In this document: one piece after another, positions 1 through 64,000 of the stretch | Position numbering within the stretch: position 1 is the stretch's first letter | How the letters are laid out: the number at the start of each line of letters is the position of its first letter | Source: Sphingomonas sp. | GTDB taxonomy: Bacteria > Pseudomonadota > Alphaproteobacteria > Sphingomonadales > Sphingomonadaceae | DNA length: 64,000 nt | Assembly (NCBI RefSeq): GCF_030145815.1 | Contig: NZ_JAIXHL010000011.1 | Coordinates: 62,562 to 126,561 of the forward strand | Reading direction: 5' to 3' | Notes under the pieces: generated by a model | Told to the model about the DNA's origin: nothing | The model's database searches: none | Seen by the model: the letters and a program-made list of their open reading frames with translations, nothing else | Position numbers and translations under genes: made by a program

Positions 1-444
1 CTGCTCGGCCAACCGCTCGCGTCGTCCGAGACGCTGCACGTAACAGCGCTGACTGATAGCGAGGCCTGTCTTTTCCCGCGTGGCCAGTTCGAGGCTTTGA
101 TCGAAGCGCGTGTTGCCCTCGCTAAGCGCCTTCTAGCTGAAGTCAGCCGTGAGCTCGTTGAAAGCCGCAACCTCATCGATCTCATCTCGAAACGTCATGC
201 AAAGGGTCGGGTTGCAGCACTGATCCTGTCGTTCTTCCGGGCAGCTGGTCACGCCTCTTATCCAAGTGAAATAGCTTTCGATCTTCCGCTTAAACGGGGA
301 GAGATGGCGCAGTTGCTCGGCCTGTCTATCGAGACGGTAAGCCGCACACTGACCTCGCTCGAAAACGAGCAGGCAATTTGCCGGGAAGGAAGTCACGGAA
401 TCCTGATCCGTAGTTTAGATATCTTGGCAGCGCATGCCGCCTGA
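1..444 (+). CDS. Crp/Fnr family regulator (FnrL/FixK-like), 5'-truncated by window edge
   Basis: Frame 1 is open from base 1 (LLGQPLASSETLHVTALTDSEACLFPR...). C-terminal HTH PLKRGEMAQLLGLSIETVSRTL has the Fnr-type ExxSR recognition helix. Directly upstream of hemN. The N-terminal Cys cluster is outside the window, so FnrL vs FixK cannot be decided. Confidence 0.9.
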   Translation: MLGQPLASSETLHVTALTDSEACLFPRGQFEALIEARVALAKRLLAEVSRELVESRNLIDLISKRHAKGRVAALILSFFRAAGHASYPSEIAFDLPLKRGEMAQLLGLSIETVSRTLTSLENEQAICREGSHGILIRSLDILAAHAA

Positions 445-491
445 ACGCACAGCAAGCGACTTGCCGCTGCCCCACCCTGAACGGTCGTGTT

Positions 492-505
492 TTGACAAAG
501 CGCAA
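492..505. promoter_or_regulatory. Fnr/FixK/NnrR-type box upstream of hemN
   Basis: TTGAC-AAAG-CGCAA (TTG-N8-CAA), 33 bp before the probable hemN ATG at 539. Confidence 0.55.
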
Positions 506-538
506 AGCGCAAGCGATCGGAGCCTGTCACGGCAGGCC

Positions 539-1882
539 ATGCATGTTTACATCCCTGAGTTCGCGAAGCTAAACGCGCCGCGCTACACCAGCTATCCCAC
601 TGCAGCGGAATTCGGCAGCTCGGTGGGCGCCGAGCAGCAGTTCGAGGCATTGAGCCAGATCAGTGTTGCCGAGCCCATCTCGATCTACGTTCACGTCCCG
701 TATTGCCACCAGATCTGCTGGTATTGCGGGTGCAACACCGGTGCCGTTGGCCGCGTTGAGCGTCTGACGCAATATATCGATGCCCTCGAGGCGGAAATGG
801 CGTTGGTCGCTCCCCTCGTGCAAGGGCAGGCGATATCAGTGCATTTCGGCGGAGGCAGTCCGAATGCATTAGGTCCCGCGCTGTTCGCTCAAGTGGTGCA
901 TAGCCTAAGGGCGGCCTTCGATATCTCAAACTCGGCAGAATGGGCCGTCGAGCTCGATCCACGCGACCTAGACGCAGCAATTGCCGACATCATCGGCACT
1001 GCAGGTTTCCATCGTGCGAGCCTCGGCGCTCAGACATTCTCTCATCACATTCAGGCAAAGATCAACCGCGTCCAGCCATTCCAGCTAGTCGCAAATGGCG
1101 CCGCCATGCTCAAGCGGGCGGGGGTCAAGCATCTGAACCTGGACCTCATGTATGGGCTTCCCGGCCAGACGCTGGACGATATCGCGGCGACCATCTCGTC
1201 CGCCCTCACGCTCCAGCCCGACAGGGTCGCGATGTTCGGCTACGCCCATGTTCCTAACATGCTGCCGCGGCAGCGGATGATCGAAGCCGACACGCTCCCC
1301 AGCGCGGAGCAGCGCTTTTGGCAGAGCGCACTTGCTCATGACATCCTCATTGAGGCGGGCTATGAGGCGATCGGCTTCGATCATTTCGCACGGCCTCAGG
1401 ACAGCCTTACACGCGCTGCCCGGAGCGGCGGCCTCCAGCGCAACTTTCAAGGATTCACAGACGATCCGGCTCACGTGCTTATCGGACTGGGATCGTCGGC
1501 AATCAGCCAGTTCGGCAACGTGCTCGTGCAAAACGAGAAACATGTGGGGCAATACCGCATGCGGGTGACTAATGGACGGCTTGCGGGCGCAAGAGGCGTC
1601 CTGGTCACGCCGGCCGACCGCCTTCGCGGGGAGCTGATCGAGAGGCTATTGTGTGACGGTAGCGTAGACCTCGCCGAGGTCTCGCGCCAGCATGACCGCC
1701 CTCTAAGGGAAGTGCTGCCATGTTTGGAGCGGCTACGGGCGATGGAGCAGCATCGCCTTGTCAAGCTCGACCAATGGCGTGTGACCTTGCTGCCCGAGGG
1801 GCGGCCATACGCGCGCATCGCCGCCGCCGCGTTCGACAGCTATCGTGGCGGCGGGCAGAACCGCTTCAGTCGCGCGGTTTAG
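539..1882 (+). CDS. hemN: Oxygen-independent coproporphyrinogen III oxidase (radical SAM)
   Basis: APRYTSYPT, CHQICWYC (CxxxCxxC), HFGGGSP, RNFQGF motifs. The ORF opens at 434, but ATG 539 downstream of the box is more likely. Confidence 0.95.
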   Translation: MHVYIPEFAKLNAPRYTSYPTAAEFGSSVGAEQQFEALSQISVAEPISIYVHVPYCHQICWYCGCNTGAVGRVERLTQYIDALEAEMALVAPLVQGQAISVHFGGGSPNALGPALFAQVVHSLRAAFDISNSAEWAVELDPRDLDAAIADIIGTAGFHRASLGAQTFSHHIQAKINRVQPFQLVANGAAMLKRAGVKHLNLDLMYGLPGQTLDDIAATISSALTLQPDRVAMFGYAHVPNMLPRQRMIEADTLPSAEQRFWQSALAHDILIEAGYEAIGFDHFARPQDSLTRAARSGGLQRNFQGFTDDPAHVLIGLGSSAISQFGNVLVQNEKHVGQYRMRVTNGRLAGARGVLVTPADRLRGELIERLLCDGSVDLAEVSRQHDRPLREVLPCLERLRAMEQHRLVKLDQWRVTLLPEGRPYARIAAAAFDSYRGGGQNRFSRAV

Positions 1883-2114
1883 GCTTATCGTCGCCATCGT
1901 CATCGAGGCGCTTGCGCTCGCCCCCTAGGTGACAGACGGAAGGGCATTTGCTCGCAGGCTCGTTCCTGTCGGGACCGATGGGCAGCCGAACACTTCCGCC
2001 CCCACACATCGCCACCTGCATCGTGGAAGCAGGAAGATCCACCCCGGCCAAGCCAAGGCCGAAAGCACCGCCAGTTGCGAGCAGTCGGCCCGCGAAGCCT
2101 CCCATCATCCCCAT
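1866..2114 (-). CDS. Small exported Cys/His protein (MCGGG...CPSVCH), DUF2946/CutF-like candidate
   Basis: Hydrophobic N-terminus, MCGGG and CxxxCH motifs, same strand as and just after ccoS. Start uncertain (2114/2108/2105). Confidence 0.55.
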   Translation of the reverse strand: MGMMGGFAGRLLATGGAFGLGLAGVDLPASTMQVAMCGGGSVRLPIGPDRNEPASKCPSVCHLGGERKRLDDDGDDKPKPRD

Positions 2115-2202
2115 ATCGCGGCATCCGACCTCAGGCGCCGTGCATCGCAAGACGTCAGTGTATTCCCTCGCGGAGCGGCCAGCGTCTGGCGAAGGAGCAG
2201 CA

Positions 2203-2382
2203 TCATTCCGGTCCGTTACTCGATGAGCGCGTTATTGTAGGTTCGTCATCATCGATGAGAACTCGCATCGCGGCGCCGTCCATATCCTCATATTGCCCGC
2301 TCCTGACGGACCAGAAGAATGCGGCCAGCCCGAGCAGCCCCAGTAGGAGAGCGAGGGGAATGAGGAGCGCGAGCCCGTTCAA
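2203..2382 (-). CDS. ccoS: cbb3 oxidase maturation protein CcoS/FixS (not in ORF track)
   Basis: Hand translation: MNGLALLIPLALLLGLLGLAAFFWSVRSGQYEDMDGAAMRVLIDDDEPTITRSSSNGPE (59 aa). TTG start overlaps the ccoI stop (TTGA). W-x4-GQYED signature. Confidence 0.92.
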   Translation of the reverse strand: MNGLALLIPLALLLGLLGLAAFFWSVRSGQYEDMDGAAMRVLIDDDEPTITRSSSNGPE

Positions 2383-4484
2383 CGCGCGGCAGTCCGCAGC
2401 CGCATGGCGTTGCCCACCACAAGGATCGAAGAACCGGACATCGCCAATGCTGCGATCAACGGCGTGACCTGCCCGGCAAGCGCGAGTGGCACTGCAATCA
2501 CATTGTAGCCGATGGCCATGACGAGGTTCTGGCGCACCACCCGCATCGTGCGCCGCGCAGCCGCGATAGCGATCGGTATAGGAATCAGCCGATCGCCGAG
2601 GAACAGCACGTCGGCGGCAGTCTGCCCGACATCGCTTGCCGAGGACGGCGCGATTGAGACATGTGCCGCTTTAAGCGCCGGTCCATCGTTCAGCCCATCG
2701 CCCACCATCAGGACGCGGCGGCCCCGCGCCGTCAGGGCCTCTATCGCGTCAAACTTGTCACGCGGTGACAGCTCGGCGTTGGAAGAGAGCGCAAGATCCC
2801 GGCCGATCTCAGCAACCGCATTGGGCTGATCCCCCGACACGATCGCCGCTTCCAGACTCTGTGCGCGCAGTCGCTCCACCGCTTCTCTTGCATCAGGCCG
2901 GAGCGTGTCACGAAATTGGAGCAGTCTCGGTGGCCGGCCCTCGACTTGGAAAGCCGTCGTCAAGTTGGCGTCGTCCACCTTCATGCCGGATGTTCTGGGA
3001 TTGCCCAGTTTGACCGATAATCCCTGCCAGACGCCCTCGACTCCGCGTCCGGCTTGCTCTCCCAATTCGGTGAGTTCAGCCGCAGTGACGCCCGCGCGAT
3101 TCAATGCCGATGCGAGCGCTTTTGACAGGGGATGCCGGCTGGCTCTCGCCAGCGCCAGCGCCAGCGGACGCTCATCCGGCGTCAGCGGCAGTTCACCGGC
3201 AGGCTCCGGACGGCCGAGAGTGAGTGTGCCCGTCTTGTCAAACAACACCACATCGACTTCGGCCAGCCGCTCCAGCGCAGAGCCATCCTTTATGAGCACG
3301 CCGGCTCGCATCAGCGACCCCGAGGCCACCACTTGGGAAACCGGCACGGCTAGGCCCAGCGCGCATGGGCAGGTGATGATGAGCACGGCTACGGCGATGG
3401 TTATCGCCTGATGGAAGCCAGCCCCCGCGATCATCCAACCCACCAGACTGAGCGCAGCCAACGTGTGGACAGCAGGAGCGTAGATGCGCGCCGCCCTGTC
3501 GGCGAGCCGCACGTAGCGCGACTTGCCGCCACCCGCCGCGTTCATCAAGCGCGCGATGTCGGCGATCGCTGTCGATTCGCCCGCCGCGGTGACTCGGACG
3601 GTGATTGGGGCCTCCAAGTTGATTGTGCCAGCCAAAACCGAGCTGCCCGGTGCGACCGCCTCCGGTCTGCTCTCGCCAGTGACGAGCGCGCGATCGATGC
3701 TGCTCACCCCGTCCTGGACCTCACCGTCCGCAGCTAGCCGCTCGCCCGCCGCGACGAGAATGCGCATCCCTGGCGCAAGCTCCTCGGTCGAGCGCCATTG
3801 GCTCGTGCCGTCAGCTTGGACGACCAGCGCTCCCGGCGCCGTCTGACGCAACAGCGCAGCCGCCCCGTCCTGCGCTCGAGCACGCATCACCGAATCCAAG
3901 GTGCGGCCGGCCAACAGGAAGAACAGCAAGGTGACCGCGCCGTCGAAATAGGCGTGCTTCCCCCAGATGGAGGTTTCATAGATACTGATGCCGCACGCAA
4001 CGATCACACCGATCGAGATCGGAACGTCCATGTTGGCGCGGCCGTGCCGCAACGCTCGCCAGGCGCTCTTGAAGAAAGGCCGGCCGGCATAGGCTACCGC
4101 CGGTATGGCGATCAGCGCGGAAAGCCAGTGAAAAAGCTGCCGCGTCGCGCCATCGGCCCCGGACCACACGGAAACCGAGAGCAGCATTACATTCATCGCT
4201 GCGAAGCCCGCGACAGCAAGGCACTTCACCAACTCACGAGTTTCGCGACTTGCCCCGGTATCAGCCTCGCCCAAGAAGGGATGCGCTTCAAAACCGACCC
4301 GCCCGATGGCCTCCTTCAACGTTTCCAAGCCGACCGCTTCGTCATGCTCGATACGAAGTCGCTTCGTGGTGAAGTTCACCCGAGCGTCTGCGATGCCGCC
4401 ATGGCCCGACAACCCGCGCTCCAGCTTCGCAATGCAACCGGCGCAGTGAATGCCCTCGACGGCGAACGTGGTCACGGCGTTCAT
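2379..4484 (-). CDS. ccoI: P1B-type Cu-translocating ATPase CcoI/FixI
   Basis: CAGC HMA motif, TGES, CPC, DKTGTLT, GDGLND. ATG 4484 overlaps the ccoH stop (ATGA). Confidence 0.95.
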   Translation of the reverse strand: MNAVTTFAVEGIHCAGCIAKLERGLSGHGGIADARVNFTTKRLRIEHDEAVGLETLKEAIGRVGFEAHPFLGEADTGASRETRELVKCLAVAGFAAMNVMLLSVSVWSGADGATRQLFHWLSALIAIPAVAYAGRPFFKSAWRALRHGRANMDVPISIGVIVACGISIYETSIWGKHAYFDGAVTLLFFLLAGRTLDSVMRARAQDGAAALLRQTAPGALVVQADGTSQWRSTEELAPGMRILVAAGERLAADGEVQDGVSSIDRALVTGESRPEAVAPGSSVLAGTINLEAPITVRVTAAGESTAIADIARLMNAAGGGKSRYVRLADRAARIYAPAVHTLAALSLVGWMIAGAGFHQAITIAVAVLIITCPCALGLAVPVSQVVASGSLMRAGVLIKDGSALERLAEVDVVLFDKTGTLTLGRPEPAGELPLTPDERPLALALARASRHPLSKALASALNRAGVTAAELTELGEQAGRGVEGVWQGLSVKLGNPRTSGMKVDDANLTTAFQVEGRPPRLLQFRDTLRPDAREAVERLRAQSLEAAIVSGDQPNAVAEIGRDLALSSNAELSPRDKFDAIEALTARGRRVLMVGDGLNDGPALKAAHVSIAPSSASDVGQTAADVLFLGDRLIPIPIAIAAARRTMRVVRQNLVMAIGYNVIAVPLALAGQVTPLIAALAMSGSSILVVGNAMRLRTAAR

Positions 4485-4918
4485 GCACGAATCTCGCGCA
4501 CGTATCTGGCTACGCGGATGCCGTGCTTCACCTCCAGCTTGATGAGCCACCGGCCGGGGGGCGCTGCGGCGCTGAACGAGCCATTGTTGCCGGTGAAACG
4601 GAGCGCTCGGCTCTCCTCACGTCCTAATGGGTGCTCGGCGATGCCCGTGACGACCGCGCCAGCTGGGGCATTGGTTCGCAGTTCGAGCCGCCCCCCTTTC
4701 GAGCGCGACAACTCGATGGTCCAGCCGAGCGCTTCCTGTGCCCGCGCCTGTGCTAGCCAGCCGTTAAAGCGCTGGCTCGCAACATAACTGTTGTCGACCA
4801 CGCGACCACCGAATGTCGAGACCGCAACGCTCGCCATCACGACGTTGACCGCAATGATCGTGCCGAACATCAGCAGCATCGCGGCGAGCATGTGCCATCC
4901 GGTGAAGCGGCGTGTCAT
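4481..4918 (-). CDS. ccoH: FixH/CcoH family protein
   Basis: FTGWHML...VN.VM...A.STFGG.VVDNSY.ASQ.FN FixH signature; position between ccoG and ccoI. Confidence 0.92.
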   Translation of the reverse strand: MTRRFTGWHMLAAMLLMFGTIIAVNVVMASVAVSTFGGRVVDNSYVASQRFNGWLAQARAQEALGWTIELSRSKGGRLELRTNAPAGAVVTGIAEHPLGREESRALRFTGNNGSFSAAAPPGRWLIKLEVKHGIRVARYVREIRA

Positions 4919-6459
4919 TGCCCTGCCTCAGGCCGCTCGAAGAAGCTGGTCTGGCTGGCCTGCCCTCCCTCTGCGTCGAGTGCTCGGACGGAGAAGGTCA
5001 GCTCGCTTCGCGCCGGCCCCGCCTCCGGAGCTGCCAGGAACAGTCTGGTTTTGGCGACCTGGTCGGCCGGCAGGTTCATACGCAATGTGCTCGCGCCGTT
5101 CGCCCTGCTGCCATTCGCGGACCAGATCACCGCACCAGGCACCCCACTGACCGACACTTCGACCTCGCGTGGCCGGCTCTGCATGTTGCGGACCTTCAGC
5201 TCGAATGCGTTGCGGACGCTCCCATCGGACAGTCGCACATAGACGGGGTTTCGATTCTGACTGACGGAGAGGTCGAGCCGCTCACGTGTGCCCAGCGCGA
5301 ACAGCATGGCAAGGCCAATCGAACCCCATATGAGGAAGTAGACGATGGTTCGAGGGCGGAAGAGCCGACGCGCGACGCTCTCGGTTGGACGTCCCTCGGC
5401 GGCTGCAAATTCATCCGCAACGGTCGAATAACCGATCAGCCGCGGCGGCCTCCCAATCTTATCCATGATCTCGTCGCAGGCATCGATGCACAGGCCGCAG
5501 GTGATGCACCCGATTTGCGATCCCTCGCGAATATCTATCCCTGTTGGACATACCGACACGCAGGCATTGCAGTCGATGCAGTCGCCGATCCGCGCGGTCA
5601 TCTGCGCAGCAACGTCGATCGGTTCGAGCGATGGCACGCCCGGCTGCGGATCGCCGCCATGGTCGGTTTCCGGGCGGCGGGCAGCTTCCCCCGCCCGTTT
5701 TGTCCCGTGCGTCCGTGGCTCGCCCCGCCAATATTTGTAGGTCACGATCAGCGACTTCTCGTCGAGCATCGCGCCTTGAATACGTGGCCAGGGGCAGGCG
5801 TAGATGCAAAACTGTTCGCGCATTAGGCCGCCGAGCACATAGGTGGTCGCCGTGAGAATGGCGACCGTGGCATAGGCTACGAACGGCGCGTCGCCGGCAA
5901 ACAGCTGGCGCGCGAGGGTGGGCGCGTCGGCGAAATAGAAGATCCAGGCGCCGCCAGTTGCAACTGCGATCAGCAGCCATATGCCATGTTTGGTGACACG
6001 CTTGGCCACCTTACCAGCGGTCCACGGCGCCCGCTGAAGACGTATCTGCGCATTGCGATCACCATCGATCAGCCGCTCAACGTGCAGAAACAGGTCGGTC
6101 CATACTGTCTGCGGACAGGCATAGCCACACCAGGCACGACCAACTGAGGACGTCACGAGGAACAGGCCGATGCCGGCCATGATGAGCAGGCCTGCCACAT
6201 AGTAGAATTCGTGCGGCCAGATCTCGATGGAGAACATGAAGAACCGGCGGTTCGCTATGTCGACCAGCACCGCCTGGTCAGGTGCATAGGGGCCGCGATC
6301 CCAGCGCAACCACGGCGTCACGTAATAGATGGCGAGGGTGATCGCCATGATCGCCCACTTCAGCCGCCGATAGTTCCCGCTGATGGCCTTCGGGAAAATC
6401 TTTTCCCGCGCCTCAAAGAGCTTGATCTTGGGACCGGTCAGGTCGTCAGGGCTTGCCAT
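4915..6459 (-). CDS. ccoG: cbb3 oxidase accessory protein CcoG/FixG (4Fe-4S, cupric reductase family)
   Basis: CGYACP, CIYACP, CIDCNACVSVCP, CITCGLCIDAC. Probable start ATG 6459 (MASPDDL). Confidence 0.95.
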   Translation of the reverse strand: MASPDDLTGPKIKLFEAREKIFPKAISGNYRRLKWAIMAITLAIYYVTPWLRWDRGPYAPDQAVLVDIANRRFFMFSIEIWPHEFYYVAGLLIMAGIGLFLVTSSVGRAWCGYACPQTVWTDLFLHVERLIDGDRNAQIRLQRAPWTAGKVAKRVTKHGIWLLIAVATGGAWIFYFADAPTLARQLFAGDAPFVAYATVAILTATTYVLGGLMREQFCIYACPWPRIQGAMLDEKSLIVTYKYWRGEPRTHGTKRAGEAARRPETDHGGDPQPGVPSLEPIDVAAQMTARIGDCIDCNACVSVCPTGIDIREGSQIGCITCGLCIDACDEIMDKIGRPPRLIGYSTVADEFAAAEGRPTESVARRLFRPRTIVYFLIWGSIGLAMLFALGTRERLDLSVSQNRNPVYVRLSDGSVRNAFELKVRNMQSRPREVEVSVSGVPGAVIWSANGSRANGASTLRMNLPADQVAKTRLFLAAPEAGPARSELTFSVRALDAEGGQASQTSFFERPEAGQ

Positions 6460-7408
6460 TCTTGGTTCGCGCGGCCGTGGCCGCCGCCTCCGCGCTTGGC
6501 GCTGCCGTGCTCGGCTTCGGCGCTGGTGGAACGAAATCTTCGCCACCGCCTAGCGAATGCACATAGGCGGACAGCATCTTGATTGTGACGGGATCTAATC
6601 GAGAACCCCAAGCCGGCATGACGCCGTTGCGCGAGTTGTGGATAGTCTGGCGGATCGACTCCCGATCGCCACCATAGAGCCAGATCGCATCCGTGAGCTT
6701 GGGCGCACCAAGCGTCCGGTTCCCCTCTCCTCCAGCGCCGTGGCAAGCGGCGCAATTGGTTGCGAACTGCGCGGCGCCGCGACGAGCGGCAGCGCTGGGC
6801 TTCTCGCGTCCGGACAAGGTCAGCACGTGGCTGACCACCTCCTCGATCTGCGCCGGCGTCAGGATCTGGTCGCGCCCGAACGCTGGCATCATCGAAGTGC
6901 GAGTCTCGTCGTTGCCCGGCTGCCTGATGCCGTTGCGTAGAGTTTGCTCGATCGCCTTTAAGTCGCCACCCCACAACCAGTCGTCATCGTTGAGATTAGG
7001 ATAGCCCTTAAAGCCTTGCGCGCCTGACCCATGGCATTGGACACAATGGACTTTGAACGCCGAGGCGCCGCCTGCTACCGCGGTGTCGAGCAGCTTCGAG
7101 TCCTCTGGAAGGCGCTCAATCGGTATGCGCGCGAGCGCTGCGATGGTGGGTGCACGGCGCGCACCCTCGGTCTGCATCTCCTCAGCATGAGCCGAGCGAC
7201 TGGTCCAGTTCAGGATCCCGTGCGTTGCGCGATCGATCAGCGGCCAGGCCGGATAAGCCACACAGTAGGCGATCGCGAAGACAATCGTCGCGTAGAGCGT
7301 GTAGAGCCACCAGCGCGGCATGGGTGTATCGAGTTCCTCGATACCATCCCACTCGTGACCTACCGTGCTGGTGCCGGTTGCCTCGTCGATCCGCTTGCCG
7401 TCAGCCAT
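6446..7408 (-). CDS. ccoP: cbb3-type cytochrome c oxidase subunit III
   Basis: GHEWDGIEELDTPMPRWW; two haem motifs, CVQCH and CAACH. Confidence 0.96.
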   Translation of the reverse strand: MADGKRIDEATGTSTVGHEWDGIEELDTPMPRWWLYTLYATIVFAIAYCVAYPAWPLIDRATHGILNWTSRSAHAEEMQTEGARRAPTIAALARIPIERLPEDSKLLDTAVAGGASAFKVHCVQCHGSGAQGFKGYPNLNDDDWLWGGDLKAIEQTLRNGIRQPGNDETRTSMMPAFGRDQILTPAQIEEVVSHVLTLSGREKPSAAARRGAAQFATNCAACHGAGGEGNRTLGAPKLTDAIWLYGGDRESIRQTIHNSRNGVMPAWGSRLDPVTIKMLSAYVHSLGGGEDFVPPAPKPSTAAPSAEAAATAARTKNGKP

Positions 7409-7562
7409 CCTGGCGATCCTCATCGAAAATCATCGTGGCGGCCCGATCCAGATCTCGTCGAGCGCCCCGGCGGAATGTCCAGCCGACCAGGCACAGGAAC
7501 ACGATGCCCATAAACACGAGCCCGTAGCTGTCCGCGAAATGTCGCATCTGGTCGTAATTCAC
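7401..7562 (-). CDS. ccoQ: cbb3-type cytochrome c oxidase subunit CcoQ (not correctly in ORF track)
   Basis: Hand translation from GTG 7562: [53 protein letters not shown] (53 aa). GTGA overlap with the ccoO stop. Confidence 0.92.
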
Positions 7563-8293
7563 CGCGCCTGCTCCTGCGGCTTGGCGGACTCGAAATCGAC
7601 AAGGGTGCCGAGCATCTGCAGGTAGGCGACAATCGCGTCCATTTCGGTCACCCGCGACGGATCGCCATCGAAGTCCCGAGTCTGCGCCTTCGGATAGCGC
7701 TTCATAAGGTCGGCGGTGTCCGAGAAGGGCGTCGCCTGCGCGATCATGTCGGCGGCCGCCTTCTCGATATCGTCCTTCGAATAGGGAACGCCGACCCGCG
7801 ACAGAGCCGTCAGCGATCCCTTCGCATCATACCCTGCAAGGTCCCGCTGTGCGAGGAACGCGTAGCGCGGCATGATCGATTCCGGGACCACCGATTGGGG
7901 GTTCTTGAGGTGCTGCACGTGCCACTCGTCCGAATAGCGGCCGCCGACGCGAGCAAGGTCCGGCCCGGTCCGCTTGGAACCCCACTGGAATGGGTGATCA
8001 TACATGCTCTCGGCAGCGAGACTGTAAGGACCATAGCGCTCCACTTCATCGCGGAACGGCCGAACCATCTGGCTGTGACAGTTGTAGCAGCCCTCGCGAA
8101 CATAGATGTCACGCCCAGCCTGCTCGAGTGGGGTGTAAGGACGCACGCCTTCGACCTTCTCGACCGTCGAGTCGATCCAGAAGAGTGGTGCGATCTCAAC
8201 GATGCCGCCGGTCGCGACGACGACCAGAGACAGCACGCCTAGCAGCGTGACGTTGCGTTCGATCTTTTTGTGATCGAGGAGCTTGGTGGACAT
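7559..8293 (-). CDS. ccoO: cbb3-type cytochrome c oxidase subunit II
   Basis: [40 protein letters not shown]. Confidence 0.97.
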
Positions 8294-8304
8294 GGCGCGA
8301 TCCT

Positions 8305-9963
8305 TCAGGCGGCTACGGCCGAGCGCGGGCCAGCGGGCACGAGCGGTCGGTCCTTGTCAGGGTCGTAGGAAGCAGTGCTGAGGGGCGCCTCTTCACGCAG
8401 GCGACCTGCGATGGTCATCCACACGTTCCAGACCATTACCAGGGCGCCGGCGAGATAGAGGAGGCCGCCGGCGATGCGGATCACATAATAGGGCTTCATC
8501 GCCGCGACCACCTCTGCGAAGGCGTAAACGAGGTAACCGTCCTCGCCATATTCGCGCCACATCAACCCTTGGGTGATGCCCGCCACCCACATCGAGGAGG
8601 CGTAGAGAACGATCCCCAGCGTCGCGAGCCAGAAGTGCCAGTTGATCATACGTAGGGAATAGAGCCGGCTACGACCCCACAGGCGCGGGACCATATAGTA
8701 GATGGCGCCGAACGTGATCATGCCGTTCCAGCCGAGCGCGCCGCTGTGAACGTGGCCTACCGTCCACTCGGTGTAGTGGCTCAGCGAGTTGACGCTCTTG
8801 ATCGACATGAGCGGACCTTCGAACGTCGCCATGCCATAGAAGGCCAGCGCGAATACCATCATGCGAATGATCGGGTCGGTGCGGATCTTGTCCCATGCGC
8901 CGTTCAGCGTCATGAGGCCGTTGATCATGCCACCCCAGCTCGGCATCCAAAGCATGACCGAGAACACCATTCCCAACGTCTGCGCCCAGTCGGGCAGCGC
9001 AGTGTAGTGGAGGTGGTGTGGGCCAGCCCAGATGTAGAGGAAGATCAGCGACCAGAAGTGGATGATCGAAAGCCGGTAGCTGTAGATCGGCCGTTCGGCC
9101 TGCTTGGGCACGAAGTAATACATCATGGCGAGGAAGCCGGCGGTCAGGAAGAACCCCACCGCGTTGTGGCCATACCACCACTGGGTCAGCGCATCCTGCA
9201 CCCCGGCGAACGCCGAGTAGCTCTTGGCACCGAGCAGCGAGACCGGCACCGCCAAGTTGTTGACGATGTGCAGCATCGCGATCGTCAGGATGAACGCGAG
9301 GTAGAACCAGTTCGCCACGTAGATGTGCGGTTCGGCACGGCGGATTACGGTGCCCACGAAGACCACGAGATAGGCGACCCAGACGATCGTGAGCCAAAGG
9401 TCGATATACCATTCTGGTTCGGCATATTCCTTCGACTGCGTGATGCCGAGCACATAGCCGGTCGCCGCCAGGACGATGAACAGCTGGTATCCCCAGAACA
9501 CGAAGCGCGAGAGCGCAGGGAATGCCAGGGGCGCGCGGCACGTGCGCTGCACGACGTAGAAGCTGGTCGCGATCAGCGCGTTGCCGCCAAAGGCGAAAAT
9601 GACTGCCGACGTATGCAACGGTCGCAAACGACCAAAATTGGTGTGTTCACTCAGGTTCAAGTCGGGGAAGGCGAGCTGCGACGCGATAACGACGCCTACC
9701 AGGAAGCCGACCACTCCCCAGAAGACAGTCGCGATCACGCCCCAGCGAATGACCTCGTCATAGTAGCGCCCAACGGGAACAGTCGGGGTCGTGCGCTCGG
9801 ACCAATCGCCCCGGGACATCGTTAGGAAGGCGACCCCGAGCGCCACCGCCGCCATGATTGCCATGTGGAAACTGAAGCCGGAGTCGGCTGCCGCGGCGGC
9901 CCCAAATATAGCCAGGATGCCGAGGATCAACCAGGCGAAGGCGTTCGAAACCGTGTTATCCAT
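8305..9963 (-). CDS. ccoN: cbb3-type cytochrome c oxidase subunit I
   Basis: [43 protein letters not shown] haem/CuB ligand motifs. Confidence 0.98.
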
Positions 9964-10035
9964 AATGCCTCGGCAGAGTGGAGAATGTTAGGTGTGTGCA
10001 GGCGCACGCCGGAGAAGTTGGCCGCACGCGCTCCG

Positions 10036-10049
10036 TTGGTGATATGCAA
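10036..10049. promoter_or_regulatory. Degenerate Fnr-family box upstream of ccoN
   Basis: TTGGTGATATGCAA (TTG-N8-CAA), about 73 bp upstream of the ccoN ATG. Confidence 0.4.
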
Positions 10050-10061
10050 AGCTTCATCGCT

Positions 10062-10361
10062 TCAGGGCCGCTGCACAGTAGGATCATTACGCGTCCAACC
10101 GGGATCGATGGTTCCGGTTATGTAGAGCAGAAGAAACGTCGCCAGCGCGATGTTCGAAAGGACGAACCACGCCAGCGCGAAGCGGCCGGCTCGCCGCGTT
10201 ACGCGCTGGCCGGGCGGGCGGGTCTTGCCTGGCGTGATGTCGCGCTCTGGCGTTTCCAGGTCGCGTGCGATGGCATTGGCGCGAAACAGCGCGAGATAAC
10301 CTGAAGCAAGTGTCGACAGCACTAGCAGCGCAAACAGCGCAGCAAACCCACCAATCGGCAT
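10062..10361 (-). CDS. Hypothetical 2-TM membrane protein (99 aa)
   Basis: Two hydrophobic segments; AAGAGG RBS before ATG 10361; same strand and directly upstream of ccoN. Confidence 0.65.
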   Translation of the reverse strand: MPIGGFAALFALLVLSTLASGYLALFRANAIARDLETPERDITPGKTRPPGQRVTRRAGRFALAWFVLSNIALATFLLLYITGTIDPGWTRNDPTVQRP

Positions 10362-10433
10362 ACGGTCGCCTCTTTTGCAGGAGCATCAGCCCTGCTTCGG
10401 CGTCACGTTTGCAACGAATATAGCGCGCTGAAT

Positions 10434-10447
10434 TTGATATCCGTCAA
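10434..10447. promoter_or_regulatory. Near-consensus Fnr/FixK box in divergent promoter
   Basis: TTGAT-ATCC-GTCAA, 9/10 match to TTGAT-N4-ATCAA, between the 99-aa gene and the NnrR-like gene. Confidence 0.8.
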
Positions 10448-10480
10448 AGAAGGGCGACGATTCGCTGGCGACAAGGGCGC

Positions 10481-11137
10481 ATGTCCCAGCCGAGCGGCCC
10501 TTTTTTCGAGAACATGCCTGCAGACCTCCTGCAGGAGCTTCAGCGCACTGGGTCGCTGCGGACATTCGCGCCGGGCGAAACGCTATTTTACGAGGAAGAC
10601 CGCGCCGATCAGCTGCTAGCGATTGTCGAGGGACGTGTCCGAGTATGGCGAACCTCGCCCCGCGGCGCGGCAATGACCGTCCATTTGCTCGGTCCCGGCG
10701 ACCTGCCTGGCGCTGCTGCCGTATTCGGCGGCATGGCTTATCCAGCAACCGCCACCGCCATTACGGACGTCAGGACGCTAGGCTGGTCGATCGAGCGAGC
10801 GGAGAACATGCTTCAGGAGAACGCGTGGCTCGCCAGCAGCGTTCTCAAGATCATCGCGCACCGCAATGAGGAGATGCTGCAGCGTTTGCATGAAGTCTCG
10901 ACGCAGCCCGTGGAACAACGGGTTGCGCGGACGTTGCTCAGAGTGGCTCCCGAACCAGCCAACTTTACACCCGCTACTCGCCAGGAGTTGGCCGAGCTCT
11001 CGGCGACCACGCTTCACACAGTGAGCAGGATCATCAGCCGTTGGGAGGCAGATGGACTCGTCGATGCCGGGCGCCGTCGGATCCGCATAGCCGACCGGTC
11101 GGGCCTAGCTCAGCGCGCCGATCCGGTCTGCGGTTGA
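10481..11137 (+). CDS. Crp/Fnr family regulator, NnrR-like
   Basis: cNMP-like domain with YPATA; HTH TRQELAELSATTLHTVSRIISRWE (TTLHTVSR is typical of the NnrR branch); no Fe-S cysteines. Confidence 0.85.
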   Translation: MSQPSGPFFENMPADLLQELQRTGSLRTFAPGETLFYEEDRADQLLAIVEGRVRVWRTSPRGAAMTVHLLGPGDLPGAAAVFGGMAYPATATAITDVRTLGWSIERAENMLQENAWLASSVLKIIAHRNEEMLQRLHEVSTQPVEQRVARTLLRVAPEPANFTPATRQELAELSATTLHTVSRIISRWEADGLVDAGRRRIRIADRSGLAQRADPVCG

Positions 11138-11250
11138 GAGGAGCCATGCCGGGTAACCCGTATCGGCCTGTCACCAAGCTGCTGCCCCAGAAACGGGGTG
11201 GCCGAAGAGCAATGGTCAACCACCGACACGCATCTTGTTAGGAGAATGCA

Positions 11251-11916
11251 ATGACTGAGGGCAAATCCAGCCGCGAGATTCGACATCTGGTAGTGCTAGG
11301 TCATCCTCGCGCGGACAGCTTCAATCATGCCATTGCAAAGACCTGGTGCGAGGAAGCAGAAAAGTTCGGTCAGGTTGCCGTCGTCGACGACCTTTATCAG
11401 CGGGGTTTCGATCCAGCGCTGAAGGCGAAGGAGATGCCCGGCCCCGACTACCTTGTGCCATGGGACGTGTCCCATTCGCTTACTCAGATCGCCTCATCGG
11501 ATATGCTGGTTCTCGTCTACCCGATCTGGTTCGGGATGCCGCCGGCGATCGTGAAGGGGTATGTTGATCGCGTGCTCGGCGCCAACTTCTCGGCCGAGGA
11601 GGTGAAGGCAAACCTGCCCAATCCCGAACTCAGCGGGAAACGACTGACGATCATTTCAACGTCGGCGGCTACCCGTCCGTGGCTTGAGGAGCGCGGCCAG
11701 TGGCTTGCCTTGAAGCAGGCCTTCGACACCTATCTCACTCGCGCGTTCGGCTTCGCCGACTGCCATCACGTCCATTTCGACGCGATCGTGCCGGGGCTAA
11801 AGCAGCGCTTCGTCAATGAGCATTTGGAAGTGGTGCGTCAGACGGCGCGAGAGCGCGGTGCCGTCCTTAAATACGGTAATCTCCCACCGCGCCTGATGAG
11901 GCAGCCCGACTTCTGA
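11251..11916 (+). CDS. NAD(P)H-dependent oxidoreductase, flavodoxin-2 fold (NQO/MdaB/KefF-like)
   Basis: LVVLGHPRADSFNHAIA, DDLYQRGFDP, VYPIWFGMPPAIVKGYVDRV. Confidence 0.9.
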   Translation: MTEGKSSREIRHLVVLGHPRADSFNHAIAKTWCEEAEKFGQVAVVDDLYQRGFDPALKAKEMPGPDYLVPWDVSHSLTQIASSDMLVLVYPIWFGMPPAIVKGYVDRVLGANFSAEEVKANLPNPELSGKRLTIISTSAATRPWLEERGQWLALKQAFDTYLTRAFGFADCHHVHFDAIVPGLKQRFVNEHLEVVRQTARERGAVLKYGNLPPRLMRQPDF

Positions 11917-11944
11917 AGAGCCGTCTCGGAGGACGTCGGCGCTA

Positions 11945-12757
11945 TCAGCAGCCCCAGCTGCAGCTGAGCGCGCTTCCGCCGGGCCGCCTCTCTACGCTCA
12001 TGCTGCCGCCGCAGCTGTTGTAGGTGTCGGGCAGCTCCGAGTAGGATGGCGCCAGGACGGCCTTGAAGCCGAGGCGGTTCAACGTTCGCAGCAGCTTGGC
12101 AGGCTCCTCGTGGAACGTGATGGTTCGCTCATGGACACTGTCGGTCTCCGGCGGGCGATACCAGCCCGATGTGACCCGGGACAGCCGCATCCCATGCCAA
12201 GTGGCTCCTGACGGCATCCGCAGTTCGGCCGAGCCACTCCACCCGCCGTCCTTATCCTTGCCGGACTTCGAGATCAGTTTGATCGGCTCGCTGAAGGCAT
12301 CGAGCTTCACGGTGTTCGGAGCACCAGATTCCATCGCTTTGTCCATCATGTCGTAGATGCCAGCCAACGTTTCGCCCGCCACGCACGTCGCCGGCGACGA
12401 AAAGACCAGGGCGTCATCGAGGACGGCTACCTTCATGGGCGCGACGACAGTCGGGGTTGAAGTGGGAGAAGGCCCCGCTGCCATCGCTGCTGGGGATCGC
12501 ACCGGCGCCTGCGAACTGCCCTCTATGGGCCTTATATCGCCATTCGTGGGGGTCCATAGCCACCAGAAGGCCAAAGCGCCCATCATGGAGATCAGCACGC
12601 CGGCGACGATCATCAGAGCAGCGGGTCGGCTCGCAGAAGTTTGGTCCCGCCCCAGGACGCGGCGCTTCTCTGCCCCGAACTCCTCCTCGGTCAACGCACC
12701 CTCGGAGCGGAGGCGGCTGAGCCTTTGCAGGTCGTCGATCCGGTTATCACCCGGCAT
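11945..12757 (-). CDS. SHOCT-domain, single-TM protein with Cys-containing extracytoplasmic domain
   Basis: N-terminal IDDLQRLSRLRSEGALTEEEFGAEKRRVLG (SHOCT), one TM; TGATG coupling to the upstream gene. Confidence 0.75.
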   Translation of the reverse strand: MPGDNRIDDLQRLSRLRSEGALTEEEFGAEKRRVLGRDQTSASRPAALMIVAGVLISMMGALAFWWLWTPTNGDIRPIEGSSQAPVRSPAAMAAGPSPTSTPTVVAPMKVAVLDDALVFSSPATCVAGETLAGIYDMMDKAMESGAPNTVKLDAFSEPIKLISKSGKDKDGGWSGSAELRMPSGATWHGMRLSRVTSGWYRPPETDSVHERTITFHEEPAKLLRTLNRLGFKAVLAPSYSELPDTYNSCGGSMSVERRPGGSALSCSWGC

Positions 12758-13791
12758 CAGAAGTTGTCCCGGTCAATCGTGGGCTTCTGTGGGCTCGACT
12801 TCTCACTTCGTTCTTTCTCGAGCTGCTTCGCATATTGATCCAGCTGGTCACTTGCGACGTCGTTGAAGAACATGAGGGTGCTGCGGCCATCTGCCGGACA
12901 ATGCTTGCCGGTCAGCGAGACGTCGCCGGCAGACCAGTAGCGGACGGTGCAGGAACCGGAGACGGTGCGCTTCGACGCCCCATATTCGCCATCGAGCAGG
13001 CTGACATACCTCTCGTAGTCCGAAACAGCAGCCATGGTGTAGGTGGCCCGCAGCAGATGTCGCACGAACCCTTGGATCTCCACGCTGGTGACACCAGGCA
13101 GGCCAGTGGGGGCGGTGAGTGTCCATTCTGGGAGTGAATTGTCGAGATTCTCCGAAGACGTGACGGAGCTCCCTCGCGACTCAAACGCGGCGACGAGATC
13201 GAAGACGTCTGTTCGCAGAGGATCAGTTCCTGCGAGCTTTACACGCGTCGTCGGGTAAGTCCTTGTGCTAATGCCGAAGAGGGCCTGCGCCAAATCTGGC
13301 CCCATCTGGTCGCGGCCGAACCGCGGCCCCGAATATGCCACACCGATGCTCTGCGGACCAAGGTTGAGCAGGGTCAACGTCTTTAGAGCATGACGGAACG
13401 TGATCTGGTCTCGGTGGGATACGTTTCCCGCCTCAAACCGGCTCCCGGTTGTCACCTTGTCCTTGCCGCAGGCTCTGATTGGATCGAGCGACTGCATGCC
13501 CCAGCTTCCAATCAGCAAGCTTATCCCTTCCCCCGGAGCGCGGATCATCTTGATCTTCACCGACGCCTTCTCCCTCGGGCTGTCGCACTTCCACTCTGCA
13601 TCGTGAGCGCTGTCGGTAAGACTGCGCTGACACCCGGTTGCGCCCTCGACAAGCGGGACCAAGCGCTCGAAGTCGCTTTCGGAGCTCGGAACGAGGTCGG
13701 GGATTGCGCACCAGTTGACAGCAGCCGACGCCTTGCTCGACGCGATCAGCGCCAGCGTCGCAAGCGCCAGGCCCGAAAATTTCCGCTTCAT
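12757..13791 (-). CDS. Secreted hypothetical protein (344 aa)
   Basis: Signal peptide MKRKFSGLALATLALIASSKASA; six Cys; no family recognised. Confidence 0.75.
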   Translation of the reverse strand: MKRKFSGLALATLALIASSKASAAVNWCAIPDLVPSSESDFERLVPLVEGATGCQRSLTDSAHDAEWKCDSPREKASVKIKMIRAPGEGISLLIGSWGMQSLDPIRACGKDKVTTGSRFEAGNVSHRDQITFRHALKTLTLLNLGPQSIGVAYSGPRFGRDQMGPDLAQALFGISTRTYPTTRVKLAGTDPLRTDVFDLVAAFESRGSSVTSSENLDNSLPEWTLTAPTGLPGVTSVEIQGFVRHLLRATYTMAAVSDYERYVSLLDGEYGASKRTVSGSCTVRYWSAGDVSLTGKHCPADGRSTLMFFNDVASDQLDQYAKQLEKERSEKSSPQKPTIDRDNF

Positions 13792-13939
13792 CTTTCCCCT
13801 CGCACGAGGCCGCCGCCCAACTCGATCCCATGATCTTGCTCTGCATCGGGGTTTTGCTTTCCCATTTCAATTGTCGTCGGGTCATACGCGGACGAAAGGC
13901 GCTTGGATTCGTAATGCTTCTGACGGTAGTGATCGACTC

Positions 13940-15340
13940 ATGGGGGCATGGTCGAAGATGCGGGGGTTCTTCGATCGGAGCGAGCCGTTGCGCGCTCCGA
14001 TGGACGATCCGTTCATCCAGCTGGATCGCGACGCGCTCGCTCGCGAGCTCCGACTTCGCGAACGTGGGGGCGAGCAGGGGACCTTGGAGCTGCCACCTTC
14101 CACCGCGCAGGCTCCCGATTCCGTCGAGGCTGATGTCGAGGTTCGGATCCGAGACCATTTCAAGCGGGCGCAGATCGATGCAGCCAACGCGATACGGACA
14201 TACGACTCGAGGCTTGGCGGATTGGAGCTGCTGGCCAATCTGAGCTCGATCCGGACTCAGGCGAGCGTAGCGGTGGGCGACTTCAAGACCGAGGTGATCA
14301 ACCGCCGCGGAAGGCTTTCGACCAGGCGCGATGCCATCCGCGACAGCTACGAGGAGCTTCGGGACTTCCGCCGCGAAAACGGTCTGCGTCGGCCTGCACA
14401 TGACGTCCCACCGGACGTGGTGACCATCGGCTCCATGCTCGTATTCTGGCTGCTTGAGACCATCCTGAATTCCATGTTCCTCCGGCTGGGCGACGATATG
14501 GGCTGGATAGGCGGCGTTTTCGCCGCCGCTGCCGTCGGTGCGATCAACGTCGGAATCGCCGCAGCGGTGGGCCGCAAGGTCTGGCCACTGGTGCATCACC
14601 GCTCCGTGCCTATGCGCGCACTTGCTTGGACGGGGATCACAGCCTGGCTGGTGCTGACGGTCGTATGGAATTTGCTGGCAGGTCACTATCGCGACGCCAA
14701 AGCGCTCGGGATCGAGAGCCCGGAAACTGCGGCCTTGGGCATGCTTACCTCTTCCCTCGACAGCCTCTACTCATATGGTCTGCTCGGTCTAGGTCTTGTC
14801 TTCGCGATCGGCGCTGCAATGGCCGCCTACAAGATGGACGATCCATTCCCCGGCTATGGTCCGGTCTGGCGGCGGCACGCCGGCCGCTGCGAAGACTATG
14901 TGGCAGGTGTCGAAGACGCCTCGGCGGAGTTGCTGCACATCCGCGACGAGGCGATCGGCGAAGCCACGGACGTGCGTCTGGAGCTTGGAAGGCAGTTGAG
15001 CCAGCGGCACCAGATCCTAGCGGCGCGAGATGCCTTCCGCCGGCGCTACGAGGAGTATGTCGAACAGCTCGAAGCCACGGGGAACGCGCTGCTGCAGGAA
15101 TACCGCTCCGCTAACCGCGCAAGTCGGACAACGCCCGAACCCGTGCATTTCGATCAAATCTGGAAGCTGACCTATGAGCCACTTCCGCCAGCGCCTGGTG
15201 AAGATATTCCACGTTCAGCGATCGATGCAGCCGAGCATGACCTAGAAGCGACCGTGTCCCACATCGCGCGGGCCTTCGACGAGGCCATCGACAGCTTCGA
15301 GCCGCTTGACGACCTGAAGAGGCGCATCGAGGATGGCTAG
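13940..15340 (+). CDS. 4-TM membrane protein with N- and C-terminal coiled coils
   Basis: ORF opens at 13715; ATG 13940 (MGAWSKMRGFF) chosen. Four hydrophobic segments in the middle followed by DDPFPGYG; helical charged flanks. Overlaps the next gene by 8 bp. Confidence 0.75.
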   Translation: MGAWSKMRGFFDRSEPLRAPMDDPFIQLDRDALARELRLRERGGEQGTLELPPSTAQAPDSVEADVEVRIRDHFKRAQIDAANAIRTYDSRLGGLELLANLSSIRTQASVAVGDFKTEVINRRGRLSTRRDAIRDSYEELRDFRRENGLRRPAHDVPPDVVTIGSMLVFWLLETILNSMFLRLGDDMGWIGGVFAAAAVGAINVGIAAAVGRKVWPLVHHRSVPMRALAWTGITAWLVLTVVWNLLAGHYRDAKALGIESPETAALGMLTSSLDSLYSYGLLGLGLVFAIGAAMAAYKMDDPFPGYGPVWRRHAGRCEDYVAGVEDASAELLHIRDEAIGEATDVRLELGRQLSQRHQILAARDAFRRRYEEYVEQLEATGNALLQEYRSANRASRTTPEPVHFDQIWKLTYEPLPPAPGEDIPRSAIDAAEHDLEATVSHIARAFDEAIDSFEPLDDLKRRIEDG

Positions 15341-16172
15341 AACTCGCGACCGCAGGGCCGAACGCGGAAGAAATGGGAGCGCCAACCGCGGAGCGGCGCA
15401 ATCTCGCAACGCCCTCCTCAAGATCATAGGCGTCGTTGCCGTGGTGCTGGTGATGGGCGGCGTCTATTTCACAGTGGCATCGGGTCAGCGTCAGCTGGAT
15501 GATCGGCTGTGTCCTACGACGCCCGACAGCATCACGGTCCTGCTTGTGGACGTGACCGACCCCATGAACATGGCTCAGCGACAGGACTTCGAGAACCAGC
15601 TCACCAGGCTGAAGAACTCCATTCCGCGCTACGGCAAGCTCGTCGTGGCAAAGGTGGACGCGACGGGTGATCGGCTGCTCTCGCCAGTCATCACGCGCTG
15701 CAATCCGGGCACTGCCGAGGATGTCAGTTCCGCAACCGGGAACCCGGGCGCTGTGCAGAAGCAGTGGGACGAGCAATTCGACGCCCCTCTCAAACAGGCT
15801 TTCGCCCAGCTACAGCGTGCCAGCGGTGCCGATAGATCCCCCATTCTTGAAAGCATCCAGTCCGTCGCCTTGACCGAATTGCAGAGGCCGGGACTCGAGA
15901 AGATGCCAAAGCGCCTCGTGGTCGCGTCGGATCTGCTCCAAAATACTGCTGACGTCAGCTTCTATCGTGACTTGCCTGCACCAAGAAGTTTCGTCGAGAG
16001 CCCCCTATTCAGGCGGATGCGGACGGACCTCCGCGGCGTCGCGGTCGAGCTTTGGATGCTTGAGCGGCCGGACGCAGCACAGACGCAGCCGCGGTCGCTG
16101 GCGGAGCTTTGGGAGCGCATCATCGACGCCGAGGGGGGCGAGGTGCGCCGGATCTACAACGTGAGCGGATGA
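15333..16172 (+). CDS. Membrane-anchored vWA-like protein
   Basis: Basic N-terminus plus TM, then VLLVDVTDPM (degenerate MIDAS DxSxS), SPILESIQSV and LVVASDLLQN, matching the vWA strand/motif order. Confidence 0.65.
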   Translation: MARTRDRRAERGRNGSANRGAAQSRNALLKIIGVVAVVLVMGGVYFTVASGQRQLDDRLCPTTPDSITVLLVDVTDPMNMAQRQDFENQLTRLKNSIPRYGKLVVAKVDATGDRLLSPVITRCNPGTAEDVSSATGNPGAVQKQWDEQFDAPLKQAFAQLQRASGADRSPILESIQSVALTELQRPGLEKMPKRLVVASDLLQNTADVSFYRDLPAPRSFVESPLFRRMRTDLRGVAVELWMLERPDAAQTQPRSLAELWERIIDAEGGEVRRIYNVSG

Positions 16173-16173
16173 C

Positions 16174-17490
16174 ATGGGTCAAGGGGCGGAATTTCATCGG
16201 GATCTACTGGAGGAGCGGGGCTGGATCGATCGGTGGGGCTTCCTGCTCTTCGCATTCGGAGGCGGCGCCGCGATTCTGCTTGCCAAGTCCATCGGGCTGA
16301 CCGCCATCCCGGTGGCGGCCTTCGCGGCCGTGGCGATGGTCGCGTATGCAGCAATCGTGCAGACATCCGGCACGGGACGCCTCCGCGCCGATCAGGCGGG
16401 GGACAACTGTTATTATCTCGGGCTCATCTACACGCTGATCAGTCTCGCCTACGCCATCTTCTTCTTCGATCCCGCGACGACTGCGACCACCATCGTTCAA
16501 GGATTCGGCATCGCCCTCGCCACGACAATCATGGGCTTGGTGCTTCGCGTCTTCTTCAATCAAAGCCGGGTGGATCTTGTCGAAACCGAGGACACGGCCC
16601 GCATCGAGCTTGCGGACGCTGCCGGGCGGCTGAAAGCCGAACTCCAGGCGATCACCATCAGCATGAGCGATTACGGGCGTGAGACAAGGCAGGCGCTCGA
16701 GGAGCTTCGCTCGCAGGTAGTGGAGGCGCTCGGCGACGTCCAGCAGGATGCTGCGAAATCAATGAGCGAAACGGCGACTGCCGCAGCAGAGGCAATTGGC
16801 TCTGTGGCGACGAGGGCAACGGAAGCCATGGCGGCGATGTCGAGTTCCGCTACGGAGACCGTGACCCAGCAGTCCAACGAGGCGGTCTCGCGCGGAAAGC
16901 GGATGTCCACCGCAACAGACAAGGTCGTTCAAAGCATCGAGAAGCACGCAGAAGCGATGTCAGGGATCGAGCGATCCACCGGCGCCATCAGCACGAGTCT
17001 CACAACTCTCCAGGGTGCTGCCGAACGCACCCAGGAGAACTTGGGTGAGCTTTCCCGCCGCGCGGAGCAGCTTGCCGGCGCCCACACCTCACTCGTCGCG
17101 GCCGGGGAGGACCTTCGCCAAGCCGTTGCCGATATCGCAACCCAGGTCCGGAGCTTCGATGAGACGGCTGCCCGTTTCGATAAGAACGTTACCGAACGAC
17201 TGGAGCGGATCGAAGGTGCGCCAACGAAGATCGCAGGCCGCACTGCAGACGCCCTCGCGCAGGCTGCTCAGGCTATGGAGGAGCAGTTCACAGCGATAAC
17301 GAAGTCTCAGGAACGTTTCGTCGATGAGTTGAAAAAGCGGACCGAAGCGGGCGTGGCCATGCTCGATCGTCACAACGCCGCACTCGAGACGGACCTCGAC
17401 CGCTCGCGTGAGAACGTAGGGAAAGTTCATGCCGCGCTTGTGGAGATGACCGGGTCGCTGGTCACCCGTGTGCAGGCCTCCGAAGCGTGA
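16174..17490 (+). CDS. MotA/ExbB-fold membrane protein with ~300-aa helical tail (ZorA-like)
   Basis: TM pair YYLGLIYTLISL / GFGIALATTIMGLVLRVFF resembles MotA/ExbB TM3-TM4; long Ala/Glu/Ser/Thr-rich heptad tail; coupled to an OmpA/MotB-like gene. Confidence 0.75.
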   Translation: MGQGAEFHRDLLEERGWIDRWGFLLFAFGGGAAILLAKSIGLTAIPVAAFAAVAMVAYAAIVQTSGTGRLRADQAGDNCYYLGLIYTLISLAYAIFFFDPATTATTIVQGFGIALATTIMGLVLRVFFNQSRVDLVETEDTARIELADAAGRLKAELQAITISMSDYGRETRQALEELRSQVVEALGDVQQDAAKSMSETATAAAEAIGSVATRATEAMAAMSSSATETVTQQSNEAVSRGKRMSTATDKVVQSIEKHAEAMSGIERSTGAISTSLTTLQGAAERTQENLGELSRRAEQLAGAHTSLVAAGEDLRQAVADIATQVRSFDETAARFDKNVTERLERIEGAPTKIAGRTADALAQAAQAMEEQFTAITKSQERFVDELKKRTEAGVAMLDRHNAALETDLDRSRENVGKVHAALVEMTGSLVTRVQASEA

Positions 17491-18407
17491 GCGAACAGCA
17501 ACTCGACCTTCGACAGGATAAGTCATATCGGCGAGGCCTCGTTCTAGGCCTGACGATGGCCGAAATCATGATCCTCCTGCTGTTCGTTCTCCTGATGGCC
17601 CTCGCCGCCGCCCTGCAGAACCGCGACTCCCGCATCCAAGCTCTGGATGGTGGCGGCGCGTCTCGACTCGTCGAGGAGTTGCAGCGGGCCTACCCTCAGG
17701 CGAGGAACAGCGACGACTATTTCAAGGAACTGACGCGCGCGATCGAAGCACGTCGCCAAGTCGAGGCTGCAAGCGTGGAGCGGGGCGCCGATAACCTGAT
17801 GGCAGACGCCGAGGTCGGCCGTCAGGTTCGCGAGGCAGCGGCGTCCAGCGGGGTCAAGGATTCAGAGCAGTTCGTGAAGGAGGTCGTGGCAGCCTCGTCC
17901 CGGGGACGCAAAGGGCAATGGCCGCCATTCTTCAGTCTGAGCGAGGCGGGGGGCTACTTCTTCGATAGCGGCAAGGCGACCTTGCGCCCCGAGTTCGATC
18001 GCAACCTTCGCGATGAGGTGATCCCCATGCTCGCCAAGAGCGTCTCCGACTACGACGTCGATGTGGTGGAAGTAATTGGGCACACGGACGAGGTTCCGAT
18101 GTCCGGCACCAGCAACCTGGATGGATCTCTCATCGCGGCTTCAGTAGGCCGAACCTCGATCGCTCAACTACGGTCCACCGACAATGCCGGGCTTGCAATG
18201 GCTCGCGCCGTCGCCGTGGTTCACGTGCTTCGCGCCGATCCGCGCCTGCGGCGCGTATCGATCCTGCCGCTGTCCGGCGCCCAGATGATCGTTCCGGTGG
18301 ACCGAGTGGCCGACGGGACTGCCCGTGGTGATGATCAGCGCCGCCGCCGGATCGAGATCCGCATGCGGCGATCGACGCAGCAGGCCTCACCATCGATGAG
18401 GCGGTGA
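17487..18407 (+). CDS. MotB/OmpA-like protein (ZorB-like)
   Basis: N-terminal TM LGLTMAEIMILLLFVLL; OmpA-like C-domain FFDSGKATL...VEVIGHTD...LAMARA..V...RRRIEI; GTGA overlap with the previous gene. Confidence 0.85.
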   Translation: MSEQQLDLRQDKSYRRGLVLGLTMAEIMILLLFVLLMALAAALQNRDSRIQALDGGGASRLVEELQRAYPQARNSDDYFKELTRAIEARRQVEAASVERGADNLMADAEVGRQVREAAASSGVKDSEQFVKEVVAASSRGRKGQWPPFFSLSEAGGYFFDSGKATLRPEFDRNLRDEVIPMLAKSVSDYDVDVVEVIGHTDEVPMSGTSNLDGSLIAASVGRTSIAQLRSTDNAGLAMARAVAVVHVLRADPRLRRVSILPLSGAQMIVPVDRVADGTARGDDQRRRRIEIRMRRSTQQASPSMRR

Positions 18408-18410
18408 GGA

Positions 18411-18608
18411 ATGGATCAGCTCGATCTAAATCTCGCCGCGCTAAAGGCTGCAGTGGCAGAGCGAGCCCGGCGGGCTGAAGCTCCGGCACCCATCGAGCAA
18501 CCAGCCGGAGCAGCATCCTTGGTTGATTCTTCTTCAAATATTCCACCTACATTCATCGAGAGCCCAGAAACGCCACGCAGCTGGCTCGCGCGTCTGTTCG
18601 GCGGTTAG
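18411..18608 (+). CDS. Hypothetical 65-aa protein
   Basis: GAGGA RBS overlapping the previous stop; 3-bp and 2-bp gaps to neighbours; ends in amphipathic SWLARLFGG. Confidence 0.6.
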   Translation: MDQLDLNLAALKAAVAERARRAEAPAPIEQPAGAASLVDSSSNIPPTFIESPETPRSWLARLFGG

Positions 18609-18610
18609 CC

Positions 18611-19246
18611 ATGCGTCGCAGTTATGATTGCAGCCTGCGCACACGCGGATCCGGCCAGCGTAGACGATCCGGCCCGGTCACGAGCGCGTCCGAGCGCGTG
18701 CTGCTCGTCATCGCGTGCCTGGCGTTCATCGGCGTTCTGGTAATGGTTTATCACCGTGGCGAGAGGCAGCGATCCTCGTTCCAAGCCTCCCAATCGATCC
18801 AGGCAGCTGCGCGCAGTGACAAAGTGGCTCCTGCAGAAGAACCGACGATTGCTGAAATGCAGCCCGAACTCAGGAAAGCGAATGAGCGCAGCGTCGATCA
18901 AGTGGGTGAGTTCACGATCTGCCATACTGGAGGCGGACGGAACTGTGTGGTCGACGGCGATACTGTCTGGATCGAGGGCATCAAGATCCGGATAGCCGAC
19001 ATCGATGCGCCAGAGACGCACCCGCCCAGGTGCGATGAGGAGGCACGGCTGGGAAGCAGGGCCACTGAGCGCCTCGCCGAGTTAATGAACCTCGGCCCGT
19101 TTGATCAAATGGTCCAAGGTCGTGCGAAGGACAGGTATGGTCGCCAACTGCGGGTTCTGATGCGAGACGGGACTTCGCTAGGAGAGCAGCTTGTCGCGGA
19201 AGGTCTGGCGCGGCGCTGGGAGGGTGCGCGGCAACCGTGGTGCTGA
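18611..19246 (+). CDS. Thermonuclease (SNase-like) family protein with N-terminal TM
   Basis: VVDGDTV, IRIADIDAPET, KDRYGRQL, LVAEGLA catalytic motifs. Confidence 0.9.
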   Translation: MRRSYDCSLRTRGSGQRRRSGPVTSASERVLLVIACLAFIGVLVMVYHRGERQRSSFQASQSIQAAARSDKVAPAEEPTIAEMQPELRKANERSVDQVGEFTICHTGGGRNCVVDGDTVWIEGIKIRIADIDAPETHPPRCDEEARLGSRATERLAELMNLGPFDQMVQGRAKDRYGRQLRVLMRDGTSLGEQLVAEGLARRWEGARQPWC

Positions 19247-19766
19247 ACACACTCTCGCGATCCCTTTCTGCCCGGGTGATATCGTGCGCTATGTGGCTTG
19301 CTCATGTGCTGGACGACTCTAGCTTCAACACTGCTGATCTGTGAAGGACCACCACACCGGTTCTGCTTGCCTGGCTTAGCCCTTGCGCTCGACCCACCCG
19401 ATCGGCCTTGCACCCTTCCAAACTTCGCAAACAGGGCAGTCCGGATCTTCCTTGGCCGACCTCATTGCCTGATCGTCACTGGGCGCCTCGACGTCCTTGC
19501 CCTTCACGATGCGTCGCGAAGCGTCGTCCAACTTGTATACTCGGTAGTGTCCCATGCAGTCCCCCCGGGGGAACCAATTTCAAAAAACGCTTCGGAAATC
19601 AATGATCTGGATCAGACTTGGCATCCTAGCGAATGCTCGAAGTGACAGGCGATACACCAGCTGAAGATCCAGCACGCGGCGAGCATCCGCTCGACCGCCC
19701 CCAGCTAGGTCAACTGCAATCCACTAAAAACAAAAGTTCCCATCAGCAGCACGTGCAGAGCAAGGA

Positions 19767-20006
19767 TCAGTCTACAACCGTGATCAACTCGCGGAAGGGG
19801 ATGCTGGCCAGCACCTTGCCCTGCTCGTCTGCAACGTTGATCCGGTGGCCGAGCGCAATCGACCGTCCTGCGAGAAGATGCTCGGCCATCATGGCACGCG
19901 CAGAACGTATCGCTTCCGCTCGAGCGGTGGCGAGGTCGGGATAGTCGCTGCCATCCTCGTCAGGGACATCGATGTCGTTAAACAGATGAAGGTGAAAGCG
20001 CGGCAA
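19767..20006 (-). CDS. DUF6894 family protein
   Basis: MPRFHLHL...DEDGSDYPDLATARAEAIRSARAMMAE...INVADEQGKVLASIPF; TTG start at 20006. Confidence 0.8.
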   Translation of the reverse strand: MPRFHLHLFNDIDVPDEDGSDYPDLATARAEAIRSARAMMAEHLLAGRSIALGHRINVADEQGKVLASIPFRELITVVD

Positions 20007-20181
20007 GCGCCCAAAATGCCGGACGTGTCCGATCGGTTGCAAGACTTGACCGAGTTTAGTGAGGGAGATGATAGCACATATTAATCCAGATCACAGCGAC
20101 CCGCTTCCATTGGCGATGGCGAGGCTCGCTCGAAGGGGAGTTACTGTATTGATGACGACCTGGGTGACGGATGCGCACTGA

Positions 20182-20499
20182 TCGTCAGTTCGCAATGCTG
20201 TCGTTTATCGAGCGACTGCGCAGACGCGCCTCGCTTATCTCGTCGGCGAGATCGCAATGCGGATGGAAAGCGCAGGACTCGGCACGCGAAACGCATTTCA
20301 GCTGACCGCCACCCAAACGCAGGTCGGCGATGCACTCGGGCTGACCTCCTCGCATGTCAATCGCACCTTCAAGGCACTGCGCACGCTTGGTCTGATTTCA
20401 ATCGCCGGCAAAGCCATCAGGGTTCCCGATTGGCATGCGCTTGCTCGCGCTGGAGACTTCGACAGCAGCTACCTGAGCGTTGGGTGCGCCGTCAGCTGA
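20182..20499 (+). pseudogene. Crp/Fnr regulator remnant (C-terminal HTH only)
   Basis: In-frame ATAQTRLAYLVGEIAMR...LTATQTQVGDALGLTSSHVNRTFKALR; in-frame TGA at 20179-20181; no cNMP domain. Confidence 0.65.
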
Positions 20500-20591
20500 G
20501 AGACGCTAATCTCGGCCTGAGCAGCGCGGCGTCGACCCGGCTGATGTCCCCTACGAGCGCCGATGCAACCACACACGGATGATTGTGAGTC

Positions 20592-21134
20592 CTAAGCGGG
20601 CTCCGGACCTGGATAGCGAATTTCCTGAGCAATAGCGAAAGCGCCAGGGGTCACCTTCGCTGGTGTGACCGTGTTCTCGCCCATCAGATGTAATACGGTG
20701 CGACCAGCTAGGATCAAATAATCCGCGACAATGCGGCGATGGCACCTCCACCAGACGGCCTCCGCGCACATAATCGCCGTCGGTCGCTCCGCTGCGTCCT
20801 GCAAGAGAGCGGCTAAGCCTAGCCGAAATGCCGGCGATAAAGCGTAATCCGCGTAATTGTGGAAGCTCTGGTTCCGCCACAAACCGTTGACGTAGGGTTC
20901 GACCTCAGACTTCTTCCGCAATCCGCCAAGCTCGGCGATACGCTTGTGTGCGATTTGATAAGGCTCGAGTTCAGCCGCGAGCGCATCGAGATTGTATTTC
21001 GGATTCGTGCGTGAGCGCGGCACGGTGCGAATGTCGATCACCAGCCGCACGCCACCGGCTTGCAGGAGGCTCGCAAACTCCGGGATCGTTCTGGTCGAAT
21101 GTCCTATCGTATATATCGGAGGCATCTCAGGCAT
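20592..21134 (-). CDS. DUF488 family protein
   Basis: IYTIGHSTR, IDIRTVPRSRTNP, LGGLR, FHNYADY, IMCAEAVWWRCHRRIVADYL. Confidence 0.92.
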   Translation of the reverse strand: MPEMPPIYTIGHSTRTIPEFASLLQAGGVRLVIDIRTVPRSRTNPKYNLDALAAELEPYQIAHKRIAELGGLRKKSEVEPYVNGLWRNQSFHNYADYALSPAFRLGLAALLQDAAERPTAIMCAEAVWWRCHRRIVADYLILAGRTVLHLMGENTVTPAKVTPGAFAIAQEIRYPGPEPA

Positions 21135-21930
21135 CGGACTGGTCCGCACGATCCAGCTTCATCAGACTGTCGCCTGCATCCAAGCCATCGATCAGTCCCT
21201 GAAGCATCGGGCGCAGCCGTGTGAGCTCTTCGCGATGCGACTGAGCTAACGAGGCGATGATCCTGGAACCCATGCGTGAGATGGAGACGTCCACTCGGCG
21301 GCCGTCAATGTCCGATTTGAAACGTGTGACGAGACCCGCGGCTTCAAGCCGGCTGAGCAGTTCGCTTGCGCTATGCGGGGCCAAAAGCATCTGTTCTGCA
21401 AGCTCCCCGACCGAGAGCTGTCGGTCGGGTGTTGCGCGCAGGGCGAGCAGCACCTGATACTGTTGCGCGGTGAGGCCTGCCTCCTCAGCCGCCTTCTCGC
21501 TAAAACGAAGAAACCGGCGCAGATCGCGCCTGAAGGCCGCTAGGACGGCGTAGTGGCTATCCGAGAATGCATCGTCGTCCAAGTAGTTGAGAACTCCAAA
21601 GTTCGAAGATCCTAAACGTTGATCGCCGGCGGTCTCGCCACTTGCAAACAAAGCGCCCAGCACGTGCATGATGTCCCATTCGTCCGGGCTCACCGGGTGC
21701 TCAACCTTGAGCGCTGTGGCGGTCGAACCACCCGCGGCTACTTCCGCGACAGCAACGGTGACACGGTGTTGCTCGCTTTCAAGCCCCACCTCCTCCCACG
21801 GACAAGCGCTCGGATGTGTTTCTCGCCATATGCGGCTTGCCAATCGGTCGATTTGAGCAGGGCTAGGCACAAGATCGCGACCGATGCAGGTGGCCAGAAC
21901 CGGCCAAACCGAAGCTTCCGCGGCAGCCAT
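21127..21930 (-). CDS. MarR family regulator with ~120-aa N-terminal extension
   Basis: C-half LAAFRRDLRRFLRFSEKAAEEAGLTAQQYQVLLAL...VGELAEQM...HSASEL..RLE..GLV.R...DGRRV; strong AAGGAGGG RBS before ATG 21930. Confidence 0.85.
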   Translation of the reverse strand: MAAAEASVWPVLATCIGRDLVPSPAQIDRLASRIWRETHPSACPWEEVGLESEQHRVTVAVAEVAAGGSTATALKVEHPVSPDEWDIMHVLGALFASGETAGDQRLGSSNFGVLNYLDDDAFSDSHYAVLAAFRRDLRRFLRFSEKAAEEAGLTAQQYQVLLALRATPDRQLSVGELAEQMLLAPHSASELLSRLEAAGLVTRFKSDIDGRRVDVSISRMGSRIIASLAQSHREELTRLRPMLQGLIDGLDAGDSLMKLDRADQSDA

Positions 21931-22006
21931 AACACCCTCCTTCAGTTTGTCGCCGGGGCCGTTGTCAGCGGCCTTGATCAGCGGGATGATCCCTTCATTG
22001 CAAATT

Positions 22007-22025
22007 TATATCGTGATCCGATATA
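22007..22025. promoter_or_regulatory. Inverted repeat, candidate MarR operator
   Basis: TATATCG-TGATC-CGATATA, a perfect 7-bp inverted repeat in an AT-rich patch between the divergent marR and UDG genes. Confidence 0.55.
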
Positions 22026-22050
22026 TAGTGTGGTTCGGCGTTGAAGCAAG

Positions 22051-22674
22051 GTGGTGGGTCACGTGTTCGACCAAGGCAGATCGGCGGCAGGGTTAGCATC
22101 GCTCGATTTTGCGCGATTGATGGAGGAAGTTCGGGCGTGCAGTGCCTGTGAGACGAAGCTGCCGCTCGGCGCGAGGCCGATCCTTCAGCTTGCGCCGGGC
22201 GCGCGATTGCTGGTTGCAAGCCAGGCGCCCGGAACCCGCGCGCATCGAAGCGGTAAACCATTCTCGGACGCGTCGGGAGAACAGCTCCGGCGATGGATGG
22301 ATGTCACGGATGCGGAATTCTACAATTCGGCGTTGGTCGCGATCCTTCCCATGGCTTTGTGCTATCCCGGTCGTGCCGACAGCGGCGACGCGCCACCCCG
22401 GCCGGAATGCGCGAAATTGTGGCGCGACCGATTGCTTCAGCAGCTTCCCGAGATCGAGCTGACCCTGCTGGTGGGCACCTACGCGCAGGATCATGTGTTG
22501 GGCGGGGGACGCATGACCGACCGCGTGCGGAACTTCGATGCTTACCTCCCAAACTATCTTCCACTGCCGCATCCATCCTGGCGCTCTCGGGGATGGATGA
22601 TGCGCAATCCGTGGTTCGAGGAAGAGGTGCTTCCCGTAGTGCGCAGACGGGTCGCTCAAGTGCTCCGCCGGTGA
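22051..22674 (+). CDS. Uracil-DNA glycosylase family protein (Fe-S type)
   Basis: CSAC, QAPG, FSDASG, LCYPG, PRPEC, PLPHPSWR. Start uncertain (22051 or 22120). Confidence 0.9.
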   Translation: MVGHVFDQGRSAAGLASLDFARLMEEVRACSACETKLPLGARPILQLAPGARLLVASQAPGTRAHRSGKPFSDASGEQLRRWMDVTDAEFYNSALVAILPMALCYPGRADSGDAPPRPECAKLWRDRLLQQLPEIELTLLVGTYAQDHVLGGGRMTDRVRNFDAYLPNYLPLPHPSWRSRGWMMRNPWFEEEVLPVVRRRVAQVLRR

Positions 22675-22745
22675 ATGGCTCCCCGCCAGTTCAAGGCGCG
22701 ATCGACCTCATATGCTGAGCTCCGGCCGGACGAGGGAGGAGTGAG

Positions 22746-22964
22746 ATGGAGGAGGAGACGGCCCGCTTCCGATGCATGGGAGACGACGACACGCCGCTGA
22801 TCGTGATCGAGTTTCGGCACGCCCTGACGGTGCTAGGGAAACGCGGGCACCGCACATTTCCCGGTGCGATCCGATTGGCGCTCTCGACTGGCGAGGCGGT
22901 TCGCTACATCGCTCTGGACCTTTTTGAGGTGGTCGATACCGGTGAACTTCTCCGCCGGCTGTAA
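22746..22964 (+). CDS. Hypothetical 72-aa protein
   Basis: GGGAGGAG RBS; plausible beta-rich composition. Confidence 0.6.
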   Translation: MEEETARFRCMGDDDTPLIVIEFRHALTVLGKRGHRTFPGAIRLALSTGEAVRYIALDLFEVVDTGELLRRL

Positions 22965-23090
22965 TCGGCGATGCTGCGGGATCAGGGCGCGACAGCAGTG
23001 CCGGAACCGCGAGAACTCAGACCCGGGCGTGACGGGAACACCGTCGTTCCGGCCGCTCAGGCGGCAGGATCGAAAGCAGGAAGCCATCGA

Positions 23091-24095
23091 CTAGTTCAGC
23101 ACAACCGCCAATCCCCGCGCCACCGCGCGCTGCGGCGCATCCGTCACCCTGACAGCTATCCCTGTCGAGCGCTGAATACGTTCGGCCACAAGCGCAGTCA
23201 GAGCAGCACCGCCAGTCAGCGTAATCCCGTCCTCGAGGATCCCAGATACAAGGTCGGGCTGCGTTGCCGCGAAAGCGGCCCGCACGGCCGACGCAACCTC
23301 ATCGGCGTGCCTCTCGACAATGGGGCGAAGCTCTTCGACGTCGAGCGCCAGGACGCGCGGCAAACCGTTCCTCATGTCCAGACCCTTGACCTCAACATGC
23401 GAGCGCCCGGGCGACATCAGCGCATCAGAGAGAGCGATTTTAGGCCCCTCGGCGGTCGACTGCCCGATGTTGAACTGCCTGCGCAGATGAAGATGGTGGA
23501 TCAGAGCGGCGTCGACCGCATCCCCGCCGCCCCGCACCGATCGTGACACGCAGATTCCGCCAAGCGAGATCACGACGATGTCGGTCGTGCCCGCGCCACA
23601 GTCGACGATCATCCGGCCGCGCGCTTCAGCCACGTCCAATCCGGACCCAATGGCGGCAAGCATCGGTTCGGCGAGGAGCATCGGCTCGGGAAGCCCAGCA
23701 TCGTGCGCGGCGCGTCCAAGCGCGCGACGTTCGGCCTGTGTTGCGTCCGTTGGCACGCCGATGACGACGCGGGAGGCCCGCAGTCTCCTTCTTGGCGTCA
23801 GCGGTTTCAGCGCGAACTTCAGCAGTTCGCATGTCGCCCTTACATCCACCAGGACTCCGTTTCGCAACGGCCGAACGGTTCGCAGGCGTTTGACTTCACG
23901 GCCGACTATCGGTTGCGCCTCGGCCCCGGCGGCAAACAGCTTGCCGTCGGCTCCGACCGAGCCGTCAAAGCAGCATACCGACGGCTGCTCAAACATCACG
24001 CCTCCAGCCTTATCAACGACCAGAGTGTTGGCGGTGCCGAGATCGATGGCGAAGTCCGGTTTCTTCTTTGCCCACGAGAGTGCTTCTTCGAACAT
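23091..24095 (-). CDS. MreB/Mbl-like actin-family ATPase (orphan paralog)
   Basis: FAIDLGTANTLV, EQPSVC, IVDCGAGTTDIVVISLGG, ITLTGGAAL; no mreC/mreD nearby. Confidence 0.88.
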   Translation of the reverse strand: MFEEALSWAKKKPDFAIDLGTANTLVVDKAGGVMFEQPSVCCFDGSVGADGKLFAAGAEAQPIVGREVKRLRTVRPLRNGVLVDVRATCELLKFALKPLTPRRRLRASRVVIGVPTDATQAERRALGRAAHDAGLPEPMLLAEPMLAAIGSGLDVAEARGRMIVDCGAGTTDIVVISLGGICVSRSVRGGGDAVDAALIHHLHLRRQFNIGQSTAEGPKIALSDALMSPGRSHVEVKGLDMRNGLPRVLALDVEELRPIVERHADEVASAVRAAFAATQPDLVSGILEDGITLTGGAALTALVAERIQRSTGIAVRVTDAPQRAVARGLAVVLN

Positions 24096-24161
24096 TGGTC
24101 GCCTTGCGTTGAGGAGAGCGCCCAATACGGTCAACGCCCAGGGTCCGTCGAGGCCGATGGT

Positions 24162-24998
24162 TCAAGCGGCCGGGGGCGGATCCGTCTCCGGCCCATCATC
24201 GTCGTCAGGAAAATCCGGGTTGTCATTAGCTGGCTGCCAGGGACCGGCGGCGAACGCTTGTCTGGTTGCGGCCGAGACGGCGCGCAGCGATGCACGGCAC
24301 GGCATCCTGATCACTCGGTCCTGACGCACCATTTCGATCAGCGCCGCCTCGTCGGGACGCGATGTAAAGTGCAATTGGATTCCCGGCACGTCCGTCAATC
24401 TGAGCGCGCATGCCTCCGACAGACACCAGACATTTCCTCGCCATGAGGTGCCCGCCAAGACGCGTGCGACCCGTTCCGCTGCCCGTGGTGAGTGGACCAG
24501 AATACCGTCGATCGACGGCAGCTCTGTTCTCACTTGCAGCAACCAGCGTATCGCAACGGCCTGCGCGGTGTAGACTATCCGACGTTCCACCAGATAGCCA
24601 AAGCGCCGGAGAAATCCCTTGAGGTCCCCAGCCGTTTCGCGCGCGCCAAAGTGAACGATGCGGGCAGGTGGAGCCAGGTCATTCAAGATCAGTCGTTGCA
24701 GGTCTCGAACGTCGCCACTGGCAGAACGAACGTCGGAATACCCGGCATCCCGAGCGGCGCCAGCGGTAGCGTTCCCGACCGCAAACACAGGTAAAGTCTT
24801 GTATTCCGCCCGAATGGGATGGTGCCGAACGCCGTTCATACTGGTGAATACGATGGCGTCCGGCAGCAGCTCAGGCTGCTCGGTCGAGAACGGCCGCACG
24901 CCGAGCACCGGCACGCTTACAACGTCATGCCCGAGCGCTTTCAGGCGGGTCGCCGTGGAGCGATTGTCCGGTTCGGTGCGGGTCACCCAAATGCGCAT
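24162..24998 (-). CDS. hemD: Uroporphyrinogen-III synthase
   Basis: IWVTRTEP, IVFTSMNGV, FAVGNATA, VYTA, VHSPRAA; acidic Pro-rich C-terminal tail. Confidence 0.85.
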   Translation of the reverse strand: MRIWVTRTEPDNRSTATRLKALGHDVVSVPVLGVRPFSTEQPELLPDAIVFTSMNGVRHHPIRAEYKTLPVFAVGNATAGAARDAGYSDVRSASGDVRDLQRLILNDLAPPARIVHFGARETAGDLKGFLRRFGYLVERRIVYTAQAVAIRWLLQVRTELPSIDGILVHSPRAAERVARVLAGTSWRGNVWCLSEACALRLTDVPGIQLHFTSRPDEAALIEMVRQDRVIRMPCRASLRAVSAATRQAFAAGPWQPANDNPDFPDDDDGPETDPPPAA

Positions 24999-25465
24999 GG
25001 CTTCCCCGTCCTGAAGAGCGGCGAGATACGGCCCCGGCGAGAGAAATTTGGCGATGCGATCTTTAGCACGCGGACCTCTACCAATCGCCCTCGCTCCATC
25101 GGCCAGAGCAACGATTGACCTGGTCGGAGGCCTAACAATGCGGCTCCAAAGCGCGTTTCGACGCCAAGGCGACGTTTAGTGACGTCAGTTCCGTGCACCA
25201 GTGTCGCCTGCAGTGTTCGGCCTTGGACCGAGTAGACCACGTCGCTTCCACATTGCGCGAGCGTTCCGTCGCTTTGAGCATCAGGCATTCGCGACATCGC
25301 CAGCTTTGCCGAAAGCAGACGCGCGACGAGTTCGTCATCCATGCTCAGGACGACGCCACGCAGATAACGAGCATTGCCAGCATCGATCTCGACATCGAGA
25401 TCCTTGTGAAGCGCGGTCCAGATGTGAACTAGCGAGTCGATGACGGAGGGACAGATAGCATTCAC
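24983..25465 (-). CDS. GreA/GreB-C-domain protein, divergent Rnk-like
   Basis: DELVARLLSAKL..., GSDVVY, TLVHG, FGAALLGLRPGQSLLWP. Confidence 0.7.
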   Translation of the reverse strand: MNAICPSVIDSLVHIWTALHKDLDVEIDAGNARYLRGVVLSMDDELVARLLSAKLAMSRMPDAQSDGTLAQCGSDVVYSVQGRTLQATLVHGTDVTKRRLGVETRFGAALLGLRPGQSLLWPMERGRLVEVRVLKIASPNFSRRGRISPLFRTGKPCAFG

Positions 25466-25476
25466 GTCTACCCTCC

Positions 25477-25674
25477 CTAATGAACCGTGTTGGTCGCGCT
25501 GCGACGCGCCTTTGCCAGCTCCGCAACACTGCTCGCCAATGCACGCGCGCGTGGGAAGACTTTCCTGTCCATCTCCTGGAAATCAGGATCCGAACACACG
25601 AACCTAAATCCTCCGGGAACGCGAATGGCGATCCCTACCACCCGATGGTCGGCCTCGACCACGAACCTGTCCAT
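25477..25674 (-). CDS. Conserved hypothetical 65-aa protein
   Basis: FVVEAD..VVGIAIRVPGGFRF..SD..F..MD...F pattern of a small alphaproteobacterial family; 11-bp gap to the next gene. Confidence 0.7.
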   Translation of the reverse strand: MDRFVVEADHRVVGIAIRVPGGFRFVCSDPDFQEMDRKVFPRARALASSVAELAKARRSATNTVH

Positions 25675-26110
25675 TTGAACCTCCGCGCACGATCGCGGCC
25701 GGACCCAAGTCGGCGCACGCGATCGGAAATCACGATTCCAGCTCGAGCTGGGGAGGGTGCCCTAGGTCAGATGCCTGCAGCTAGCAGGTTCAGCCCAGGG
25801 CAGGCAGGCGCTCGGTGCTGCTGCCGGGATGCACTTCGACGTGCCGGATCAGGACCTGCGAGGACATGTGCCAATCATGGCCCATTCAGACGCAAAGTCA
25901 AACACAGCGGGCAGCTTGCCGAGGTAAGAGAGAACCCTTTAGATAGGCCCGATGCCTTTCGTTTCATCGCGCGTGCCACTTTACCTGCGTTCGGAACGCA
26001 GTCCGACCCGCTAGCTCGCGGCCGCTGTGCGGCCGCAGCGCGCCGAACCCACTATAGGGTTCAACCAGACCAGCTTATCGAGAGGCGCGGCGAACCGCGC
26101 CGCATGCACC

Positions 26111-27061
26111 ATGAACTCGCGATTTTTCAAAACCGAGGCCGAATCGTCCAAAAGGCGTCTCAGGCTTTGGCACTCACCCTATCTGTTGCTGACCTGCACC
26201 GCGCTTTTCTGGGCCGGCAATTCCATCGTTGCGCGTGGCGCGCGGGAATTCGTCCCGCCGGTCGCCTTGTCATTCTGGCGCTGGACACTCGCGCTGTTGA
26301 TCCTCCTGCCGATTGCTTGGCCGCATCTTCGCCGCGACCTGCCCACCTTGCGCGCGTCGTGGCGAACGGTGGTTGTCCTGGGGGCGCTGGGCATTGGAGC
26401 GTTCAACACGTTACTCTACACAGGTCTTCAGACAACCACGGCCGTCAATGGTCTCCTCCTACAATCGCTACAGCCCGGCCTGATCCTGCTTCTCGGAATT
26501 CTGATTTTCTCTGAACGAGCCCGGCTTCTACAAGGCATTGGCATCCTCCTCTCGATCGCCGGTGCGCTAGTCATCATATCGAAGGGGCAGATGAGTGCTC
26601 TGCTGGCACTCAGGATGAATACGGGCGATCTCGTCATCTCTGGCGCTGTGGTGATTTGGTCGCTCTACTCGGTGCTGCTTCGCAAGCGGCCAGCCGTGCA
26701 TCCACTGAGCTTCCTGGCAACAACGCTAGCAGTGGGCGTAGTCGTGGTCCTTCCGTTTTACATAGCCGAGATCGCCTCGGGCCGGTTGATCGAGGATCGA
26801 TCGGAAAGCTGGATGGCGATCGCGTATGTATGTGTGTTCCCGTCCTTGATTGCTTACCTATGTTACAATCGAGGGGTCGAACTTCTCGGATCCGCGCCGG
26901 CGGGCCTCTACCTCAATATCATGCCCGTCATGGGAGCGTTGCTCGCCGCCATATTCCTTGGCGAAGCTATTCGCCCGTTCCACTTCGCTGGCGTGACACT
27001 GATCGCCGCTGGAATTGCCTGCGCAGCGATGCGCAGGGCTGGTGGGCGCGCCAGACCTTGA
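26111..27061 (+). CDS. DMT/EamA family transporter
   Basis: About 10 TM in two EamA repeats; LFWAGNSIV, FWRW, YNRGVELLG. Confidence 0.92.
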   Translation: MNSRFFKTEAESSKRRLRLWHSPYLLLTCTALFWAGNSIVARGAREFVPPVALSFWRWTLALLILLPIAWPHLRRDLPTLRASWRTVVVLGALGIGAFNTLLYTGLQTTTAVNGLLLQSLQPGLILLLGILIFSERARLLQGIGILLSIAGALVIISKGQMSALLALRMNTGDLVISGAVVIWSLYSVLLRKRPAVHPLSFLATTLAVGVVVVLPFYIAEIASGRLIEDRSESWMAIAYVCVFPSLIAYLCYNRGVELLGSAPAGLYLNIMPVMGALLAAIFLGEAIRPFHFAGVTLIAAGIACAAMRRAGGRARP

Positions 27062-27158
27062 CTTCGCAAAGGCTTAGTCCATCTTGATCGCGTCATGTCG
27101 ACCGTTCGCGCCCTGATCGAAACGATCCCTGCAGGTAGCAGCACCCCACGCCTAAATC

Positions 27159-27184
27159 CCTAGGCGCGCAGGTCAGCGCCTAGG
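27159..27184. repeat. 9-bp perfect inverted repeat
   Basis: CCTAGGCGC-N8-GCGCCTAGG, intergenic; no U-tract. Confidence 0.6.
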
Positions 27185-27316
27185 ATCTCCGGTCGGTCGC
27201 CCCACGCGACCGCCAACTGGGCGCCGTTCGGTCACAGGCAACACTCCCTCGCCAAGCCGTGCGGCGCCCTTTCCCGGAGGGCGGCAGCCCCCGCTTGCAT
27301 CAGAAAGGGATCTTCC

Positions 27317-27523
27317 GTGACGGAAAAGACCATCGCCTACTTCAGGCGGCGCGCTCGATATCATCTCGCCAAGTCCGCGTTGTCGGATACCGGCATCGCA
27401 TTGATCCACCGGCGTTTCGCGCAACTGTATTCCGAAAGGGCCGCCAGGCTCGACGAGACTTGCGGGTCCGCGCCGACCGACGGGCGAGATACCTACCGAA
27501 TCGTTGGTGCGGTCCCAGTCTGA
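27317..27523 (+). CDS. Hypothetical 68-aa protein
   Basis: YFRRRAR.H...A......A.IH..FA.LY.ERA pattern common in sphingomonad microproteins; GTG start with GGGA RBS. Confidence 0.6.
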   Translation: MTEKTIAYFRRRARYHLAKSALSDTGIALIHRRFAQLYSERAARLDETCGSAPTDGRDTYRIVGAVPV

Positions 27524-27585
27524 CCCGCGCATTTCGACACGCTGGGGGCGTGACCGCCACGCCCCCCGCTCAGCGAGTAGCCCCC

Positions 27586-28035
27586 ATGAAACCTACCATC
27601 TTCGCCACGGCCTTGTTGCTCATGCTGGCCGGATGTTCAGAGATCCCGAAAGATGCAGAAGGCACCATCGACCGCGTCCGGCAGACGAAGGTGCTCCGTG
27701 CCGGAGTCATCGCGGAAGGCAATGTGCCACATAATCCGTCGCTTGATCGACTCGTGGGCTTGGTGGCCGCGGACACTGGAAGCCGTCCCGACATCGTGCG
27801 AGGCTCGACGGAGACGCTGCTGCCCATGATCGAGCGAGGCGATCTCGACCTCGTCGTCGGCGAGCTCGCGCGCGATACGCCTTGGGCCACCCGTGTTGCC
27901 ATCATGCCTTCGCCAGAGCAGATGAAGTCGAAAGATGGCGATCCACAACCGGTAGCTGTAGTCCGCAACGGGGAGAATGCTTGGATTGCGCTCATCCACC
28001 CGCGTGCGATGTTCCTGACGCGAGTAGCGAAGTGA
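27586..28035 (+). CDS. Lipoprotein with truncated periplasmic-binding-protein-like fold
   Basis: Lipobox LAGC; LRAGV, LLPMIERGDLDLVVG, VRNGENAW; GTGA overlap with the CDF gene. Confidence 0.8.
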   Translation: MKPTIFATALLLMLAGCSEIPKDAEGTIDRVRQTKVLRAGVIAEGNVPHNPSLDRLVGLVAADTGSRPDIVRGSTETLLPMIERGDLDLVVGELARDTPWATRVAIMPSPEQMKSKDGDPQPVAVVRNGENAWIALIHPRAMFLTRVAK

Positions 28036-28952
28036 TCGACCGTCTTCCCGAATATGTCCGCCGCGACTTGCAACACGCGCGAAGTTTAGAATGGTGGACA
28101 CTCGCCTGGATGTCCTCGGTTGTTTTCGTCATGTGGCTGGTGATGGGTTCCAGCCAAGCGATGAAGACCGCGCTGATCGAAGACGTGCTCAGCCTCGTCC
28201 CAGCCATCGTCTTCCTGGTGGCGCTGCACTTCGAGCGCAAGGACGCGACCCGAGCATTTCCCTTCGGCTTTCACCGCGTCCAGAGCCTATCATCGCTGAT
28301 CGCAGCGGTGGCTCTATGCTCCGTCGGCGCAATTCTAGTGTTCGACTCGCTGACATCGCTAGTCGCGCGCGAGCATCCGACCATGCCGCCTGTGCGCATT
28401 CTTGGCCATGAGATATGGCAAGGCTGGGTCATGATCGCGGCTCTCGTTTACTCGGTCGTGCCACCGATGATCTTGGGCAGGATGAAGCAGCCGATCGCGC
28501 GCCGTCTCGAAGACGAGGTGCTCGATACGGACGCCATGATGCAGAAGGCTGACTGGATGACGGGGCTGGCAGGCATCGCCGGCGTCCTCGGCGTAGCGTT
28601 TGGACTCTGGTGGGCGGACGCCGCTGCTGCTGCCTTTATCTCGTTCAGCATACTCAAGGACGGCATCACGTCACTACGCGTCGCTACAGCCGAGCTCGTC
28701 GATGGCACTCCGCGGAGGCTCGGGAAGGTCGAACTGGCACATGACGCAAGAGCGCTAAAGGCAACGCTTGAGCGCATGTATCCTGGATCATCCGTCCGTC
28801 TTCGCGCGACAGGCCGATTTATTCATGCCGAAGTGCACGGAGCAGTCCCTACTCAACCGCTGGAGCTGGCTGAAATATGGCCCGGCGATCCAGGCAAGTC
28901 GTGGCGCTTGGCTCAAGTGAGCTTCGTGCCCGGTGAGGGGGACAAAGCGTGA
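28032..28952 (+). CDS. Cation diffusion facilitator (CDF) family transporter
   Basis: GSSQAMKTALIED, FPFGFHR, KADWMT, WWADAAAA..ISFSIL..G; six TM. Confidence 0.85.
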   Translation: MIDRLPEYVRRDLQHARSLEWWTLAWMSSVVFVMWLVMGSSQAMKTALIEDVLSLVPAIVFLVALHFERKDATRAFPFGFHRVQSLSSLIAAVALCSVGAILVFDSLTSLVAREHPTMPPVRILGHEIWQGWVMIAALVYSVVPPMILGRMKQPIARRLEDEVLDTDAMMQKADWMTGLAGIAGVLGVAFGLWWADAAAAAFISFSILKDGITSLRVATAELVDGTPRRLGKVELAHDARALKATLERMYPGSSVRLRATGRFIHAEVHGAVPTQPLELAEIWPGDPGKSWRLAQVSFVPGEGDKA

Positions 28953-29128
28953 GCGAGACCCCGATTATCGAGCGCGCCATCCAACTGGCTAAGGAAGGAG
29001 GGTGCAGGGACATTCCCGACCTGGAGCGAGAGCTCGCCGCCGAAGGCTACGCGTCGATCTCCGCCTACCTAAGCGGCACCTCGCTTCGGAAGCAATTACG
29101 CCAGCTGATGAAGAGTCATGCCATCTAA
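28949..29128 (+). CDS. Hypothetical 59-aa protein (not in ORF track)
   Basis: Hand translation: MSETPIIERAIQLAKEGGCRDIPDLERELAAEGYASISAYLSGTSLRKQLRQLMKSHAI; GTGA overlap with the CDF stop. Confidence 0.7.
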   Translation: MSETPIIERAIQLAKEGGCRDIPDLERELAAEGYASISAYLSGTSLRKQLRQLMKSHAI

Positions 29129-29202
29129 CAATCAGCCGCGCCAGGCGAGTGAGAGTGCCGGTCGGCTGAGGAAGGATCCAATTCCGAACCGGCACTTTTC
29201 AG

Positions 29203-29622
29203 TCATGCAGCTGCTGCTGACTTCTGAATGACCTTCTTGATCACGAGCGTTCGCTCATGGCCCTCGCGATCGGGCCAAAGGATCGACTGACCCTCTCGCA
29301 ATCCAATAAGCCCCGCTCCGACAGGGGTTAGGATCGACACCTTGCCTGCAGAAATGTCAGCGTCCGGCGGGAAGACCAGCTGGACTGTGCGGCGTGCACC
29401 GGTTCCTTCGTCCACGAATTCAACGGACGAACCCATCGTGACGACATCGACGGGGATGGTCGCTGCGCTGTGCAACCGAGCGCGCGAAGTTTCCCGGATC
29501 AACATCTCGCAAACTTGCGGAAGCCGGTCCTCGACGCTGAGTGCAAGGTCGGACAACTTGTCCGCCTCCTCTTCAATCATATGGATTTGCGGCCGCTTGG
29601 ATGCCGCCTTTGTAGCGCTCAT
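29203..29622 (-). CDS. rnk: Nucleoside diphosphate kinase regulator (GreA/GreB family)
   Basis: DVVTMGSSVEF, VQLVFPPDADISAGKVSILTPVGAGLIGLREGQSILWP; ATG 29622 chosen. Confidence 0.9.
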   Translation of the reverse strand: MSATKAASKRPQIHMIEEEADKLSDLALSVEDRLPQVCEMLIRETSRARLHSAATIPVDVVTMGSSVEFVDEGTGARRTVQLVFPPDADISAGKVSILTPVGAGLIGLREGQSILWPDREGHERTLVIKKVIQKSAAAA

Positions 29623-29823
29623 GATAAAATCTCCGGGATTGCCGACGCCAGATTGAGCGCCGAGCCGATGTGTCGTGATGCGAGGGGCCCCGAGCTCTTC
29701 GGGACATGCCTTGGGAGAGCCCGGGGCTACATGCCCGCGAGGAGTTGGCCTGCGTGGAGGCGGCGTCGGAGATGGCGCACGCGGAGCTTCATCGTCCCAA
29801 GATGTGCCTGCGGCCACCGCATG

Positions 29824-30156
29824 TCAAACGCCATCTCGACCACTTGCACCAACTGCTCGCGCGACCCAGCGGCAGAAACGCTGCGACATCAAAACGACGA
29901 GGAGCCAAAAACTTAGCGAGCCCAAAAAGGAGCCGGCGCGGAAGTTATCCTCTACTCCGATCTTGTGGATGACCGATGTATTCGGGTTGTCCGCCAGGAA
30001 CGGTGCAGGCCATCCACCTACCTCGCGCGGTAACCAATTCTGCTCCAAAGGTCCTTCGAATCCATACATAGCGCGCTCGTCTGTGGACGGATTGATCCAG
30101 ATCGTAGCGATCGTGATCAAGAGCGCGACAATGACGGACAGCAGCAGCCTCAGCAT
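29824..30156 (-). CDS. Hypothetical 2-TM membrane protein
   Basis: N- and C-terminal hydrophobic segments around a GGWPAPF loop. Confidence 0.6.
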   Translation of the reverse strand: MLRLLLSVIVALLITIATIWINPSTDERAMYGFEGPLEQNWLPREVGGWPAPFLADNPNTSVIHKIGVEDNFRAGSFLGSLSFWLLVVLMSQRFCRWVARAVGASGRDGV

Positions 30157-30416
30157 GGATGGCTAATTCCTTGTGGTTTCATGACGATGCAGCACGATAC
30201 TTGCTTATATTCCCGGCAGGGCTAACCTTAGCGGCATGACATGCGGGTTCCACCAAGGCACGGATCATCCCCTCAAATTCGGCGGCTGACGCCGGGCGCG
30301 TTCGATCCCGCGTTCGGCTAACGGTCGCGATCTGAACGGACACCGTAGATCGCCAGTGGGCGGAGAGGGCGCTTTTGCCCTGATCGAGCCGCCGGAGGTT
30401 TTTCCGGAGTCATAAA

Positions 30417-30875
30417 ATGTCATCCCGCATCAGTCGGCGGACATCCTTGCTGCAACCGCGGCGTAAGAAGGCGCGCCGTCGGCATAATGAATTCGGCATC
30501 AGCGCCGCCGCCTATCCGGACGGCCGCATCGCTGTTCTCCTCGCACGATATCCCGAGCTATCGCACACCGACTTCCGGGAGGTGCTCGCCTTCGTTCGAA
30601 AAGCTACACCGAAACAGCTTCGGCGGCTTCGGTCCAGTGACGTTGTTCGCAGCAAGCTTGACCAGTTCCTGTGCGACCACCAAATCGTTCCCGCTCGGCG
30701 ACTGATCAATTCCGCCCAAATAGCCGTCGCCATCATCACGATCATTTTGCTGTGCTGGCTTTTCTGGGAACACCGACCACAACCGCTCTCACCTCGCGCC
30801 AGTGCGGCAGTTTTGACCTATGCGGCTTCAGGCCTTGCGATGGCTCCTCATAGCAAAGCTGGAGTTGATCCTTGA
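30417..30875 (+). CDS. Hypothetical C-terminally anchored protein (paralog of 34357-34668)
   Basis: LARYPELSHTDFREVLAFVR...DQFLCDH plus TM; start uncertain; overlaps the lrp 3' end. Confidence 0.6.
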   Translation: MSSRISRRTSLLQPRRKKARRRHNEFGISAAAYPDGRIAVLLARYPELSHTDFREVLAFVRKATPKQLRRLRSSDVVRSKLDQFLCDHQIVPARRLINSAQIAVAIITIILLCWLFWEHRPQPLSPRASAAVLTYAASGLAMAPHSKAGVDP

Positions 30876-31274
30876 AACGCCAGGAAGCCGTGACAGCACG
30901 TCACGATGGAAAAGCGCATAGTCCTCCATGTCGGAAACACGCAGACGAAGCATGTAGTCTCCAGCGCCGCTCAGCAGATACCATTCCCGGATCTCGGCAT
31001 GCTTGCGCATTGCCGCTTCAAAACGAGTCAGATACTCCTCCGTTTGCCTTTCCAGCTCAACCTGCACGACCGCATCGATCCCTTCGTCCGGGTCGCCGCC
31101 CGAGATGATTGCCGTGTATCCGCGGATCACGCCGCTGCGCTCGAGAAGCTTCAATCTTCTGAGGCAAGCTGATTCAGAGAGACCCACCTCTTTGGCCAAC
31201 GCGCTGTTCGTGACGCGCGCATTCAAACGGAGTTGGTTCAATATCCTGCGGTCGAGACTATCGATTGCGATCAA
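30828..31274 (-). CDS. Lrp/AsnC family regulator
   Basis: LDRRILNQLRLNARVTNSALAKEVGLSESACLRRLKLLE; divergent from alr-dadA. Confidence 0.95.
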   Translation of the reverse strand: MIAIDSLDRRILNQLRLNARVTNSALAKEVGLSESACLRRLKLLERSGVIRGYTAIISGGDPDEGIDAVVQVELERQTEEYLTRFEAAMRKHAEIREWYLLSGAGDYMLRLRVSDMEDYALFHRDVLSRLPGVSRINSSFAMRSHRKA

Positions 31275-31394
31275 CGCGTGTTTCCCCAGATTGTCGCAGA
31301 TTATGCGGCTGTGCGTTCAAAATAGCAGGCTTCTACGCAGAATCGATCACAAAACTACATCTGCTTCGTCCAGACTGGCTGCGGGGAGGAAGTA

Positions 31395-32537
31395 ATGAAC
31401 ATGACTGGTTGCCCAACGTTCTCAAGCCAGCTCGTCATCGATCTGAGCGCCTTGCGTGCGAATTATCGCGTGCTGCGCGACGATGTGTCGCCGGCGGAGT
31501 GCGCGGCCGTCGTCAAAGCCGATGCTTACGGTCTTGGCGCTCGACCAGTCGTGTCTGCACTGTATCTCGAAGGGTGCCGCACGTTCTTTGTCGCCCAGTT
31601 ATGCGAAGCGCTGGATTTGCACCCAACGTTGCCGGTGAATTGCACCATATTCATCCTGAACGGTCTTGATCCTGGAGGTGAGGCTGCCTGTGCAAACGCC
31701 GGGTTTGTGCCCGTGCTCAATTCGCGCGTGCAGATTGAACGGTGGCGATCCGAGGCACGGCGGCGCGGCGTCGCGTTGCCCTCGGCGATTCAAATCGAAA
31801 CCGGGATGTCGCGCCTGGGCATATCGGAGCCCGTGGTTGAGCAACTAGCTGAGGATCCCTCATTGCCCGAGGAGCTCGCTCTGAGACTGGTGCTAACACA
31901 CCTGGCGTGTGCCGACGAACCTCGCCTCCCGGTCAACGAGGATCAACTGCGCCGCTTTAGCAAAGTCGCCGACAGATTCCCCGGTGTCCCGCGTTCCATC
32001 GCAAACAGCTGCGGAACATTCCTATCCGGGGCTTACCATCTCGAGCTGGTCCGTCCGGGCATCGCGCTCTACGGCGTTCCGCCGCAGTCCGAGTGCCTGG
32101 GCATCATGCCGGTCGTGAGCCTTCGCAGCCGGATCCTCCAAATTCGGCAACTTCCTGGCGGCAGCGCGGTCGGCTACGGCCACACTTACGCAACGCCAGG
32201 TCCTCGGCGGGTCGCGACCATTGGTGTCGGTTACGCCGATGGATGGCCCCGCCGCCTTGGGAACGTCGGCGCCGCCTGGTTCCGTGACACCCGGTTACCC
32301 ATCATTGGAAGGATATCGATGGACAGCATGGCCATCGACATCTCGGCTGTCGAATTCGGCGAGCTTCATGAAGGGGACTTCGTTGACCTCATTGGTCCAA
32401 TGCAGTCCCTTGAGGATGTAGCGGGCGACGCAGAAACGATCCCCTACGAGATCCTGACGCAACTGGGGCCTCGCCACGCGCGCGTCTACCTCGATGGTAA
32501 TACCAGCGCCATGCCGACACCGGGAGACGGACGTTGA
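31395..32537 (+). CDS. alr: Alanine racemase
   Basis: AVVKADAYG (PLP Lys), ETGMSRLG, VRPGIALYG, GYADG, GRISMD, TIPYEILT. Confidence 0.96.
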   Translation: MNMTGCPTFSSQLVIDLSALRANYRVLRDDVSPAECAAVVKADAYGLGARPVVSALYLEGCRTFFVAQLCEALDLHPTLPVNCTIFILNGLDPGGEAACANAGFVPVLNSRVQIERWRSEARRRGVALPSAIQIETGMSRLGISEPVVEQLAEDPSLPEELALRLVLTHLACADEPRLPVNEDQLRRFSKVADRFPGVPRSIANSCGTFLSGAYHLELVRPGIALYGVPPQSECLGIMPVVSLRSRILQIRQLPGGSAVGYGHTYATPGPRRVATIGVGYADGWPRRLGNVGAAWFRDTRLPIIGRISMDSMAIDISAVEFGELHEGDFVDLIGPMQSLEDVAGDAETIPYEILTQLGPRHARVYLDGNTSAMPTPGDGR

Positions 32538-33790
32538 AAGCTGTCATATTGGGAGCTGGCGTGATTGGCGTTACTGCGGCGCACTATCTGCGTCGAGCAG
32601 GGCATGAGGTGACCGTGATCGACCGCCAGCCTGGCGCGGCACTCGAGACGAGCTTTGCCAATGCCGGCGAAGTCTCGCCGGGCTATGCGTCTCCATGGGC
32701 AGCCCCGGGCATCCCAATGAAAGCGATCCGCTGGCTGATGATGCGGCACGCTCCGCTTATTGTCCGGCCCGCAGCCGATCTGGCCATGGTCACTTGGCTG
32801 GCTGCGATGCTCCGCAACTGCACGGAGGCCAGATATGCGCTGAACAAGAGCCGCATGGTTCGCCTAGCCGAGTTCAGCCGTGACGAGCTCGTTCACATTC
32901 GTGCTTCTCTGGGCATCGCGTATGACGAGCGATCGCGCGGGACGTTGCAACTTTTCCGGACAGCCAAGCAGTTGGACGCAAGTGGCAAAGACGTGGAAGT
33001 GCTCAGGTCATACGGTGTGCCGTTCGAGCTGCTGGACAGGCAAGGGTGCGTCGCTGCCGAACCAGGTCTAGCCGCTGCGCGAGATCGTATCGCGGGCGGG
33101 CTGCGCCTTCCCAACGACGAGACGGGCGACTGCCACCTCTTTACCACGCGTCTTGCGGAGCGGCTTGCGAATGCAGGCGTCGAATTCAGTTACTCGACGG
33201 AGATCCTTGGCCTTGAAGAAGAGCACGGCTCAATCAGCGGTGTGCGCACGAGAAAAGGTGTAATCCGCGGCGATACATACCTTCTTGCTCTCGGCAGCCA
33301 TTCGCCGTTGCTCGCACGCCAAGTTGGTGTCCGGCTCCCCATCTACCCGGTCAAAGGCTATTCCATTACCCTGCCCGTGGCCGACCCAGACTCCGCGCCC
33401 GTGTCGACGTTGCTGGACGAGACATACAAGATCGCCATCACCCGATTGGGCAAGCGGATCCGCGTCGGCGGTATGGCGGAAATCTCAGGCTTTGATCGCT
33501 CACTCCCGTCGCGGCGCGAGACAACGCTGCTGCATTGTGTGCGTGATCTGTTTCCTTCAGCCGCTCAGGATGGTCCAACGAACTTCTGGAGCGGCTTGCG
33601 CCCCATGACGCCTGATGGGCCACCCATTATCGGCCGCACGCGGCTGCCCAATCTGTTTCTGAACACAGGCCATGGCACCCTCGGATGGACAATGGCATGC
33701 GGCTCCGCCGCGGTCGCTGCCGCCGTGATGACTGGAGAGCGACCAGCGATCGACATCGCCGGGCTCGGCCTCGACCGTTACTCAAACTGA
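32534..33790 (+). CDS. dadA: D-amino acid dehydrogenase
   Basis: ILGAGVIG, ETSFANAG, LPNDETGDC, GLRPMTPDG, NTGHGTLGWTMACGS. Confidence 0.96.
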   Translation: MKAVILGAGVIGVTAAHYLRRAGHEVTVIDRQPGAALETSFANAGEVSPGYASPWAAPGIPMKAIRWLMMRHAPLIVRPAADLAMVTWLAAMLRNCTEARYALNKSRMVRLAEFSRDELVHIRASLGIAYDERSRGTLQLFRTAKQLDASGKDVEVLRSYGVPFELLDRQGCVAAEPGLAAARDRIAGGLRLPNDETGDCHLFTTRLAERLANAGVEFSYSTEILGLEEEHGSISGVRTRKGVIRGDTYLLALGSHSPLLARQVGVRLPIYPVKGYSITLPVADPDSAPVSTLLDETYKIAITRLGKRIRVGGMAEISGFDRSLPSRRETTLLHCVRDLFPSAAQDGPTNFWSGLRPMTPDGPPIIGRTRLPNLFLNTGHGTLGWTMACGSAAVAAAVMTGERPAIDIAGLGLDRYSN

Positions 33791-33810
33791 CTGCACGAAA
33801 GGAACACCAG

Positions 33811-34158
33811 ATGTCGATCAAACGCTTTGAGAGCGGAGCAAGGATGAGCCAGGCGGTTATCCATGGCGGGATCGTCTATCTCGCAGGCCAGATCGGAGAA
33901 CCCGGTGAAGATGCCGCTACGCAGACCCGCGCCGTTCTCGCCTCGATCGACCGTCTTCTGAGCGAGGCCGGCACTGATCGTAGCCGGCTGCTGCAAGCGA
34001 CCATCTGGCTCGCCGACATGGCAGACTTCGCTGCGATGAACGAAGTGTGGGAAGAGTGGCTCGGAGGCGAGAACGCACCCGCGCGTGCCACTGGCGAGGT
34101 CAAGCTCGCAACTCCCGACTATAAGGTCGAGATCATCGTCACCGCTGCTCTGCCCTGA
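33811..34158 (+). CDS. RidA/YjgF family protein
   Basis: RMSQAVIH.GIVYLAGQ, ATIWLADMADFAAMNEVW, PARAT, VEIIVTAA; AAAGGA RBS. Confidence 0.93.
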   Translation: MSIKRFESGARMSQAVIHGGIVYLAGQIGEPGEDAATQTRAVLASIDRLLSEAGTDRSRLLQATIWLADMADFAAMNEVWEEWLGGENAPARATGEVKLATPDYKVEIIVTAALP

Positions 34159-34254
34159 CCAGCACCGCCGCAGTTTATTGAACTGACGGCCGTCGCAAGC
34201 CAGGGTGGCAGCGTATTCATGCTTTTGGATCATCCTCTGAAATTCGGCCGGTAA

Positions 34255-34283
34255 GCCGGACGCGCACCGGCCGCGCGTCCGGC
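34255..34283. repeat. 11-bp GC-rich stem-loop downstream of the dad operon
   Basis: GCCGGACGCGC-ACCGGCC-GCGCGTCCGGC; no U-tract, so not called a terminator. Confidence 0.6.
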
Positions 34284-34356
34284 AAGTCGCGCCATCTCAT
34301 TTGGCTGAAACGCGCACGCGGGGCCGGCCCGCTGGATCTGATCCGGAACCAACGAT

Positions 34357-34668
34357 ATGACCGAACCCGTTCTCGCCCACCAGCGGCCGTTCAACCCTGC
34401 GACTGCTCAATTCATGAATAAATTACGGCTCTATCCCAACCTGACGGCCGTCGACGTCGATGAAATGATTGCCCTATACCGGGGTCTCAGCCTTGTTGAG
34501 ATCAACCTGATTGCTGCCGACGTAAACAGGCCCAAGCAGTTCGATACGTTCGTCGATGATCATTACGACCGGTTGCACGGCAAATGGAGCGACCATGTTC
34601 CGGGTGTTCTCGGCGTGATCGGTCCACTGGTGGTGATCGCAGCGCTATTATGGGCGACGGTTCGCTGA
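34357..34668 (+). CDS. Hypothetical C-terminally anchored protein (paralog of 30417-30875)
   Basis: LRLYPNLTAVDVDEMIALYR...DTFVDDH plus TM. Confidence 0.7.
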   Translation: MTEPVLAHQRPFNPATAQFMNKLRLYPNLTAVDVDEMIALYRGLSLVEINLIAADVNRPKQFDTFVDDHYDRLHGKWSDHVPGVLGVIGPLVVIAALLWATVR

Positions 34669-34773
34669 AGGTTTTCGCCGACGGGCTTGCTAGTGCGGGA
34701 ACGGAGGTGTCGAACTCGATGGAAGTGTAACTTGATCGCCCACCGACGAAGGTCGAGGGTAGGGGGCACGGAG

Positions 34774-35151
34774 ATGTCAGGCATGATCACAGAAGAAGAT
34801 ATCTCCCGCCTCATTCCAGCGTTCTACGAGCGGGTCCGCGCCGACCCGCAGCTCGGTCCAATCTTCAATGCCGCCGTTGACGACTGGCCACACCACCTAG
34901 AACGCCTTAAGGCGTTCTGGTCCTCGGTGATCCTCTCGACCGGGCGCTACAAGGGACAACCGATGGTTGTTCATTTGCGGCATGAGCAGGCAATGACGGC
35001 TCAAAATTTCACGCGCTGGCTCAACATGTGGCGTGAAACCACATCAGACATTCTTTCAGCCGACGCCGCAGCCATATTTCAGGAAAAGGCAAACGTAATT
35101 GCCGAGAGCCTTCAACTAGGGGTGCAATTCCATCGGGCTCGTATTGCCTAG
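34774..35151 (+). CDS. Group III truncated haemoglobin (trHbP)
   Basis: FYERVRADPQLGPIF, DWPHHLERLKAFWSSV, Y.GQPM..H, F.RWL..W.ET. Confidence 0.93.
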   Translation: MSGMITEEDISRLIPAFYERVRADPQLGPIFNAAVDDWPHHLERLKAFWSSVILSTGRYKGQPMVVHLRHEQAMTAQNFTRWLNMWRETTSDILSADAAAIFQEKANVIAESLQLGVQFHRARIA

Positions 35152-36051
35152 CGCCTTGCCCGTCAAATGGCTCAACTTGTCGGGGTTGCGAACGATGTAG
35201 ATCCTTGCGATCTTGCCGTCGCATATATCCAGGGCCGTAGTCTGCACGATGCCACGATCGACGCTGATGTAACCGGGCAGACCATCGATTTGCGCTGTGC
35301 GCAGCAATTGAGCGGTCGGCGCGTTCTTGCGCCGCAGGCCAGCGAACAAACGCAGCGCGCGATCAGCTCCACGAATGACGTTGCGGAAGGCCAATACCTT
35401 GCCGCCGCCGTCCGAGTGTATCTCGACATCTTGTGCAAGCAGCGATGCAAGCGAAGCAGTATCGCCATCGCGCGCGGCAACGAAGAACGCCTGCGTGATC
35501 CGGTCCGCCTCTGCTGCCTCGACGCTGAAACGCCGCCGGGCGGCTTGGACATGCTTTCGCGCGCGCGAAGCCAGTTGGCGCACCGCCGCTGGTTCGCGGT
35601 TGAGCGTGACAGCGACGTCGCTCAACGCGACGTCGAATACGTCGTGGAGCAGGAAGGCCGCACGTTCTAGCGGGGACAGGCGTTCCATGGCGAGCATGAG
35701 CGTGACCGTGATATCGTCCGCGATGGTCTCCTCCGGGTCTATCGAACCCACCAGCGGGTCAGGCAGCCACGGTCCGATATACGTCTCGCGGCGCGAGCGA
35801 GCGGACTTGAGGCGGTCGAGGCATAGACGCGTGACTATGCGGGTCAGGTAAGCGGCCGGGGAGTCGATCCCACCATCCGTCTGCTCCCATCTTAGCCACG
35901 CATCCTGCACGACATCCTCGGCTTCGCTGAACGAACCGAGCATCCGATACGCTAAGCGAACAAGACGCTTCCGTTCGCTCTGGAAGTCCGCAAGACGCGA
36001 CCCCGGTCGGACCGTTGCTCCTGGCGTCTCCACGCTGCCCACTCTCGCCAT
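35116..36051 (-). CDS. ECF sigma factor, SigJ/ECF41 type with C-terminal SnoaL-like domain
   Basis: LAYRMLGSFSEAEDVVQDAW, RETYIGPWLPDP, LERLSPLERAAFLLHDVF, SDGGGKV, RNPDKL. Confidence 0.93.
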   Translation of the reverse strand: MARVGSVETPGATVRPGSRLADFQSERKRLVRLAYRMLGSFSEAEDVVQDAWLRWEQTDGGIDSPAAYLTRIVTRLCLDRLKSARSRRETYIGPWLPDPLVGSIDPEETIADDITVTLMLAMERLSPLERAAFLLHDVFDVALSDVAVTLNREPAAVRQLASRARKHVQAARRRFSVEAAEADRITQAFFVAARDGDTASLASLLAQDVEIHSDGGGKVLAFRNVIRGADRALRLFAGLRRKNAPTAQLLRTAQIDGLPGYISVDRGIVQTTALDICDGKIARIYIVRNPDKLSHLTGKALGNTSPMELHP

Positions 36052-36215
36052 CTCGCGTTGCTCCTCTGGTTGCGTCCTGATCTGACGAGCCAGCCGGGCA
36101 CTGTGTGACATGACCGGCGGCGATGCGAAAATTATGGACGGCGTGTCACATCGCGGAAGCCCGCCTCGTCAGTGCAGCGAGCGTCGATTGGACGCTGCTA
36201 CAAAAGGACGATGAC

Positions 36216-36671
36216 ATGGATGAGATCAAGCGGCTGGTCTGGCACGAAGTGGCCCCGAAAGGCGCGCAGGCGCTGTTCGGCGTGCACCACTATATCACGA
36301 CCGGCACCAATCTGGCCGAGGAGATGATCCATCTCGTGTTCCTGCGCATATCGCAGATCAACGGCTGCGCGCATTGCATCGATCTGCACACGCGAGACCT
36401 CCTCAAGACGATGCCTCTCGACAAGGTGGTGCTGCTGCCAGTCTGGGCTGAGGTGCCCCACCTGTTCGATCCGCGATATCGGGCAGCGTTGGCCTGGGCC
36501 GAGGAAGTCACGCGTGTCAGCGAGACCCATGCCTCGGACGAGGCCTATGCCGCCGCAGCCGCGGCATTTGAGCCGCGCGACCTGGTCGATCTGACCATCG
36601 CTATCGCCGCGATGAATGCCTTCAATCGCCTTGGTGCGCCGTTCCGGCTGCCGGTCAAAGCCAAACCCTGA
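36216..36671 (+). CDS. Carboxymuconolactone decarboxylase/AhpD family protein
   Basis: LRISQINGCAHCIDLH, ALAWAEEVT, MNAFNRL. Confidence 0.92.
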   Translation: MDEIKRLVWHEVAPKGAQALFGVHHYITTGTNLAEEMIHLVFLRISQINGCAHCIDLHTRDLLKTMPLDKVVLLPVWAEVPHLFDPRYRAALAWAEEVTRVSETHASDEAYAAAAAAFEPRDLVDLTIAIAAMNAFNRLGAPFRLPVKAKP

Positions 36672-36685
36672 CCCGCTCAAACAGA

Positions 36686-37180
36686 ATGGATATCAACATC
36701 ATGACCGAACGACTCGACCACATGCGCCAAGTTCCGGCACTAACGCAGAAGCTGACCGAGCTCACCTTCGCGCTCAAGAAGGGGACAGTAGAGCAGACGA
36801 TCCTGAGCTTCGTCGAGATTCGCGCGTCGCAACTCAATGGCTGTGCCTTCTGCCTCGACATGCACATCAAGCAGGCCAAACTGCACGGCGAGCGCGAGCT
36901 TCGCCTCCACCACGTCGCGATCTGGCGTGAATCAACGCTGTTCAGCGATCGCGAGCGCGCGGCGCTGGCCTGGACCGAGGCGCTCACTCGGCTCTCCCCG
37001 GAGGGCGTGGGCGACGACGTCTACGCGGCAGCGCGCGCGCAGTTCTCGGAGGACGAACTGGTCCACCTCACCTACATGGTGATGGTGATCAATGCCTGGA
37101 ACCGCGCCTCGATCGCGTTCCGGTCGGTGCCCGGATCGCAGGACAAGGCGTTCGGGTTGGACAAGGCGGGCCTGTCCTGA
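36686..37180 (+). CDS. Carboxymuconolactone decarboxylase/AhpD family protein (second copy)
   Basis: IRASQLNGCAFCLDMH, WRESTLFSDRERAALAWTEALT, INAWNR. Confidence 0.92.
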   Translation: MDINIMTERLDHMRQVPALTQKLTELTFALKKGTVEQTILSFVEIRASQLNGCAFCLDMHIKQAKLHGERELRLHHVAIWRESTLFSDRERAALAWTEALTRLSPEGVGDDVYAAARAQFSEDELVHLTYMVMVINAWNRASIAFRSVPGSQDKAFGLDKAGLS

Positions 37181-37233
37181 TCGATCATTGCAGCCGTCTT
37201 TGCGGTCCGAACGCCGTGTAGTAGCTGGCGCCG

Positions 37234-37620
37234 ATGCATACCGGAGCCGAACTTGAAATCCGCCTCCAGCGCGCCGCTTTCAATCGGGCGCTGGCAGCCG
37301 GCGATCTTCCTGCGATCGGACCGATCCTTGCGCCGGCCGCGATACTGGTCACCGGCACCGACAGCGCGCTCATCTCCGGGCGCAAGGCTCAACTTATTGC
37401 TTGGAAGCGGGAGTTCGCAGCAACGGATCGCTCGATCTATGTCCGCACGCCGCAAACGATCACGGTCTCCCCGGTCGAACCAATCGCGTTCGAGCAGGGA
37501 GATTGGGTCGGAACGACGTCCAGCGGCATCCGTCAATCCGGTGGCATCTATTCAGCGAAATGGCGCCAAATTGGCGCCGCCTGGTGCATTGAGGCCGAAC
37601 TCTACGTTACGCTTTCCTGA
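37234..37620 (+). CDS. DUF4440/NTF2-like protein
   Basis: FNRALAAGD, VTGTDSALISGRKAQL, G.YSAKWRQ.G..W.IEAELY. Confidence 0.8.
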   Translation: MHTGAELEIRLQRAAFNRALAAGDLPAIGPILAPAAILVTGTDSALISGRKAQLIAWKREFAATDRSIYVRTPQTITVSPVEPIAFEQGDWVGTTSSGIRQSGGIYSAKWRQIGAAWCIEAELYVTLS

Positions 37621-37649
37621 CATTGAACTGGCAATGCCGGCTCCGAGCC

Positions 37650-38642
37650 TCACGAGCTTAGATCGATCCCAAACGCGGCGGCATTAATTTCGCGGAACCC
37701 TTCGCGACGGCTCCAACTCATGTGCCCCCCAAGCCGCTCCACCAGGGCGTAGGCGTCGGTGCGTCCAAGATTCACGGCTTTCAGCGCCTGCTCGGTAACG
37801 CGAACATGTAGCACCGGAGCGCCGTCGAGATGACCGGTCGCCGCATCCAACAGGTCAGTCAGCATCAGGACCTCGACCTCATCCAGAGGAAGCGTCCCGA
37901 GGAACTCTATCGCTACCCGCAGAGCGGCCGAGCAAATCGCGCTTCGATGCAGCTCCAGCCGCTTACCAGCCGCGAGGGCCTTAAAGGACGCCTTGCCGGA
38001 CTTGAGCAAGGTCACGGACTCCTCGGGCATGTCCTCAAGGTCGAGTCCATCCACGACCGCAATGATGCGGCCATCAAGGAACATCGTGTCGATTCCTTCT
38101 ACGGAGAAGGGGAGCCTGCCTAGATCGCTGTGCTCCTCCAGCGCAGCGACCATTGCATCGGGATCTCGCTCCTGAACGCGACGAGCCGCAGCAGCCTGCG
38201 CGTTGCGGCCGGCAGCCGCCTCGACTGCGCGCGCATGAGCCTCCTCATCCTGCGCCCGCGCCGCTTCGACCTTATCCGCGAGCGCAGCCATGGTCCTAGC
38301 CTGACGTCTAAAGACCATGTCCAGAAGACCAGGGCTGTAAGCGTCAAGGTTGGCCCGCGCGATCTGCTGGTGCGTGTCCTTGCGCTGTGGAGGAGCTTCA
38401 TCGGGTGCTGTTGCCGTGGTGAGCCAATCCCTTTTCCTCAAGTTTACGCGATGCGCGCCGGTGAGCGCCTCGACCATCTCGTCATATTCGGCAACTGCCT
38501 GCGCCGAGGCGCCTAGCATCGCCTCACGATGCAGCGCGTTTTGCCTTGCAATGCGCTGGCGCTCGGCTTGCTTGGCTGCACGGTCCATCGCACGCATCGT
38601 GCGCACCATTCCACGGGCAAACTGCCGCGACGTGACCATCAT
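37650..38642 (-). CDS. Hypothetical protein resembling the non-catalytic part of Mrr-like/DUF4236-associated proteins
   Basis: Charged helical N-terminus, then SVTLLKSGKASFK...Y...CS.ALRVA.E...LP.D.V...TGH...L.V...NL; no PD-(D/E)xK motif seen. Confidence 0.6.
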   Translation of the reverse strand: MMVTSRQFARGMVRTMRAMDRAAKQAERQRIARQNALHREAMLGASAQAVAEYDEMVEALTGAHRVNLRKRDWLTTATAPDEAPPQRKDTHQQIARANLDAYSPGLLDMVFRRQARTMAALADKVEAARAQDEEAHARAVEAAAGRNAQAAAARRVQERDPDAMVAALEEHSDLGRLPFSVEGIDTMFLDGRIIAVVDGLDLEDMPEESVTLLKSGKASFKALAAGKRLELHRSAICSAALRVAIEFLGTLPLDEVEVLMLTDLLDAATGHLDGAPVLHVRVTEQALKAVNLGRTDAYALVERLGGHMSWSRREGFREINAAAFGIDLSS

Positions 38643-38683
38643 TCCCCCTTAGACTTGCCTTCCCCACAGACACTTATATTCAA

Positions 38684-39349
38684 ATGGGCCTCAACGGCCA
38701 GATAGGGTCGCGCTTGTTCTTCATCACTTTAGCACTGGCTGCGCAGGTAACATTTGGAGGTTCGGCGACCGTCGTCGATGGCGACACGCTGCGTATCTCA
38801 GGGGAGCTCGTCCGCGTGTTCGGGGTCGATGCTCCAGAAGCATCCCAGATGTGCAATGCTGCAGTTTCTAAGGTGGCTTGCGGCCGAGAAGCGTCAGAGT
38901 GGCTAAGAGCGCATATAGCTGGTCGGACCCTGCAGTGCGTGGCCGTGGAGCGAGACCGCTACGGGCGCATTGTCGCTCGCTGCAGCGTTCAAGGCGTTGA
39001 CGTCGGGCGCTCGCTCGTGGAGGCCGGCTGGGCAACCGCTTATCGCAAATACTCGCTGCAATACGTAGATGCCGAAGCGCGCGCCAAGGCGGCGCGGCGC
39101 GGCATCTGGGCGCTCGGCTTCGAGCGTCCCGAAGCTTATCGCAGAGCCAAGACGGCCAAGGTCACTCCGGAGGCGCCGCCCAACCCGCGGTGCCTAGTGA
39201 AAGGCAATGTTGGCTCGACCGGAGCTCGCATCTACCACCTGCCCGGATCAAGGGACTACCCTAAGGTCCGCATCAATCCTCAGAAAGGCGAACGCTGGTT
39301 CTGTAGCGCCAGCGAGGCAGCGGCTGCAGGCTGGCGCCCTGTCCGCTGA
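38684..39349 (+). CDS. Thermonuclease (SNase) with C-terminal Cys/His domain (ExoI-like)
   Basis: VVDGDTL, VRVFGVDAPE, DRYGRIVARC, LVEAGWA; C-terminal CLVKGN...IYHLPG...Y....I....GERWFCS..EA..AGWR. Confidence 0.9.
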   Translation: MGLNGQIGSRLFFITLALAAQVTFGGSATVVDGDTLRISGELVRVFGVDAPEASQMCNAAVSKVACGREASEWLRAHIAGRTLQCVAVERDRYGRIVARCSVQGVDVGRSLVEAGWATAYRKYSLQYVDAEARAKAARRGIWALGFERPEAYRRAKTAKVTPEAPPNPRCLVKGNVGSTGARIYHLPGSRDYPKVRINPQKGERWFCSASEAAAAGWRPVR

Positions 39350-40666
39350 TCAACGTAACGTGCGCTCCCGGCGAACGGGCGCCTCAGCCCCGGACGTGGC
39401 CCCGCCCGGCCGCTCGACTCCAACCCGCTTCAACGGAGTCGCGCCGACTGGAAGCGAACGCTCGATCACGAGACCGCCACCTGCACTCGCCAGCGCATCC
39501 TGAAGGGTCGAGACGTCGCCGCACCATATCGTCTCGGCATCTCGATCGCGACTTGGATCGGGCCCAATCCCGCCCGCCTCGAATGCAACAGGGCGCATCT
39601 GCATGCGCTCAGCCCCTGCGACTGCGCTGACTTCGACGCCATAGTCCGGCCGCGCGGCGCTCCGAAGCACGAGGCGGCCATCTGTTGCCAAGGATGTCGA
39701 CATGCCCTCGGCAACTTCATAGCCAAGGCTGGCTAGCCCTTCGAGCACAGCCAAGCGGCGCGCAGCGGCGGCACGCTTGGCACGCAACTCCTCAATAGCA
39801 GCACGAACCGAAGCGATCTCGGCCTCAAGCGTGGCAGCGTTCAAGCCATCAACGCTGCCTTCTGAAACAATACCCCCAGCCGCTGACAGTTCAGCGCGTA
39901 GCAGCAAGAGCTCGCCACGAAGCGATGCCCGCAGACGAGCTTCAGTGAGACCGCGGCCGGTCTCTACTTCCAGGCCGTCGAGCAACAACTTCCGTCGGCT
40001 TGGAGCCGCCGAGGCTGCCTCTTCAAGACGCATTCTCGCATTCGCCGTGTCCACCTCACCGATCGTGTCGAGTTCGTCTAGCCTTGCCGCTATCTTCTCC
40101 GTTGCCGGGTCGGCGGGTCCCGCCGGCTGCGAAGCAAGCCAATCGGCAAACGTTTGCGCGGGCGAATTGTCCTTGAGACTCGCTGCGAGACCATGGGCCG
40201 CTCGCTTCTCCACCGCCACGTCCGCCAGCATGGCAAACCCGGTGGTCAGCGCCTGCGCGTCGCCCCGCTCCAACTTGGAGGTTAGCTCAGGTTCAAGCGG
40301 AATCTCAAGTTCACGCAAACGTCGAAGGAGCGAAGCTGCAGCGTCTCGGTCGCGGCGTTCCTTTGAGCGGGCTGCCGCCTGCTCAGCTACGACGGCTGCC
40401 AGCCTGCGCTGCATATCAGCGCGCAAAAACTCCTCTTCGATTGGTGCCTGCTTCTGGACATCCATGAACCGGTCCGCAGCGATCAGAGCCGCCAATGCGT
40501 CCCGCCGTCGGGTGGCTATGGCTAATGCATCCTCATCAATGCATTCGTTTCTTCGCCCGACCCTAGTCCATTCCTCCAATGCCGCGTCGACCCGCGCCAA
40601 ATGGCCCCGGCAGATTTCCAGGATTTCCTCGCGCGTTACGATCCGCACGACTTTCGGTCCGCTCAC
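39350..40666 (-). CDS. Helical hypothetical protein (438 aa), last gene of the four-gene operon
   Basis: MSGPKVVRIVTREE N-terminus; Ala/Arg/Glu-rich coiled coil; globular C-terminal ~130 aa; GTGA overlap. Confidence 0.85.
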   Translation of the reverse strand: MSGPKVVRIVTREEILEICRGHLARVDAALEEWTRVGRRNECIDEDALAIATRRRDALAALIAADRFMDVQKQAPIEEEFLRADMQRRLAAVVAEQAAARSKERRDRDAAASLLRRLRELEIPLEPELTSKLERGDAQALTTGFAMLADVAVEKRAAHGLAASLKDNSPAQTFADWLASQPAGPADPATEKIAARLDELDTIGEVDTANARMRLEEAASAAPSRRKLLLDGLEVETGRGLTEARLRASLRGELLLLRAELSAAGGIVSEGSVDGLNAATLEAEIASVRAAIEELRAKRAAAARRLAVLEGLASLGYEVAEGMSTSLATDGRLVLRSAARPDYGVEVSAVAGAERMQMRPVAFEAGGIGPDPSRDRDAETIWCGDVSTLQDALASAGGGLVIERSLPVGATPLKRVGVERPGGATSGAEAPVRRERTLR

Positions 40667-43600
40667 GCCTGCACTCCCATCGCCGCGGTGATCGCCACGC
40701 GTAGCCGCTCTATTTCCAGTTCCGGCTCATGGAACCAGCGGTGCGATGAGACACGGTGGATCCTGGGGATGGAGCGCCGCAGCACGGCCGGTCGCCACAT
40801 CTCGCGGGCGCGCGCATTTTCCAGCAACGGATGCCGCGGAGCATCGCATTCGATCCCGATGCCATAAAGGCCCGTGCGAGGATCTTCGATCGCGAAATCG
40901 AGCCCAAAGGCTCCGTCATCACCCACCGATGCCGGCTCCCAACCAAGCGAGCGGATTTGATCGGCCACTGCCGCTTCCAGCCCGTCGCCGCCCTCGTGAC
41001 GCAAGCGTTGACGACGCTGCTCAGGCGTCAACCGCATGAGCAGGGCGTCGGCTGCATCCAGGTCACCGTCAGAGAGCGCCCGGGCATATTCGAAATAGGC
41101 TTGCAGGAAGTCGCGCGGACTGGCCGCCTGCCGCCGAGTTGAAAGCATATCCGAGATAAGCGGGATCGGCATCGAAGTGACAAGGATCACCTTCTGTCGC
41201 GCGCGGGTGACGGCAACGTTTAGGCGCCGCTCGCCGCCAGTCTGCCCTAGCACGCCGAACGAACGCCTGAAGGTTCCCTGCGCGTTACGGCCAAACGTCG
41301 ACGAAAAGATGATCACATCGCGCTCATCGCCCTGCACGTTTTCGACGTTCTTGACGAACAGGCCCATGTCCTCGCCGGCCTCGACGCGCTCCCGCTCACG
41401 CGTGAGCGCCGTGCGGAAGGCAGCATCACCCTCGGCCCGCTCCTCGAGCACCTCTTCAATCAGGTCTGCCTGCTTACGGTTGAAGGTCACCACCCCGATC
41501 GTGGGCGGAGCTGTGCCCATGCCTGTGCCAGCCCAGATGTCCCGCAGGACGTCGGCAACCCGCTCGGCCTCTTCCGGGTTGGTCTGATCGACATAAGTCC
41601 CGTCGACGCGGATCATTTCGACAGGCCGCTTGCGCCGGACTTCATCCGCCGGGTGACGGGCTGGGACGCTCAGGCGATTTACATAGAATGACGCATTGGA
41701 GAACTGGATGAGTTCACGATAAGCAGACCGATAGTGGATCTGCAGCGTGGTCGACGGCAGCACGGTCTTCGCGAGCTGCAGGAGATCGGGACAGTCCTTG
41801 ATCTCGCGGCGGTTCCAAGTCTCTTCGAGCGCCTCGCGCTCCTCCTCAGGTAGGTCCTCTTCGGCCGCCTGTCCTTCGAAAACCTCCGCTTCGTCGCTCT
41901 CCACGCGGCTCGAGAAGAAGGCAGTGGGTGGCATCTGCTTCTCATCGCCGCTCACGATCATCGTGCCGCTTCGGTAAAGGGTAGGGAGCGCATATTCGAC
42001 GGGCATCTGTGAGGCCTCGTCGAAGATGACCGTGTCAAACAGCGCCTTGCGCAGCGGAAGCAGTCTGCTTGCGACATCGGGGTTGACCAGCCAAACCGGG
42101 CGTAGCTGCATCAAGCCGAGGTCGGCACCGCGCTCAACAAATTCGCGCAACCGCCGGGCCCGAACGCCGCGCAACCTCGTAATATCTTCCCACTCACGAA
42201 GCGGCCGCAGCCTGCTTGCATCTAACCCGTCGACCAACAGCCGGCGGTTGAGGCCACGCATTTCGCTGTCGGCTGTCTTCAGCGAAGCCGCCTTCGCCTC
42301 AAGCTCGTCGGCCTCCAGCATCAATGTGGGGTCGGCCGCCTCCATCCGCGACTTCCAGGCGAGCCGCGCCTCCATACCCATAATGCGCCGCACGGTCGGC
42401 TCCAACTCGGGCCGGAGGAGATCCTCAAGCCGTTCGCGTATCCTCGCGAGCTGGGCGAAGACGGCCATCGCGTCCTCGCCCAGCTGCGGCACCCTGGCAC
42501 GGAAACGCTGGTAGGCCGCGACGTGCGGCAATGCCTCTACCAGCGGCGCGGCAGCTGCAGCACCGGGACCGTTAGCCGCGATTGCGGCTTCACGGGCCTC
42601 TACCCAGTCGTCCTGCATCCATGGCTGCAATCGTGTCAGCGCAGCGCGCGACGCGGTTCGAGCTGCGTGGCGCGCCAGACCCTGGTCGATGCCTTCCATG
42701 AGGTCTTCGACCGCCCCACGGGTAGCCGCGCGCGCCATGGCCCTAGCGGTTTGCGGCTCAGGATACGCTTCGAGCCTCGCCACGAGCGACTCCGCAGCGG
42801 CAAGCTCCGACTGAAGCGTCCGGGCGTGCGACAGCAGATCCGGGACGCGCAACGGCGGCAGATGACCACCTGGCTCTCCGACCTCCACGGTCACATCGAC
42901 GAGTCTCGAGCGAAGCGGCCGCAGGTCAACCTCACGGTGCAGCGCCGCGCCGAAGGCCTGCCGGTCCGTTAGACCTTCCTGCTTCATCAAGTTCCGGCGG
43001 CGCCAAGCAGCCATCCAGCGGCTGGGGGCCAGCCTCTGGAACAGCGTCGGACGAGCCAAGAGGCGATCGGAAATCGCGAGCCAATCGTTTAGCTCGACAT
43101 CGTCCATGGCGCGCGCGACTTCGACGGCGTCCACCGGCGCATCGTCGGCCGGCAAGGCGAGCATCGCCCGCTCGAGTTCACTCAGTTCCACCTGCGTAGC
43201 TGTGGTCCCGGGCTCCCGATCAACAACACCCGCAAACCGGTCAAGCCAGCGCGCCAGACGTGCCCTCGCACTCTCGTCCAGGCCAAGCAGCGTCCTGCCA
43301 TTCGCGCCTGACCAAGCTCGATGGGGCTCGGGATCCTCGATTGCCAGTGCGTCCGGCGTTCGCTCCGTCACCTCTTCCCGAGATGTCTCTGCGCCATGGA
43401 AGGCCCGCAGGTCGTCGCTGAAGGTCTCGACGCTGCCATCGTCCGTGCCGAACGCACGCGTCTCCGCCAGAGGGCTGTCTTCATATCTCGCCGGTAGCCA
43501 GAGCCGTGCGGTTGGCGCGCACACCTCCTGGAGCACGGCGAGCCTTCCCGGATCAAGCGACGCCAACGTATGCCGGAGTGATGGAAGCGGGGGCGTTACG

Positions 43601-46600
43601 CCTTCTCGAGCCAAGCCGATCAAGTCGCCCAGCACGAGGCGATACGACAGCCCCGTTTGACCATCGACCGCGTGCAGAGCTCGATGCTGACCGTCCAGGT
43701 CGCGCTCGAGAGACTCAATGCGCGCTGCGGCTTGCTCGCGCTGCTGCCGCCAACCCGATGCGCCATGCGGCCGCTGAAAGATCTCTTCCAGCTGTTCGCG
43801 AACGGCGCGGATGACCGGCTCCCGATCTTTGTTGACATCGTTCACCATGACGACGCGATTGCCCAGCCCAGCCGCCTCAAGGCGCTTATGCACGACTTCC
43901 AGGGCAGCTTGCTTCTGACAGACCACTAACAAGCTGCGCCCGGTGCCGATCGCGTCGGCAACCATGTTGACGATTGTCTGGCTCTTGCCGGTCCCCGGCG
44001 GCCCCTCGACCAAGAGACCACGCCCTGCCCTGGCCTCGAGCACCGCAGCCTCTTGGGAAGGATCGCTATCGGCGGTGAAATAACGCTCACGTTCGGCAAC
44101 CCGCGGCACTTGCGTGCGCTCAATCTCATCGCCCACGCGGAACGCCGTTTCGAGACTGCTGCCCGCGGGCGGCATCGCCTTTAGCTGCCGCAGGTCCTCC
44201 ATGACGGCCTGACCCATGAATCCCAGGTGGAACAGCGCGGCTGAACAGAAGACCCGGTCCTCGCCCGCATTTACGCGCAGGTCCTTCGAAGGAAGCGGAA
44301 CCAGGGTTCGTCCTTGAACCTCCGCCAATTCGCCGAAGGCTTCAATCACCTCCGCGGCGGTTGCAGATGCCCTGCCCAGCACCTCGTCGGCCACCTCGCG
44401 CCAGCGCTGTGCGGCGTCGATGCCCAATAAGGTCTCGAAAGCAGGATTGAGACGAACCTCCTCGCGGTCGCGGTCGAAGGCCAGCGTCACTCGACCACGC
44501 GAGCCTGTCTCTGGATGAAGCTTTACGGGCCACAACAAGATCGGCGCGATCCGCGGTCGTGTCGAGCGGCTGGCCTCTTGCATCACAAGGAAGGGAAAGC
44601 CCAGGTAGAGCCCGTCGATGCCAGTGTCGCGGCGGTAGAGCGTCGCGTGAGAGTGCAGTGTCCGCAGCCGCCGCTCGACACGCGCATCCTCGGCGAACGC
44701 GTGTGGGTCGACGTCAATTACCTGTTCATTGCGAAGCAGCACATGGTCAAGGAGCGACCCTGCGGTCCGACGCGGACTGTCGAGCTCGGCTAGGTCGATC
44801 CGCGCAGTCGTCTTCCCAACGATGAGCCTTGTCAGAGGGCCACGCATGATCGCGCCGGTGATGCGTCGCGCATAGAAGTCGAGCAGCGTGGCGACATAGG
44901 CTTGGCGCGGCGGCTGTCGCCAAGCCTCCGGCGACACCGCCAGCAGCGCTAGCGCGCGCGCCAGCGGCAGGCGCCGTTCGAGCCGAAATTGGTCGCCCCA
45001 CTCGTCGATACGATCAATGCCACACCGAGCGAAGCCCTCAAGCCGCGCTTCGATCTCAGCATGCAGCGCGCGCCGCGGCGTCGCCGTTCGAGCCAAAGCG
45101 GCGTCTCGGTCGAACGTCTCAAGGCCAGCCCGCCTGGCGGCCTGCTCCGCCTCGTCCACAATGGCATCTGCGGCTCGGAACTGCGACGTGGCCGCGCTGA
45201 GCAGCAGGATCAGATCCTCTTCCTCAGTCACACGCCGCTCGACGATTGCTAGCAATCCGGGATGGTCGGTGTCTGGAAGTATGCGCCTACGCTCGTCCCA
45301 GACGGCTGCCAGGCGACTTTTGGAAGTCGAGAGCGCAACAACGCGCATCTGAGCCTCGTCGAGCTCGACGTCCAGCTGACGCGCGCGCTCGCGAACGCGG
45401 GCCTCGCGGCGCTTGAGGCGGGCCAACCACACCTCATCGTCATCGCGCTCCAGCCGTTCCGGAACAGGTCCAGAAATGAGCGCGTAACCCTCGTTGGGAT
45501 GTTCGAGGAGCCAGCCAGGCGTTACGATCTCGCCACGCACCACCAATGGCATCGACGGGTTAAGCGCCTTTAGTGCCAGCGCGAGGCGCAGATCGTCCGA
45601 TACGTCCTCGAGCGCAGCGATCGAACGAATGTCCGCGCGAAGTTGGGCGTGCTGCCCGGCCTCCTCAAGCCATGTGGCGACCTCGCCGCCGAGCAGCATT
45701 GAGCGCGCCTCGTCCCATGTGCCGGCATCAGCAGCAGCCAGTGCGAAACGCTCGGGGCTCGCGTGCCGCACACCGGCCAGACGGATCGACCGCTTGCTTT
45801 CGTGATCGCCGAGTTGCCGAAGGGCCGCCGGCGCATCCGGAACTTCGCCAGCAAGCCAACGCTGAACCTCAGCCCATTGCCAGCGCACGTGGCGGTCAAG
45901 CGAGAGCAGACCTCGTAACAGAGCATCTACCCGTGCGGTCAGACCTTCAGGGATGGGCGCGCCATTGGTCAACACGGTGATCAGGAACGTCTGATCGTCA
46001 GCACCAGCGAAGCATTCCCCTCGGGTGACCTGCTCGAGGATCATCATCCCCAGGCTCCACCAATCGCTGGCAGCGGCCACGCCGCCCGCGACGGCCTCTG
46101 GCGCGGTGTAGCGCGTGATCTCCAACGGCGAGACGACGTCTAAATCATACTCGGAAAGGCGAGCGGAACCGAACCCGCCAATCACGAGATCAAGTGGTTC
46201 GCGTTGGCGGACTAGTATCGCTCCTGGACGAAGGTCACGGTGACGCAGCCCGCATTCACCCAAGGCTGCAAGCGCTCCCCCGACTTCGCGCAGGATGCTC
46301 GACATTGTCGCATCATCGTCTGCCAGCAGCCCTAGATCCGCAAACGTGCCGCCGCGCACATCTTCCGCTACCTCGTAGGCACGGTCCTCCCAGCGCCCGG
46401 TCTCGTAAATCTCAGGCACATGGTCGCGGTCCAGCGCGCGAAGAGCGTCATAAACTTCAGTGTCCGGCTCGCTTCCGTTTGCGTAGAGGGTGAGCACCGC
46501 CGCGCGAGCATCACCACTGTGAATGGCTTCATAGCGCTCGCGCACATGGCTGGTGCTCGGCAGACGCCGGATCAGCCGCCAATCCGCGACAACGGTTTCG

Positions 46601-46941
46601 GAGTCGCCCTCGCTGTTCGCACCAGCTTTTTCATCAACGGCGTCAGGCTCGCCGGTCGTCCGATCTACTATCGAAGGATTAGCCGCATCGGCTTCAACAG
46701 AGATATCGCCCCCGCACTCGGCGCACATGATGTCGCCGAGATCCATTGGGTGGCCGTTTACGCAGCGGGTCGCTGGGGCCTCGACCGGATCAACTGGAGC
46801 GACCTGCTCGGGCCGCCAGCCTTCGGGCCGAAGCGGTTGCGACGATAGCGGCCAGTCGCATGGCGAACCATCAATCTCGCCCTCGCAGAAGGTCTCGCTG
46901 GGAGGCCGCTCCGACCGGCAGTTGGGGCAAAACCGAATCAA
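40663..46941 (-). CDS. 2092-aa multidomain protein: double Zn-ribbon, pseudokinase, DUF4011, SF1B (Upf1/Dna2-like) helicase, MTES_1575/Vsr-like nuclease
   Basis: CPNC/CVNGH/CAEC; HRDLRP, APE, DWWSLG; LYLGFPFL...APILLWPV...NPAF; GPPGTGKS, IFDEASQ, GDEKQMPP, HYRS, VQGDERD, RLNVAVTRAR; C-terminal LDFAI...GIECD. Confidence 0.88.
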   Translation of the reverse strand: MIRFCPNCRSERPPSETFCEGEIDGSPCDWPLSSQPLRPEGWRPEQVAPVDPVEAPATRCVNGHPMDLGDIMCAECGGDISVEADAANPSIVDRTTGEPDAVDEKAGANSEGDSETVVADWRLIRRLPSTSHVRERYEAIHSGDARAAVLTLYANGSEPDTEVYDALRALDRDHVPEIYETGRWEDRAYEVAEDVRGGTFADLGLLADDDATMSSILREVGGALAALGECGLRHRDLRPGAILVRQREPLDLVIGGFGSARLSEYDLDVVSPLEITRYTAPEAVAGGVAAASDWWSLGMMILEQVTRGECFAGADDQTFLITVLTNGAPIPEGLTARVDALLRGLLSLDRHVRWQWAEVQRWLAGEVPDAPAALRQLGDHESKRSIRLAGVRHASPERFALAAADAGTWDEARSMLLGGEVATWLEEAGQHAQLRADIRSIAALEDVSDDLRLALALKALNPSMPLVVRGEIVTPGWLLEHPNEGYALISGPVPERLERDDDEVWLARLKRREARVRERARQLDVELDEAQMRVVALSTSKSRLAAVWDERRRILPDTDHPGLLAIVERRVTEEEDLILLLSAATSQFRAADAIVDEAEQAARRAGLETFDRDAALARTATPRRALHAEIEARLEGFARCGIDRIDEWGDQFRLERRLPLARALALLAVSPEAWRQPPRQAYVATLLDFYARRITGAIMRGPLTRLIVGKTTARIDLAELDSPRRTAGSLLDHVLLRNEQVIDVDPHAFAEDARVERRLRTLHSHATLYRRDTGIDGLYLGFPFLVMQEASRSTRPRIAPILLWPVKLHPETGSRGRVTLAFDRDREEVRLNPAFETLLGIDAAQRWREVADEVLGRASATAAEVIEAFGELAEVQGRTLVPLPSKDLRVNAGEDRVFCSAALFHLGFMGQAVMEDLRQLKAMPPAGSSLETAFRVGDEIERTQVPRVAERERYFTADSDPSQEAAVLEARAGRGLLVEGPPGTGKSQTIVNMVADAIGTGRSLLVVCQKQAALEVVHKRLEAAGLGNRVVMVNDVNKDREPVIRAVREQLEEIFQRPHGASGWRQQREQAAARIESLERDLDGQHRALHAVDGQTGLSYRLVLGDLIGLAREGVTPPLPSLRHTLASLDPGRLAVLQEVCAPTARLWLPARYEDSPLAETRAFGTDDGSVETFSDDLRAFHGAETSREEVTERTPDALAIEDPEPHRAWSGANGRTLLGLDESARARLARWLDRFAGVVDREPGTTATQVELSELERAMLALPADDAPVDAVEVARAMDDVELNDWLAISDRLLARPTLFQRLAPSRWMAAWRRRNLMKQEGLTDRQAFGAALHREVDLRPLRSRLVDVTVEVGEPGGHLPPLRVPDLLSHARTLQSELAAAESLVARLEAYPEPQTARAMARAATRGAVEDLMEGIDQGLARHAARTASRAALTRLQPWMQDDWVEAREAAIAANGPGAAAAAPLVEALPHVAAYQRFRARVPQLGEDAMAVFAQLARIRERLEDLLRPELEPTVRRIMGMEARLAWKSRMEAADPTLMLEADELEAKAASLKTADSEMRGLNRRLLVDGLDASRLRPLREWEDITRLRGVRARRLREFVERGADLGLMQLRPVWLVNPDVASRLLPLRKALFDTVIFDEASQMPVEYALPTLYRSGTMIVSGDEKQMPPTAFFSSRVESDEAEVFEGQAAEEDLPEEEREALEETWNRREIKDCPDLLQLAKTVLPSTTLQIHYRSAYRELIQFSNASFYVNRLSVPARHPADEVRRKRPVEMIRVDGTYVDQTNPEEAERVADVLRDIWAGTGMGTAPPTIGVVTFNRKQADLIEEVLEERAEGDAAFRTALTRERERVEAGEDMGLFVKNVENVQGDERDVIIFSSTFGRNAQGTFRRSFGVLGQTGGERRLNVAVTRARQKVILVTSMPIPLISDMLSTRRQAASPRDFLQAYFEYARALSDGDLDAADALLMRLTPEQRRQRLRHEGGDGLEAAVADQIRSLGWEPASVGDDGAFGLDFAIEDPRTGLYGIGIECDAPRHPLLENARAREMWRPAVLRRSIPRIHRVSSHRWFHEPELEIERLRVAITAAMGVQA

Positions 46942-47582
46942 GAATTAGCTCCCACCATGTCGGACGTGACGGTCTGATGACCGGCGGCCGCGAGGACTCG
47001 CCTCAGCCTGGCCAATTCACCGCGCGCGGGTATGCCGGCCAACCAAGCATGACCTTGCTCGTCGAATGTGACATCGAGCCGGCGGTCCGCAGCTGTGGCC
47101 GGACGATCATAGGACAGCATTTCAGCACCCGCGGCGGTCAGCGCATGAATGCGCTGATTGTCGCTCCCCCGCAAAGCGAGCGTCTGCGGAAGCTCCGAAC
47201 GGAAGCGGCCGGTAATTACCGCATCGATCAGATCAGGATGATCGGAGAGCCAACTTTCCACCTCGCTAAGCTCCCGACCAGTGAAGACGAGCGTGGTCGT
47301 GCCGGCGATGGCGCGCCAATGCGCAAGAATAACGGCCAGAGCATCTGGCTGGTCGAACGGTTCACCGCCGGACACTGTTAGGCCATCAGCCTCGTGGGCC
47401 ATCGCGCTCAGCTGACCCAGGATCTCTTCCATGAGGGCGGCACCGAGGCCCGGCTTCCATGTGTCCATTGAGATGCAACCAGGGCACCCTATGGAGCATC
47501 CCTGGAACCACAAGCCGACCCGTTGGCCTGGCCCAAGCGCACTCACCGGATAGTGCAGCCTTGAGATAAACGCGTGCGTCAC
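46938..47582 (-). CDS. Small radical SAM protein, NrdG/PflA activase-like (4Fe-4S single cluster)
   Basis: GPGQRVGLWFQGCSIGCPGC (CxxxCxxC), GLTVSGGEPFDQ, LRGSDNQRI; 4-bp overlaps on both sides. Confidence 0.9.
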   Translation of the reverse strand: MTHAFISRLHYPVSALGPGQRVGLWFQGCSIGCPGCISMDTWKPGLGAALMEEILGQLSAMAHEADGLTVSGGEPFDQPDALAVILAHWRAIAGTTTLVFTGRELSEVESWLSDHPDLIDAVITGRFRSELPQTLALRGSDNQRIHALTAAGAEMLSYDRPATAADRRLDVTFDEQGHAWLAGIPARGELARLRRVLAAAGHQTVTSDMVGANS

Positions 47583-49405
47583 GCGTCCTCCAAGATGAGG
47601 GTTGTGACCGTGCCAGCCTCAACTCGCTGCACTTTGACGGGCGCGTCGCTTTCACGATCGAAAAGCGCGCGAGCGAGCGGATTTATCAGGTGAGCCTCAA
47701 TCTGATTACGGATGCCGCGACCGCCGTTCGAGAGGTCCGCGGTGCACAGATGCCGAAGCGCGTCCCACGCTTCGGACGACAGCGTCACGCGGTGGCCCGA
47801 TGACTCAGCGTCTGCCAGCACCGAGCGCACCATCGATGCGAAAATCTCCTCGGCCACCGCCGGGCGGATGAAATCGAAGACGATTACGTTCTCGCCGAAC
47901 CGGTTGAGGATCTCGGGGCGGTTGAGAACCAGCTTGAAGTGATTGCCGATCTCAGCGCGCACGCGTGAACGGACCTCCTCGAAGGGTTGGTCCGGCGTGA
48001 CATTCGCTTTCCTACTGCCATCCGGCGCAGTCGAGTAGATGCCAAGGTTCGACGTGAAGATGATCAGGGCCTCGGAAAAATAGACCCGGTCACCACGGCC
48101 CGAGGTCAGCACCCCGTCGTCCAGGATCTGTAAAAACTTGTCGAGAATGCGCGGATGAGCTTTTTCGATCTCGTCGAAGAGCACGACGGCGAAAGGGCGC
48201 TCGCGCACGGCGTTCGTAAGCTCACCACCTGCGTCATAACCGACATAGCCCGGCGGCGCGCCGATGAGCCGCTGGTCAGCGTGCTCGGCGCTGAACTCGG
48301 ACATGTCGAAGCGGATGTATGCGCTCTCGTCCCCGAAAAGCAGCTCAGTTACGGTCTTGGCGAGTTCGGTCTTACCCACGCCGGTAGGTCCGGCAAGAAA
48401 CGCGATACCACGTGGCCGGCCGCCGCGTCGGCCGCCGCCTATCCCCGTAGCCGCTCGCTTGACGATATCCAGCATGTGAACAACGGCATGATCCTGCCCG
48501 ACGACGCGGCGCCTTATTGCTTCAGCCCCACCGCGGATCCTTTCACGCTCAATCTTGCGCCAGGCGTCCTCAGTGACGCCCACCTTGTAGCGCCTGACAG
48601 CCTCCCCAACATCCTGCACCTGGACGCCTTCTGTTCGGGCGAGTTGGGCGACAGCACTTAAATCAACCAGCAACATGCCCTCGGTGGCATCGACCAAGTC
48701 TGCCACGGCGGCATCGACCACCGCCTTTTCGGCTTCGCGCGCACCCGGCATGCCGCGCACGAGCGATGGCGCGACGGCGCCGCGGGCCGCTCGATCAGGC
48801 GGCGCAATCGGGATGTGACGGAGCCGCGGATTCTCAATCGTGAGCCAATCGGGAAGGTCCCCCTCCCTTTCAGCGACCCAGACAATGCAATTGTAGCGAG
48901 GCGCGCGGTCGGGCCCCACGGGCTGGGCCTGGGCCGATTGGCTCAGCACGAGCGCGCGGGTGAACAGCGCTTGCTCTTGCGGCGATAGCGCATCGTTTCG
49001 AACCACGAGACGCGAAGCGAAGTCAGCAACTAAGGCGATCGGCGCTCCGTCGAGCGCGACGAGTCGCTCGAGCGTGACCCCGAAGAGATCGGTGCCGGCT
49101 AGAGCTCGGCCATTGGCTGGGGTCAGGCCGAGCCTGGCGAGAATGCCATCGGCATCCGCAGGCGATCCATCTGGACGCGGCAGCACCGTGCAGCCCCCGA
49201 CAGGGTCGTAGCGAACGACGCCTGCGTATCCTGCATCGTAAAGCGTGGCCGCTAGAACGTCAGAGAGCGGTGCGGCAACGGCCACGCCGCCTATATCGCG
49301 AATCTGCAGGTCTCTGATGTTGCCGGTGAGCAAAAACTGGCTCTTGAGCGGAAGGAACCGGGTCAGGTCGCGAACCCAACGCGGCCGCACGTCTTTTTCC
49401 CCCAC
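47579..49405 (-). CDS. Clp/Hsp100-type AAA+ ATPase with one intact NBD2 and a degenerate N-terminal module
   Basis: VVGQDHA, FLAGPTGVGKTELAK, RFDMSEF, LIGAPPGYVGY, VLFDEIEKAHP, LQILDDG.LT, IFTSN, RPEILNR. GTG 49405 has a GGGGGA RBS (ORF opens at 49435). Confidence 0.9.
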   Translation of the reverse strand: MGEKDVRPRWVRDLTRFLPLKSQFLLTGNIRDLQIRDIGGVAVAAPLSDVLAATLYDAGYAGVVRYDPVGGCTVLPRPDGSPADADGILARLGLTPANGRALAGTDLFGVTLERLVALDGAPIALVADFASRLVVRNDALSPQEQALFTRALVLSQSAQAQPVGPDRAPRYNCIVWVAEREGDLPDWLTIENPRLRHIPIAPPDRAARGAVAPSLVRGMPGAREAEKAVVDAAVADLVDATEGMLLVDLSAVAQLARTEGVQVQDVGEAVRRYKVGVTEDAWRKIERERIRGGAEAIRRRVVGQDHAVVHMLDIVKRAATGIGGGRRGGRPRGIAFLAGPTGVGKTELAKTVTELLFGDESAYIRFDMSEFSAEHADQRLIGAPPGYVGYDAGGELTNAVRERPFAVVLFDEIEKAHPRILDKFLQILDDGVLTSGRGDRVYFSEALIIFTSNLGIYSTAPDGSRKANVTPDQPFEEVRSRVRAEIGNHFKLVLNRPEILNRFGENVIVFDFIRPAVAEEIFASMVRSVLADAESSGHRVTLSSEAWDALRHLCTADLSNGGRGIRNQIEAHLINPLARALFDRESDAPVKVQRVEAGTVTTLILEDA

Positions 49406-49575
49406 CGCTGCAATCCCCCGTTCCGGATGACGCACCTTCCCAACGGTGCGCCGCAGCCCAGACTATCGGGTCGGCGGCTTAACACAATGCTGCCACCCGC
49501 CTGTTGCCCATAATGGTCCAGTTCGGCACTTTGCAAACTAGGCCGTTCGGGTATCGCGGCTGGGGGGAGAGCGCA

Positions 49576-50277
49576 TTGAGAAAGCCCGTTAGGATCAACA
49601 GGGCGTCTAGCCATCAGCCGACGCCGGCAAGACCCATAACAACTCAGGCGAGGACCACCGGGCCAGCGCAGCAGAATTCTGCTTTCGGCAGGGGATGTGG
49701 CGTGGTGATCGCGATAGTCGTTGCCCTCTTCCTTATCGGGAAGTGCACATCCGGTTCTTCCGACGCGCCCAGCAACTCGACGCAAGCGGCACTTTCTGAA
49801 CCGGCCTATGTCTCAGCGCGAAGCCTAAACTGTCGACGCGAACCTGACGCTTCGGCGGCCGTATCGGAGGGGCTAGCACGGAATGATCAAGTCATTGTTG
49901 CAGAACGGCGCGGCGACTGGGCGCGACTCACACGAGGCGGCGGCGATTGCTGGGTATTCAACTCGTTCCTCGCCTCCGCGCCCAGCGATGCTTCGACATC
50001 ATCGGACTCATCGCCGCCTCAAGCCCAGGGACTCATGTCTTCCGGAGCTGGTGCCACCGTCGCGGCCGCTGGTGCGAGCTACGTTGCAGGAAAAACGGTA
50101 AAGTCCAGCCGCAAGCATGCCTTATCCAAGCGGCGCGGATCTTCGCGGAGCCGACGAGGCTCGCGAGGCAGCTTCTACGGTTCGGGCTGTCCATGCTCAG
50201 GATCCCAGGTCTGCATCGGGCCACGGGGCGGCCGTTATTGCATTACGAGCGGCGGCAACAAACGGTATGGCGTCTAA
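49576..50277 (+). CDS. Membrane-anchored SH3b-domain protein with basic Cys-rich C-terminal tail
   Basis: TM; YVSARSLNCRREPD....V...L...D.V......GDW......GDCWV (SH3b); tail CPCSGSQVCIGPRGGRYCITSGGNKRY. TTG 49576 follows a GGGGGGAG RBS. Confidence 0.75.
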   Translation: MRKPVRINRASSHQPTPARPITTQARTTGPAQQNSAFGRGCGVVIAIVVALFLIGKCTSGSSDAPSNSTQAALSEPAYVSARSLNCRREPDASAAVSEGLARNDQVIVAERRGDWARLTRGGGDCWVFNSFLASAPSDASTSSDSSPPQAQGLMSSGAGATVAAAGASYVAGKTVKSSRKHALSKRRGSSRSRRGSRGSFYGSGCPCSGSQVCIGPRGGRYCITSGGNKRYGV

Positions 50278-50567
50278 GGTTACCGGTGACGCGACTACGG
50301 CGGCCGCCCGTTTCACACATTGAGCTGTTACCAATCGCCGATGTGCAGATAGGCTAAAGCCAGCGTGGGACGTCTTGAGACAGTCTGCCGTCGGCAAAGC
50401 GTCCCAAAAGCGGTCGCTTCGGAGGAAGCGAAGCGCTCCTGTAAGCTGCTGTTCAAGAGACCTGCCGCGCTTCGCTGAGCGCAAGAGCGCTTCCCGCCGC
50501 GACGGGCGAAACCCTGCTTGCGTCCGTCACCAGACCCGATCAGTCTGGCATGAAAAGGGGAGGGGAC

Positions 50568-53228
50568 ATGGCCAAGGATCTAATGGGTTGGGCTGCCGAG
50601 CAGCCCGACTGGGTGAAGGACAGCCTGCGGCGGATCGCCGTCGCGGCGGACCATTCGATCGAGCAGGCGGATGTCGATTGCATCCTCGACAACGTGCGCG
50701 CCGCGGCCGGGGCAGGCTCGACCGTCCACCCCATGACAGCCATCGACGCCTCCCATCTCGGAGGCGGCTCGAGAGAGGCGCGGCGGACGGTGCTGGCGCA
50801 GCTTGGTCCCGTGCAGAACATCGACCGCCTTGCCGGTGGCCAAAAGCTGCGCATGGCCGGTGTGGGCATCACGCTGATTTACGGGGAAAACGGGAGCGGA
50901 AAGAGCGGATACACCCGCATCGCTAAGCGACTTTGCCGGAGCCTGACCTCGGACCAACTACGGGGGAACGTGTTCGACGCCGGCGGCGGGTCGATGCGGG
51001 TGCAGGTGCGCTACCAAGTCGGCGACGACGCGGTGACTGAGATCGATTGGGATCCCGCAACGCCACCTCCCTCGCAGCTCCGTCAGATCTCGGTCTTCGA
51101 CAGCCACAACGCCCGGCTCTACGTAGATAGTGGTAACCGGATTGCCTACCTGCCGCGCGAGCTCGCGATCCTCGAGCACCACGGCGAGCTATGCCAACGG
51201 ATGGCAACGAGATTCTCGGCGGACGAGAAGGCGCTCGCCCTGCGGCTGCGGATCGCGCTGCCGGCCGGCTACACCCCAGGTAGCGCGGTCACGCTGACCC
51301 TCGCCAAGCTGGATCCGAAAGCCCCCTCGCTGCCTACCGAGGACGAGATCCGCAGCCTGTCCGAGCTGAGCGAGCCGGAGCTCGCCGAACTCGCCCGGCT
51401 CGAAGCCGAGCTCGTCGCCGATCCGGTCGCGCTTGCGGCGACCCGCCGCCGCGCCATCACCGTGATGAAGCGCGTGGGCGAGGTGCTGGCCACCCTCCGG
51501 GACGGTCTCTCGGACAGGGTCGGTGAGATCATTGCGTCGGCTCGGCGCGAGCTGACCCAGGCGGTCGAGGCGGAGAGGATCGCGGCGACCGCCAGTTTCA
51601 CAGGCGAGCCCATCGCGAACGTCGGCGGCGAGGCCTGGCGGGTCCTGTTCGAGGCGGCGCGCCGGTTCGTGGCCGCCGGCCTAGAACCCGCGCCCGCGCG
51701 TCTGCCCGAGGCGACGGGCGACCTGTGCGTCCTGTGCCTCGAGCCACTCACCCCAACGGGCTCGGCCCGGCTGGCCCGGTTCAACGACTTCGTCAGTGGC
51801 GAGGCCACGAAGCGCGCCGACGGCGCGCGCGACGCCCTCAAGGTGCTCCTAGCGCAGGTCGAGCACGTTAAGGTGCCGGAGGCATCCGTGGTCGAGGAGA
51901 CCCTCGCCGGATACGGCCAGCTCGATGCGACCCGGGCCATGACCGTTGCCGACATTCTGAAGGCGCTGGCCGGGTTCGAGGCGAGGCGCGCCGCACTGCT
52001 GGACGAGACGGCGACGCCTGCACCGGCGACGGACGTAACCGCGCTCGTGGAGACGGTCGCGGCGGAACTCACGCGCCTTGAGGACGAGGCCGCCTCGCTC
52101 CAGCGACGCGCCTCGCACACCGAGGTGCTGGACGCCAAGCGGACGCGGCTTGCCGAACTCAAGGACCGGGCGAAGCTCGCCAATGATCTGGAGACGGTTC
52201 TGCAGCGCCTGCGGGACGTCACGGAGCAACGGTCGCTGACGGGATGCCAAGCCCAGGTGGCGACACGGTCGATCTCGACACAGATCACCGCCCTGCGCAA
52301 GCATCTCGTCACCGAGGAGCTCGAACGGAGGATCGCGGAGGAGATCGCCGCGCTCGACCTCACCCATCTCCCGTTCAAGGTCAGCGACTCCAGTTCGGGT
52401 GGCAAGAGCCTGTTTTCGGTCGGCCTGCACGGTGCCGGCGCGGTGAAGAACAACCAGGTGCTTTCAGAGGGCGAGCAGCGGGCGCTCGCGCTCGCCTGCT
52501 TCCTCGCCGAGATCGGAGGCGACGACGCGCGCTACGGCATCATCGTTGACGACCCCGTCTCCTCGCTCGACCACCTGCGCATCCGCAAGGTCGCGCACCG
52601 TCTCGTCGCCGAGGCGAAGAAGGGCCGGCAGGTCATCATCTTCACGCACAACCTGGTGTTCTTTAACGAGGTCGTGTCGGAGGCGGCCAGGGCAGGGGAC
52701 GCCGCGCCGCTGGTCAAGTCGGTCGTCGCCAAGACCCAGTCCGAGGGCTTCGGCGTGATCCGCGAGAACCGCGAGCCATGGGTGGCCGACCTCAATGCAC
52801 GAATCGACACGTTGCGAACGCGCGCGAAGGAACTCAAGGTCGTGACCGACTTCGACACGGATGAATACCGGCGGCAGGCGAAGGACTTCTACTCGGACCT
52901 GCGCGAATCCTGGGAACGGGCGGTCGAGGAGGTCGTCTTCGCGAAGACGGTCGTAAGGTTCGTGCCGGATGTCATGACGGGCAGGCTCAAGGAGGTTACC
53001 GTCACCGACGATGACTATCGGACAATCTTCTTTGCAATGAAGCGAGCGTCGGAACGCTCAGGCCACGACATGTCGGCCGGCCGGAACCTCCCGCAGCCAT
53101 CCCCTGACGAGATGGAAGCCGATCTCAAGGTGCTCGACGACTTCAGGATAGCGCTCGGCAAGCGGCGGAAGGCGACGTGCGCAGCGCGTTCCGCCCTCGA
53201 GAATCCGGTCGGCGCGACGCTGCTCTAG
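50568..53228 (+). CDS. Rad50/RloC-like ABC ATPase with zinc hook and putative HEPN-like C-terminus
   Basis: IYGENGSGKS (Walker A), CVLC at the coil apex, LSEGEQRALALA signature, IIVDDPVSSLD, IIFTHN; ~150-aa extra C-terminal domain with RASERSGH. Confidence 0.75.
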   Translation: MAKDLMGWAAEQPDWVKDSLRRIAVAADHSIEQADVDCILDNVRAAAGAGSTVHPMTAIDASHLGGGSREARRTVLAQLGPVQNIDRLAGGQKLRMAGVGITLIYGENGSGKSGYTRIAKRLCRSLTSDQLRGNVFDAGGGSMRVQVRYQVGDDAVTEIDWDPATPPPSQLRQISVFDSHNARLYVDSGNRIAYLPRELAILEHHGELCQRMATRFSADEKALALRLRIALPAGYTPGSAVTLTLAKLDPKAPSLPTEDEIRSLSELSEPELAELARLEAELVADPVALAATRRRAITVMKRVGEVLATLRDGLSDRVGEIIASARRELTQAVEAERIAATASFTGEPIANVGGEAWRVLFEAARRFVAAGLEPAPARLPEATGDLCVLCLEPLTPTGSARLARFNDFVSGEATKRADGARDALKVLLAQVEHVKVPEASVVEETLAGYGQLDATRAMTVADILKALAGFEARRAALLDETATPAPATDVTALVETVAAELTRLEDEAASLQRRASHTEVLDAKRTRLAELKDRAKLANDLETVLQRLRDVTEQRSLTGCQAQVATRSISTQITALRKHLVTEELERRIAEEIAALDLTHLPFKVSDSSSGGKSLFSVGLHGAGAVKNNQVLSEGEQRALALACFLAEIGGDDARYGIIVDDPVSSLDHLRIRKVAHRLVAEAKKGRQVIIFTHNLVFFNEVVSEAARAGDAAPLVKSVVAKTQSEGFGVIRENREPWVADLNARIDTLRTRAKELKVVTDFDTDEYRRQAKDFYSDLRESWERAVEEVVFAKTVVRFVPDVMTGRLKEVTVTDDDYRTIFFAMKRASERSGHDMSAGRNLPQPSPDEMEADLKVLDDFRIALGKRRKATCAARSALENPVGATLL

Positions 53229-56200
53229 GCGAGCCTGATTTCCGAACATCCCTCCCTGCCAAGCACCTCCTTGGCGATTGCCGCCAAGTGCTCGTGGTGC
53301 GTGAAGAACAGGACCTGAGTTGATCTCGACAGCTCCGCAAGCACGCGAAATCCCGCGCGCGAACGATCGTCGTCGAAGTTCACGAAGAGGTCGTCGGCCA
53401 AGAAGGGGAGCCGCACGCCAGCGCCCACAGACTGTTCTAGCGCCGCGATACGCAGCGACAGGAACAACTGATCAGTCGTTCCTTCGCTCATCTGTCCCAC
53501 TTCCACGACCGTCTTGCCGTCTTCGCAAAGGCCGATCAGTCTGGGCGTCGCGTCCTGCATGTCGGCATCCAGGCCTTTGTAGCGGCCCAGCGTCAGCGTC
53601 TCGAAGATCGTGCTCGCTCGAGCGAGCAGCGGATCCTGGTGCTTCTTGCGATACTTTTCGATTGCCCACCGCAGCATGACGGCCTGGGTGCGCTTCATCA
53701 GATAGGCGTCCGCCTGCACCGCCATCTCTGCACGTGCCGCCTCGGCGTCCGCTTGCGCGTCTGCGGCTGAGTGGCCGTCGACGTCGAGGTCATCGAACCT
53801 GCGGCGCGCGTCGCCGTAGGTTCTGGCTGCATCGGAGATGGTGTCGTCGAGCGCGTCGGCCTCGCCGCTGGCCTGCTCCCTGCGCGATGCGATCTCGTCG
53901 GGCGTGGTCTCGGCGAGCGCTTCAAGTAGCTGTTCAAGTCCGTATCCGTCACCCTTGGCGACGATCTCCATTTCCAGTTCGCGAACCTTGGCACGCAAAG
54001 CGCGCACCTGCGCTGATGCGTCGAGGCGGTCCGAGAGGAGGTCCGTGTCCTCGATCGCGAGTTGCTTCATGACTTCCCCGAGGCCGCTTCTGGCCGCTTC
54101 TGACTTTGCGGCGGCCTCGCCCTCTTCGGCCGATCGGCGCAACACCTCGGCCTTGAGCTCCCGAGCTCGCGCCTCGGAGGCCCGGGCCTTCGAAAGACGA
54201 CTTTTCAGGACGTCGAGCGGGTCGCTGCCGCCTGGAGCGCAGTCGAGCCTGGCCGCAAGCTCCGCCACGGCGGACTTGAAGACGTTCGCGTCGCGCTCGA
54301 TGCCGACGACACGGGTTCGAAGGGTGGCCTGCTCCTCGGAAGCGCTACGAAGCTCGTCGATGATGTCGAAGCGCAGGTCGGCACCTTCGACCGGCAGATC
54401 GACCCCGGCGCGCTCCGACACGGCCTTCCAGGCCCTAAGGCCCTTCTGCTCCCCCCCCTTGTGGGAGGCAATCGACTTGGTGAGGGCGTCCGCCTCGTCG
54501 ACAAGCCTCGCGATCTCCTGTTCGAGTTCCCTTCTCGCGAGCGCCTGCTCCTCGCGTATCTCCCGCGCGGCTTCCGCTGCGGTGAGGATCGGCACGATCA
54601 CTGGATTCGTCGGAGTTTCGATGTCCAGAGCCCGACATAGCGCCGTCAACGCATCGCGCCGGCGAGATTGCGCACGTGCGAGTTCGCCTTCGGCGCCGGC
54701 TACGGCTTCGAATGCCTCGATCGCGTCGGTGCGAGCCGCGTGCCACGCGGCCAACGGGAGCGGCGCAAGAAGTGGAAGCCCCGCCCGCGCGAGACGGTCG
54801 TCCCATTCACGTCTGAATTCGCTCAGAGCTGCCTCAGCCTCGGTCACGGCGCGGCCGGCTTGCTTTGACTCCAAGTGAAGCCGATTGCGCACGTCGACCA
54901 TCTCCGCGAGGCGGCCGGATACCTCGGCAGACGAATAGCGCCTATCGGCGAGCGCGTCCGCCTTCTCGACGAGATCGCCGTATGCGGCTGCTCGCCGTCG
55001 GCCGTCCTCAATCACGGATCCGGCCGTTAGTCCCTCCCGGATGAAATCCCAATCCGCGTCCCGGACCCGCCTGGCAGCTGCGAGCGCCTCCATCGTTACC
55101 GCTCCCTCCGAGGCGCTTCCGCTTTCAATCTGATGCGAGAGGGTCTCGACCTCGTTCCGAAGCCGTGTGGCAGTGGTGGACGCCTTCTTAAGCTCGGCCT
55201 CCAATTCCGCGAAGCAATCCTGCCCCTGCTGCAGTTCTGCGTCCGATAGCGAAGGTAGCCCGAGCAGGTCGATGGCCGATCCGCTCCAAGGCTTCAGTTG
55301 GGCGAGCAGCGCATCCCGCCGGGCAGCGGTCCGATTTAAGGTTTCGGCTGCCGCGTCGCAGCGGTCGTCGAAGTCGGCACCAAGCTGCCGGGCCGCACTG
55401 ACCGCGGAGACGAGCGTGGTCAGGGCCGCGTCCGCGGGCAGCTCGGTGAGCCTTTGCTCCAGGCGCGCGAGTCGGGAGCGAACGTCCCCGAGGTTCCATT
55501 CAGCCTGGTCGGCAGCTGCGCGCGCGGACACGATGCCGTTCAGGACATGCCGGAGCTCGGTCACCTGAGTGCGTGTTGGCACAACCGCAACCGCGGATCC
55601 GAATTCCTTTTGAAGGTTGCTCACCTGAAATTCGAGCTGCTCATGCTTCGCGGCGAGTCTGGGCAGATCTTCAGCGGCCTTGGTCTCGGCTCCGCGCCGT
55701 TCGAAAAGCCGTTCGATCTGTTCCGAGGCGTCGAGCACCGGGTCACGGAGATCGACGGCGCATATTCGCTCTTCGGCCTCCGACAAGAGCCGTTTCGCCA
55801 TAGTGCGATCGCGTTCCGCCCGTTCGAGTGCGCCAAGGCACTCTCGTGCTTGGGCCTCGATCTGCTCGCCGACGACGATGACGTCAGCGAGCTCGCCAAG
55901 CTCCTGCAACGTTCGGGCGCGAGCTTCGACCAGACTGGCGACGCCCCGGAGGCGATCGAGGGAGCGCAGCTCCTGCTTCAGTGCCAGCCGCTCGTTCTCA
56001 AGCTCCTTCAGTGCCGCGTTAGCTTCTTCTAAGGCTGCGCGCGCATCCGACCACGCCTTCGGCTTGAGACTGGCGTCTCGAACCGTGCGGAGGCTGGCTT
56101 CTAGGTTGCGCTCGGCGGCGGTGTAGGTGCGGCTGGCCTTGGCACGCTTGCCCCAGATGCCGTCAGCATCGTCCTCGAGCGTGGCCAGCACCGAGGCGAC

Positions 56201-56668
56201 GGCGGTCAGGTTCGATCCCGCGGCGAAGAGCGCCTGCCCGGCGTCGTCCTTCGCCTTCACCATCGCTTCGCCGCCTTCGCGCAGCGCGCTCTGATCAAGG
56301 CTGAAGGATCGGCCGAACGTCTCCCTCGTCTGACCGCGCAGCATGCCGAGAAGTGGCGCCTCGTCCATCGGTTTGTCGTCGGCATCGACCAGCGTCCCGC
56401 TGCCGCCCTTTCGTCTGCGGACGGCGGTCTGTCGGTCATCCTCCTCCAAGAGGGCGCCAATGCGAAGCAGGGGGTAGTCGAAGCGGAAGTTGTAGCGCGA
56501 CCGCATGGGAATGCCGAACAGAAGATCTGTCACCGCGGCCATCGACGTGCTCTTGCCGGCCTCGTTCGCGCCGTAAATGAGATGGAGGTCAGAAGCGCCC
56601 GAGCGAAACTCGAGGACGCGATCCTCGAAGTGGCCATACTTCTCCAGACTCAGCTTGGCGAACCGCAT
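53225..56668 (-). CDS. YhaN-like (AAA_27) SMC/Rad50-type ATPase
   Basis: IYGANEAGKST, long coiled coil, MSEGTTDQLFLSLRIA, PFLADDLFVNFDDDR, VLFFTHH. Confidence 0.9.
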   Translation of the reverse strand: MRFAKLSLEKYGHFEDRVLEFRSGASDLHLIYGANEAGKSTSMAAVTDLLFGIPMRSRYNFRFDYPLLRIGALLEEDDRQTAVRRRKGGSGTLVDADDKPMDEAPLLGMLRGQTRETFGRSFSLDQSALREGGEAMVKAKDDAGQALFAAGSNLTAVASVLATLEDDADGIWGKRAKASRTYTAAERNLEASLRTVRDASLKPKAWSDARAALEEANAALKELENERLALKQELRSLDRLRGVASLVEARARTLQELGELADVIVVGEQIEAQARECLGALERAERDRTMAKRLLSEAEERICAVDLRDPVLDASEQIERLFERRGAETKAAEDLPRLAAKHEQLEFQVSNLQKEFGSAVAVVPTRTQVTELRHVLNGIVSARAAADQAEWNLGDVRSRLARLEQRLTELPADAALTTLVSAVSAARQLGADFDDRCDAAAETLNRTAARRDALLAQLKPWSGSAIDLLGLPSLSDAELQQGQDCFAELEAELKKASTTATRLRNEVETLSHQIESGSASEGAVTMEALAAARRVRDADWDFIREGLTAGSVIEDGRRRAAAYGDLVEKADALADRRYSSAEVSGRLAEMVDVRNRLHLESKQAGRAVTEAEAALSEFRREWDDRLARAGLPLLAPLPLAAWHAARTDAIEAFEAVAGAEGELARAQSRRRDALTALCRALDIETPTNPVIVPILTAAEAAREIREEQALARRELEQEIARLVDEADALTKSIASHKGGEQKGLRAWKAVSERAGVDLPVEGADLRFDIIDELRSASEEQATLRTRVVGIERDANVFKSAVAELAARLDCAPGGSDPLDVLKSRLSKARASEARARELKAEVLRRSAEEGEAAAKSEAARSGLGEVMKQLAIEDTDLLSDRLDASAQVRALRAKVRELEMEIVAKGDGYGLEQLLEALAETTPDEIASRREQASGEADALDDTISDAARTYGDARRRFDDLDVDGHSAADAQADAEAARAEMAVQADAYLMKRTQAVMLRWAIEKYRKKHQDPLLARASTIFETLTLGRYKGLDADMQDATPRLIGLCEDGKTVVEVGQMSEGTTDQLFLSLRIAALEQSVGAGVRLPFLADDLFVNFDDDRSRAGFRVLAELSRSTQVLFFTHHEHLAAIAKEVLGREGCSEIRLA

Positions 56669-57921
56669 CAGGCTTCCCCAACCAAGCGAGCCCGCAGTGC
56701 GGTCGCGCTCGCTTCGAGGATGCGGTCCCAGCTGCCGGCTTCGGCAAACGCACGCAGTTCCTCCTCCTCGGGTGCTCCGAGAGAGGACCTAGCAGAGACG
56801 ATAAACGGCTCGAGCTCCGTCCTCAGCTCCGCCATGAGGTCGGGATCTGAATGTGCCTCGTCGATGATCTCGGCGAAGTCGAGACCAGCTTCCGGCGCTT
56901 GGGCGGCAGGCGGCGAAGTTACCTCGCTGACCACCTTTTCGATCCAGAGATCGGGCGAGATTGATGTGGCGATAGCGCAAACCTCGTCGCGGAATTCTGC
57001 CGCGCGGTCCTTCAGCGTGCCCGCGATCTCCGAGGATCCGTGAAGCACCACACGGGCGATCAGCGGTCGGCCTGCCTCTTCGCCTCGCAAGGCGGACCCC
57101 AGAGCCGAACGAATCAGGTCGGTAACAGCGTCCATCCTGGTATCCGTGCAGTCCACCTCGATCTTGCTCCAGCGAAGCACGTCCAGCTCGACGGGCGTAA
57201 CGGAGGTCACCTGCCTGTCGGCCACCTCCACGAGCATCGCGCCCTTCGGACCAGTCTCGCGGATGTTCCGTCCCTGAAGATTGCCAGGGTAGACGACGTG
57301 CGGTTCGGTGGAGACGATCTGCCGGGCGTGGACGTGTCCCAGGGCCCAATAGTCGTAGCGCTTTGCCCTCAGGTCGAGAACGTCGCAGGGGGCGTAGGGC
57401 GCGTGCCCAGGAGCGCCGGAAAGAGCGGTGTGGAGCACGCCGACGTTGAAGGCGTGCGGGATGGCGTCGGGGTATTTCGCCACGAGATTGTCCGTGACCG
57501 CAGGCGTGGCGAAGCTCTGGCCGTGCACCGCGACGCCGAGCTTTTCCAGCAGGTGCGTCTGAGGCTGGCGGCTGCTGAAAAGCCGCACGTTGGCAGGCCA
57601 AGGTATTTGGCGGGTTATCACCGAGGCCGCGTCGTGATTGCCCGCGAGTAGAAAGACCGGGATGCCTTTTCGGTCCAGTCGGCCCATGGCGTGGGCAAAG
57701 TAGAGACCGGTTCCCATGTGCTTCCAGTCGCCGTCGTATAGGTCTCCGGCTATGACCAGGAAGTCGACATGCTCCCGGAGCGCTAGGTCGATCAGGTTAT
57801 CGAAAGCAGCACGGGTCGCGCTGCGGACGTCTTCAAGCGGAATGCCCTCGTAGCGCGCGAGACCGTGGAGCGGACTGTCCAAGTGCACGTCCGCCGCATG
57901 CAGAAATCGGAAGCTGCCCAT
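56668..57921 (-). CDS. YhaO/SbcD/Mre11-like metallophosphoesterase
   Basis: HAADVHLD, IAGDLYDG, AGNHD, GVLHT, YWALGHVH, YPGNLQGR; TGATG coupling to the ATPase. Confidence 0.93.
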   Translation of the reverse strand: MGSFRFLHAADVHLDSPLHGLARYEGIPLEDVRSATRAAFDNLIDLALREHVDFLVIAGDLYDGDWKHMGTGLYFAHAMGRLDRKGIPVFLLAGNHDAASVITRQIPWPANVRLFSSRQPQTHLLEKLGVAVHGQSFATPAVTDNLVAKYPDAIPHAFNVGVLHTALSGAPGHAPYAPCDVLDLRAKRYDYWALGHVHARQIVSTEPHVVYPGNLQGRNIRETGPKGAMLVEVADRQVTSVTPVELDVLRWSKIEVDCTDTRMDAVTDLIRSALGSALRGEEAGRPLIARVVLHGSSEIAGTLKDRAAEFRDEVCAIATSISPDLWIEKVVSEVTSPPAAQAPEAGLDFAEIIDEAHSDPDLMAELRTELEPFIVSARSSLGAPEEEELRAFAEAGSWDRILEASATALRARLVGEA

Positions 57922-58652
57922 TTACTCCCCCTCGGTTCGTCACTTCTCTGAAAACGAACGCCACGGTGCCCCTTGCTTGGCTCACATTAGACGATCCGGG
58001 CTACATTGCGAGCGTGCCGAGGCCGGCATAGGGTCAGCCGCTCCGCCAGACCGCTACGGCTAACGACCTTTCGTCAGCAAGAACTCGAACAGCTGCTTAA
58101 TGGCTGATTTCACTGTCTGTCTCTGCAACCTACCCATTAACCGCCGCTCCTGGCGGAACTTAGGTGCTATCGATGCTGTTTCGATAAACCACTACCCTGC
58201 CAATGTCGCTCAGCCTAATTCCCCACCCGCGCGTCATCGACATCGATCCAGTCAAAGGCGCTGATATCCAAGACCCCCTCTGCCCTTGAACGGCGAGCAA
58301 TCGAACGCCGTCCGTCAGAGCGGCTGAATCATGTTTTTTTAACGCTGCGGTCGGCCTGGGGCTGATCGCCAAACACCGGTGTCATATGCGTCGTGCTGTG
58401 AGAGCCGACAGCGGATTATGTATCGAGGTTTCTACACGGCTGAAGCAACCGCGACGGCCGTGTATCGCCGCCCCGATCGACTGGGCCTGCTCTTCGAGCA
58501 TCATTTGGTGCCGCTCGGATGCTGCTGAAGCAGAGAGTTCTGGTCAGCGTGGGCCTGGCTGTGCCGACCCTCATCGACTGGTGCACAGCAGGCGCATGAC
58601 CGCCTCTTCGGCCGCTTGGTGCCTGCCGCCACTGCCCGTCGTTCGTGACGAT

Positions 58653-58763
58653 TCACTGGTAACCGCCTTCTTCCTCCCGCTTCTTGGCGGCATCTTCCTG
58701 CGCTTCTATCAGCTCGGCCTCATCCTGCTCGTCGTGCTCAGCTTCCTCGGGATTCATAATCAT
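58653..58763 (-). CDS. Acidic 36-aa microprotein
   Basis: AAGGAG RBS then MIMNPEEAEHDEQDEAELIEAQEDAAKKREEEGGYQ (the tail of a longer track ORF). Confidence 0.6.
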   Translation of the reverse strand: MIMNPEEAEHDEQDEAELIEAQEDAAKKREEEGGYQ

Positions 58764-59063
58764 CGTTGCTCTCCTTGCCGGGCCAACGCGCGGATGCTGC
58801 GATGGATGCTGGCTGTCGTTGACCGTGTGCTCGGCTCGGCGCTGGGCGCAATGATCTCGATCCTGGACGCGGCCGGCCGAGCGGACGCGACGATGCGACC
58901 GTTCGAAAATGAACGAGCGGAGCGCCCTGAGCCGTGCGCCGGGGGCTTGCCAAGGATTGTTTAGGATGCCGTTCGCACATCCGGCCAGTGTTGATGCAGT
59001 GGGGCAGGCCATGCCCTTTCGCGCCCAAGCGCGTTGTGGCTCCATCAACCCAAGGAGACCACG

Positions 59064-59234
59064 ATGACCGACGACCGCACCACGACCGATCCCGCCGGCA
59101 TGGCTGTCGAGCCTGAGCAGATCATCCCGCCGGAGCAGCCACCGATGGACGACGCGGCCGAGGGTTCGAATGCCAACCCCGAGAGCGCGCCCGACGATGA
59201 GAAGTTGGCGGCGGAGCTAGGGGACTTTGCCTGA
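59064..59234 (+). CDS. Acidic 56-aa microprotein
   Basis: AAGGAG RBS then MTDDRTTTDPAGMAVEPEQIIPPEQPPMDDAAEGSNANPESAPDDEKLAAELGDFA. Confidence 0.65.
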   Translation: MTDDRTTTDPAGMAVEPEQIIPPEQPPMDDAAEGSNANPESAPDDEKLAAELGDFA

Positions 59235-59355
59235 ATTGTGAACGCGAAACGGGCGGTTACGGAAAGCCTGCCCGCTTCCGCTCTCCCAATGTCGCGACCC
59301 CTCGATTTCGGTCCTCGACATTGCGTATGGGCGCTGCTGCAGCCAAGCTCGCGAC

Positions 59356-60000
59356 ATGTGCAACCTCTACACCGTGCGCAAGTCAGCCGCAGAAGTCGCT
59401 GCCCACTTCGCCGTTGCCAATCCGGTCCAGTCGAACGCCGGGGAGGAAGTATACCCCGGCACACCTGGGATGGTGGTGCGCGAAGCTGAGGGTCATCGTG
59501 TCATGCAATCGATGACGTGGGGCTTTCCGCTTCGCCTCAAGTCCATGAGCCCCACCGCAAAGCCGAAGCCCGTCAACAACATCGCCGACCTGCGGAAAGG
59601 CATGTGGATCGGCCTCGCCCGCAAGCCCGAATGGCGTTGCCTGATCCCGGTGACCGGCTTCGCGGAAGCCGAGGGCGTCAAAGGATCGAAGACCCGCACC
59701 TGGTTTAGCGTAAAGGACGCGCCGATCTTTGCCTGGGCTGGTCTGTGGCGCGACAGCGCCGAATGGGGGCCGGTCTATTCCGGCGTAATGACCGACTGCA
59801 ACGAGGCGATCCGTCCGGTGCATGACCGCATGCCGATGCTGCTGCACGCGGACGAGTATGACCAGTGGCTGGGCGGCAGCTTCGACGACCTTATCGGCTT
59901 TCAGGAGCGGTGCTTCCCGGACCATCTGATCAATATGGAGCGCACTGACGAACCTTGGGTTAGGCGGAAGTCGACTGCCGAGACAGCGAGCCTGATCTGA
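59356..60000 (+). CDS. SOS response-associated peptidase (SRAP/YedK/HMCES)
   Basis: N-terminal MCNLY (catalytic Cys2), CLIPVTGFAE, FAWAGLW, IRPVHDRMP. Confidence 0.93.
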   Translation: MCNLYTVRKSAAEVAAHFAVANPVQSNAGEEVYPGTPGMVVREAEGHRVMQSMTWGFPLRLKSMSPTAKPKPVNNIADLRKGMWIGLARKPEWRCLIPVTGFAEAEGVKGSKTRTWFSVKDAPIFAWAGLWRDSAEWGPVYSGVMTDCNEAIRPVHDRMPMLLHADEYDQWLGGSFDDLIGFQERCFPDHLINMERTDEPWVRRKSTAETASLI

Positions 60001-60006
60001 CTGGCG

Positions 60007-60156
60007 ATGCACAAGAAGCTGAACCTGCCCACGAAAGTTTGCGCGGCCTGCGATCGCCCATTCTCTTGGCGCAAGAAGTGGGAACGCGACTGGGACAACG
60101 TGAAGTTCTGTTCTGATCGCTGCCGTTCGGCTGGAGCGAAGGGCAGTCCTGTCTAG
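60007..60156 (+). CDS. DUF2256 family protein (not in ORF track)
   Basis: Hand translation: [49 protein letters not shown]. Confidence 0.9.
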
Positions 60157-60353
60157 CCGCGCTTCGGGCTGCCGTCCGCCCGCAGCACTACACCCTTGCC
60201 CAACGGTTCGGCCTCAACCTTGTCGAGCTGGGCAAGCAGGTCGTCGAATATAGCGTCGTCGACCACCGGAAAGTGCCGGTTGAAGCCGGCGCCGAGCACC
60301 TCGAGATCACGCCGAGTCAGCAATCCGACCGATGCGATGCGTTCTCGTGCCAT
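60153..60353 (-). CDS. Hypothetical 66-aa protein
   Basis: [19 protein letters not shown]...FDDLL..LD pattern; GGAGGGG RBS. Confidence 0.7.
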
Positions 60354-60515
60354 GAGTTGCCCCCTCCAAGAACGCACTCAACAGCTGACAACCACAATGG
60401 CTGCCATCGTTTCGCTCATGCCGCGAACGGCCGCTTAGCTAAACGGCTTTGAGCAAACGCGTCACACGATCGGGTCTGCTGTCGGCCACGCAGCCAACGC
60501 AAGCGATTCGCTGCA

Positions 60516-60552
60516 TTGACGGCCGCGACTAGAATCGGAACAATAGGGGAAC
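60516..60552 (+). promoter_or_regulatory. SOS promoter with alphaproteobacterial LexA box
   Basis: TTGACG (-35, 60516), AACAAT (-10-like, 17-bp spacing), overlapped by GAAC-AATAGGG-GAAC (GAAC-N7-GAAC, 60538-60552). Confidence 0.85.
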
Positions 60553-60573
60553 ATTTGAGTCGTGTTCCCAACC

Positions 60574-61344
60574 ATGTCGCTTCCCGCTGCCCCTGATGAA
60601 GACCGATTGCACCTCCTAGCCGAGTTGCGCGCGAGTGTTGAGATTCAGAGCTACGGGGCCACGCAAGCGCTGTCGTTCGGAGTCGATGCAATTGACAATC
60701 GTCTGGCGCATGGAGGTCTCGATGCCTGCGGGGTGCATGAGGCAAGTCCGGCCTCGACGACTCTCGGTGACGATGCGGCGGCAACGCTGTTCTGGGCGGG
60801 CGCGGCAGCGCGTTTCGCCGGAGACACAGGTCACGTCGTCTGGGCGCTTACCCGCTTCGACCTGTATGCGCCGGGGCTCGAACAGGCCGGCCTTGCCCCC
60901 GATCGCACCTTGTATGTCGAAGCCAAGGACGAGACGACAGTCCTAGCCGTCGCCGAGGACTGCCTGCGCGATGGCAGCTTCGCGGCCGTTGTGGCGGAGG
61001 TGAAGGCTGCGGATCAGACTGCGACACGGCGACTGCAACTCGCCGCCGCTGACGGCAAAACGCCGATGCTGATGCTTCGGCGGTGGAAGAAGGCCGGTCG
61101 CGACCCGCTCGAAGCACCTTCCTCCGCAATGACGCGATGGCGGATCGGCTGCGCGCCTTCGGTGCACCTCGGACATCCAGGTGTCGGGCGACCCTGCTGG
61201 TCGCTCGAGCTGGTCCGGCAGCGCGGGGGCAATCCCTTCTCTCTGATCGTCGAGGCTTGCGATGACACGGGTCGCCTCGCTCTACCTTCCGCAGCTCCCG
61301 ATCGAGCGGCTGCGCAGGGTAGCGCGGCCGTTCGCGCCGCCTGA
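60574..61344 (+). CDS. imuA: ImuA-like RecA-fold protein
   Basis: LSFGVDAIDNRLAHGGL, DLYAPGLEQAGL, AVVAEV, TATRRLQLAA, TRWRI; first gene of the imuA-imuB-dnaE2 cassette. Confidence 0.9.
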   Translation: MSLPAAPDEDRLHLLAELRASVEIQSYGATQALSFGVDAIDNRLAHGGLDACGVHEASPASTTLGDDAAATLFWAGAAARFAGDTGHVVWALTRFDLYAPGLEQAGLAPDRTLYVEAKDETTVLAVAEDCLRDGSFAAVVAEVKAADQTATRRLQLAAADGKTPMLMLRRWKKAGRDPLEAPSSAMTRWRIGCAPSVHLGHPGVGRPCWSLELVRQRGGNPFSLIVEACDDTGRLALPSAAPDRAAAQGSAAVRAA

Positions 61345-63067
61345 ACCGCGCCCGGCATCCCTGGCGCTCGAGCCGCCGATCGACGACGATCCGGGCGAGT
61401 GCTCGGTTCCTCGCGGCGGCGGGTGGCGACCGGGTGCGCGCTGGGCTCATGACGCGACGTCAAATCGCGCGCAGATCTCGCAGCAGATCGCAGAACTGCC
61501 CGCGCATCAGCGCCCTCCAACGCGCATGCTCGGGCGTCGCTCGGAGGCTGCGGAGCACCCGTTCAAGGCAATGCGGAGCGATGACGTCGGCCGCAGCGGT
61601 GCGTCCGGTGCGCCACCTTCCGATGTTTCGCGCCGTCCAACGGTGTTGATCGAACGCCTCGGCCAGCGGGATCTGATCTTTGCCGCCTGCCCGGTCGCGC
61701 TCTCGTTGGGATTGGTGCCAGGAATGGCGGCCGCGCACGCACGCGCGCTTGTCTCCGATCTGGAGGTCCGCGATGCCGAGCCCGACGCCGATCGTGCCTG
61801 GCTGGAGCGGCTGGCCCTGCACGGCGCGCTGCACTGGACGCCAGGCGCCAGCGTCGACGGACCGAACGGGCTGTGGCTCGACCTCACTGGAACGACCCAT
61901 CTGTTCGGCGGCGAGCAGCGCTTCTGCCAGAGGCTGCTGCGCTTCCTCGCGCGACTCGGAATCACCGCTCGCGTCGCAATTGCGGGCACACCCGGCGCAG
62001 CACATGCGCTGGCTCGCTATGGCGGCAAGCACATTGCCTTGATCGAGACGGGAACAGAGGCTTCGGCGCTTCGCGCACTTCCCACGGTCGCACTGAGGCT
62101 CGAAACCTCCGCGCTCGCCGCTGCTGCCCGTTTCGGGCTGGACCGGATCGACGATCTGATCCGCCTCCCGCGCGGTCCGCTTGCGCGACGACTGGGTCTC
62201 GCGACGGTGAGGCGGCTCGACCAGGCGCTCGGCCAGATTAGCGAGCCGATCGTTCCGGTGACCCCCGTCGAGATGCCGTCGGTAAGCCGGCGGCTGGTAG
62301 AGCCGATCGGCACTGCGGAGAGCATCGCGCAAGTCACGGCGGACCTAATCGACGACCTGATGCCGATCCTGCGCGAGCGGGGGCTCGGCGCTCGCCGGCT
62401 CGTGCTCGCCGCAGAGCGGGTCGACAGCGAGCGACAGCGCCTCGTGATTGGCACTTCGCGCGCGACGCGGGACGCCAAGCACCTCAAGCGCATGTTCGTC
62501 CTCAAGCTCGAGCGGATCGAACCCGGCCTTGGCATCGAGGCGATGCGCCTTTCCGTGCCGCACGCCGAGCCACTTGGCTCGACGGCAATTGGATCTTTGA
62601 TCGTCTCGGAAGGTGCAGTGCCCGACCTGGCGCCCGCCGTAGACCAGATGGTCGGGCGTGCCGGGTCGGCCGCCGTGTTCCGCATGGCCCCTCGGGAGAG
62701 TGACGTGCCCGAACGCGCAGTGCGCCGCGCCGACCCGCTCGACGTTCCGGCGGGCTGGCCTTCGTGGAAGCGGCCGGCTCGACTGCTGGCGAGACCCGAA
62801 CGGCTTTCGAACGTCGTCGCGCTGCTGCCCGACCATCCACCCCGCCGCTTCACCTGGCGCGGCATGCCATACAAGGTCGTCGCCGGAGACGGTCCCGAAC
62901 GCATCCATGGCGAATGGTGGCGAAGCGAGCGGGAGCTCTGGGCCACGCGCGATTACTTCCGGGTCGAAGTTGAGGGCGGGCAGCGCTTCTGGGTGTTCCG
63001 TCGCGGGGACGGGATCGACGCCGAAACCGGCGACCTCAGCTGGCACCTCCATGGGCTGTTCGGCTGA
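61262..63067 (+). CDS. imuB: ImuB, inactive Y-family polymerase-like protein
   Basis: SLYLPQLPIERL, LWLDLTGTTHLFGGE, LPTVALRL, C-terminal GPERIHGEWW...RDYFRVE. Confidence 0.93.
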   Translation: MTRVASLYLPQLPIERLRRVARPFAPPEPRPASLALEPPIDDDPGECSVPRGGGWRPGARWAHDATSNRAQISQQIAELPAHQRPPTRMLGRRSEAAEHPFKAMRSDDVGRSGASGAPPSDVSRRPTVLIERLGQRDLIFAACPVALSLGLVPGMAAAHARALVSDLEVRDAEPDADRAWLERLALHGALHWTPGASVDGPNGLWLDLTGTTHLFGGEQRFCQRLLRFLARLGITARVAIAGTPGAAHALARYGGKHIALIETGTEASALRALPTVALRLETSALAAAARFGLDRIDDLIRLPRGPLARRLGLATVRRLDQALGQISEPIVPVTPVEMPSVSRRLVEPIGTAESIAQVTADLIDDLMPILRERGLGARRLVLAAERVDSERQRLVIGTSRATRDAKHLKRMFVLKLERIEPGLGIEAMRLSVPHAEPLGSTAIGSLIVSEGAVPDLAPAVDQMVGRAGSAAVFRMAPRESDVPERAVRRADPLDVPAGWPSWKRPARLLARPERLSNVVALLPDHPPRRFTWRGMPYKVVAGDGPERIHGEWWRSERELWATRDYFRVEVEGGQRFWVFRRGDGIDAETGDLSWHLHGLFG

Positions 63068-64000
63068 TGACCCGCTACGTCGAACTCCAGGTCACCAGCC
63101 ACTTCTCCTTCCTGCGCGGGGCAAGCGCGCCGGAGGAACTGTTCGCGGCCGCCGCCCTGCAGGGCCATGCCGCGCTGGGTCTCGCAGACTGGAACACCGT
63201 GGCGGGCGTCGTGCGCGGATGGGACGGGCAGAAGACGACCGGCGTGCGCATGATTCCGGGCGCGCGCATTCAGACGCGCGATGGGCACACGCTGCTTCTG
63301 TATCCCACAGACCGACCGGCATGGTCTCGCCTCACTCGGCTGCTGTCGCTGGGCAAGGCTCGAGGCGGCAAGGGCAACTGCATCCTCGATTGGTCCGACG
63401 TCACGGAGCATAGCGACGGCCTGATCGGCATCCTCGTTCCCGATCAACCCAACGAGCGAACCGCCATGCAGCTTGCCGATCTCGCGGCAGCGTTCGGCGA
63501 GCGCAGCTACTGCGCCCTGTCATACCGCCGGCGCCCAGACGACCATGCGCGACTGCGCGCGCTGGACGCGCTGTCGCGGGAAGCGCGCGTCCGCGCCGTG
63601 GCCACGGCAGACGTGCTCTATCACACCCCCGAGGCGCGACCGCTACAGGACGTGGTCTCCGCGATCCGCGAACGCACGACTATCGACGCGCTCGGCTACC
63701 GTCGCGAGCGGTTCATGGATCGCCATCTGAAGAGCCCGGCCGAGATGGAGCGGCGCTTCGCCGCTTTCCCCGACGCGATCCAGGCAAGCGCGGACATCGC
63801 TGAGGCATGCACCTTCGACCTCGGCGAGATCCGCTACCAGTATCCCTATGAGCAGGTGATCGATGGGAAGTCCGCCCAAGAGGCGCTGGCGATCCTGACG
63901 CACGACGCCGCCGCCGCGAAGTTTCCGTGCGGCGTCCCCGACGCCTACGCCAAGCAGATCGCGCACGAGCTGAGCCTGATCGACGATCTCGGCTACGCGC
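63067..64000 (+). CDS. dnaE2: Error-prone DNA polymerase DnaE2 (ImuC), 3'-truncated by window edge
   Basis: TGATG overlap; MTRYVELQVTSHFSFLRGASAPEEL (PHP domain); RHLKSPAEMERRF; frame open to the window end. Confidence 0.95.
   Translation, partial: MTRYVELQVTSHFSFLRGASAPEELFAAAALQGHAALGLADWNTVAGVVRGWDGQKTTGVRMIPGARIQTRDGHTLLLYPTDRPAWSRLTRLLSLGKARGGKGNCILDWSDVTEHSDGLIGILVPDQPNERTAMQLADLAAAFGERSYCALSYRRRPDDHARLRALDALSREARVRAVATADVLYHTPEARPLQDVVSAIRERTTIDALGYRRERFMDRHLKSPAEMERRFAAFPDAIQASADIAEACTFDLGEIRYQYPYEQVIDGKSAQEALAILTHDAAAAKFPCGVPDAYAKQIAHELSLIDDLGYA

Follow-up and report, generated by a model that had tools for sequence, protein, structure and literature searches.

A probable pseudokinase domain in the N-terminal part of a predicted defence helicase-nuclease from Sphingomonas

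Introduction

Hhe (Gao et al. 2020; NF042953), which as described is a single-gene system, and the PADLOC candidate PDC-S37 represent proteins that carry a DUF4011 domain, the AAA_11/AAA_12 domains of an SF1 helicase and, at the C-terminus, a nuclease of the Vsr/MTES_1575 type. Prometheus ProA is an anti-phage protein composed of DUF4011, an SF1 helicase and a nuclease, the latter being DNA2-like and accompanied by DUF3320; as described (van den Berg et al. 2024, cited in PMC13700489), ProA acts alone and has no kinase module. In Mokosh type I, the anti-phage protein MkoA carries an N-terminal Ser/Thr-kinase fused to an Upf1-like SF1 helicase (10.1101/2022.05.11.491447), and the available sections of Millman et al. 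2022 report no role for this kinase domain. The Mokosh nuclease is a separate PLD protein, MkoB.

In this study we analysed a 64,000-nucleotide stretch of DNA from Sphingomonas sp. (hereafter the window), which encodes a 2092-aa helicase-nuclease (hereafter the giant). The original prediction was that the kinase domain of this protein is catalytically dead. Pseudokinases are well studied in eukaryotes, and there are few bacterial ones with a clear evolutionary history or functional context. Moreover, kinases once deemed dead have proved to be active: CASK works although the Mg-binding Asn and the DFG Asp are missing, and in WNK the Lys is relocated.

Results

The giant is encoded by an intact frame on the minus strand (40663..46941; ORF list and translation), as are all the features given below with coordinates. 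Its start codon is TTG and overlaps the stop codon of the radical-SAM gene as TTGA. In the protein, the Zn-ribbons and the pseudokinase are followed by a helical domain, DUF4011, an SF1 helicase and a Vsr-like REase, with several of these domains matched in Pfam searches. The protein matched the PADLOC models PDC-S37 (3e-148) and Hhe (2e-67), and in NCBIfam the ProA and Hhe models, each under its own cut-off. The N-terminus begins with a Zn-ribbon formed by C5, C8, C19 and C28 (46858..46929; pLDDT ~90), in which all four Cys were present in each ortholog whose sequence reaches the N-terminus. It is followed by a second Zn-ribbon or knuckle with a C-H-C-C site (46714..46764), where C60 was retained in 118, H64 in 120, and C73 and C76 in all of the 121 sequences compared. 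AlphaFold2 modelled both at pLDDT 85-92. The double Zn-ribbon expected in front of the kinase is real and kept across orthologs. A variable and disordered linker (aa 81-119, 46585..46701; pLDDT <50) leads to the kinase-like domain (aa 120-365, 45847..46584).

Behind this domain lies a post-kinase extension (aa 366-474, 45520..45846), which is common to the standalone active kinases; W409 is invariant in it and W424 nearly so, and the BLASTP alignment of the giant with the kinase protein of locus L026 extends to aa 474. To see what the pseudokinase adjoins, aa 366-960 were folded with AlphaFold2, which revealed a large all-helical domain (~aa 385-700, 44842..45789; pLDDT ~90); a Foldseek search with it against the PDB gave no match at E <1 and hence no functional clue. 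The remaining part comprises DUF4011 (aa 749-839, 44425..44697; Pfam E 9.7e-13), the SF1 helicase core with a 560-aa insert (41173..44064; AAA_11 at aa 960-1069 with GPPGTGKS, DEASQ at 1641-1645 and AAA_12 at 1728-1923) and an MTES_1575/Vsr-like restriction endonuclease fold (aa 1989-2084, 40690..40977; Pfam E 6.8e-17).

The kinase nature of aa 120-365 was supported by Pfam, AlphaFold2 and Foldseek. Pfam Pkinase (PF00069) matched aa 166-359 with E 2.1e-15 and 57.3 bits (cut-off 31.7), the match spanning only profile positions 51-257 and leaving the section with the Gly-rich loop and VAIK unmatched. In the AlphaFold2 model of aa 1-438 (mean pLDDT 81.9, kinase ~90) the N-lobe contained beta1 (121-127), beta2 (134-141), beta3 (147-153) and alphaC (161-169). 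When this model was searched with Foldseek, protein kinases alone were found among the top 50 matches listed, with the best TM of 0.77-0.78; the matches listed included ULK1 (8p5g; TM 0.77, rmsd 2.9 A) and the M. tuberculosis PknA/B entry 6b2q (25% identity). The domain is thus modelled as a complete two-lobed Hanks-type kinase fold. The scaffold motifs that had been named as intact (HRD, APE and DWWSLG) were all located where they had been placed: APE at aa 280-282 (46096-46104) and DWWSLG at aa 293-298 (46048-46065) belong to a retained scaffold which also includes the alphaF Asp (aa 280-298, 46048..46104). These elements were invariant in the giant clade and in the clade of catalytically intact kinases alike.

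The catalytic residues had a different fate. The string AVLTLY (aa 148-153, 46483-46500) puts T151 (46489..46491) where the beta3 (VAIK) Lys is expected; the aligned residue is K in 34 out of 34 catalytically intact paralogs. The close paralogs read xVLKLY at this place and the alignment is gap-free and does not rely on a remote alignment; this, together with the modelled strand boundaries, which put T151 inside beta3, ruled out a misaligned beta3. The catalytic loop reads HRDLRPGA (aa 234-241, 46219-46242), retaining D236 and carrying K238R and N241A, and DFG is replaced by GFG (aa 256-258, 46168-46176; G256). Thus, the replacement of Lys by Thr and the altered loop and DFG motifs were found just as initially read from the sequence. 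Whereas K238R is conservative and would not by itself inactivate the enzyme, N241A and D256G take away both Mg ligands. The Gly-rich loop, also reported as absent, is indeed missing, the beta1-beta2 loop being LPSTSHV without any glycine and without GxGxxG. However, GxGxxG is likewise absent from the intact sister clade, where an invariant SGEAD stands in its place; the missing loop alone is therefore a weak criterion and not diagnostic of a dead kinase. Of the features of a competent kinase, the domain lacks the beta3 Lys, the Mg-binding Asn, the DFG Asp and the Gly-rich loop, and retains only the HRD Asp D236. The usual operational definition of a pseudokinase asks for a kinase fold from which one or more of three residues (beta3 Lys, HRD Asp and DFG Asp) have disappeared. 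As two of the three are missing family-wide and the fold is under selection (see below), the domain falls under this definition.

The generality of these losses was assessed with 120 full-length orthologs of at least 54% identity (counts are given out of 121) and with 63 representatives of the giants obtained by clustering at 50% identity. Among the orthologs, position 151 was T in 108/121 and position 241 was A in 114/121, and position 256 was occupied by G or S in 108/121 (G 82, S 26, D 8, A 4, N 1). In the giant representatives, T was found at position 151 in 44/63, and G, D and E at position 256 in 41, 12 and 5 cases, respectively. At least one of Lys, Asn and DFG Asp was missing in 62 of the 63 representatives, at least two in 60 and all three in 36. 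The orthologs thus do not retain VAIK, HRDLKPxN or DFG, and strain-specific decay is ruled out, the substitutions being common to more than 100 orthologs and nearly all giant representatives. Among close orthologs the HRD Asp was present in 120/121, whereas no more than 31/63 giant representatives had it; the alphaC Glu was conserved in the window's subclade (E162) and found in 28/34 intact paralogs versus 7/64 giants. In the 34 intact paralogs the catalytic columns E133/A134 (P-loop), K151, D236, K238, N241, D256, G258, S261 and T275 were invariant or occupied by the same residue in at least 33 sequences, whereas in the giants the same columns carried 1.5-3.7 bits of entropy. The scaffold columns were invariant in both clades, and about 20 fold-core columns did not vary across clades sharing less than 40% identity. 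None of the 63 representatives was without the kinase domain. Residues W121, G231, R233 and G308 were conserved specifically in the giants.

In addition, the domain is estimated to be under strong purifying selection, about as strong as that on the helicase motor. Only the three closest relatives were interpreted, since saturated dS made the values against the distant loci L001, L003, L007 and L008 unusable. With them, dN/dS was 0.04-0.06 in the kinase and 0.03-0.045 in the helicase, whereas the linker gave 0.3-0.5; all of these values are rough because dS was saturated (>1). The identity to orthologs was 0.67-0.79 in the kinase domain (0.79 in the C-lobe), 0.81-0.85 in the helicase domains and 0.14 in the linker. 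The structural core under selection includes the HRD His, the APE Glu paired with R353, the alphaF Asp and DWWSLG.

The sister clade consists of proteins of ~800-1400 aa, which have the DWWSLG signature in common with the giants and retain K, D, K, N and D in 34/34 sequences. Their genes often lie beside ClpB-like AAA+ and radical-SAM genes and are frequently accompanied by a Zn-ribbon-FHA reader of phospho-threonine. In a tree built by a quick search and rooted at the midpoint, a branch with 100% SH-aLRT support separated the giants from the intact clade. The earliest-branching giants were P0207, with all five residues (KDKND), and P0201 (KNKTD), both of which have the beta3 Lys and the DFG Asp. 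P0207 and the giant of the window align over their whole length with 33% identity, and the P0207 locus has the order AAA_2, Fer4_12, giant and a 465-aa gene, a putative counterpart of the 438-aa gene of the window at the same position. The minimum number of changes on the tree was 2 for the beta3 Lys, 6 for the DFG Asp, 11 for the Asn and 19 for the HRD Asp. The retention of beta3 Lys and DFG Asp by the earliest giants, whose genes already lie in this operon of four genes, indicates that the fusion came first and the inactivation later. The ancestor was probably an active kinase, given that the sister standalone proteins retain every catalytic residue. Its module, with the catalytic residues still present, would have been fused to an Hhe/Prometheus-like body of DUF4011, SF1 helicase and REase; the beta3 Lys would have been lost next, with no regain on the tree, and the other catalytic residues would then have drifted many times independently.

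Three further genes accompany the giant. They encode a ClpB-NBD2-like AAA+ ATPase of 618 aa (47579..49435; Walker A GPTGVGKT, Walker B VVLFDE), an NrdG/PflA-like radical-SAM protein of 214 aa (46938..47582; CSIGCPGC and GGEP) and a 438-aa protein (39350..40666), for which profile searches gave no family match. The AAA+ and radical-SAM genes were directly upstream of the giant in 16/16 giant loci and were also present in active-kinase loci (L020, L023, L026, L027 and L028). In L001-L003, a homolog of the 438-aa protein is encoded downstream of the giant; L018, a standalone-kinase locus, has a homolog as well. FHA partners occurred only with active kinases (L019, L027, L028, L018/L033 and L021/L032); no FHA domain was detected in the window's own genome or in three other giant-bearing genomes. 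The giant gene is situated in a defence island, with PDC-S06 and an SbcCD-like pair as neighbours. The operon is widespread: it ranges over Alpha-, Beta- and Gammaproteobacteria and Acidobacteriota and occurs on Rhizobium megaplasmids; conjugative-transfer (type IV secretion) genes adjoin it in a contig that encodes the Caulobacter-type ortholog. The literature searched contained nothing specific on this operon or on a kinase-fused Hhe, and the four-gene defence-type AAA+, radical-SAM and helicase-nuclease operon is apparently undescribed.

Discussion

Our results suggest that aa 120-365 of the giant are probably a true, evolutionarily fixed pseudokinase kept for a non-catalytic regulatory or scaffold job. 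This reading follows from the combination of two observations, namely that the residues serving Mg-ATP have been lost family-wide and that the domain has nevertheless been conserved like the helicase motor. The original prediction of a catalytically dead kinase is thereby strongly supported at the level of sequence comparison, where family-wide losses and drifting catalytic columns coincide with invariant fold columns and purifying selection; the lack of a conserved compensating basic residue in the N-lobe of the giants is in line with it as well.

The degenerate pocket could instead have been kept for ligand sensing: a nucleotide, or else a small-molecule product of the radical-SAM enzyme, would bind there and allosterically activate the helicase-nuclease. 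Nucleotide binding in the absence of catalysis is common among pseudokinases, the giant always has the radical-SAM gene as its neighbour, and in the window's subclade the pocket residues (D236, E158-P159-D160 and the GFGSARLS segment) are very conserved. However, the same residues vary widely over the wider giant clade, which argues against one conserved ligand, and the radical-SAM protein is nearer to the NrdG/PflA glycyl-radical activases, which are protein-directed, than to small-molecule synthases, all scores being below the curated cut-offs. We consider ligand sensing an unlikely explanation for the domain, although in the window's subclade some residual pocket function (nucleotide or ligand binding) may persist, since the HRD Asp and alphaC E162 are still conserved there.

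It appears still less probable that the domain is a decoy or sensor which binds a phage protein directly (e.g., a kinase inhibitor or a former substrate) and triggers the nuclease. The location of the gene in a defence island would suit such a role, as would the fact that the substrate-binding C-lobe (P+1 loop/APE and alphaF-alphaG) is the best-conserved part of the domain. On the other hand, an arms race with phage proteins should make the surface involved diversify, yet few parts of the protein are as conserved as this domain, and the proteins constantly associated with the module are the AAA+ and radical-SAM proteins encoded by the host.

An atypical but active kinase, whether Mg-independent like CASK, with a relocated Lys/Arg like WNK, or with R136, R146 or R238 replacing the lysines, is very improbable. 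CASK is active despite the same losses of Asn and DFG Asp, and among the 121 close sequences D236 was retained in 120 and R136 in 108. However, CASK keeps the beta3 Lys that the window protein lacks, and R136 was present in only 34-35 of 63-64 giants. A scan of each N-lobe column in 64 giants showed no K/R reaching 70%, by which a WNK-like relocated lysine is ruled out, and the high entropy of the catalytic columns in the giants makes any conserved alternative active site a poor fit. The tree requires no fewer than 19 losses of the HRD Asp, and an operon partner that could read phosphorylation (FHA) is absent. Finally, the drift of the catalytic residues could be taken as the decay of a functionless fusion remnant serving as a mere spacer, which is hardly credible considering the dN/dS of the kinase, far below that of the adjoining true spacer, the invariant fold core and the presence of the domain in every giant representative.

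As to what the pseudokinase does, the comparative data suggest that the module descends from an active kinase/FHA phospho-signalling system which works with a ClpB-like AAA+ protein and a radical-SAM enzyme. Owing to this derivation, a receiver or scaffold role within the operon is at least as likely as the binding of a phage protein. The helicase-nuclease would now carry the effector function and the dead kinase would retain the protein-protein role of the former kinase module. The AAA+ unfoldase, the radical-SAM enzyme or the 438-aa protein could use it as a receiver or docking module, or, alternatively, it could act as a self-association switch gating the nuclease, similarly to the dimerisation in RNase L and Ire1; both roles are inferred from analogy and gene linkage. 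More speculatively, and with little probability, the dead kinase could be the receiver at the end of a radical-SAM/unfoldase pathway: the NrdG-like activase, assisted by the ClpB-like AAA+ protein, would alter its near-invariant activation segment or C-lobe (or the 438-aa partner) by modification or remodelling and thereby license the helicase-nuclease. If true, a kinase fold would have been repurposed in immunity from phospho-signalling by kinase and FHA to radical- or unfolding-based signalling. Under the favoured pseudokinase reading, the N-terminal third of the largest protein of the operon is a signalling remnant and not an enzyme. In any case, one conserved gene neighbourhood offers a natural series from an active kinase with FHA through an active kinase-helicase-nuclease to a dead kinase-helicase-nuclease, which tells which step rendered catalysis dispensable and provides natural intact orthologs as ready controls.

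In eukaryotes, RNase L has a dead kinase-fold domain upstream of its nuclease, which is activated by nucleotide-assisted dimerisation, and Ire1 is a kinase-nuclease; this arrangement makes them a working mechanistic analogy for the giant. However, apart from the kinase fold they are not related to the giant in sequence, and their KEN RNase contrasts with the Vsr-like DNase here. Unlike RNase L, the giant has its helicase between kinase and nuclease and no ankyrin/2-5A sensor. The nearest kinase models of PADLOC and NCBIfam, mad6 (2.9e-22) and PD-T4-6 (1.9e-17), gave partial, sub-threshold matches (MAD6 56.9 bits, cut-off 460), and MADS MAD6 and PD-T4-6 are defence-associated Hanks kinases that are treated as active, whereas the domain of the window is without Lys, Asn and DFG Asp. 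The PADLOC MkoA model matched the helicase of the giant in its strongest stretch and the kinase of the sister clade. The giant is not Mokosh type I, as no PLD protein is encoded in its operon, in which the partners are AAA+ and radical-SAM proteins and the kinase is degenerate. ProA was the best NCBIfam match (NF058533; 3.6e-152, 508.8 bits), with a score below the cut-off of 1500; Pfam detected no DUF3320 in the giant and its nuclease is of the MTES_1575 type instead of DNA2-like, which separates it from Prometheus. Hhe models matched at 2e-67 and 6.6e-101, and for NF042953 the score was 338.7 bits (cut-off 2000) with the best stretch confined to aa 1396-2079. The giant thus has the same body as Hhe and PDC-S37 and is nonetheless distinct from Hhe, bearing an extra ~750-aa N-terminal module of Zn-ribbons, pseudokinase and helical domain and belonging to a fixed four-gene operon.

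The kinase domain of the giant protein and its active site

The kinase-like domain (aa 120-365; 45847-46584, minus strand) belongs to a 2092-aa ORF (40663-46941, minus strand), hereafter the giant, in which Pfam recognised a protein kinase domain (aa 166-359, E 2.1e-15), DUF4011 (aa 749-839), an SF1 helicase composed of AAA_11 and AAA_12 (aa 960-1069 and 1728-1923) and a Vsr-like MTES_1575 nuclease (aa 1989-2084). Between the kinase domain and DUF4011 lies a helical domain of ~320 aa (aa about 385-700; 44842-45789, minus strand), which was modelled confidently (pLDDT about 90) and had neither a PDB relative according to Foldseek (E above 1) nor a Pfam family. The zinc ribbons expected N-terminal to the kinase domain were recovered as two conserved sites, C5/C8/C19/C28 and C60/H64/C73/C76. 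The database version of the giant, P0002, has 2027 aa and starts 65 residues downstream of the TTG at 46941 (46747-46941, minus strand). This start is probably too late, because the orthologs begin with MIRFCPNC where the TTG stands and the TTG overlaps the stop codon of the radical-SAM gene (TTGA); it probably removes the first ribbon and the first two ligands of the second (C60, H64).

According to the original prediction this domain is catalytically dead, and all of the motif strings cited for it were found in place. For aa 1-438, an AlphaFold2 model computed from 26 sequences of homologous loci had a mean pLDDT of 81.9 (about 90 in the kinase part) and displayed a complete two-lobed fold with strand beta3 at aa 147-153 and alphaC at aa 161-169. 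Protein kinases were its only Foldseek matches in the PDB (e.g., ULK1, TM 0.77, rmsd 2.9 Å). The proposed replacement of the beta3 lysine by threonine was confirmed as T151: close paralogs read xVLKLY opposite AVLTLY with no gaps nearby, and thus the assignment of T151 to the VAIK lysine position is independent of remote alignment. A241 aligns with the N of HRDLKPxN and G256 with the D of DFG. The Gly-rich loop is indeed absent, but as a sole sign of a dead kinase this is weak. In the sister clade of standalone DWWSLG-type kinases with all five catalytic residues intact, GxGxxG is likewise missing and an invariant SGEAD takes its place; therefore the absence of the loop says little by itself.

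Catalytic residues are lost throughout the family

A search with residues 1-420 of the giant retrieved 740 full-length relatives, the best 120 of which (each at least 54% identical; Sphingomonas, Caulobacter, Bosea, Methylobacterium, Mesorhizobium, Pseudorhodoferax and others) were aligned with the window protein. In this set of 121 the beta3 position was T in 108, the Asn position was A in 114, and the DFG Asp position was G in 82, S in 26, D in 8, A in 4 and N in one; the HRD Asp was retained in 120. The kinase domain alone was also searched exhaustively, with no profile, against 1.8 billion representatives; this yielded 222 proteins below 1e-30, and the top 150 of these were sharply divided by length. 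Of 48 proteins measuring about 700-1550 aa, 34 had kept all of K, D, K, N and D. The remaining 14 were degenerate; they fell within the giant clade and probably represent pieces of giant proteins. The top 150 included 63 giants with 1800 aa or more: at least one of Lys, Asn and DFG-Asp was missing in 62, at least two in 60 and all three in 36, and the HRD Asp was kept in only 31. Strain-specific decay is ruled out, since the substitutions are family-wide in orthologs and giants. Several giant-clade members (P0129, P0131, P0140, P0155, P0171, P0182 and others) reach 2400-3420 aa and therefore contain additional domains. At locus L015 (Rhodoplanes serenus) the kinase-region match falls within a stop-to-stop frame that spans only 465 aa and is unaligned in its upstream part; this copy is possibly frameshifted or truncated.

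The scaffold is retained under selection

The catalytic columns (P-loop E133/A134, K151, D236, K238, N241, D256, G258, activation-loop S261 and P+1 loop T275) were invariant or near-invariant (at least 33/34) in the intact clade, whereas in giants their entropy was 1.5-3.7 bits. Fold-stabilising columns were invariant in both clades (G182, HRD His, P239, DFG Phe, Y278, APE, G286, S292, alphaF Asp 293, W294, W295, G298, R353 and W362). The alphaC Glu was retained in 28 of 34 intact proteins but in only 7 of 64 giants. A WNK-type relocated lysine is unlikely, because no N-lobe position of the 64 giants had a basic residue conserved at 70% or more. Positions W121, G231, R233 and G308 became newly conserved in giants. 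Across 119 orthologs, the kinase C-lobe matched the helicase motor in conservation (0.79 and 0.81-0.85), and the flanking linker had a value of 0.14. In comparison with the three closest loci, the kinase had a dN/dS ratio of 0.04-0.06, the DUF4011/helicase-1A region one of 0.03-0.045 and the linker one of 0.3-0.5; these ratios are rough because dS is saturated. These sequence comparisons indicate that catalysis was lost while the domain was retained under selection, and together with the family-wide loss of Lys, Asn and DFG-Asp they support the pseudokinase interpretation.

Operon and mobility

The operon consists of four translationally coupled genes, with that of the giant in third place. 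The giant is preceded by a ClpB-NBD2-like AAA+ ATPase (47579-49435, minus strand) and an NrdG/PflA-like radical-SAM protein (46938-47582, minus strand), both with their own catalytic motifs kept, and followed by a 438-aa protein without a family match (39350-40666, minus strand). Immediately downstream and convergent is a gene whose product combines a staphylococcal-nuclease fold with a C-terminal 'sunset' domain (38684-39349, plus strand), and the surroundings have the look of a defence island (PDC-S06, an SbcCD-like pair and others). The AAA+ and then the radical-SAM gene stood directly upstream of the giant in all 16 giant loci having upstream sequence. In L001 and L002, contigs encoding the Caulobacter-type ortholog P0099, the operon is probably on a conjugative element, since it lies between genes for TraG/TrwB-type coupling proteins and genes for VirB/Trb type IV secretion. 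The four genes also occur on Rhizobium leguminosarum and Caballeronia megaplasmids (plasmid hits H1-H8), which implies horizontal movement. The literature searched contained no paper that describes this operon or reports that the kinase of its largest protein is dead.

Active relatives and probable order of events

The standalone intact kinases (about 800-1400 aa) resemble the giant in their Zn-ribbon, their kinase domain and an extension of about 110 aa behind the kinase. Their C-terminal ends are diverse and carry transmembrane helices, Sel1, RCC1, WD40 or YARHG. Homologous AAA+ and radical-SAM genes adjoin many of them (loci L020, L023, L026, L027 and L028) and are present in another gene order in L018, L021 and L025. 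An FHA phospho-threonine reader was encoded in five of eight active-kinase loci (L028, L027, L019, L018/L033 and L021/L032), in four of the five either joined to a double zinc ribbon in one protein or preceded by one. Thus, the standalone kinases look like a modular, apparently undescribed family of kinase/FHA/AAA+/radical-SAM systems. No FHA was found in giant operons, and the domain was absent throughout the window's own complete genome and three other giant-bearing genomes. The own genome (G000) encodes three canonical Hanks kinases of 538, 811 and 824 aa (C11:51471-52166, C18:83223-83816 and C47:10343-10942), which scored 110-126 bits with Pkinase compared to 62 bits for the window domain.

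In a maximum-likelihood tree of 110 kinase domains, the intact standalone kinases and the giants formed two clades, and the branch between them had 100% SH-aLRT support. The earliest branches of the giant clade were P0207 and P0201, reading KDKND and KNKTD at the beta3 Lys, HRD Asp, HRDxK Lys, Asn and DFG Asp positions; these are rare giant orthologs with a canonical or nearly canonical kinase site within the four-gene operon and could serve as natural positive controls for experiments. P0207, from a 20 kb contig of JGI metagenome 3300072015, aligns end to end with the window giant (33% identity) in the same operon arrangement; the genes there encode, in this order, a 617-aa AAA_2 protein, a 216-aa Fer4_12 protein, the giant and a 465-aa protein. 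The tree required at least two changes at the beta3 Lys, 6 at the DFG Asp, 11 at the Asn and 19 at the HRD Asp. In the simplest history, the kinase module would have been fused to the helicase-nuclease while its catalytic residues were still present, the beta3 lysine would have been lost early, with no regain on the tree, and the other active-site residues would then have drifted. This order is well supported by the sequences but falls short of proof, because the tree came from a quick search and was rooted at the midpoint. A kinase-FHA phospho-signalling module may have lost its reader first and its chemistry second, after the helicase-nuclease effector was attached.

Proposed role of the pseudokinase

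We favour a non-catalytic receiver or scaffold that would couple the AAA+/radical-SAM partners, or self-association, to the helicase-nuclease, because these partners are constant across active and dead versions and the C-lobe core and activation segment are the best conserved parts. Such a role would resemble that of the RNase L pseudokinase, which gates its nuclease. Three other readings have less support than a receiver or scaffold: the degenerate pocket may sense a ligand or nucleotide, the domain may bind a phage protein directly, as originally proposed, or an atypical residual kinase activity may persist. A functionless relic is effectively excluded by retention of the domain under selection.

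Comparison with known defence systems

The helicase-nuclease body of the giant is related to PADLOC PDC-S37, PADLOC Hhe and the NCBIfam ProA and Hhe models, but the giant widely missed all curated NCBIfam cut-offs, including those of Hhe and ProA. MkoA of type I Mokosh is also a kinase-SF1-helicase defence fusion (bioRxiv 10.1101/2022.05.11.491447), but has a partner, MkoB, that the window system lacks. Hhe and Prometheus ProA are single-gene DUF4011-helicase-nuclease systems (for ProA, van den Berg et al. 2024 as cited in PMC13700489), and ProA contains DUF3320, which is absent from the window giant. Compared with these systems, the giant is an Hhe-like helicase-nuclease that carries a pseudokinase, and its evolutionary history can be traced unusually clearly.

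Follow-up and report, generated by a model that had tools for sequence, protein, structure and literature searches.

A predicted radical SAM enzyme of the glycyl-radical-activase branch is linked to a ClpB-like ATPase in a putative defence operon

Introduction

The glycyl-radical activases NrdG and PflA (PFL-AE; PDB 3C8F, 3CB8 and 8FO0) share the Fer4_12 fold with an N-terminal CX3CX2C motif, a GGE motif and a GPGxR loop, and their partners are NrdD or PflB. To our knowledge, glycyl-radical activases are known solely as partners of oxygen-sensitive metabolic enzymes. Within a 64,000-nucleotide stretch of Sphingomonas sp. DNA (the whole stretch analysed, hereafter the window), a radical SAM gene encodes a protein with the same fold and motifs, with DTW behind the third cysteine and with a core of NrdG-like size, but it is linked instead to genes for a ClpB-like ATPase, a coiled-coil protein and a kinase or pseudokinase. 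The first-pass annotation had described this gene as an orphan activase that may act on a neighbouring operon protein or, by loose analogy to viperins, on a nucleotide. Here, we compare the gene, its family and its operon with the described activases and with known defence systems.

Results

The radical SAM protein retains the catalytic motifs but not the glycine-anchoring residues

The features of the operon are listed in Table 1. The reading frame of the radical SAM protein is intact, and the protein matches Fer4_12 of Pfam with 83.5 bits. Residues 7–12 (SRLHxP) are conserved among homologues, which supports the 214-aa start; the gene call in a database, only 202 aa long, was rejected as starting too late. 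Conservation was judged on an alignment of 56 sequences covering many phyla, in which the CxxxCxxC and GGEP motifs recognised by the first-pass annotation proved invariant and the GxxNxR region was invariant or nearly so. The model of the protein predicted by AF2 is confident (pLDDT 93.8). Together, these features point to an intact and probably active radical SAM enzyme.

Table 1. Coordinates of the radical SAM gene, its operon partners and their motifs in the window
Feature	Position	Strand	Description or basis
Radical SAM gene (the finding)	46938..47582	-	214 aa, GTG start; divergent family, placed within the NrdG/PflA branch
CX3CX2C [4Fe-4S]/SAM cluster motif (C29, C33, C36)	47475..47498	-	invariant, 56 sequences
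GGEP SAM-binding motif (G72-G73-E74-P75)	47358..47369	-	invariant, 56 sequences
L16-G-P-G-x-R21 loop	47520..47537	-	profile alignment to PflA and conservation
C-terminal extension, ~65 residues, beta-hairpin and helix	46941..47135	-	family-specific; predicted secondary structure
618-aa ClpB-D2-like AAA+ ATPase, degenerate N-terminal half	47579..49435	-	AAA_2 153.8 bits and ClpB_D2-small (Pfam)
2092-aa Zn-ribbon/kinase-like/DUF4011/SF1 helicase/MTES_1575 nuclease protein	40663..46941	-	Pfam domains
N-terminal Zn-ribbon (CPNC...C...C) of the 2092-aa gene, directly after the radical SAM gene	46843..46941	-	CxxC motif
438-aa coiled-coil protein, C-terminal alpha/beta domain, last gene	39350..40666	-	universal module member
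N-terminal MSGPK of the 438-aa protein	40652..40666	-	invariant in type-A loci
Cys382 (WCGD) of the 438-aa protein	39521..39523	-	sole invariant internal residue over both module forms

Comparison with PFL-AE revealed that the L16-G-P-G-x-R21 loop is homologous to the substrate-peptide loop D16-G-P-G-I-R21, with G17, P18, G19 and R21 retained in the family. At position 16, however, an invariant Leu stands where PFL-AE and NrdG carry Asp or Asn (N-GPGTR in E. coli NrdG), and position 38 is a near-invariant Ser where PFL-AE carries Asn38 (C-Y-N in E. coli NrdG). In PFL-AE, Asp16 and Asn38 hydrogen-bond the substrate Gly (PMC9326890); both Gly-anchoring residues are replaced here, and substrate binding would therefore be non-canonical. 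The protein also exceeds E. coli NrdG (154 aa) in length by its C-terminal extension, and its C-terminal part carries a conserved DxxFD...AGIPxRG motif.

The degree of conservation bears on a non-catalytic reading, in which the protein would control the ATPase and the nuclease either as a structural subunit or by sensing redox state, iron or SAM levels, for example to detect phage SAM-degrading enzymes. The three cysteines, GGEP and the GxxNxR region are conserved across phyla as expected of an active enzyme, although a SAM sensor would likewise conserve its binding residues. A sensory role would also fit a protein with no identifiable substrate in a module of regulatory parts (pseudokinase, FHA and PP2C). 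Overall, we regard this reading as distinctly unlikely.

The family lies apart from NrdG, PflA, QueE and viperin

Among the NCBIfam models, the top match of the protein is NrdG (TIGR02491; 77.6 bits; cut-off 126.1), and the scores against PRK11121 (57.6 bits; cut-off 199), PFLA (TIGR02493; 46.5 bits; cut-off 231.75) and nrdG3 (40.1 bits; cut-off 151.7) are likewise low, with no curated NrdG/PflA-type equivalog cut-off reached. Foldseek comparison of the AF2 model, a partial TIM barrel, placed it nearest to PFL-AE (8fo0, 3c8f and 3cb8, E of 3e-6 to 7e-6), and a profile search against the PDB matched PflA at 1.3e-15. In a phylogeny with these groups, branches of at least 3 substitutions per site part the family from NrdG, PflA, NrdG2-like proteins and QueE; midpoint rooting lets NrdG, PflA and QueE, all on long branches, emerge from within the family bush, a long-branch effect, and the separation alone was used. 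These comparisons indicate that the protein descends from the glycyl-radical-activase (NrdG/PflA) branch but constitutes a family of its own, with an NrdG-size core followed by a C-terminal beta-hairpin and helix.

The low scores and long branches also argue against an ordinary NrdG or PflA that serves a glycyl-radical enzyme elsewhere in the genome, even though NrdG and PflA are the best family matches. The genome, which is 100% complete, has no match to PF13597 (NRDD), PF01228 (Gly_radical) or PF02901 (PFL-like), so that the absence of an NrdD/PflB-like gene noted earlier for 64 kb holds genome-wide, and no operon partner of the protein contains a glycyl-radical domain. In a sample of 401 genomes, five of the six that bear the family are without a glycyl-radical domain, and the sixth has an NrdD with its own NrdG adjoining. 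Assignment as a true NrdG for a distant NrdD was rejected because the genome has no glycyl-radical enzyme and because true NrdGs, which adjoin NrdD, are unlike this protein in length, score and neighbourhood; the synteny with ClpB-like and helicase genes is fixed as well. Service to a distant glycyl-radical enzyme is thus hardly credible unless an unassembled replicon encodes one, and the protein is not the activase of a canonical glycyl-radical enzyme. The designation as an orphan of the NrdG/PflA branch stands; neither clustering with true NrdG nor an nrdD that lacks an activase was found.

Another alternative is nucleotide or small-molecule chemistry of the viperin or QueE type, yielding an antiviral or signalling molecule that the kinase or pseudokinase domain or the ATPase could bind. 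It draws on the fold matches that follow PFL-AE, which are QueE and viperin-like structures, on a weak PDB profile match to QueE (E of 1.9e-6, residues 26–92 only), on the loss of the canonical Gly-anchoring residues, and on a nucleotide-binding kinase fold that co-occurs with the radical SAM gene throughout the surveyed loci. The score against the QueE model TIGR04349 is only 17 bits (cut-off 300), however, no viperin model is among the NCBIfam matches at E<=0.01, PADLOC (pVip included) gives no match at E<=0.01, and viperin-like structures match at E 7e-4 or weaker, ranking under both PFL-AE and QueE. The activase GPGxR peptide loop is kept, whereas E. coli QueE lacks it at that position, and the radical SAM protein is constantly paired with a protein unfoldase rather than with a nucleotide enzyme. 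We therefore consider nucleotide chemistry rather unlikely, and the viperin analogy of the first-pass annotation found no backing in the model searches.

The operon couples the radical SAM gene to an ATPase and a helicase-nuclease

Overlaps of 4 bp chain the radical SAM gene to the 618-aa AAA+ gene upstream and to the 2092-aa gene downstream (ORF coordinates), in agreement with the coupling between an ATPase and a helicase-nuclease described earlier. Upstream of the first gene of the operon, neither a sigma-70-like promoter nor an intrinsic terminator was detected. Genes around the operon encode AAA_13, AAA_27+Metallophos and SNase domains. The Pfam domains of the 2092-aa protein include DUF4011, AAA_11, AAA_12 and MTES_1575. 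The protein scores 508.8 bits against ProA (NF058533; cut-off 1500), 338.7 bits against Hhe (NF042953; cut-off 2000) and 493.8 bits against PDC-S37 of PADLOC, and the MkoA model also matches it. Judged by these domains, the 2092-aa protein is likely the effector of the operon.

The last gene encodes the 438-aa protein, which has no match in Pfam, NCBIfam or PADLOC. Its family was detected in 48 loci, both forms of the module included; joining the 438-aa protein with the 514-aa protein of a Synergistaceae locus required an iterated HMM, as pairwise BLAST between the two was not significant (E of 0.14). M1, S2 and C382 are invariant in the family and G315-Y316 nearly so. At the N-terminus only M1 and S2 are universal, and type-B homologues have SSSAGY, SNSAAY, SGE or SKL in place of the type-A sequence. 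The C-terminal domain was modelled with a pLDDT of 88.7 (AF2), with Cys382 within a long helix, and Foldseek matched nothing in the PDB at E<=0.001, a glycyl-radical-enzyme-like fold included.

G315-Y316 and C382 are reminiscent of the two loops, with Gly and with Cys, that characterise glycyl-radical enzymes. A reading of the 438-aa protein as a cryptic mini glycyl-radical protein found no support, given that G315 varies in type B, C382 lies within a helix in the model and Foldseek found neither a glycyl-radical-enzyme fold nor another confident one. Gly3 of MSGPK was likewise dismissed as a radical site; both Gly3 and Gly315 vary, and no single Gly is invariant in the family.

The radical SAM gene belongs to a conserved module with two forms

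Analysis of the surveyed loci indicated a module composed of a coiled-coil protein of the 438-aa type, a ClpB-D2-like AAA+ protein, the radical SAM protein and a kinase or pseudokinase, of which the radical SAM protein is a fixed member. A ClpB-like gene lies near the radical SAM gene in 74 of 80 loci, mostly directly upstream, and among 401 genomes, the 6 that contain the ClpB-like N-terminal half are precisely those with the radical SAM family. In the form found in the window, the module is fused to a Hhe/ProA-like DUF4011 helicase-nuclease; in other loci the helicase-nuclease adjoins it. The type-B form has a separate active Ser/Thr kinase with FHA and PP2C. The ATPase and helicase-nuclease context reported in the first-pass annotation is thus part of the picture, while the 438-aa last gene, the kinase or pseudokinase and the form with active kinase, FHA and PP2C had been overlooked.

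The gene that follows the radical SAM gene usually begins with a Zn-ribbon. A CxxC motif opens it in 40 of 74 loci, counted on the longest ORF starting near the radical SAM stop, and these comprise all full-length type-A loci and many type-B Zn-ribbon-FHA genes. A plasmid of Aristaeella carries a row of DUF4011 helicase, STK, 438-like protein, FHA, radical SAM, AAA and PP2C genes, and on a Calothrix plasmid the context consists of Hsp70 and AAA. The module is spread over many phyla and also occurs on plasmids, conjugative ones included. Its spread is patchy, with the operon carried by none of 120 other genomes of the host's family.

The two forms also bear on a nucleic-acid substrate, according to which the protein would modify or damage DNA or RNA handled by the helicase. 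Such a role is suggested by the direct coupling to the helicase-nuclease in the window and by a more distant relative that adjoins a DEAD+UvrD helicase fusion. Yet many type-B loci contain no helicase part within 10 kb of the radical SAM gene while the ClpB-like, kinase and 438-like genes are present, and Pfam recognises no nucleic-acid-binding domain in the radical SAM protein. A nucleic-acid substrate accordingly seems very unlikely to us.

Discussion

A proposed protein substrate and mechanism

The best overall explanation of these observations, which we would put at about an even chance, is a protein-directed radical SAM enzyme that works with the unfoldase as a fixed member of a conflict-system module. 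An operon protein is a plausible substrate, because the GPGxR loop, which binds the PFL peptide in PFL-AE (PMC9326890), is retained, because the ATPases that accompany the enzyme are of the chaperone type (a ClpB-like protein in the window, Hsp70 and AAA on the Calothrix plasmid), and because the pairing with the ClpB-like unfoldase is obligate. In this mechanism, the AAA+ unfoldase would present or remodel a polypeptide, from which the 5'-deoxyadenosyl radical would abstract a hydrogen. The most likely target would be a component of the system itself, candidates being the 438-aa protein, with its conserved tail at the N-terminus and its invariant Cys382, or the Zn-ribbon following the radical SAM gene, and the modification may license or activate the nuclease effector. 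Counting against this reading are the replaced Gly-anchoring residues, the partners free of any glycyl-radical domain, and the 438-aa family, which has no invariant Gly and whose C-terminal domain does not resemble a glycyl-radical enzyme in fold. The host is moreover an aerobe, in which a stable glycyl radical would be lost.

A more specific proposal, which is speculative and in our judgement improbable as a whole, is that the pair forms a new immune switch. The unfoldase would feed a polypeptide, either a phage protein or a member of the system, for instance the 438-aa protein, to the radical SAM enzyme, which would take a hydrogen from the backbone or a side chain. In an aerobic host this would result in cross-linking, epimerisation or backbone cleavage dependent on oxygen, and would thereby arm or sacrifice the helicase-nuclease.

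A putative defence operon and its described relatives

From gene content and distribution, we infer that the operon is an anti-phage or anti-plasmid conflict system. This role is suggested by the matches of the helicase-nuclease to the ProA, Hhe, PDC-S37 and MkoA models, and by the patchy distribution, the plasmid carriage and the AAA_13, AAA_27+Metallophos and SNase neighbours. It is further suggested by P. aeruginosa, where DUF4011 and radical SAM genes flank the defence hotspot cDHS1 (PMC10250203). In that species, however, the cassette genes are core (PMC10250203). Mobile defence systems are not usually so, and this counts against the defence reading. Literature searches, including those for PDC-S37, ProA/ProB and PA2725-27, found no description of the cassette as a system, with the 'HHE' terms partly swamped by unrelated papers, and no NCBIfam or PADLOC model covers the radical SAM family or the 438-aa protein. 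We read the cassette as an undescribed defence-type system, a widespread operon that lacks a name.

A large sister family of the activases that is fixed in strict aerobes, never has an oxygen-sensitive enzyme as partner and is always tied to an unfoldase and a defence-type helicase-nuclease implies a use of radical SAM chemistry without described precedent. In bacterial immunity, the protein may act at a post-translational step. Through it, a widespread operon whose genes are a core set in Pseudomonas aeruginosa becomes open to testing, with the cluster cysteines as obvious mutagenesis targets.

Among described defences, Hhe (NF042953), ProA (NF058533) and the PADLOC candidate PDC-S37 have the body of DUF4011, SF1 helicase and MTES_1575 nuclease in common with the 2092-aa protein. 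They are single-protein defences, whereas the 2092-aa protein additionally contains a Zn-ribbon plus a kinase-like domain, and three fixed partner genes accompany it, that of the radical SAM protein included. Prokaryotic viperins (pVips) and OpnA of Ophion, the latter a radical SAM protein with PHP and PRTase partners (bioRxiv 10.1101/2025.09.30.679545), are similar in placing a radical SAM protein in a defence-type operon, and theirs are validated. The pVips act alone on NTPs, while the protein in the window belongs to another radical SAM branch and has other partners. The kinase/FHA/PP2C-regulated NTPase conflict systems of Kaur et al. 2020 (eLife, PMC7159879) resemble the module in their AAA+ NTPase and inactive kinase domains, and share the FHA and PP2C phospho-switch parts with its type-B form. 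The radical SAM protein mentioned in that paper is from a ternary vWA-MoxR/FtsH system whose effector is a peptide (PMC7159879), which differs from the pair of ClpB-like and NrdG-like proteins encoded in the window.

The rSAM gene and its operon

The radical-SAM protein (rSAM) is encoded in a four-gene operon whose features and neighbours are listed in the table. Reading of its translation (...LGPGQRVGLWFQGCSIGCPGCISMDTW...LTVSGGEPFDQP...) places the CX3CX2C and GGEP motifs where the first-pass annotation had put them, and Pfam assigns Fer4_12 with 83.5 bits. The 214-aa start is judged correct because residues 7–12 are kept among homologues, and a shorter database call (202 aa) begins too late. 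The rSAM start overlaps the stop of the 618-aa ClpB-like ATPase gene by 4 bp, the rSAM stop overlaps the start of the 2092-aa helicase-nuclease gene to the same extent, and a further 4-bp overlap joins the latter to the 438-aa gene. rSAM is intact and, judging from its sequence, very probably catalytically active; a sensory or structural role is improbable.

Features of the operon and its surroundings in the window
Feature	Position	Strand	Basis or remark
SNase-family nuclease gene	38684-39349	+	Ends one base short of the 438-aa gene's stop codon (39350)
438-aa gene	39350..40666	-	ORF listing; follows the 2092-aa gene, last in operon
2092-aa downstream gene	40663..46941	-	Pfam Pkinase, DUF4011, AAA_11/AAA_12, MTES_1575 nuclease
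Zn-ribbon opening the gene after rSAM	46843-46941	-	CxxC test
rSAM ORF, 214 aa, GTG start	46938..47582	-	ORF listing
rSAM GGEP, residues 72-75	47358-47369	-	Read from rSAM sequence
rSAM CX3CX2C, C29/C33/C36	47475-47498	-	Read from rSAM sequence
618-aa upstream gene	47579..49435	-	Pfam AAA_2 and ClpB_D2-small
892-aa AAA_13/AAA_21 (RloC/AbiEii-type) ABC-like ATPase	50550-53228	+	About 1.1 kb upstream of operon, opposite strand
1147-aa AAA_27/AAA_23 protein and 417-aa Metallophos (Mre11/SbcD-like)	53225-57921	-	Translationally coupled

Relation to glycyl-radical activases

rSAM belongs to the NrdG/PflA branch. Its top NCBIfam models are NrdG (77.6 bits), a second NrdG model, PflA, and nrdG3, and a profile of 56 rSAM-family sequences matched PflA (E 1.3e-15) and QueE (E 1.9e-6) in the PDB. 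The confident AF2 model (pLDDT 93.8) ranked PFL-AE first by fold, with QueE and viperin-like enzymes next. In the functional sense, rSAM is not an NrdG/PflA activase. It falls far under every curated NCBIfam cut-off (NrdG, 77.6 vs 126.1; PflA, 46.5 vs 231.75), and in a maximum-likelihood tree of 75 sequences approximately three or more substitutions per site part the family from true NrdG, PflA-like, NrdG2-like, and QueE proteins; only this separation was taken from the tree, and its attachment points were disregarded because the tree program itself flags long-branch effects. Comparison with PFL-AE revealed a common GPGxR loop, corresponding to D16-G-P-G-I-R21 of PFL-AE. Modelling of the PFL-AE/peptide complex gave Asp16 and Asn38 as persistent hydrogen-bond partners of Gly734 (PMC9326890), whereas the rSAM family carries an invariant Leu16 and a near-invariant Ser38; E. 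coli NrdG has Asn at both equivalent positions. A further family trait is a conserved C-terminal extension of about 65 residues, made up of a beta-hairpin and a helix, which the 154-aa NrdG does not have.

In the window's genome (100% complete, 82 contigs), searches for NRDD (PF13597), Gly_radical (PF01228), and PFL-like (PF02901) domains found none, control genomes matching as expected; no canonical glycyl-radical enzyme is encoded there. The rSAM family occurs in 6 genomes of a 401-genome phylum sample; no glycyl-radical domain was found in five of these, and the sixth encodes an NrdD with its own 150-aa NrdG adjoining. A true NrdG, caught as a weak match in the search, directly adjoins NrdD. 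The outcome that the first-pass annotation took as fatal to its reading, clustering with true NrdG in a genome with an orphan nrdD, is not what is seen, given the tree separation and the absence of glycyl-radical domains, and that rSAM is an ordinary activase, as its top models would have it, is scarcely credible.

A conserved module in two forms

Through the family alignment, 80 loci were fetched from one-per-species genomes. A ClpB-like gene lies within 10 kb of rSAM in 74 of them, mostly on the same strand and immediately upstream. The exact four-gene order of the window (type A) recurs in about 30 loci, spread over Alpha-, Beta-, and Gammaproteobacteria, Acidobacteriota, a Parachlamydiales MAG, and other sources. 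Most of the rest are type B and belong to Actinomycetota, Synergistota, Nitrospirota, Atribacterota, and some Proteobacteria. These are without the giant fusion; their Ser/Thr kinase is a gene of its own (Pkinase up to 124.8 bits), accompanied by an FHA protein, often with a Zn-ribbon start, and in one annotated locus by a PP2C phosphatase. A rumen Aristaeella plasmid presents the unfused row: DUF4011 helicase, STK, hypothetical protein, FHA, rSAM, AAA, and PP2C, the hypothetical protein being a member of the 438-aa family. With an iterated HMM, members of this family were recognised in 48 loci in all, type B among them, where they usually directly precede the ClpB-like gene; the conserved core therefore consists of a 438-like protein, the ClpB-like ATPase, rSAM, and a kinase or pseudokinase. 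Of the 401 genomes, exactly the same 6 carry the rSAM family and the characteristic N-terminal half of the ClpB-like protein; they represent six different families, and the co-occurrence of the two is obligate. In one of the six (G073) the module is divided between two contigs (loci L121 and L123): on one, rSAM and FHA have a phage-lysozyme/SH3 gene as neighbour, and the other carries the 438-like protein and ClpB-like ATPase.

Several individual loci differ in detail. After FHA, a Nitrospirota type-B locus (L052:11235-13142) encodes a metal-binding protein with a CxxCxxCC motif and a flavoprotein resembling rubredoxin reductase; the two are a possible electron source for rSAM. In an enterobacterial-type genome (G311:C2:124476-125377), the ClpB-like N-terminal half lies in two separate open frames of 179 and 468 aa, suggesting a frameshifted, possibly decaying cassette copy. 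A 31%-identical rSAM relative (L119, G078:C24; 216-aa open frame) adjoins a 1704-aa DEAD-box and UvrD helicase fusion.

Candidate substrates

We lean towards the view that rSAM acts on a polypeptide which the AAA+ protein handles; speculatively, modifying that polypeptide would license or trigger the effector. The retained activase GPGxR loop and the steady partnership with an unfoldase-type AAA+ protein (74/80 loci) point to a protein substrate, as does a 33%-identical relative in another chaperone-linked context (L125, Calothrix sp. PCC 6303 plasmid pCAL6303.02), flanked by an Hsp70-family gene and a 1316-aa TPR protein on one side and a 494-aa unknown and an 848-aa double-AAA ATPase on the other. 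No nucleotide-enzyme partner of rSAM was seen, which also counts for a protein, and a nucleotide or metabolite product is unlikely.

Three places were examined within the module, and none identifies the substrate. In the 438-aa family, only M1, S2, and C382 (WCGD motif) are invariant over both forms, with G315-Y316 nearly so. G315-Y316 and C382 call to mind the Gly and Cys loops in glycyl-radical enzymes, but a cryptic glycyl-radical protein is not supported: some type-B members have another residue in place of G315, and in an AF2 model of the protein's C-terminal domain (pLDDT 88.7) C382 falls within a long helix, with no PDB fold matched at E<=0.001. The N-terminus reads MSGPKVVRIVT invariantly in type A and only MS, small residues, and a hydrophobic strand in type B; this end may be gripped by the AAA+ pore or by rSAM, but no Gly in it is universal. 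A Zn-ribbon opens the gene after rSAM in every full-length type-A locus and in many of type B (40/74 as scored with a simple CxxC test); type A has it fused to the pseudokinase-helicase, type B to FHA (L005-L084), and the Cys-rich start of actinobacterial forms differs (YRCP..C..C.H). The Zn-ribbon directly after rSAM is a conserved adjacency.

Mobility and probable defence setting

The distribution of rSAM is patchy and partly plasmid-borne. None of 120 further genomes sampled from the host's family has the gene (0/120). Plasmids that carry it include megaplasmids of Rhizobium and Caballeronia and small plasmids of Paenarthrobacter, Calothrix, and Aristaeella; 6 of the 14 are predicted to be conjugative. 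Phage genomes have true NrdGs only, with no match covering 80% of the rSAM query. Around the window operon lie the AAA_13 ATPase, a component of an apparent defence island, the AAA_27 and Metallophos genes, an SbcCD/YhaNO-like pair adjoining the island, and the SNase gene, convergent with and abutting the 438-aa gene. The 2092-aa protein, the Hhe/ProA-like helicase-nuclease to which rSAM is linked, matches models for 'anti-phage protein ProA', Hhe, PDC-S37, and MkoA, each time under the equivalog cut-off. That rSAM itself acts on nucleic acid is improbable. In P. aeruginosa, the DUF4011 and rSAM genes border the defence hotspot cDHS1 (PMC10250203), and a P. paraeruginosa locus among those fetched contains the same four genes. 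The spread, plasmids, neighbours, and helicase-nuclease matches all fit a conflict or defence role, and on this genomic evidence the operon is probably a defence system.

Neither rSAM nor the 438-aa protein has a named family in NCBIfam or PADLOC, and no description of the cassette as a system was found in the literature searched. rSAM is a new functional family within a known kind of enzyme, in an operon that represents a multi-gene variant of the Hhe/ProA kind.
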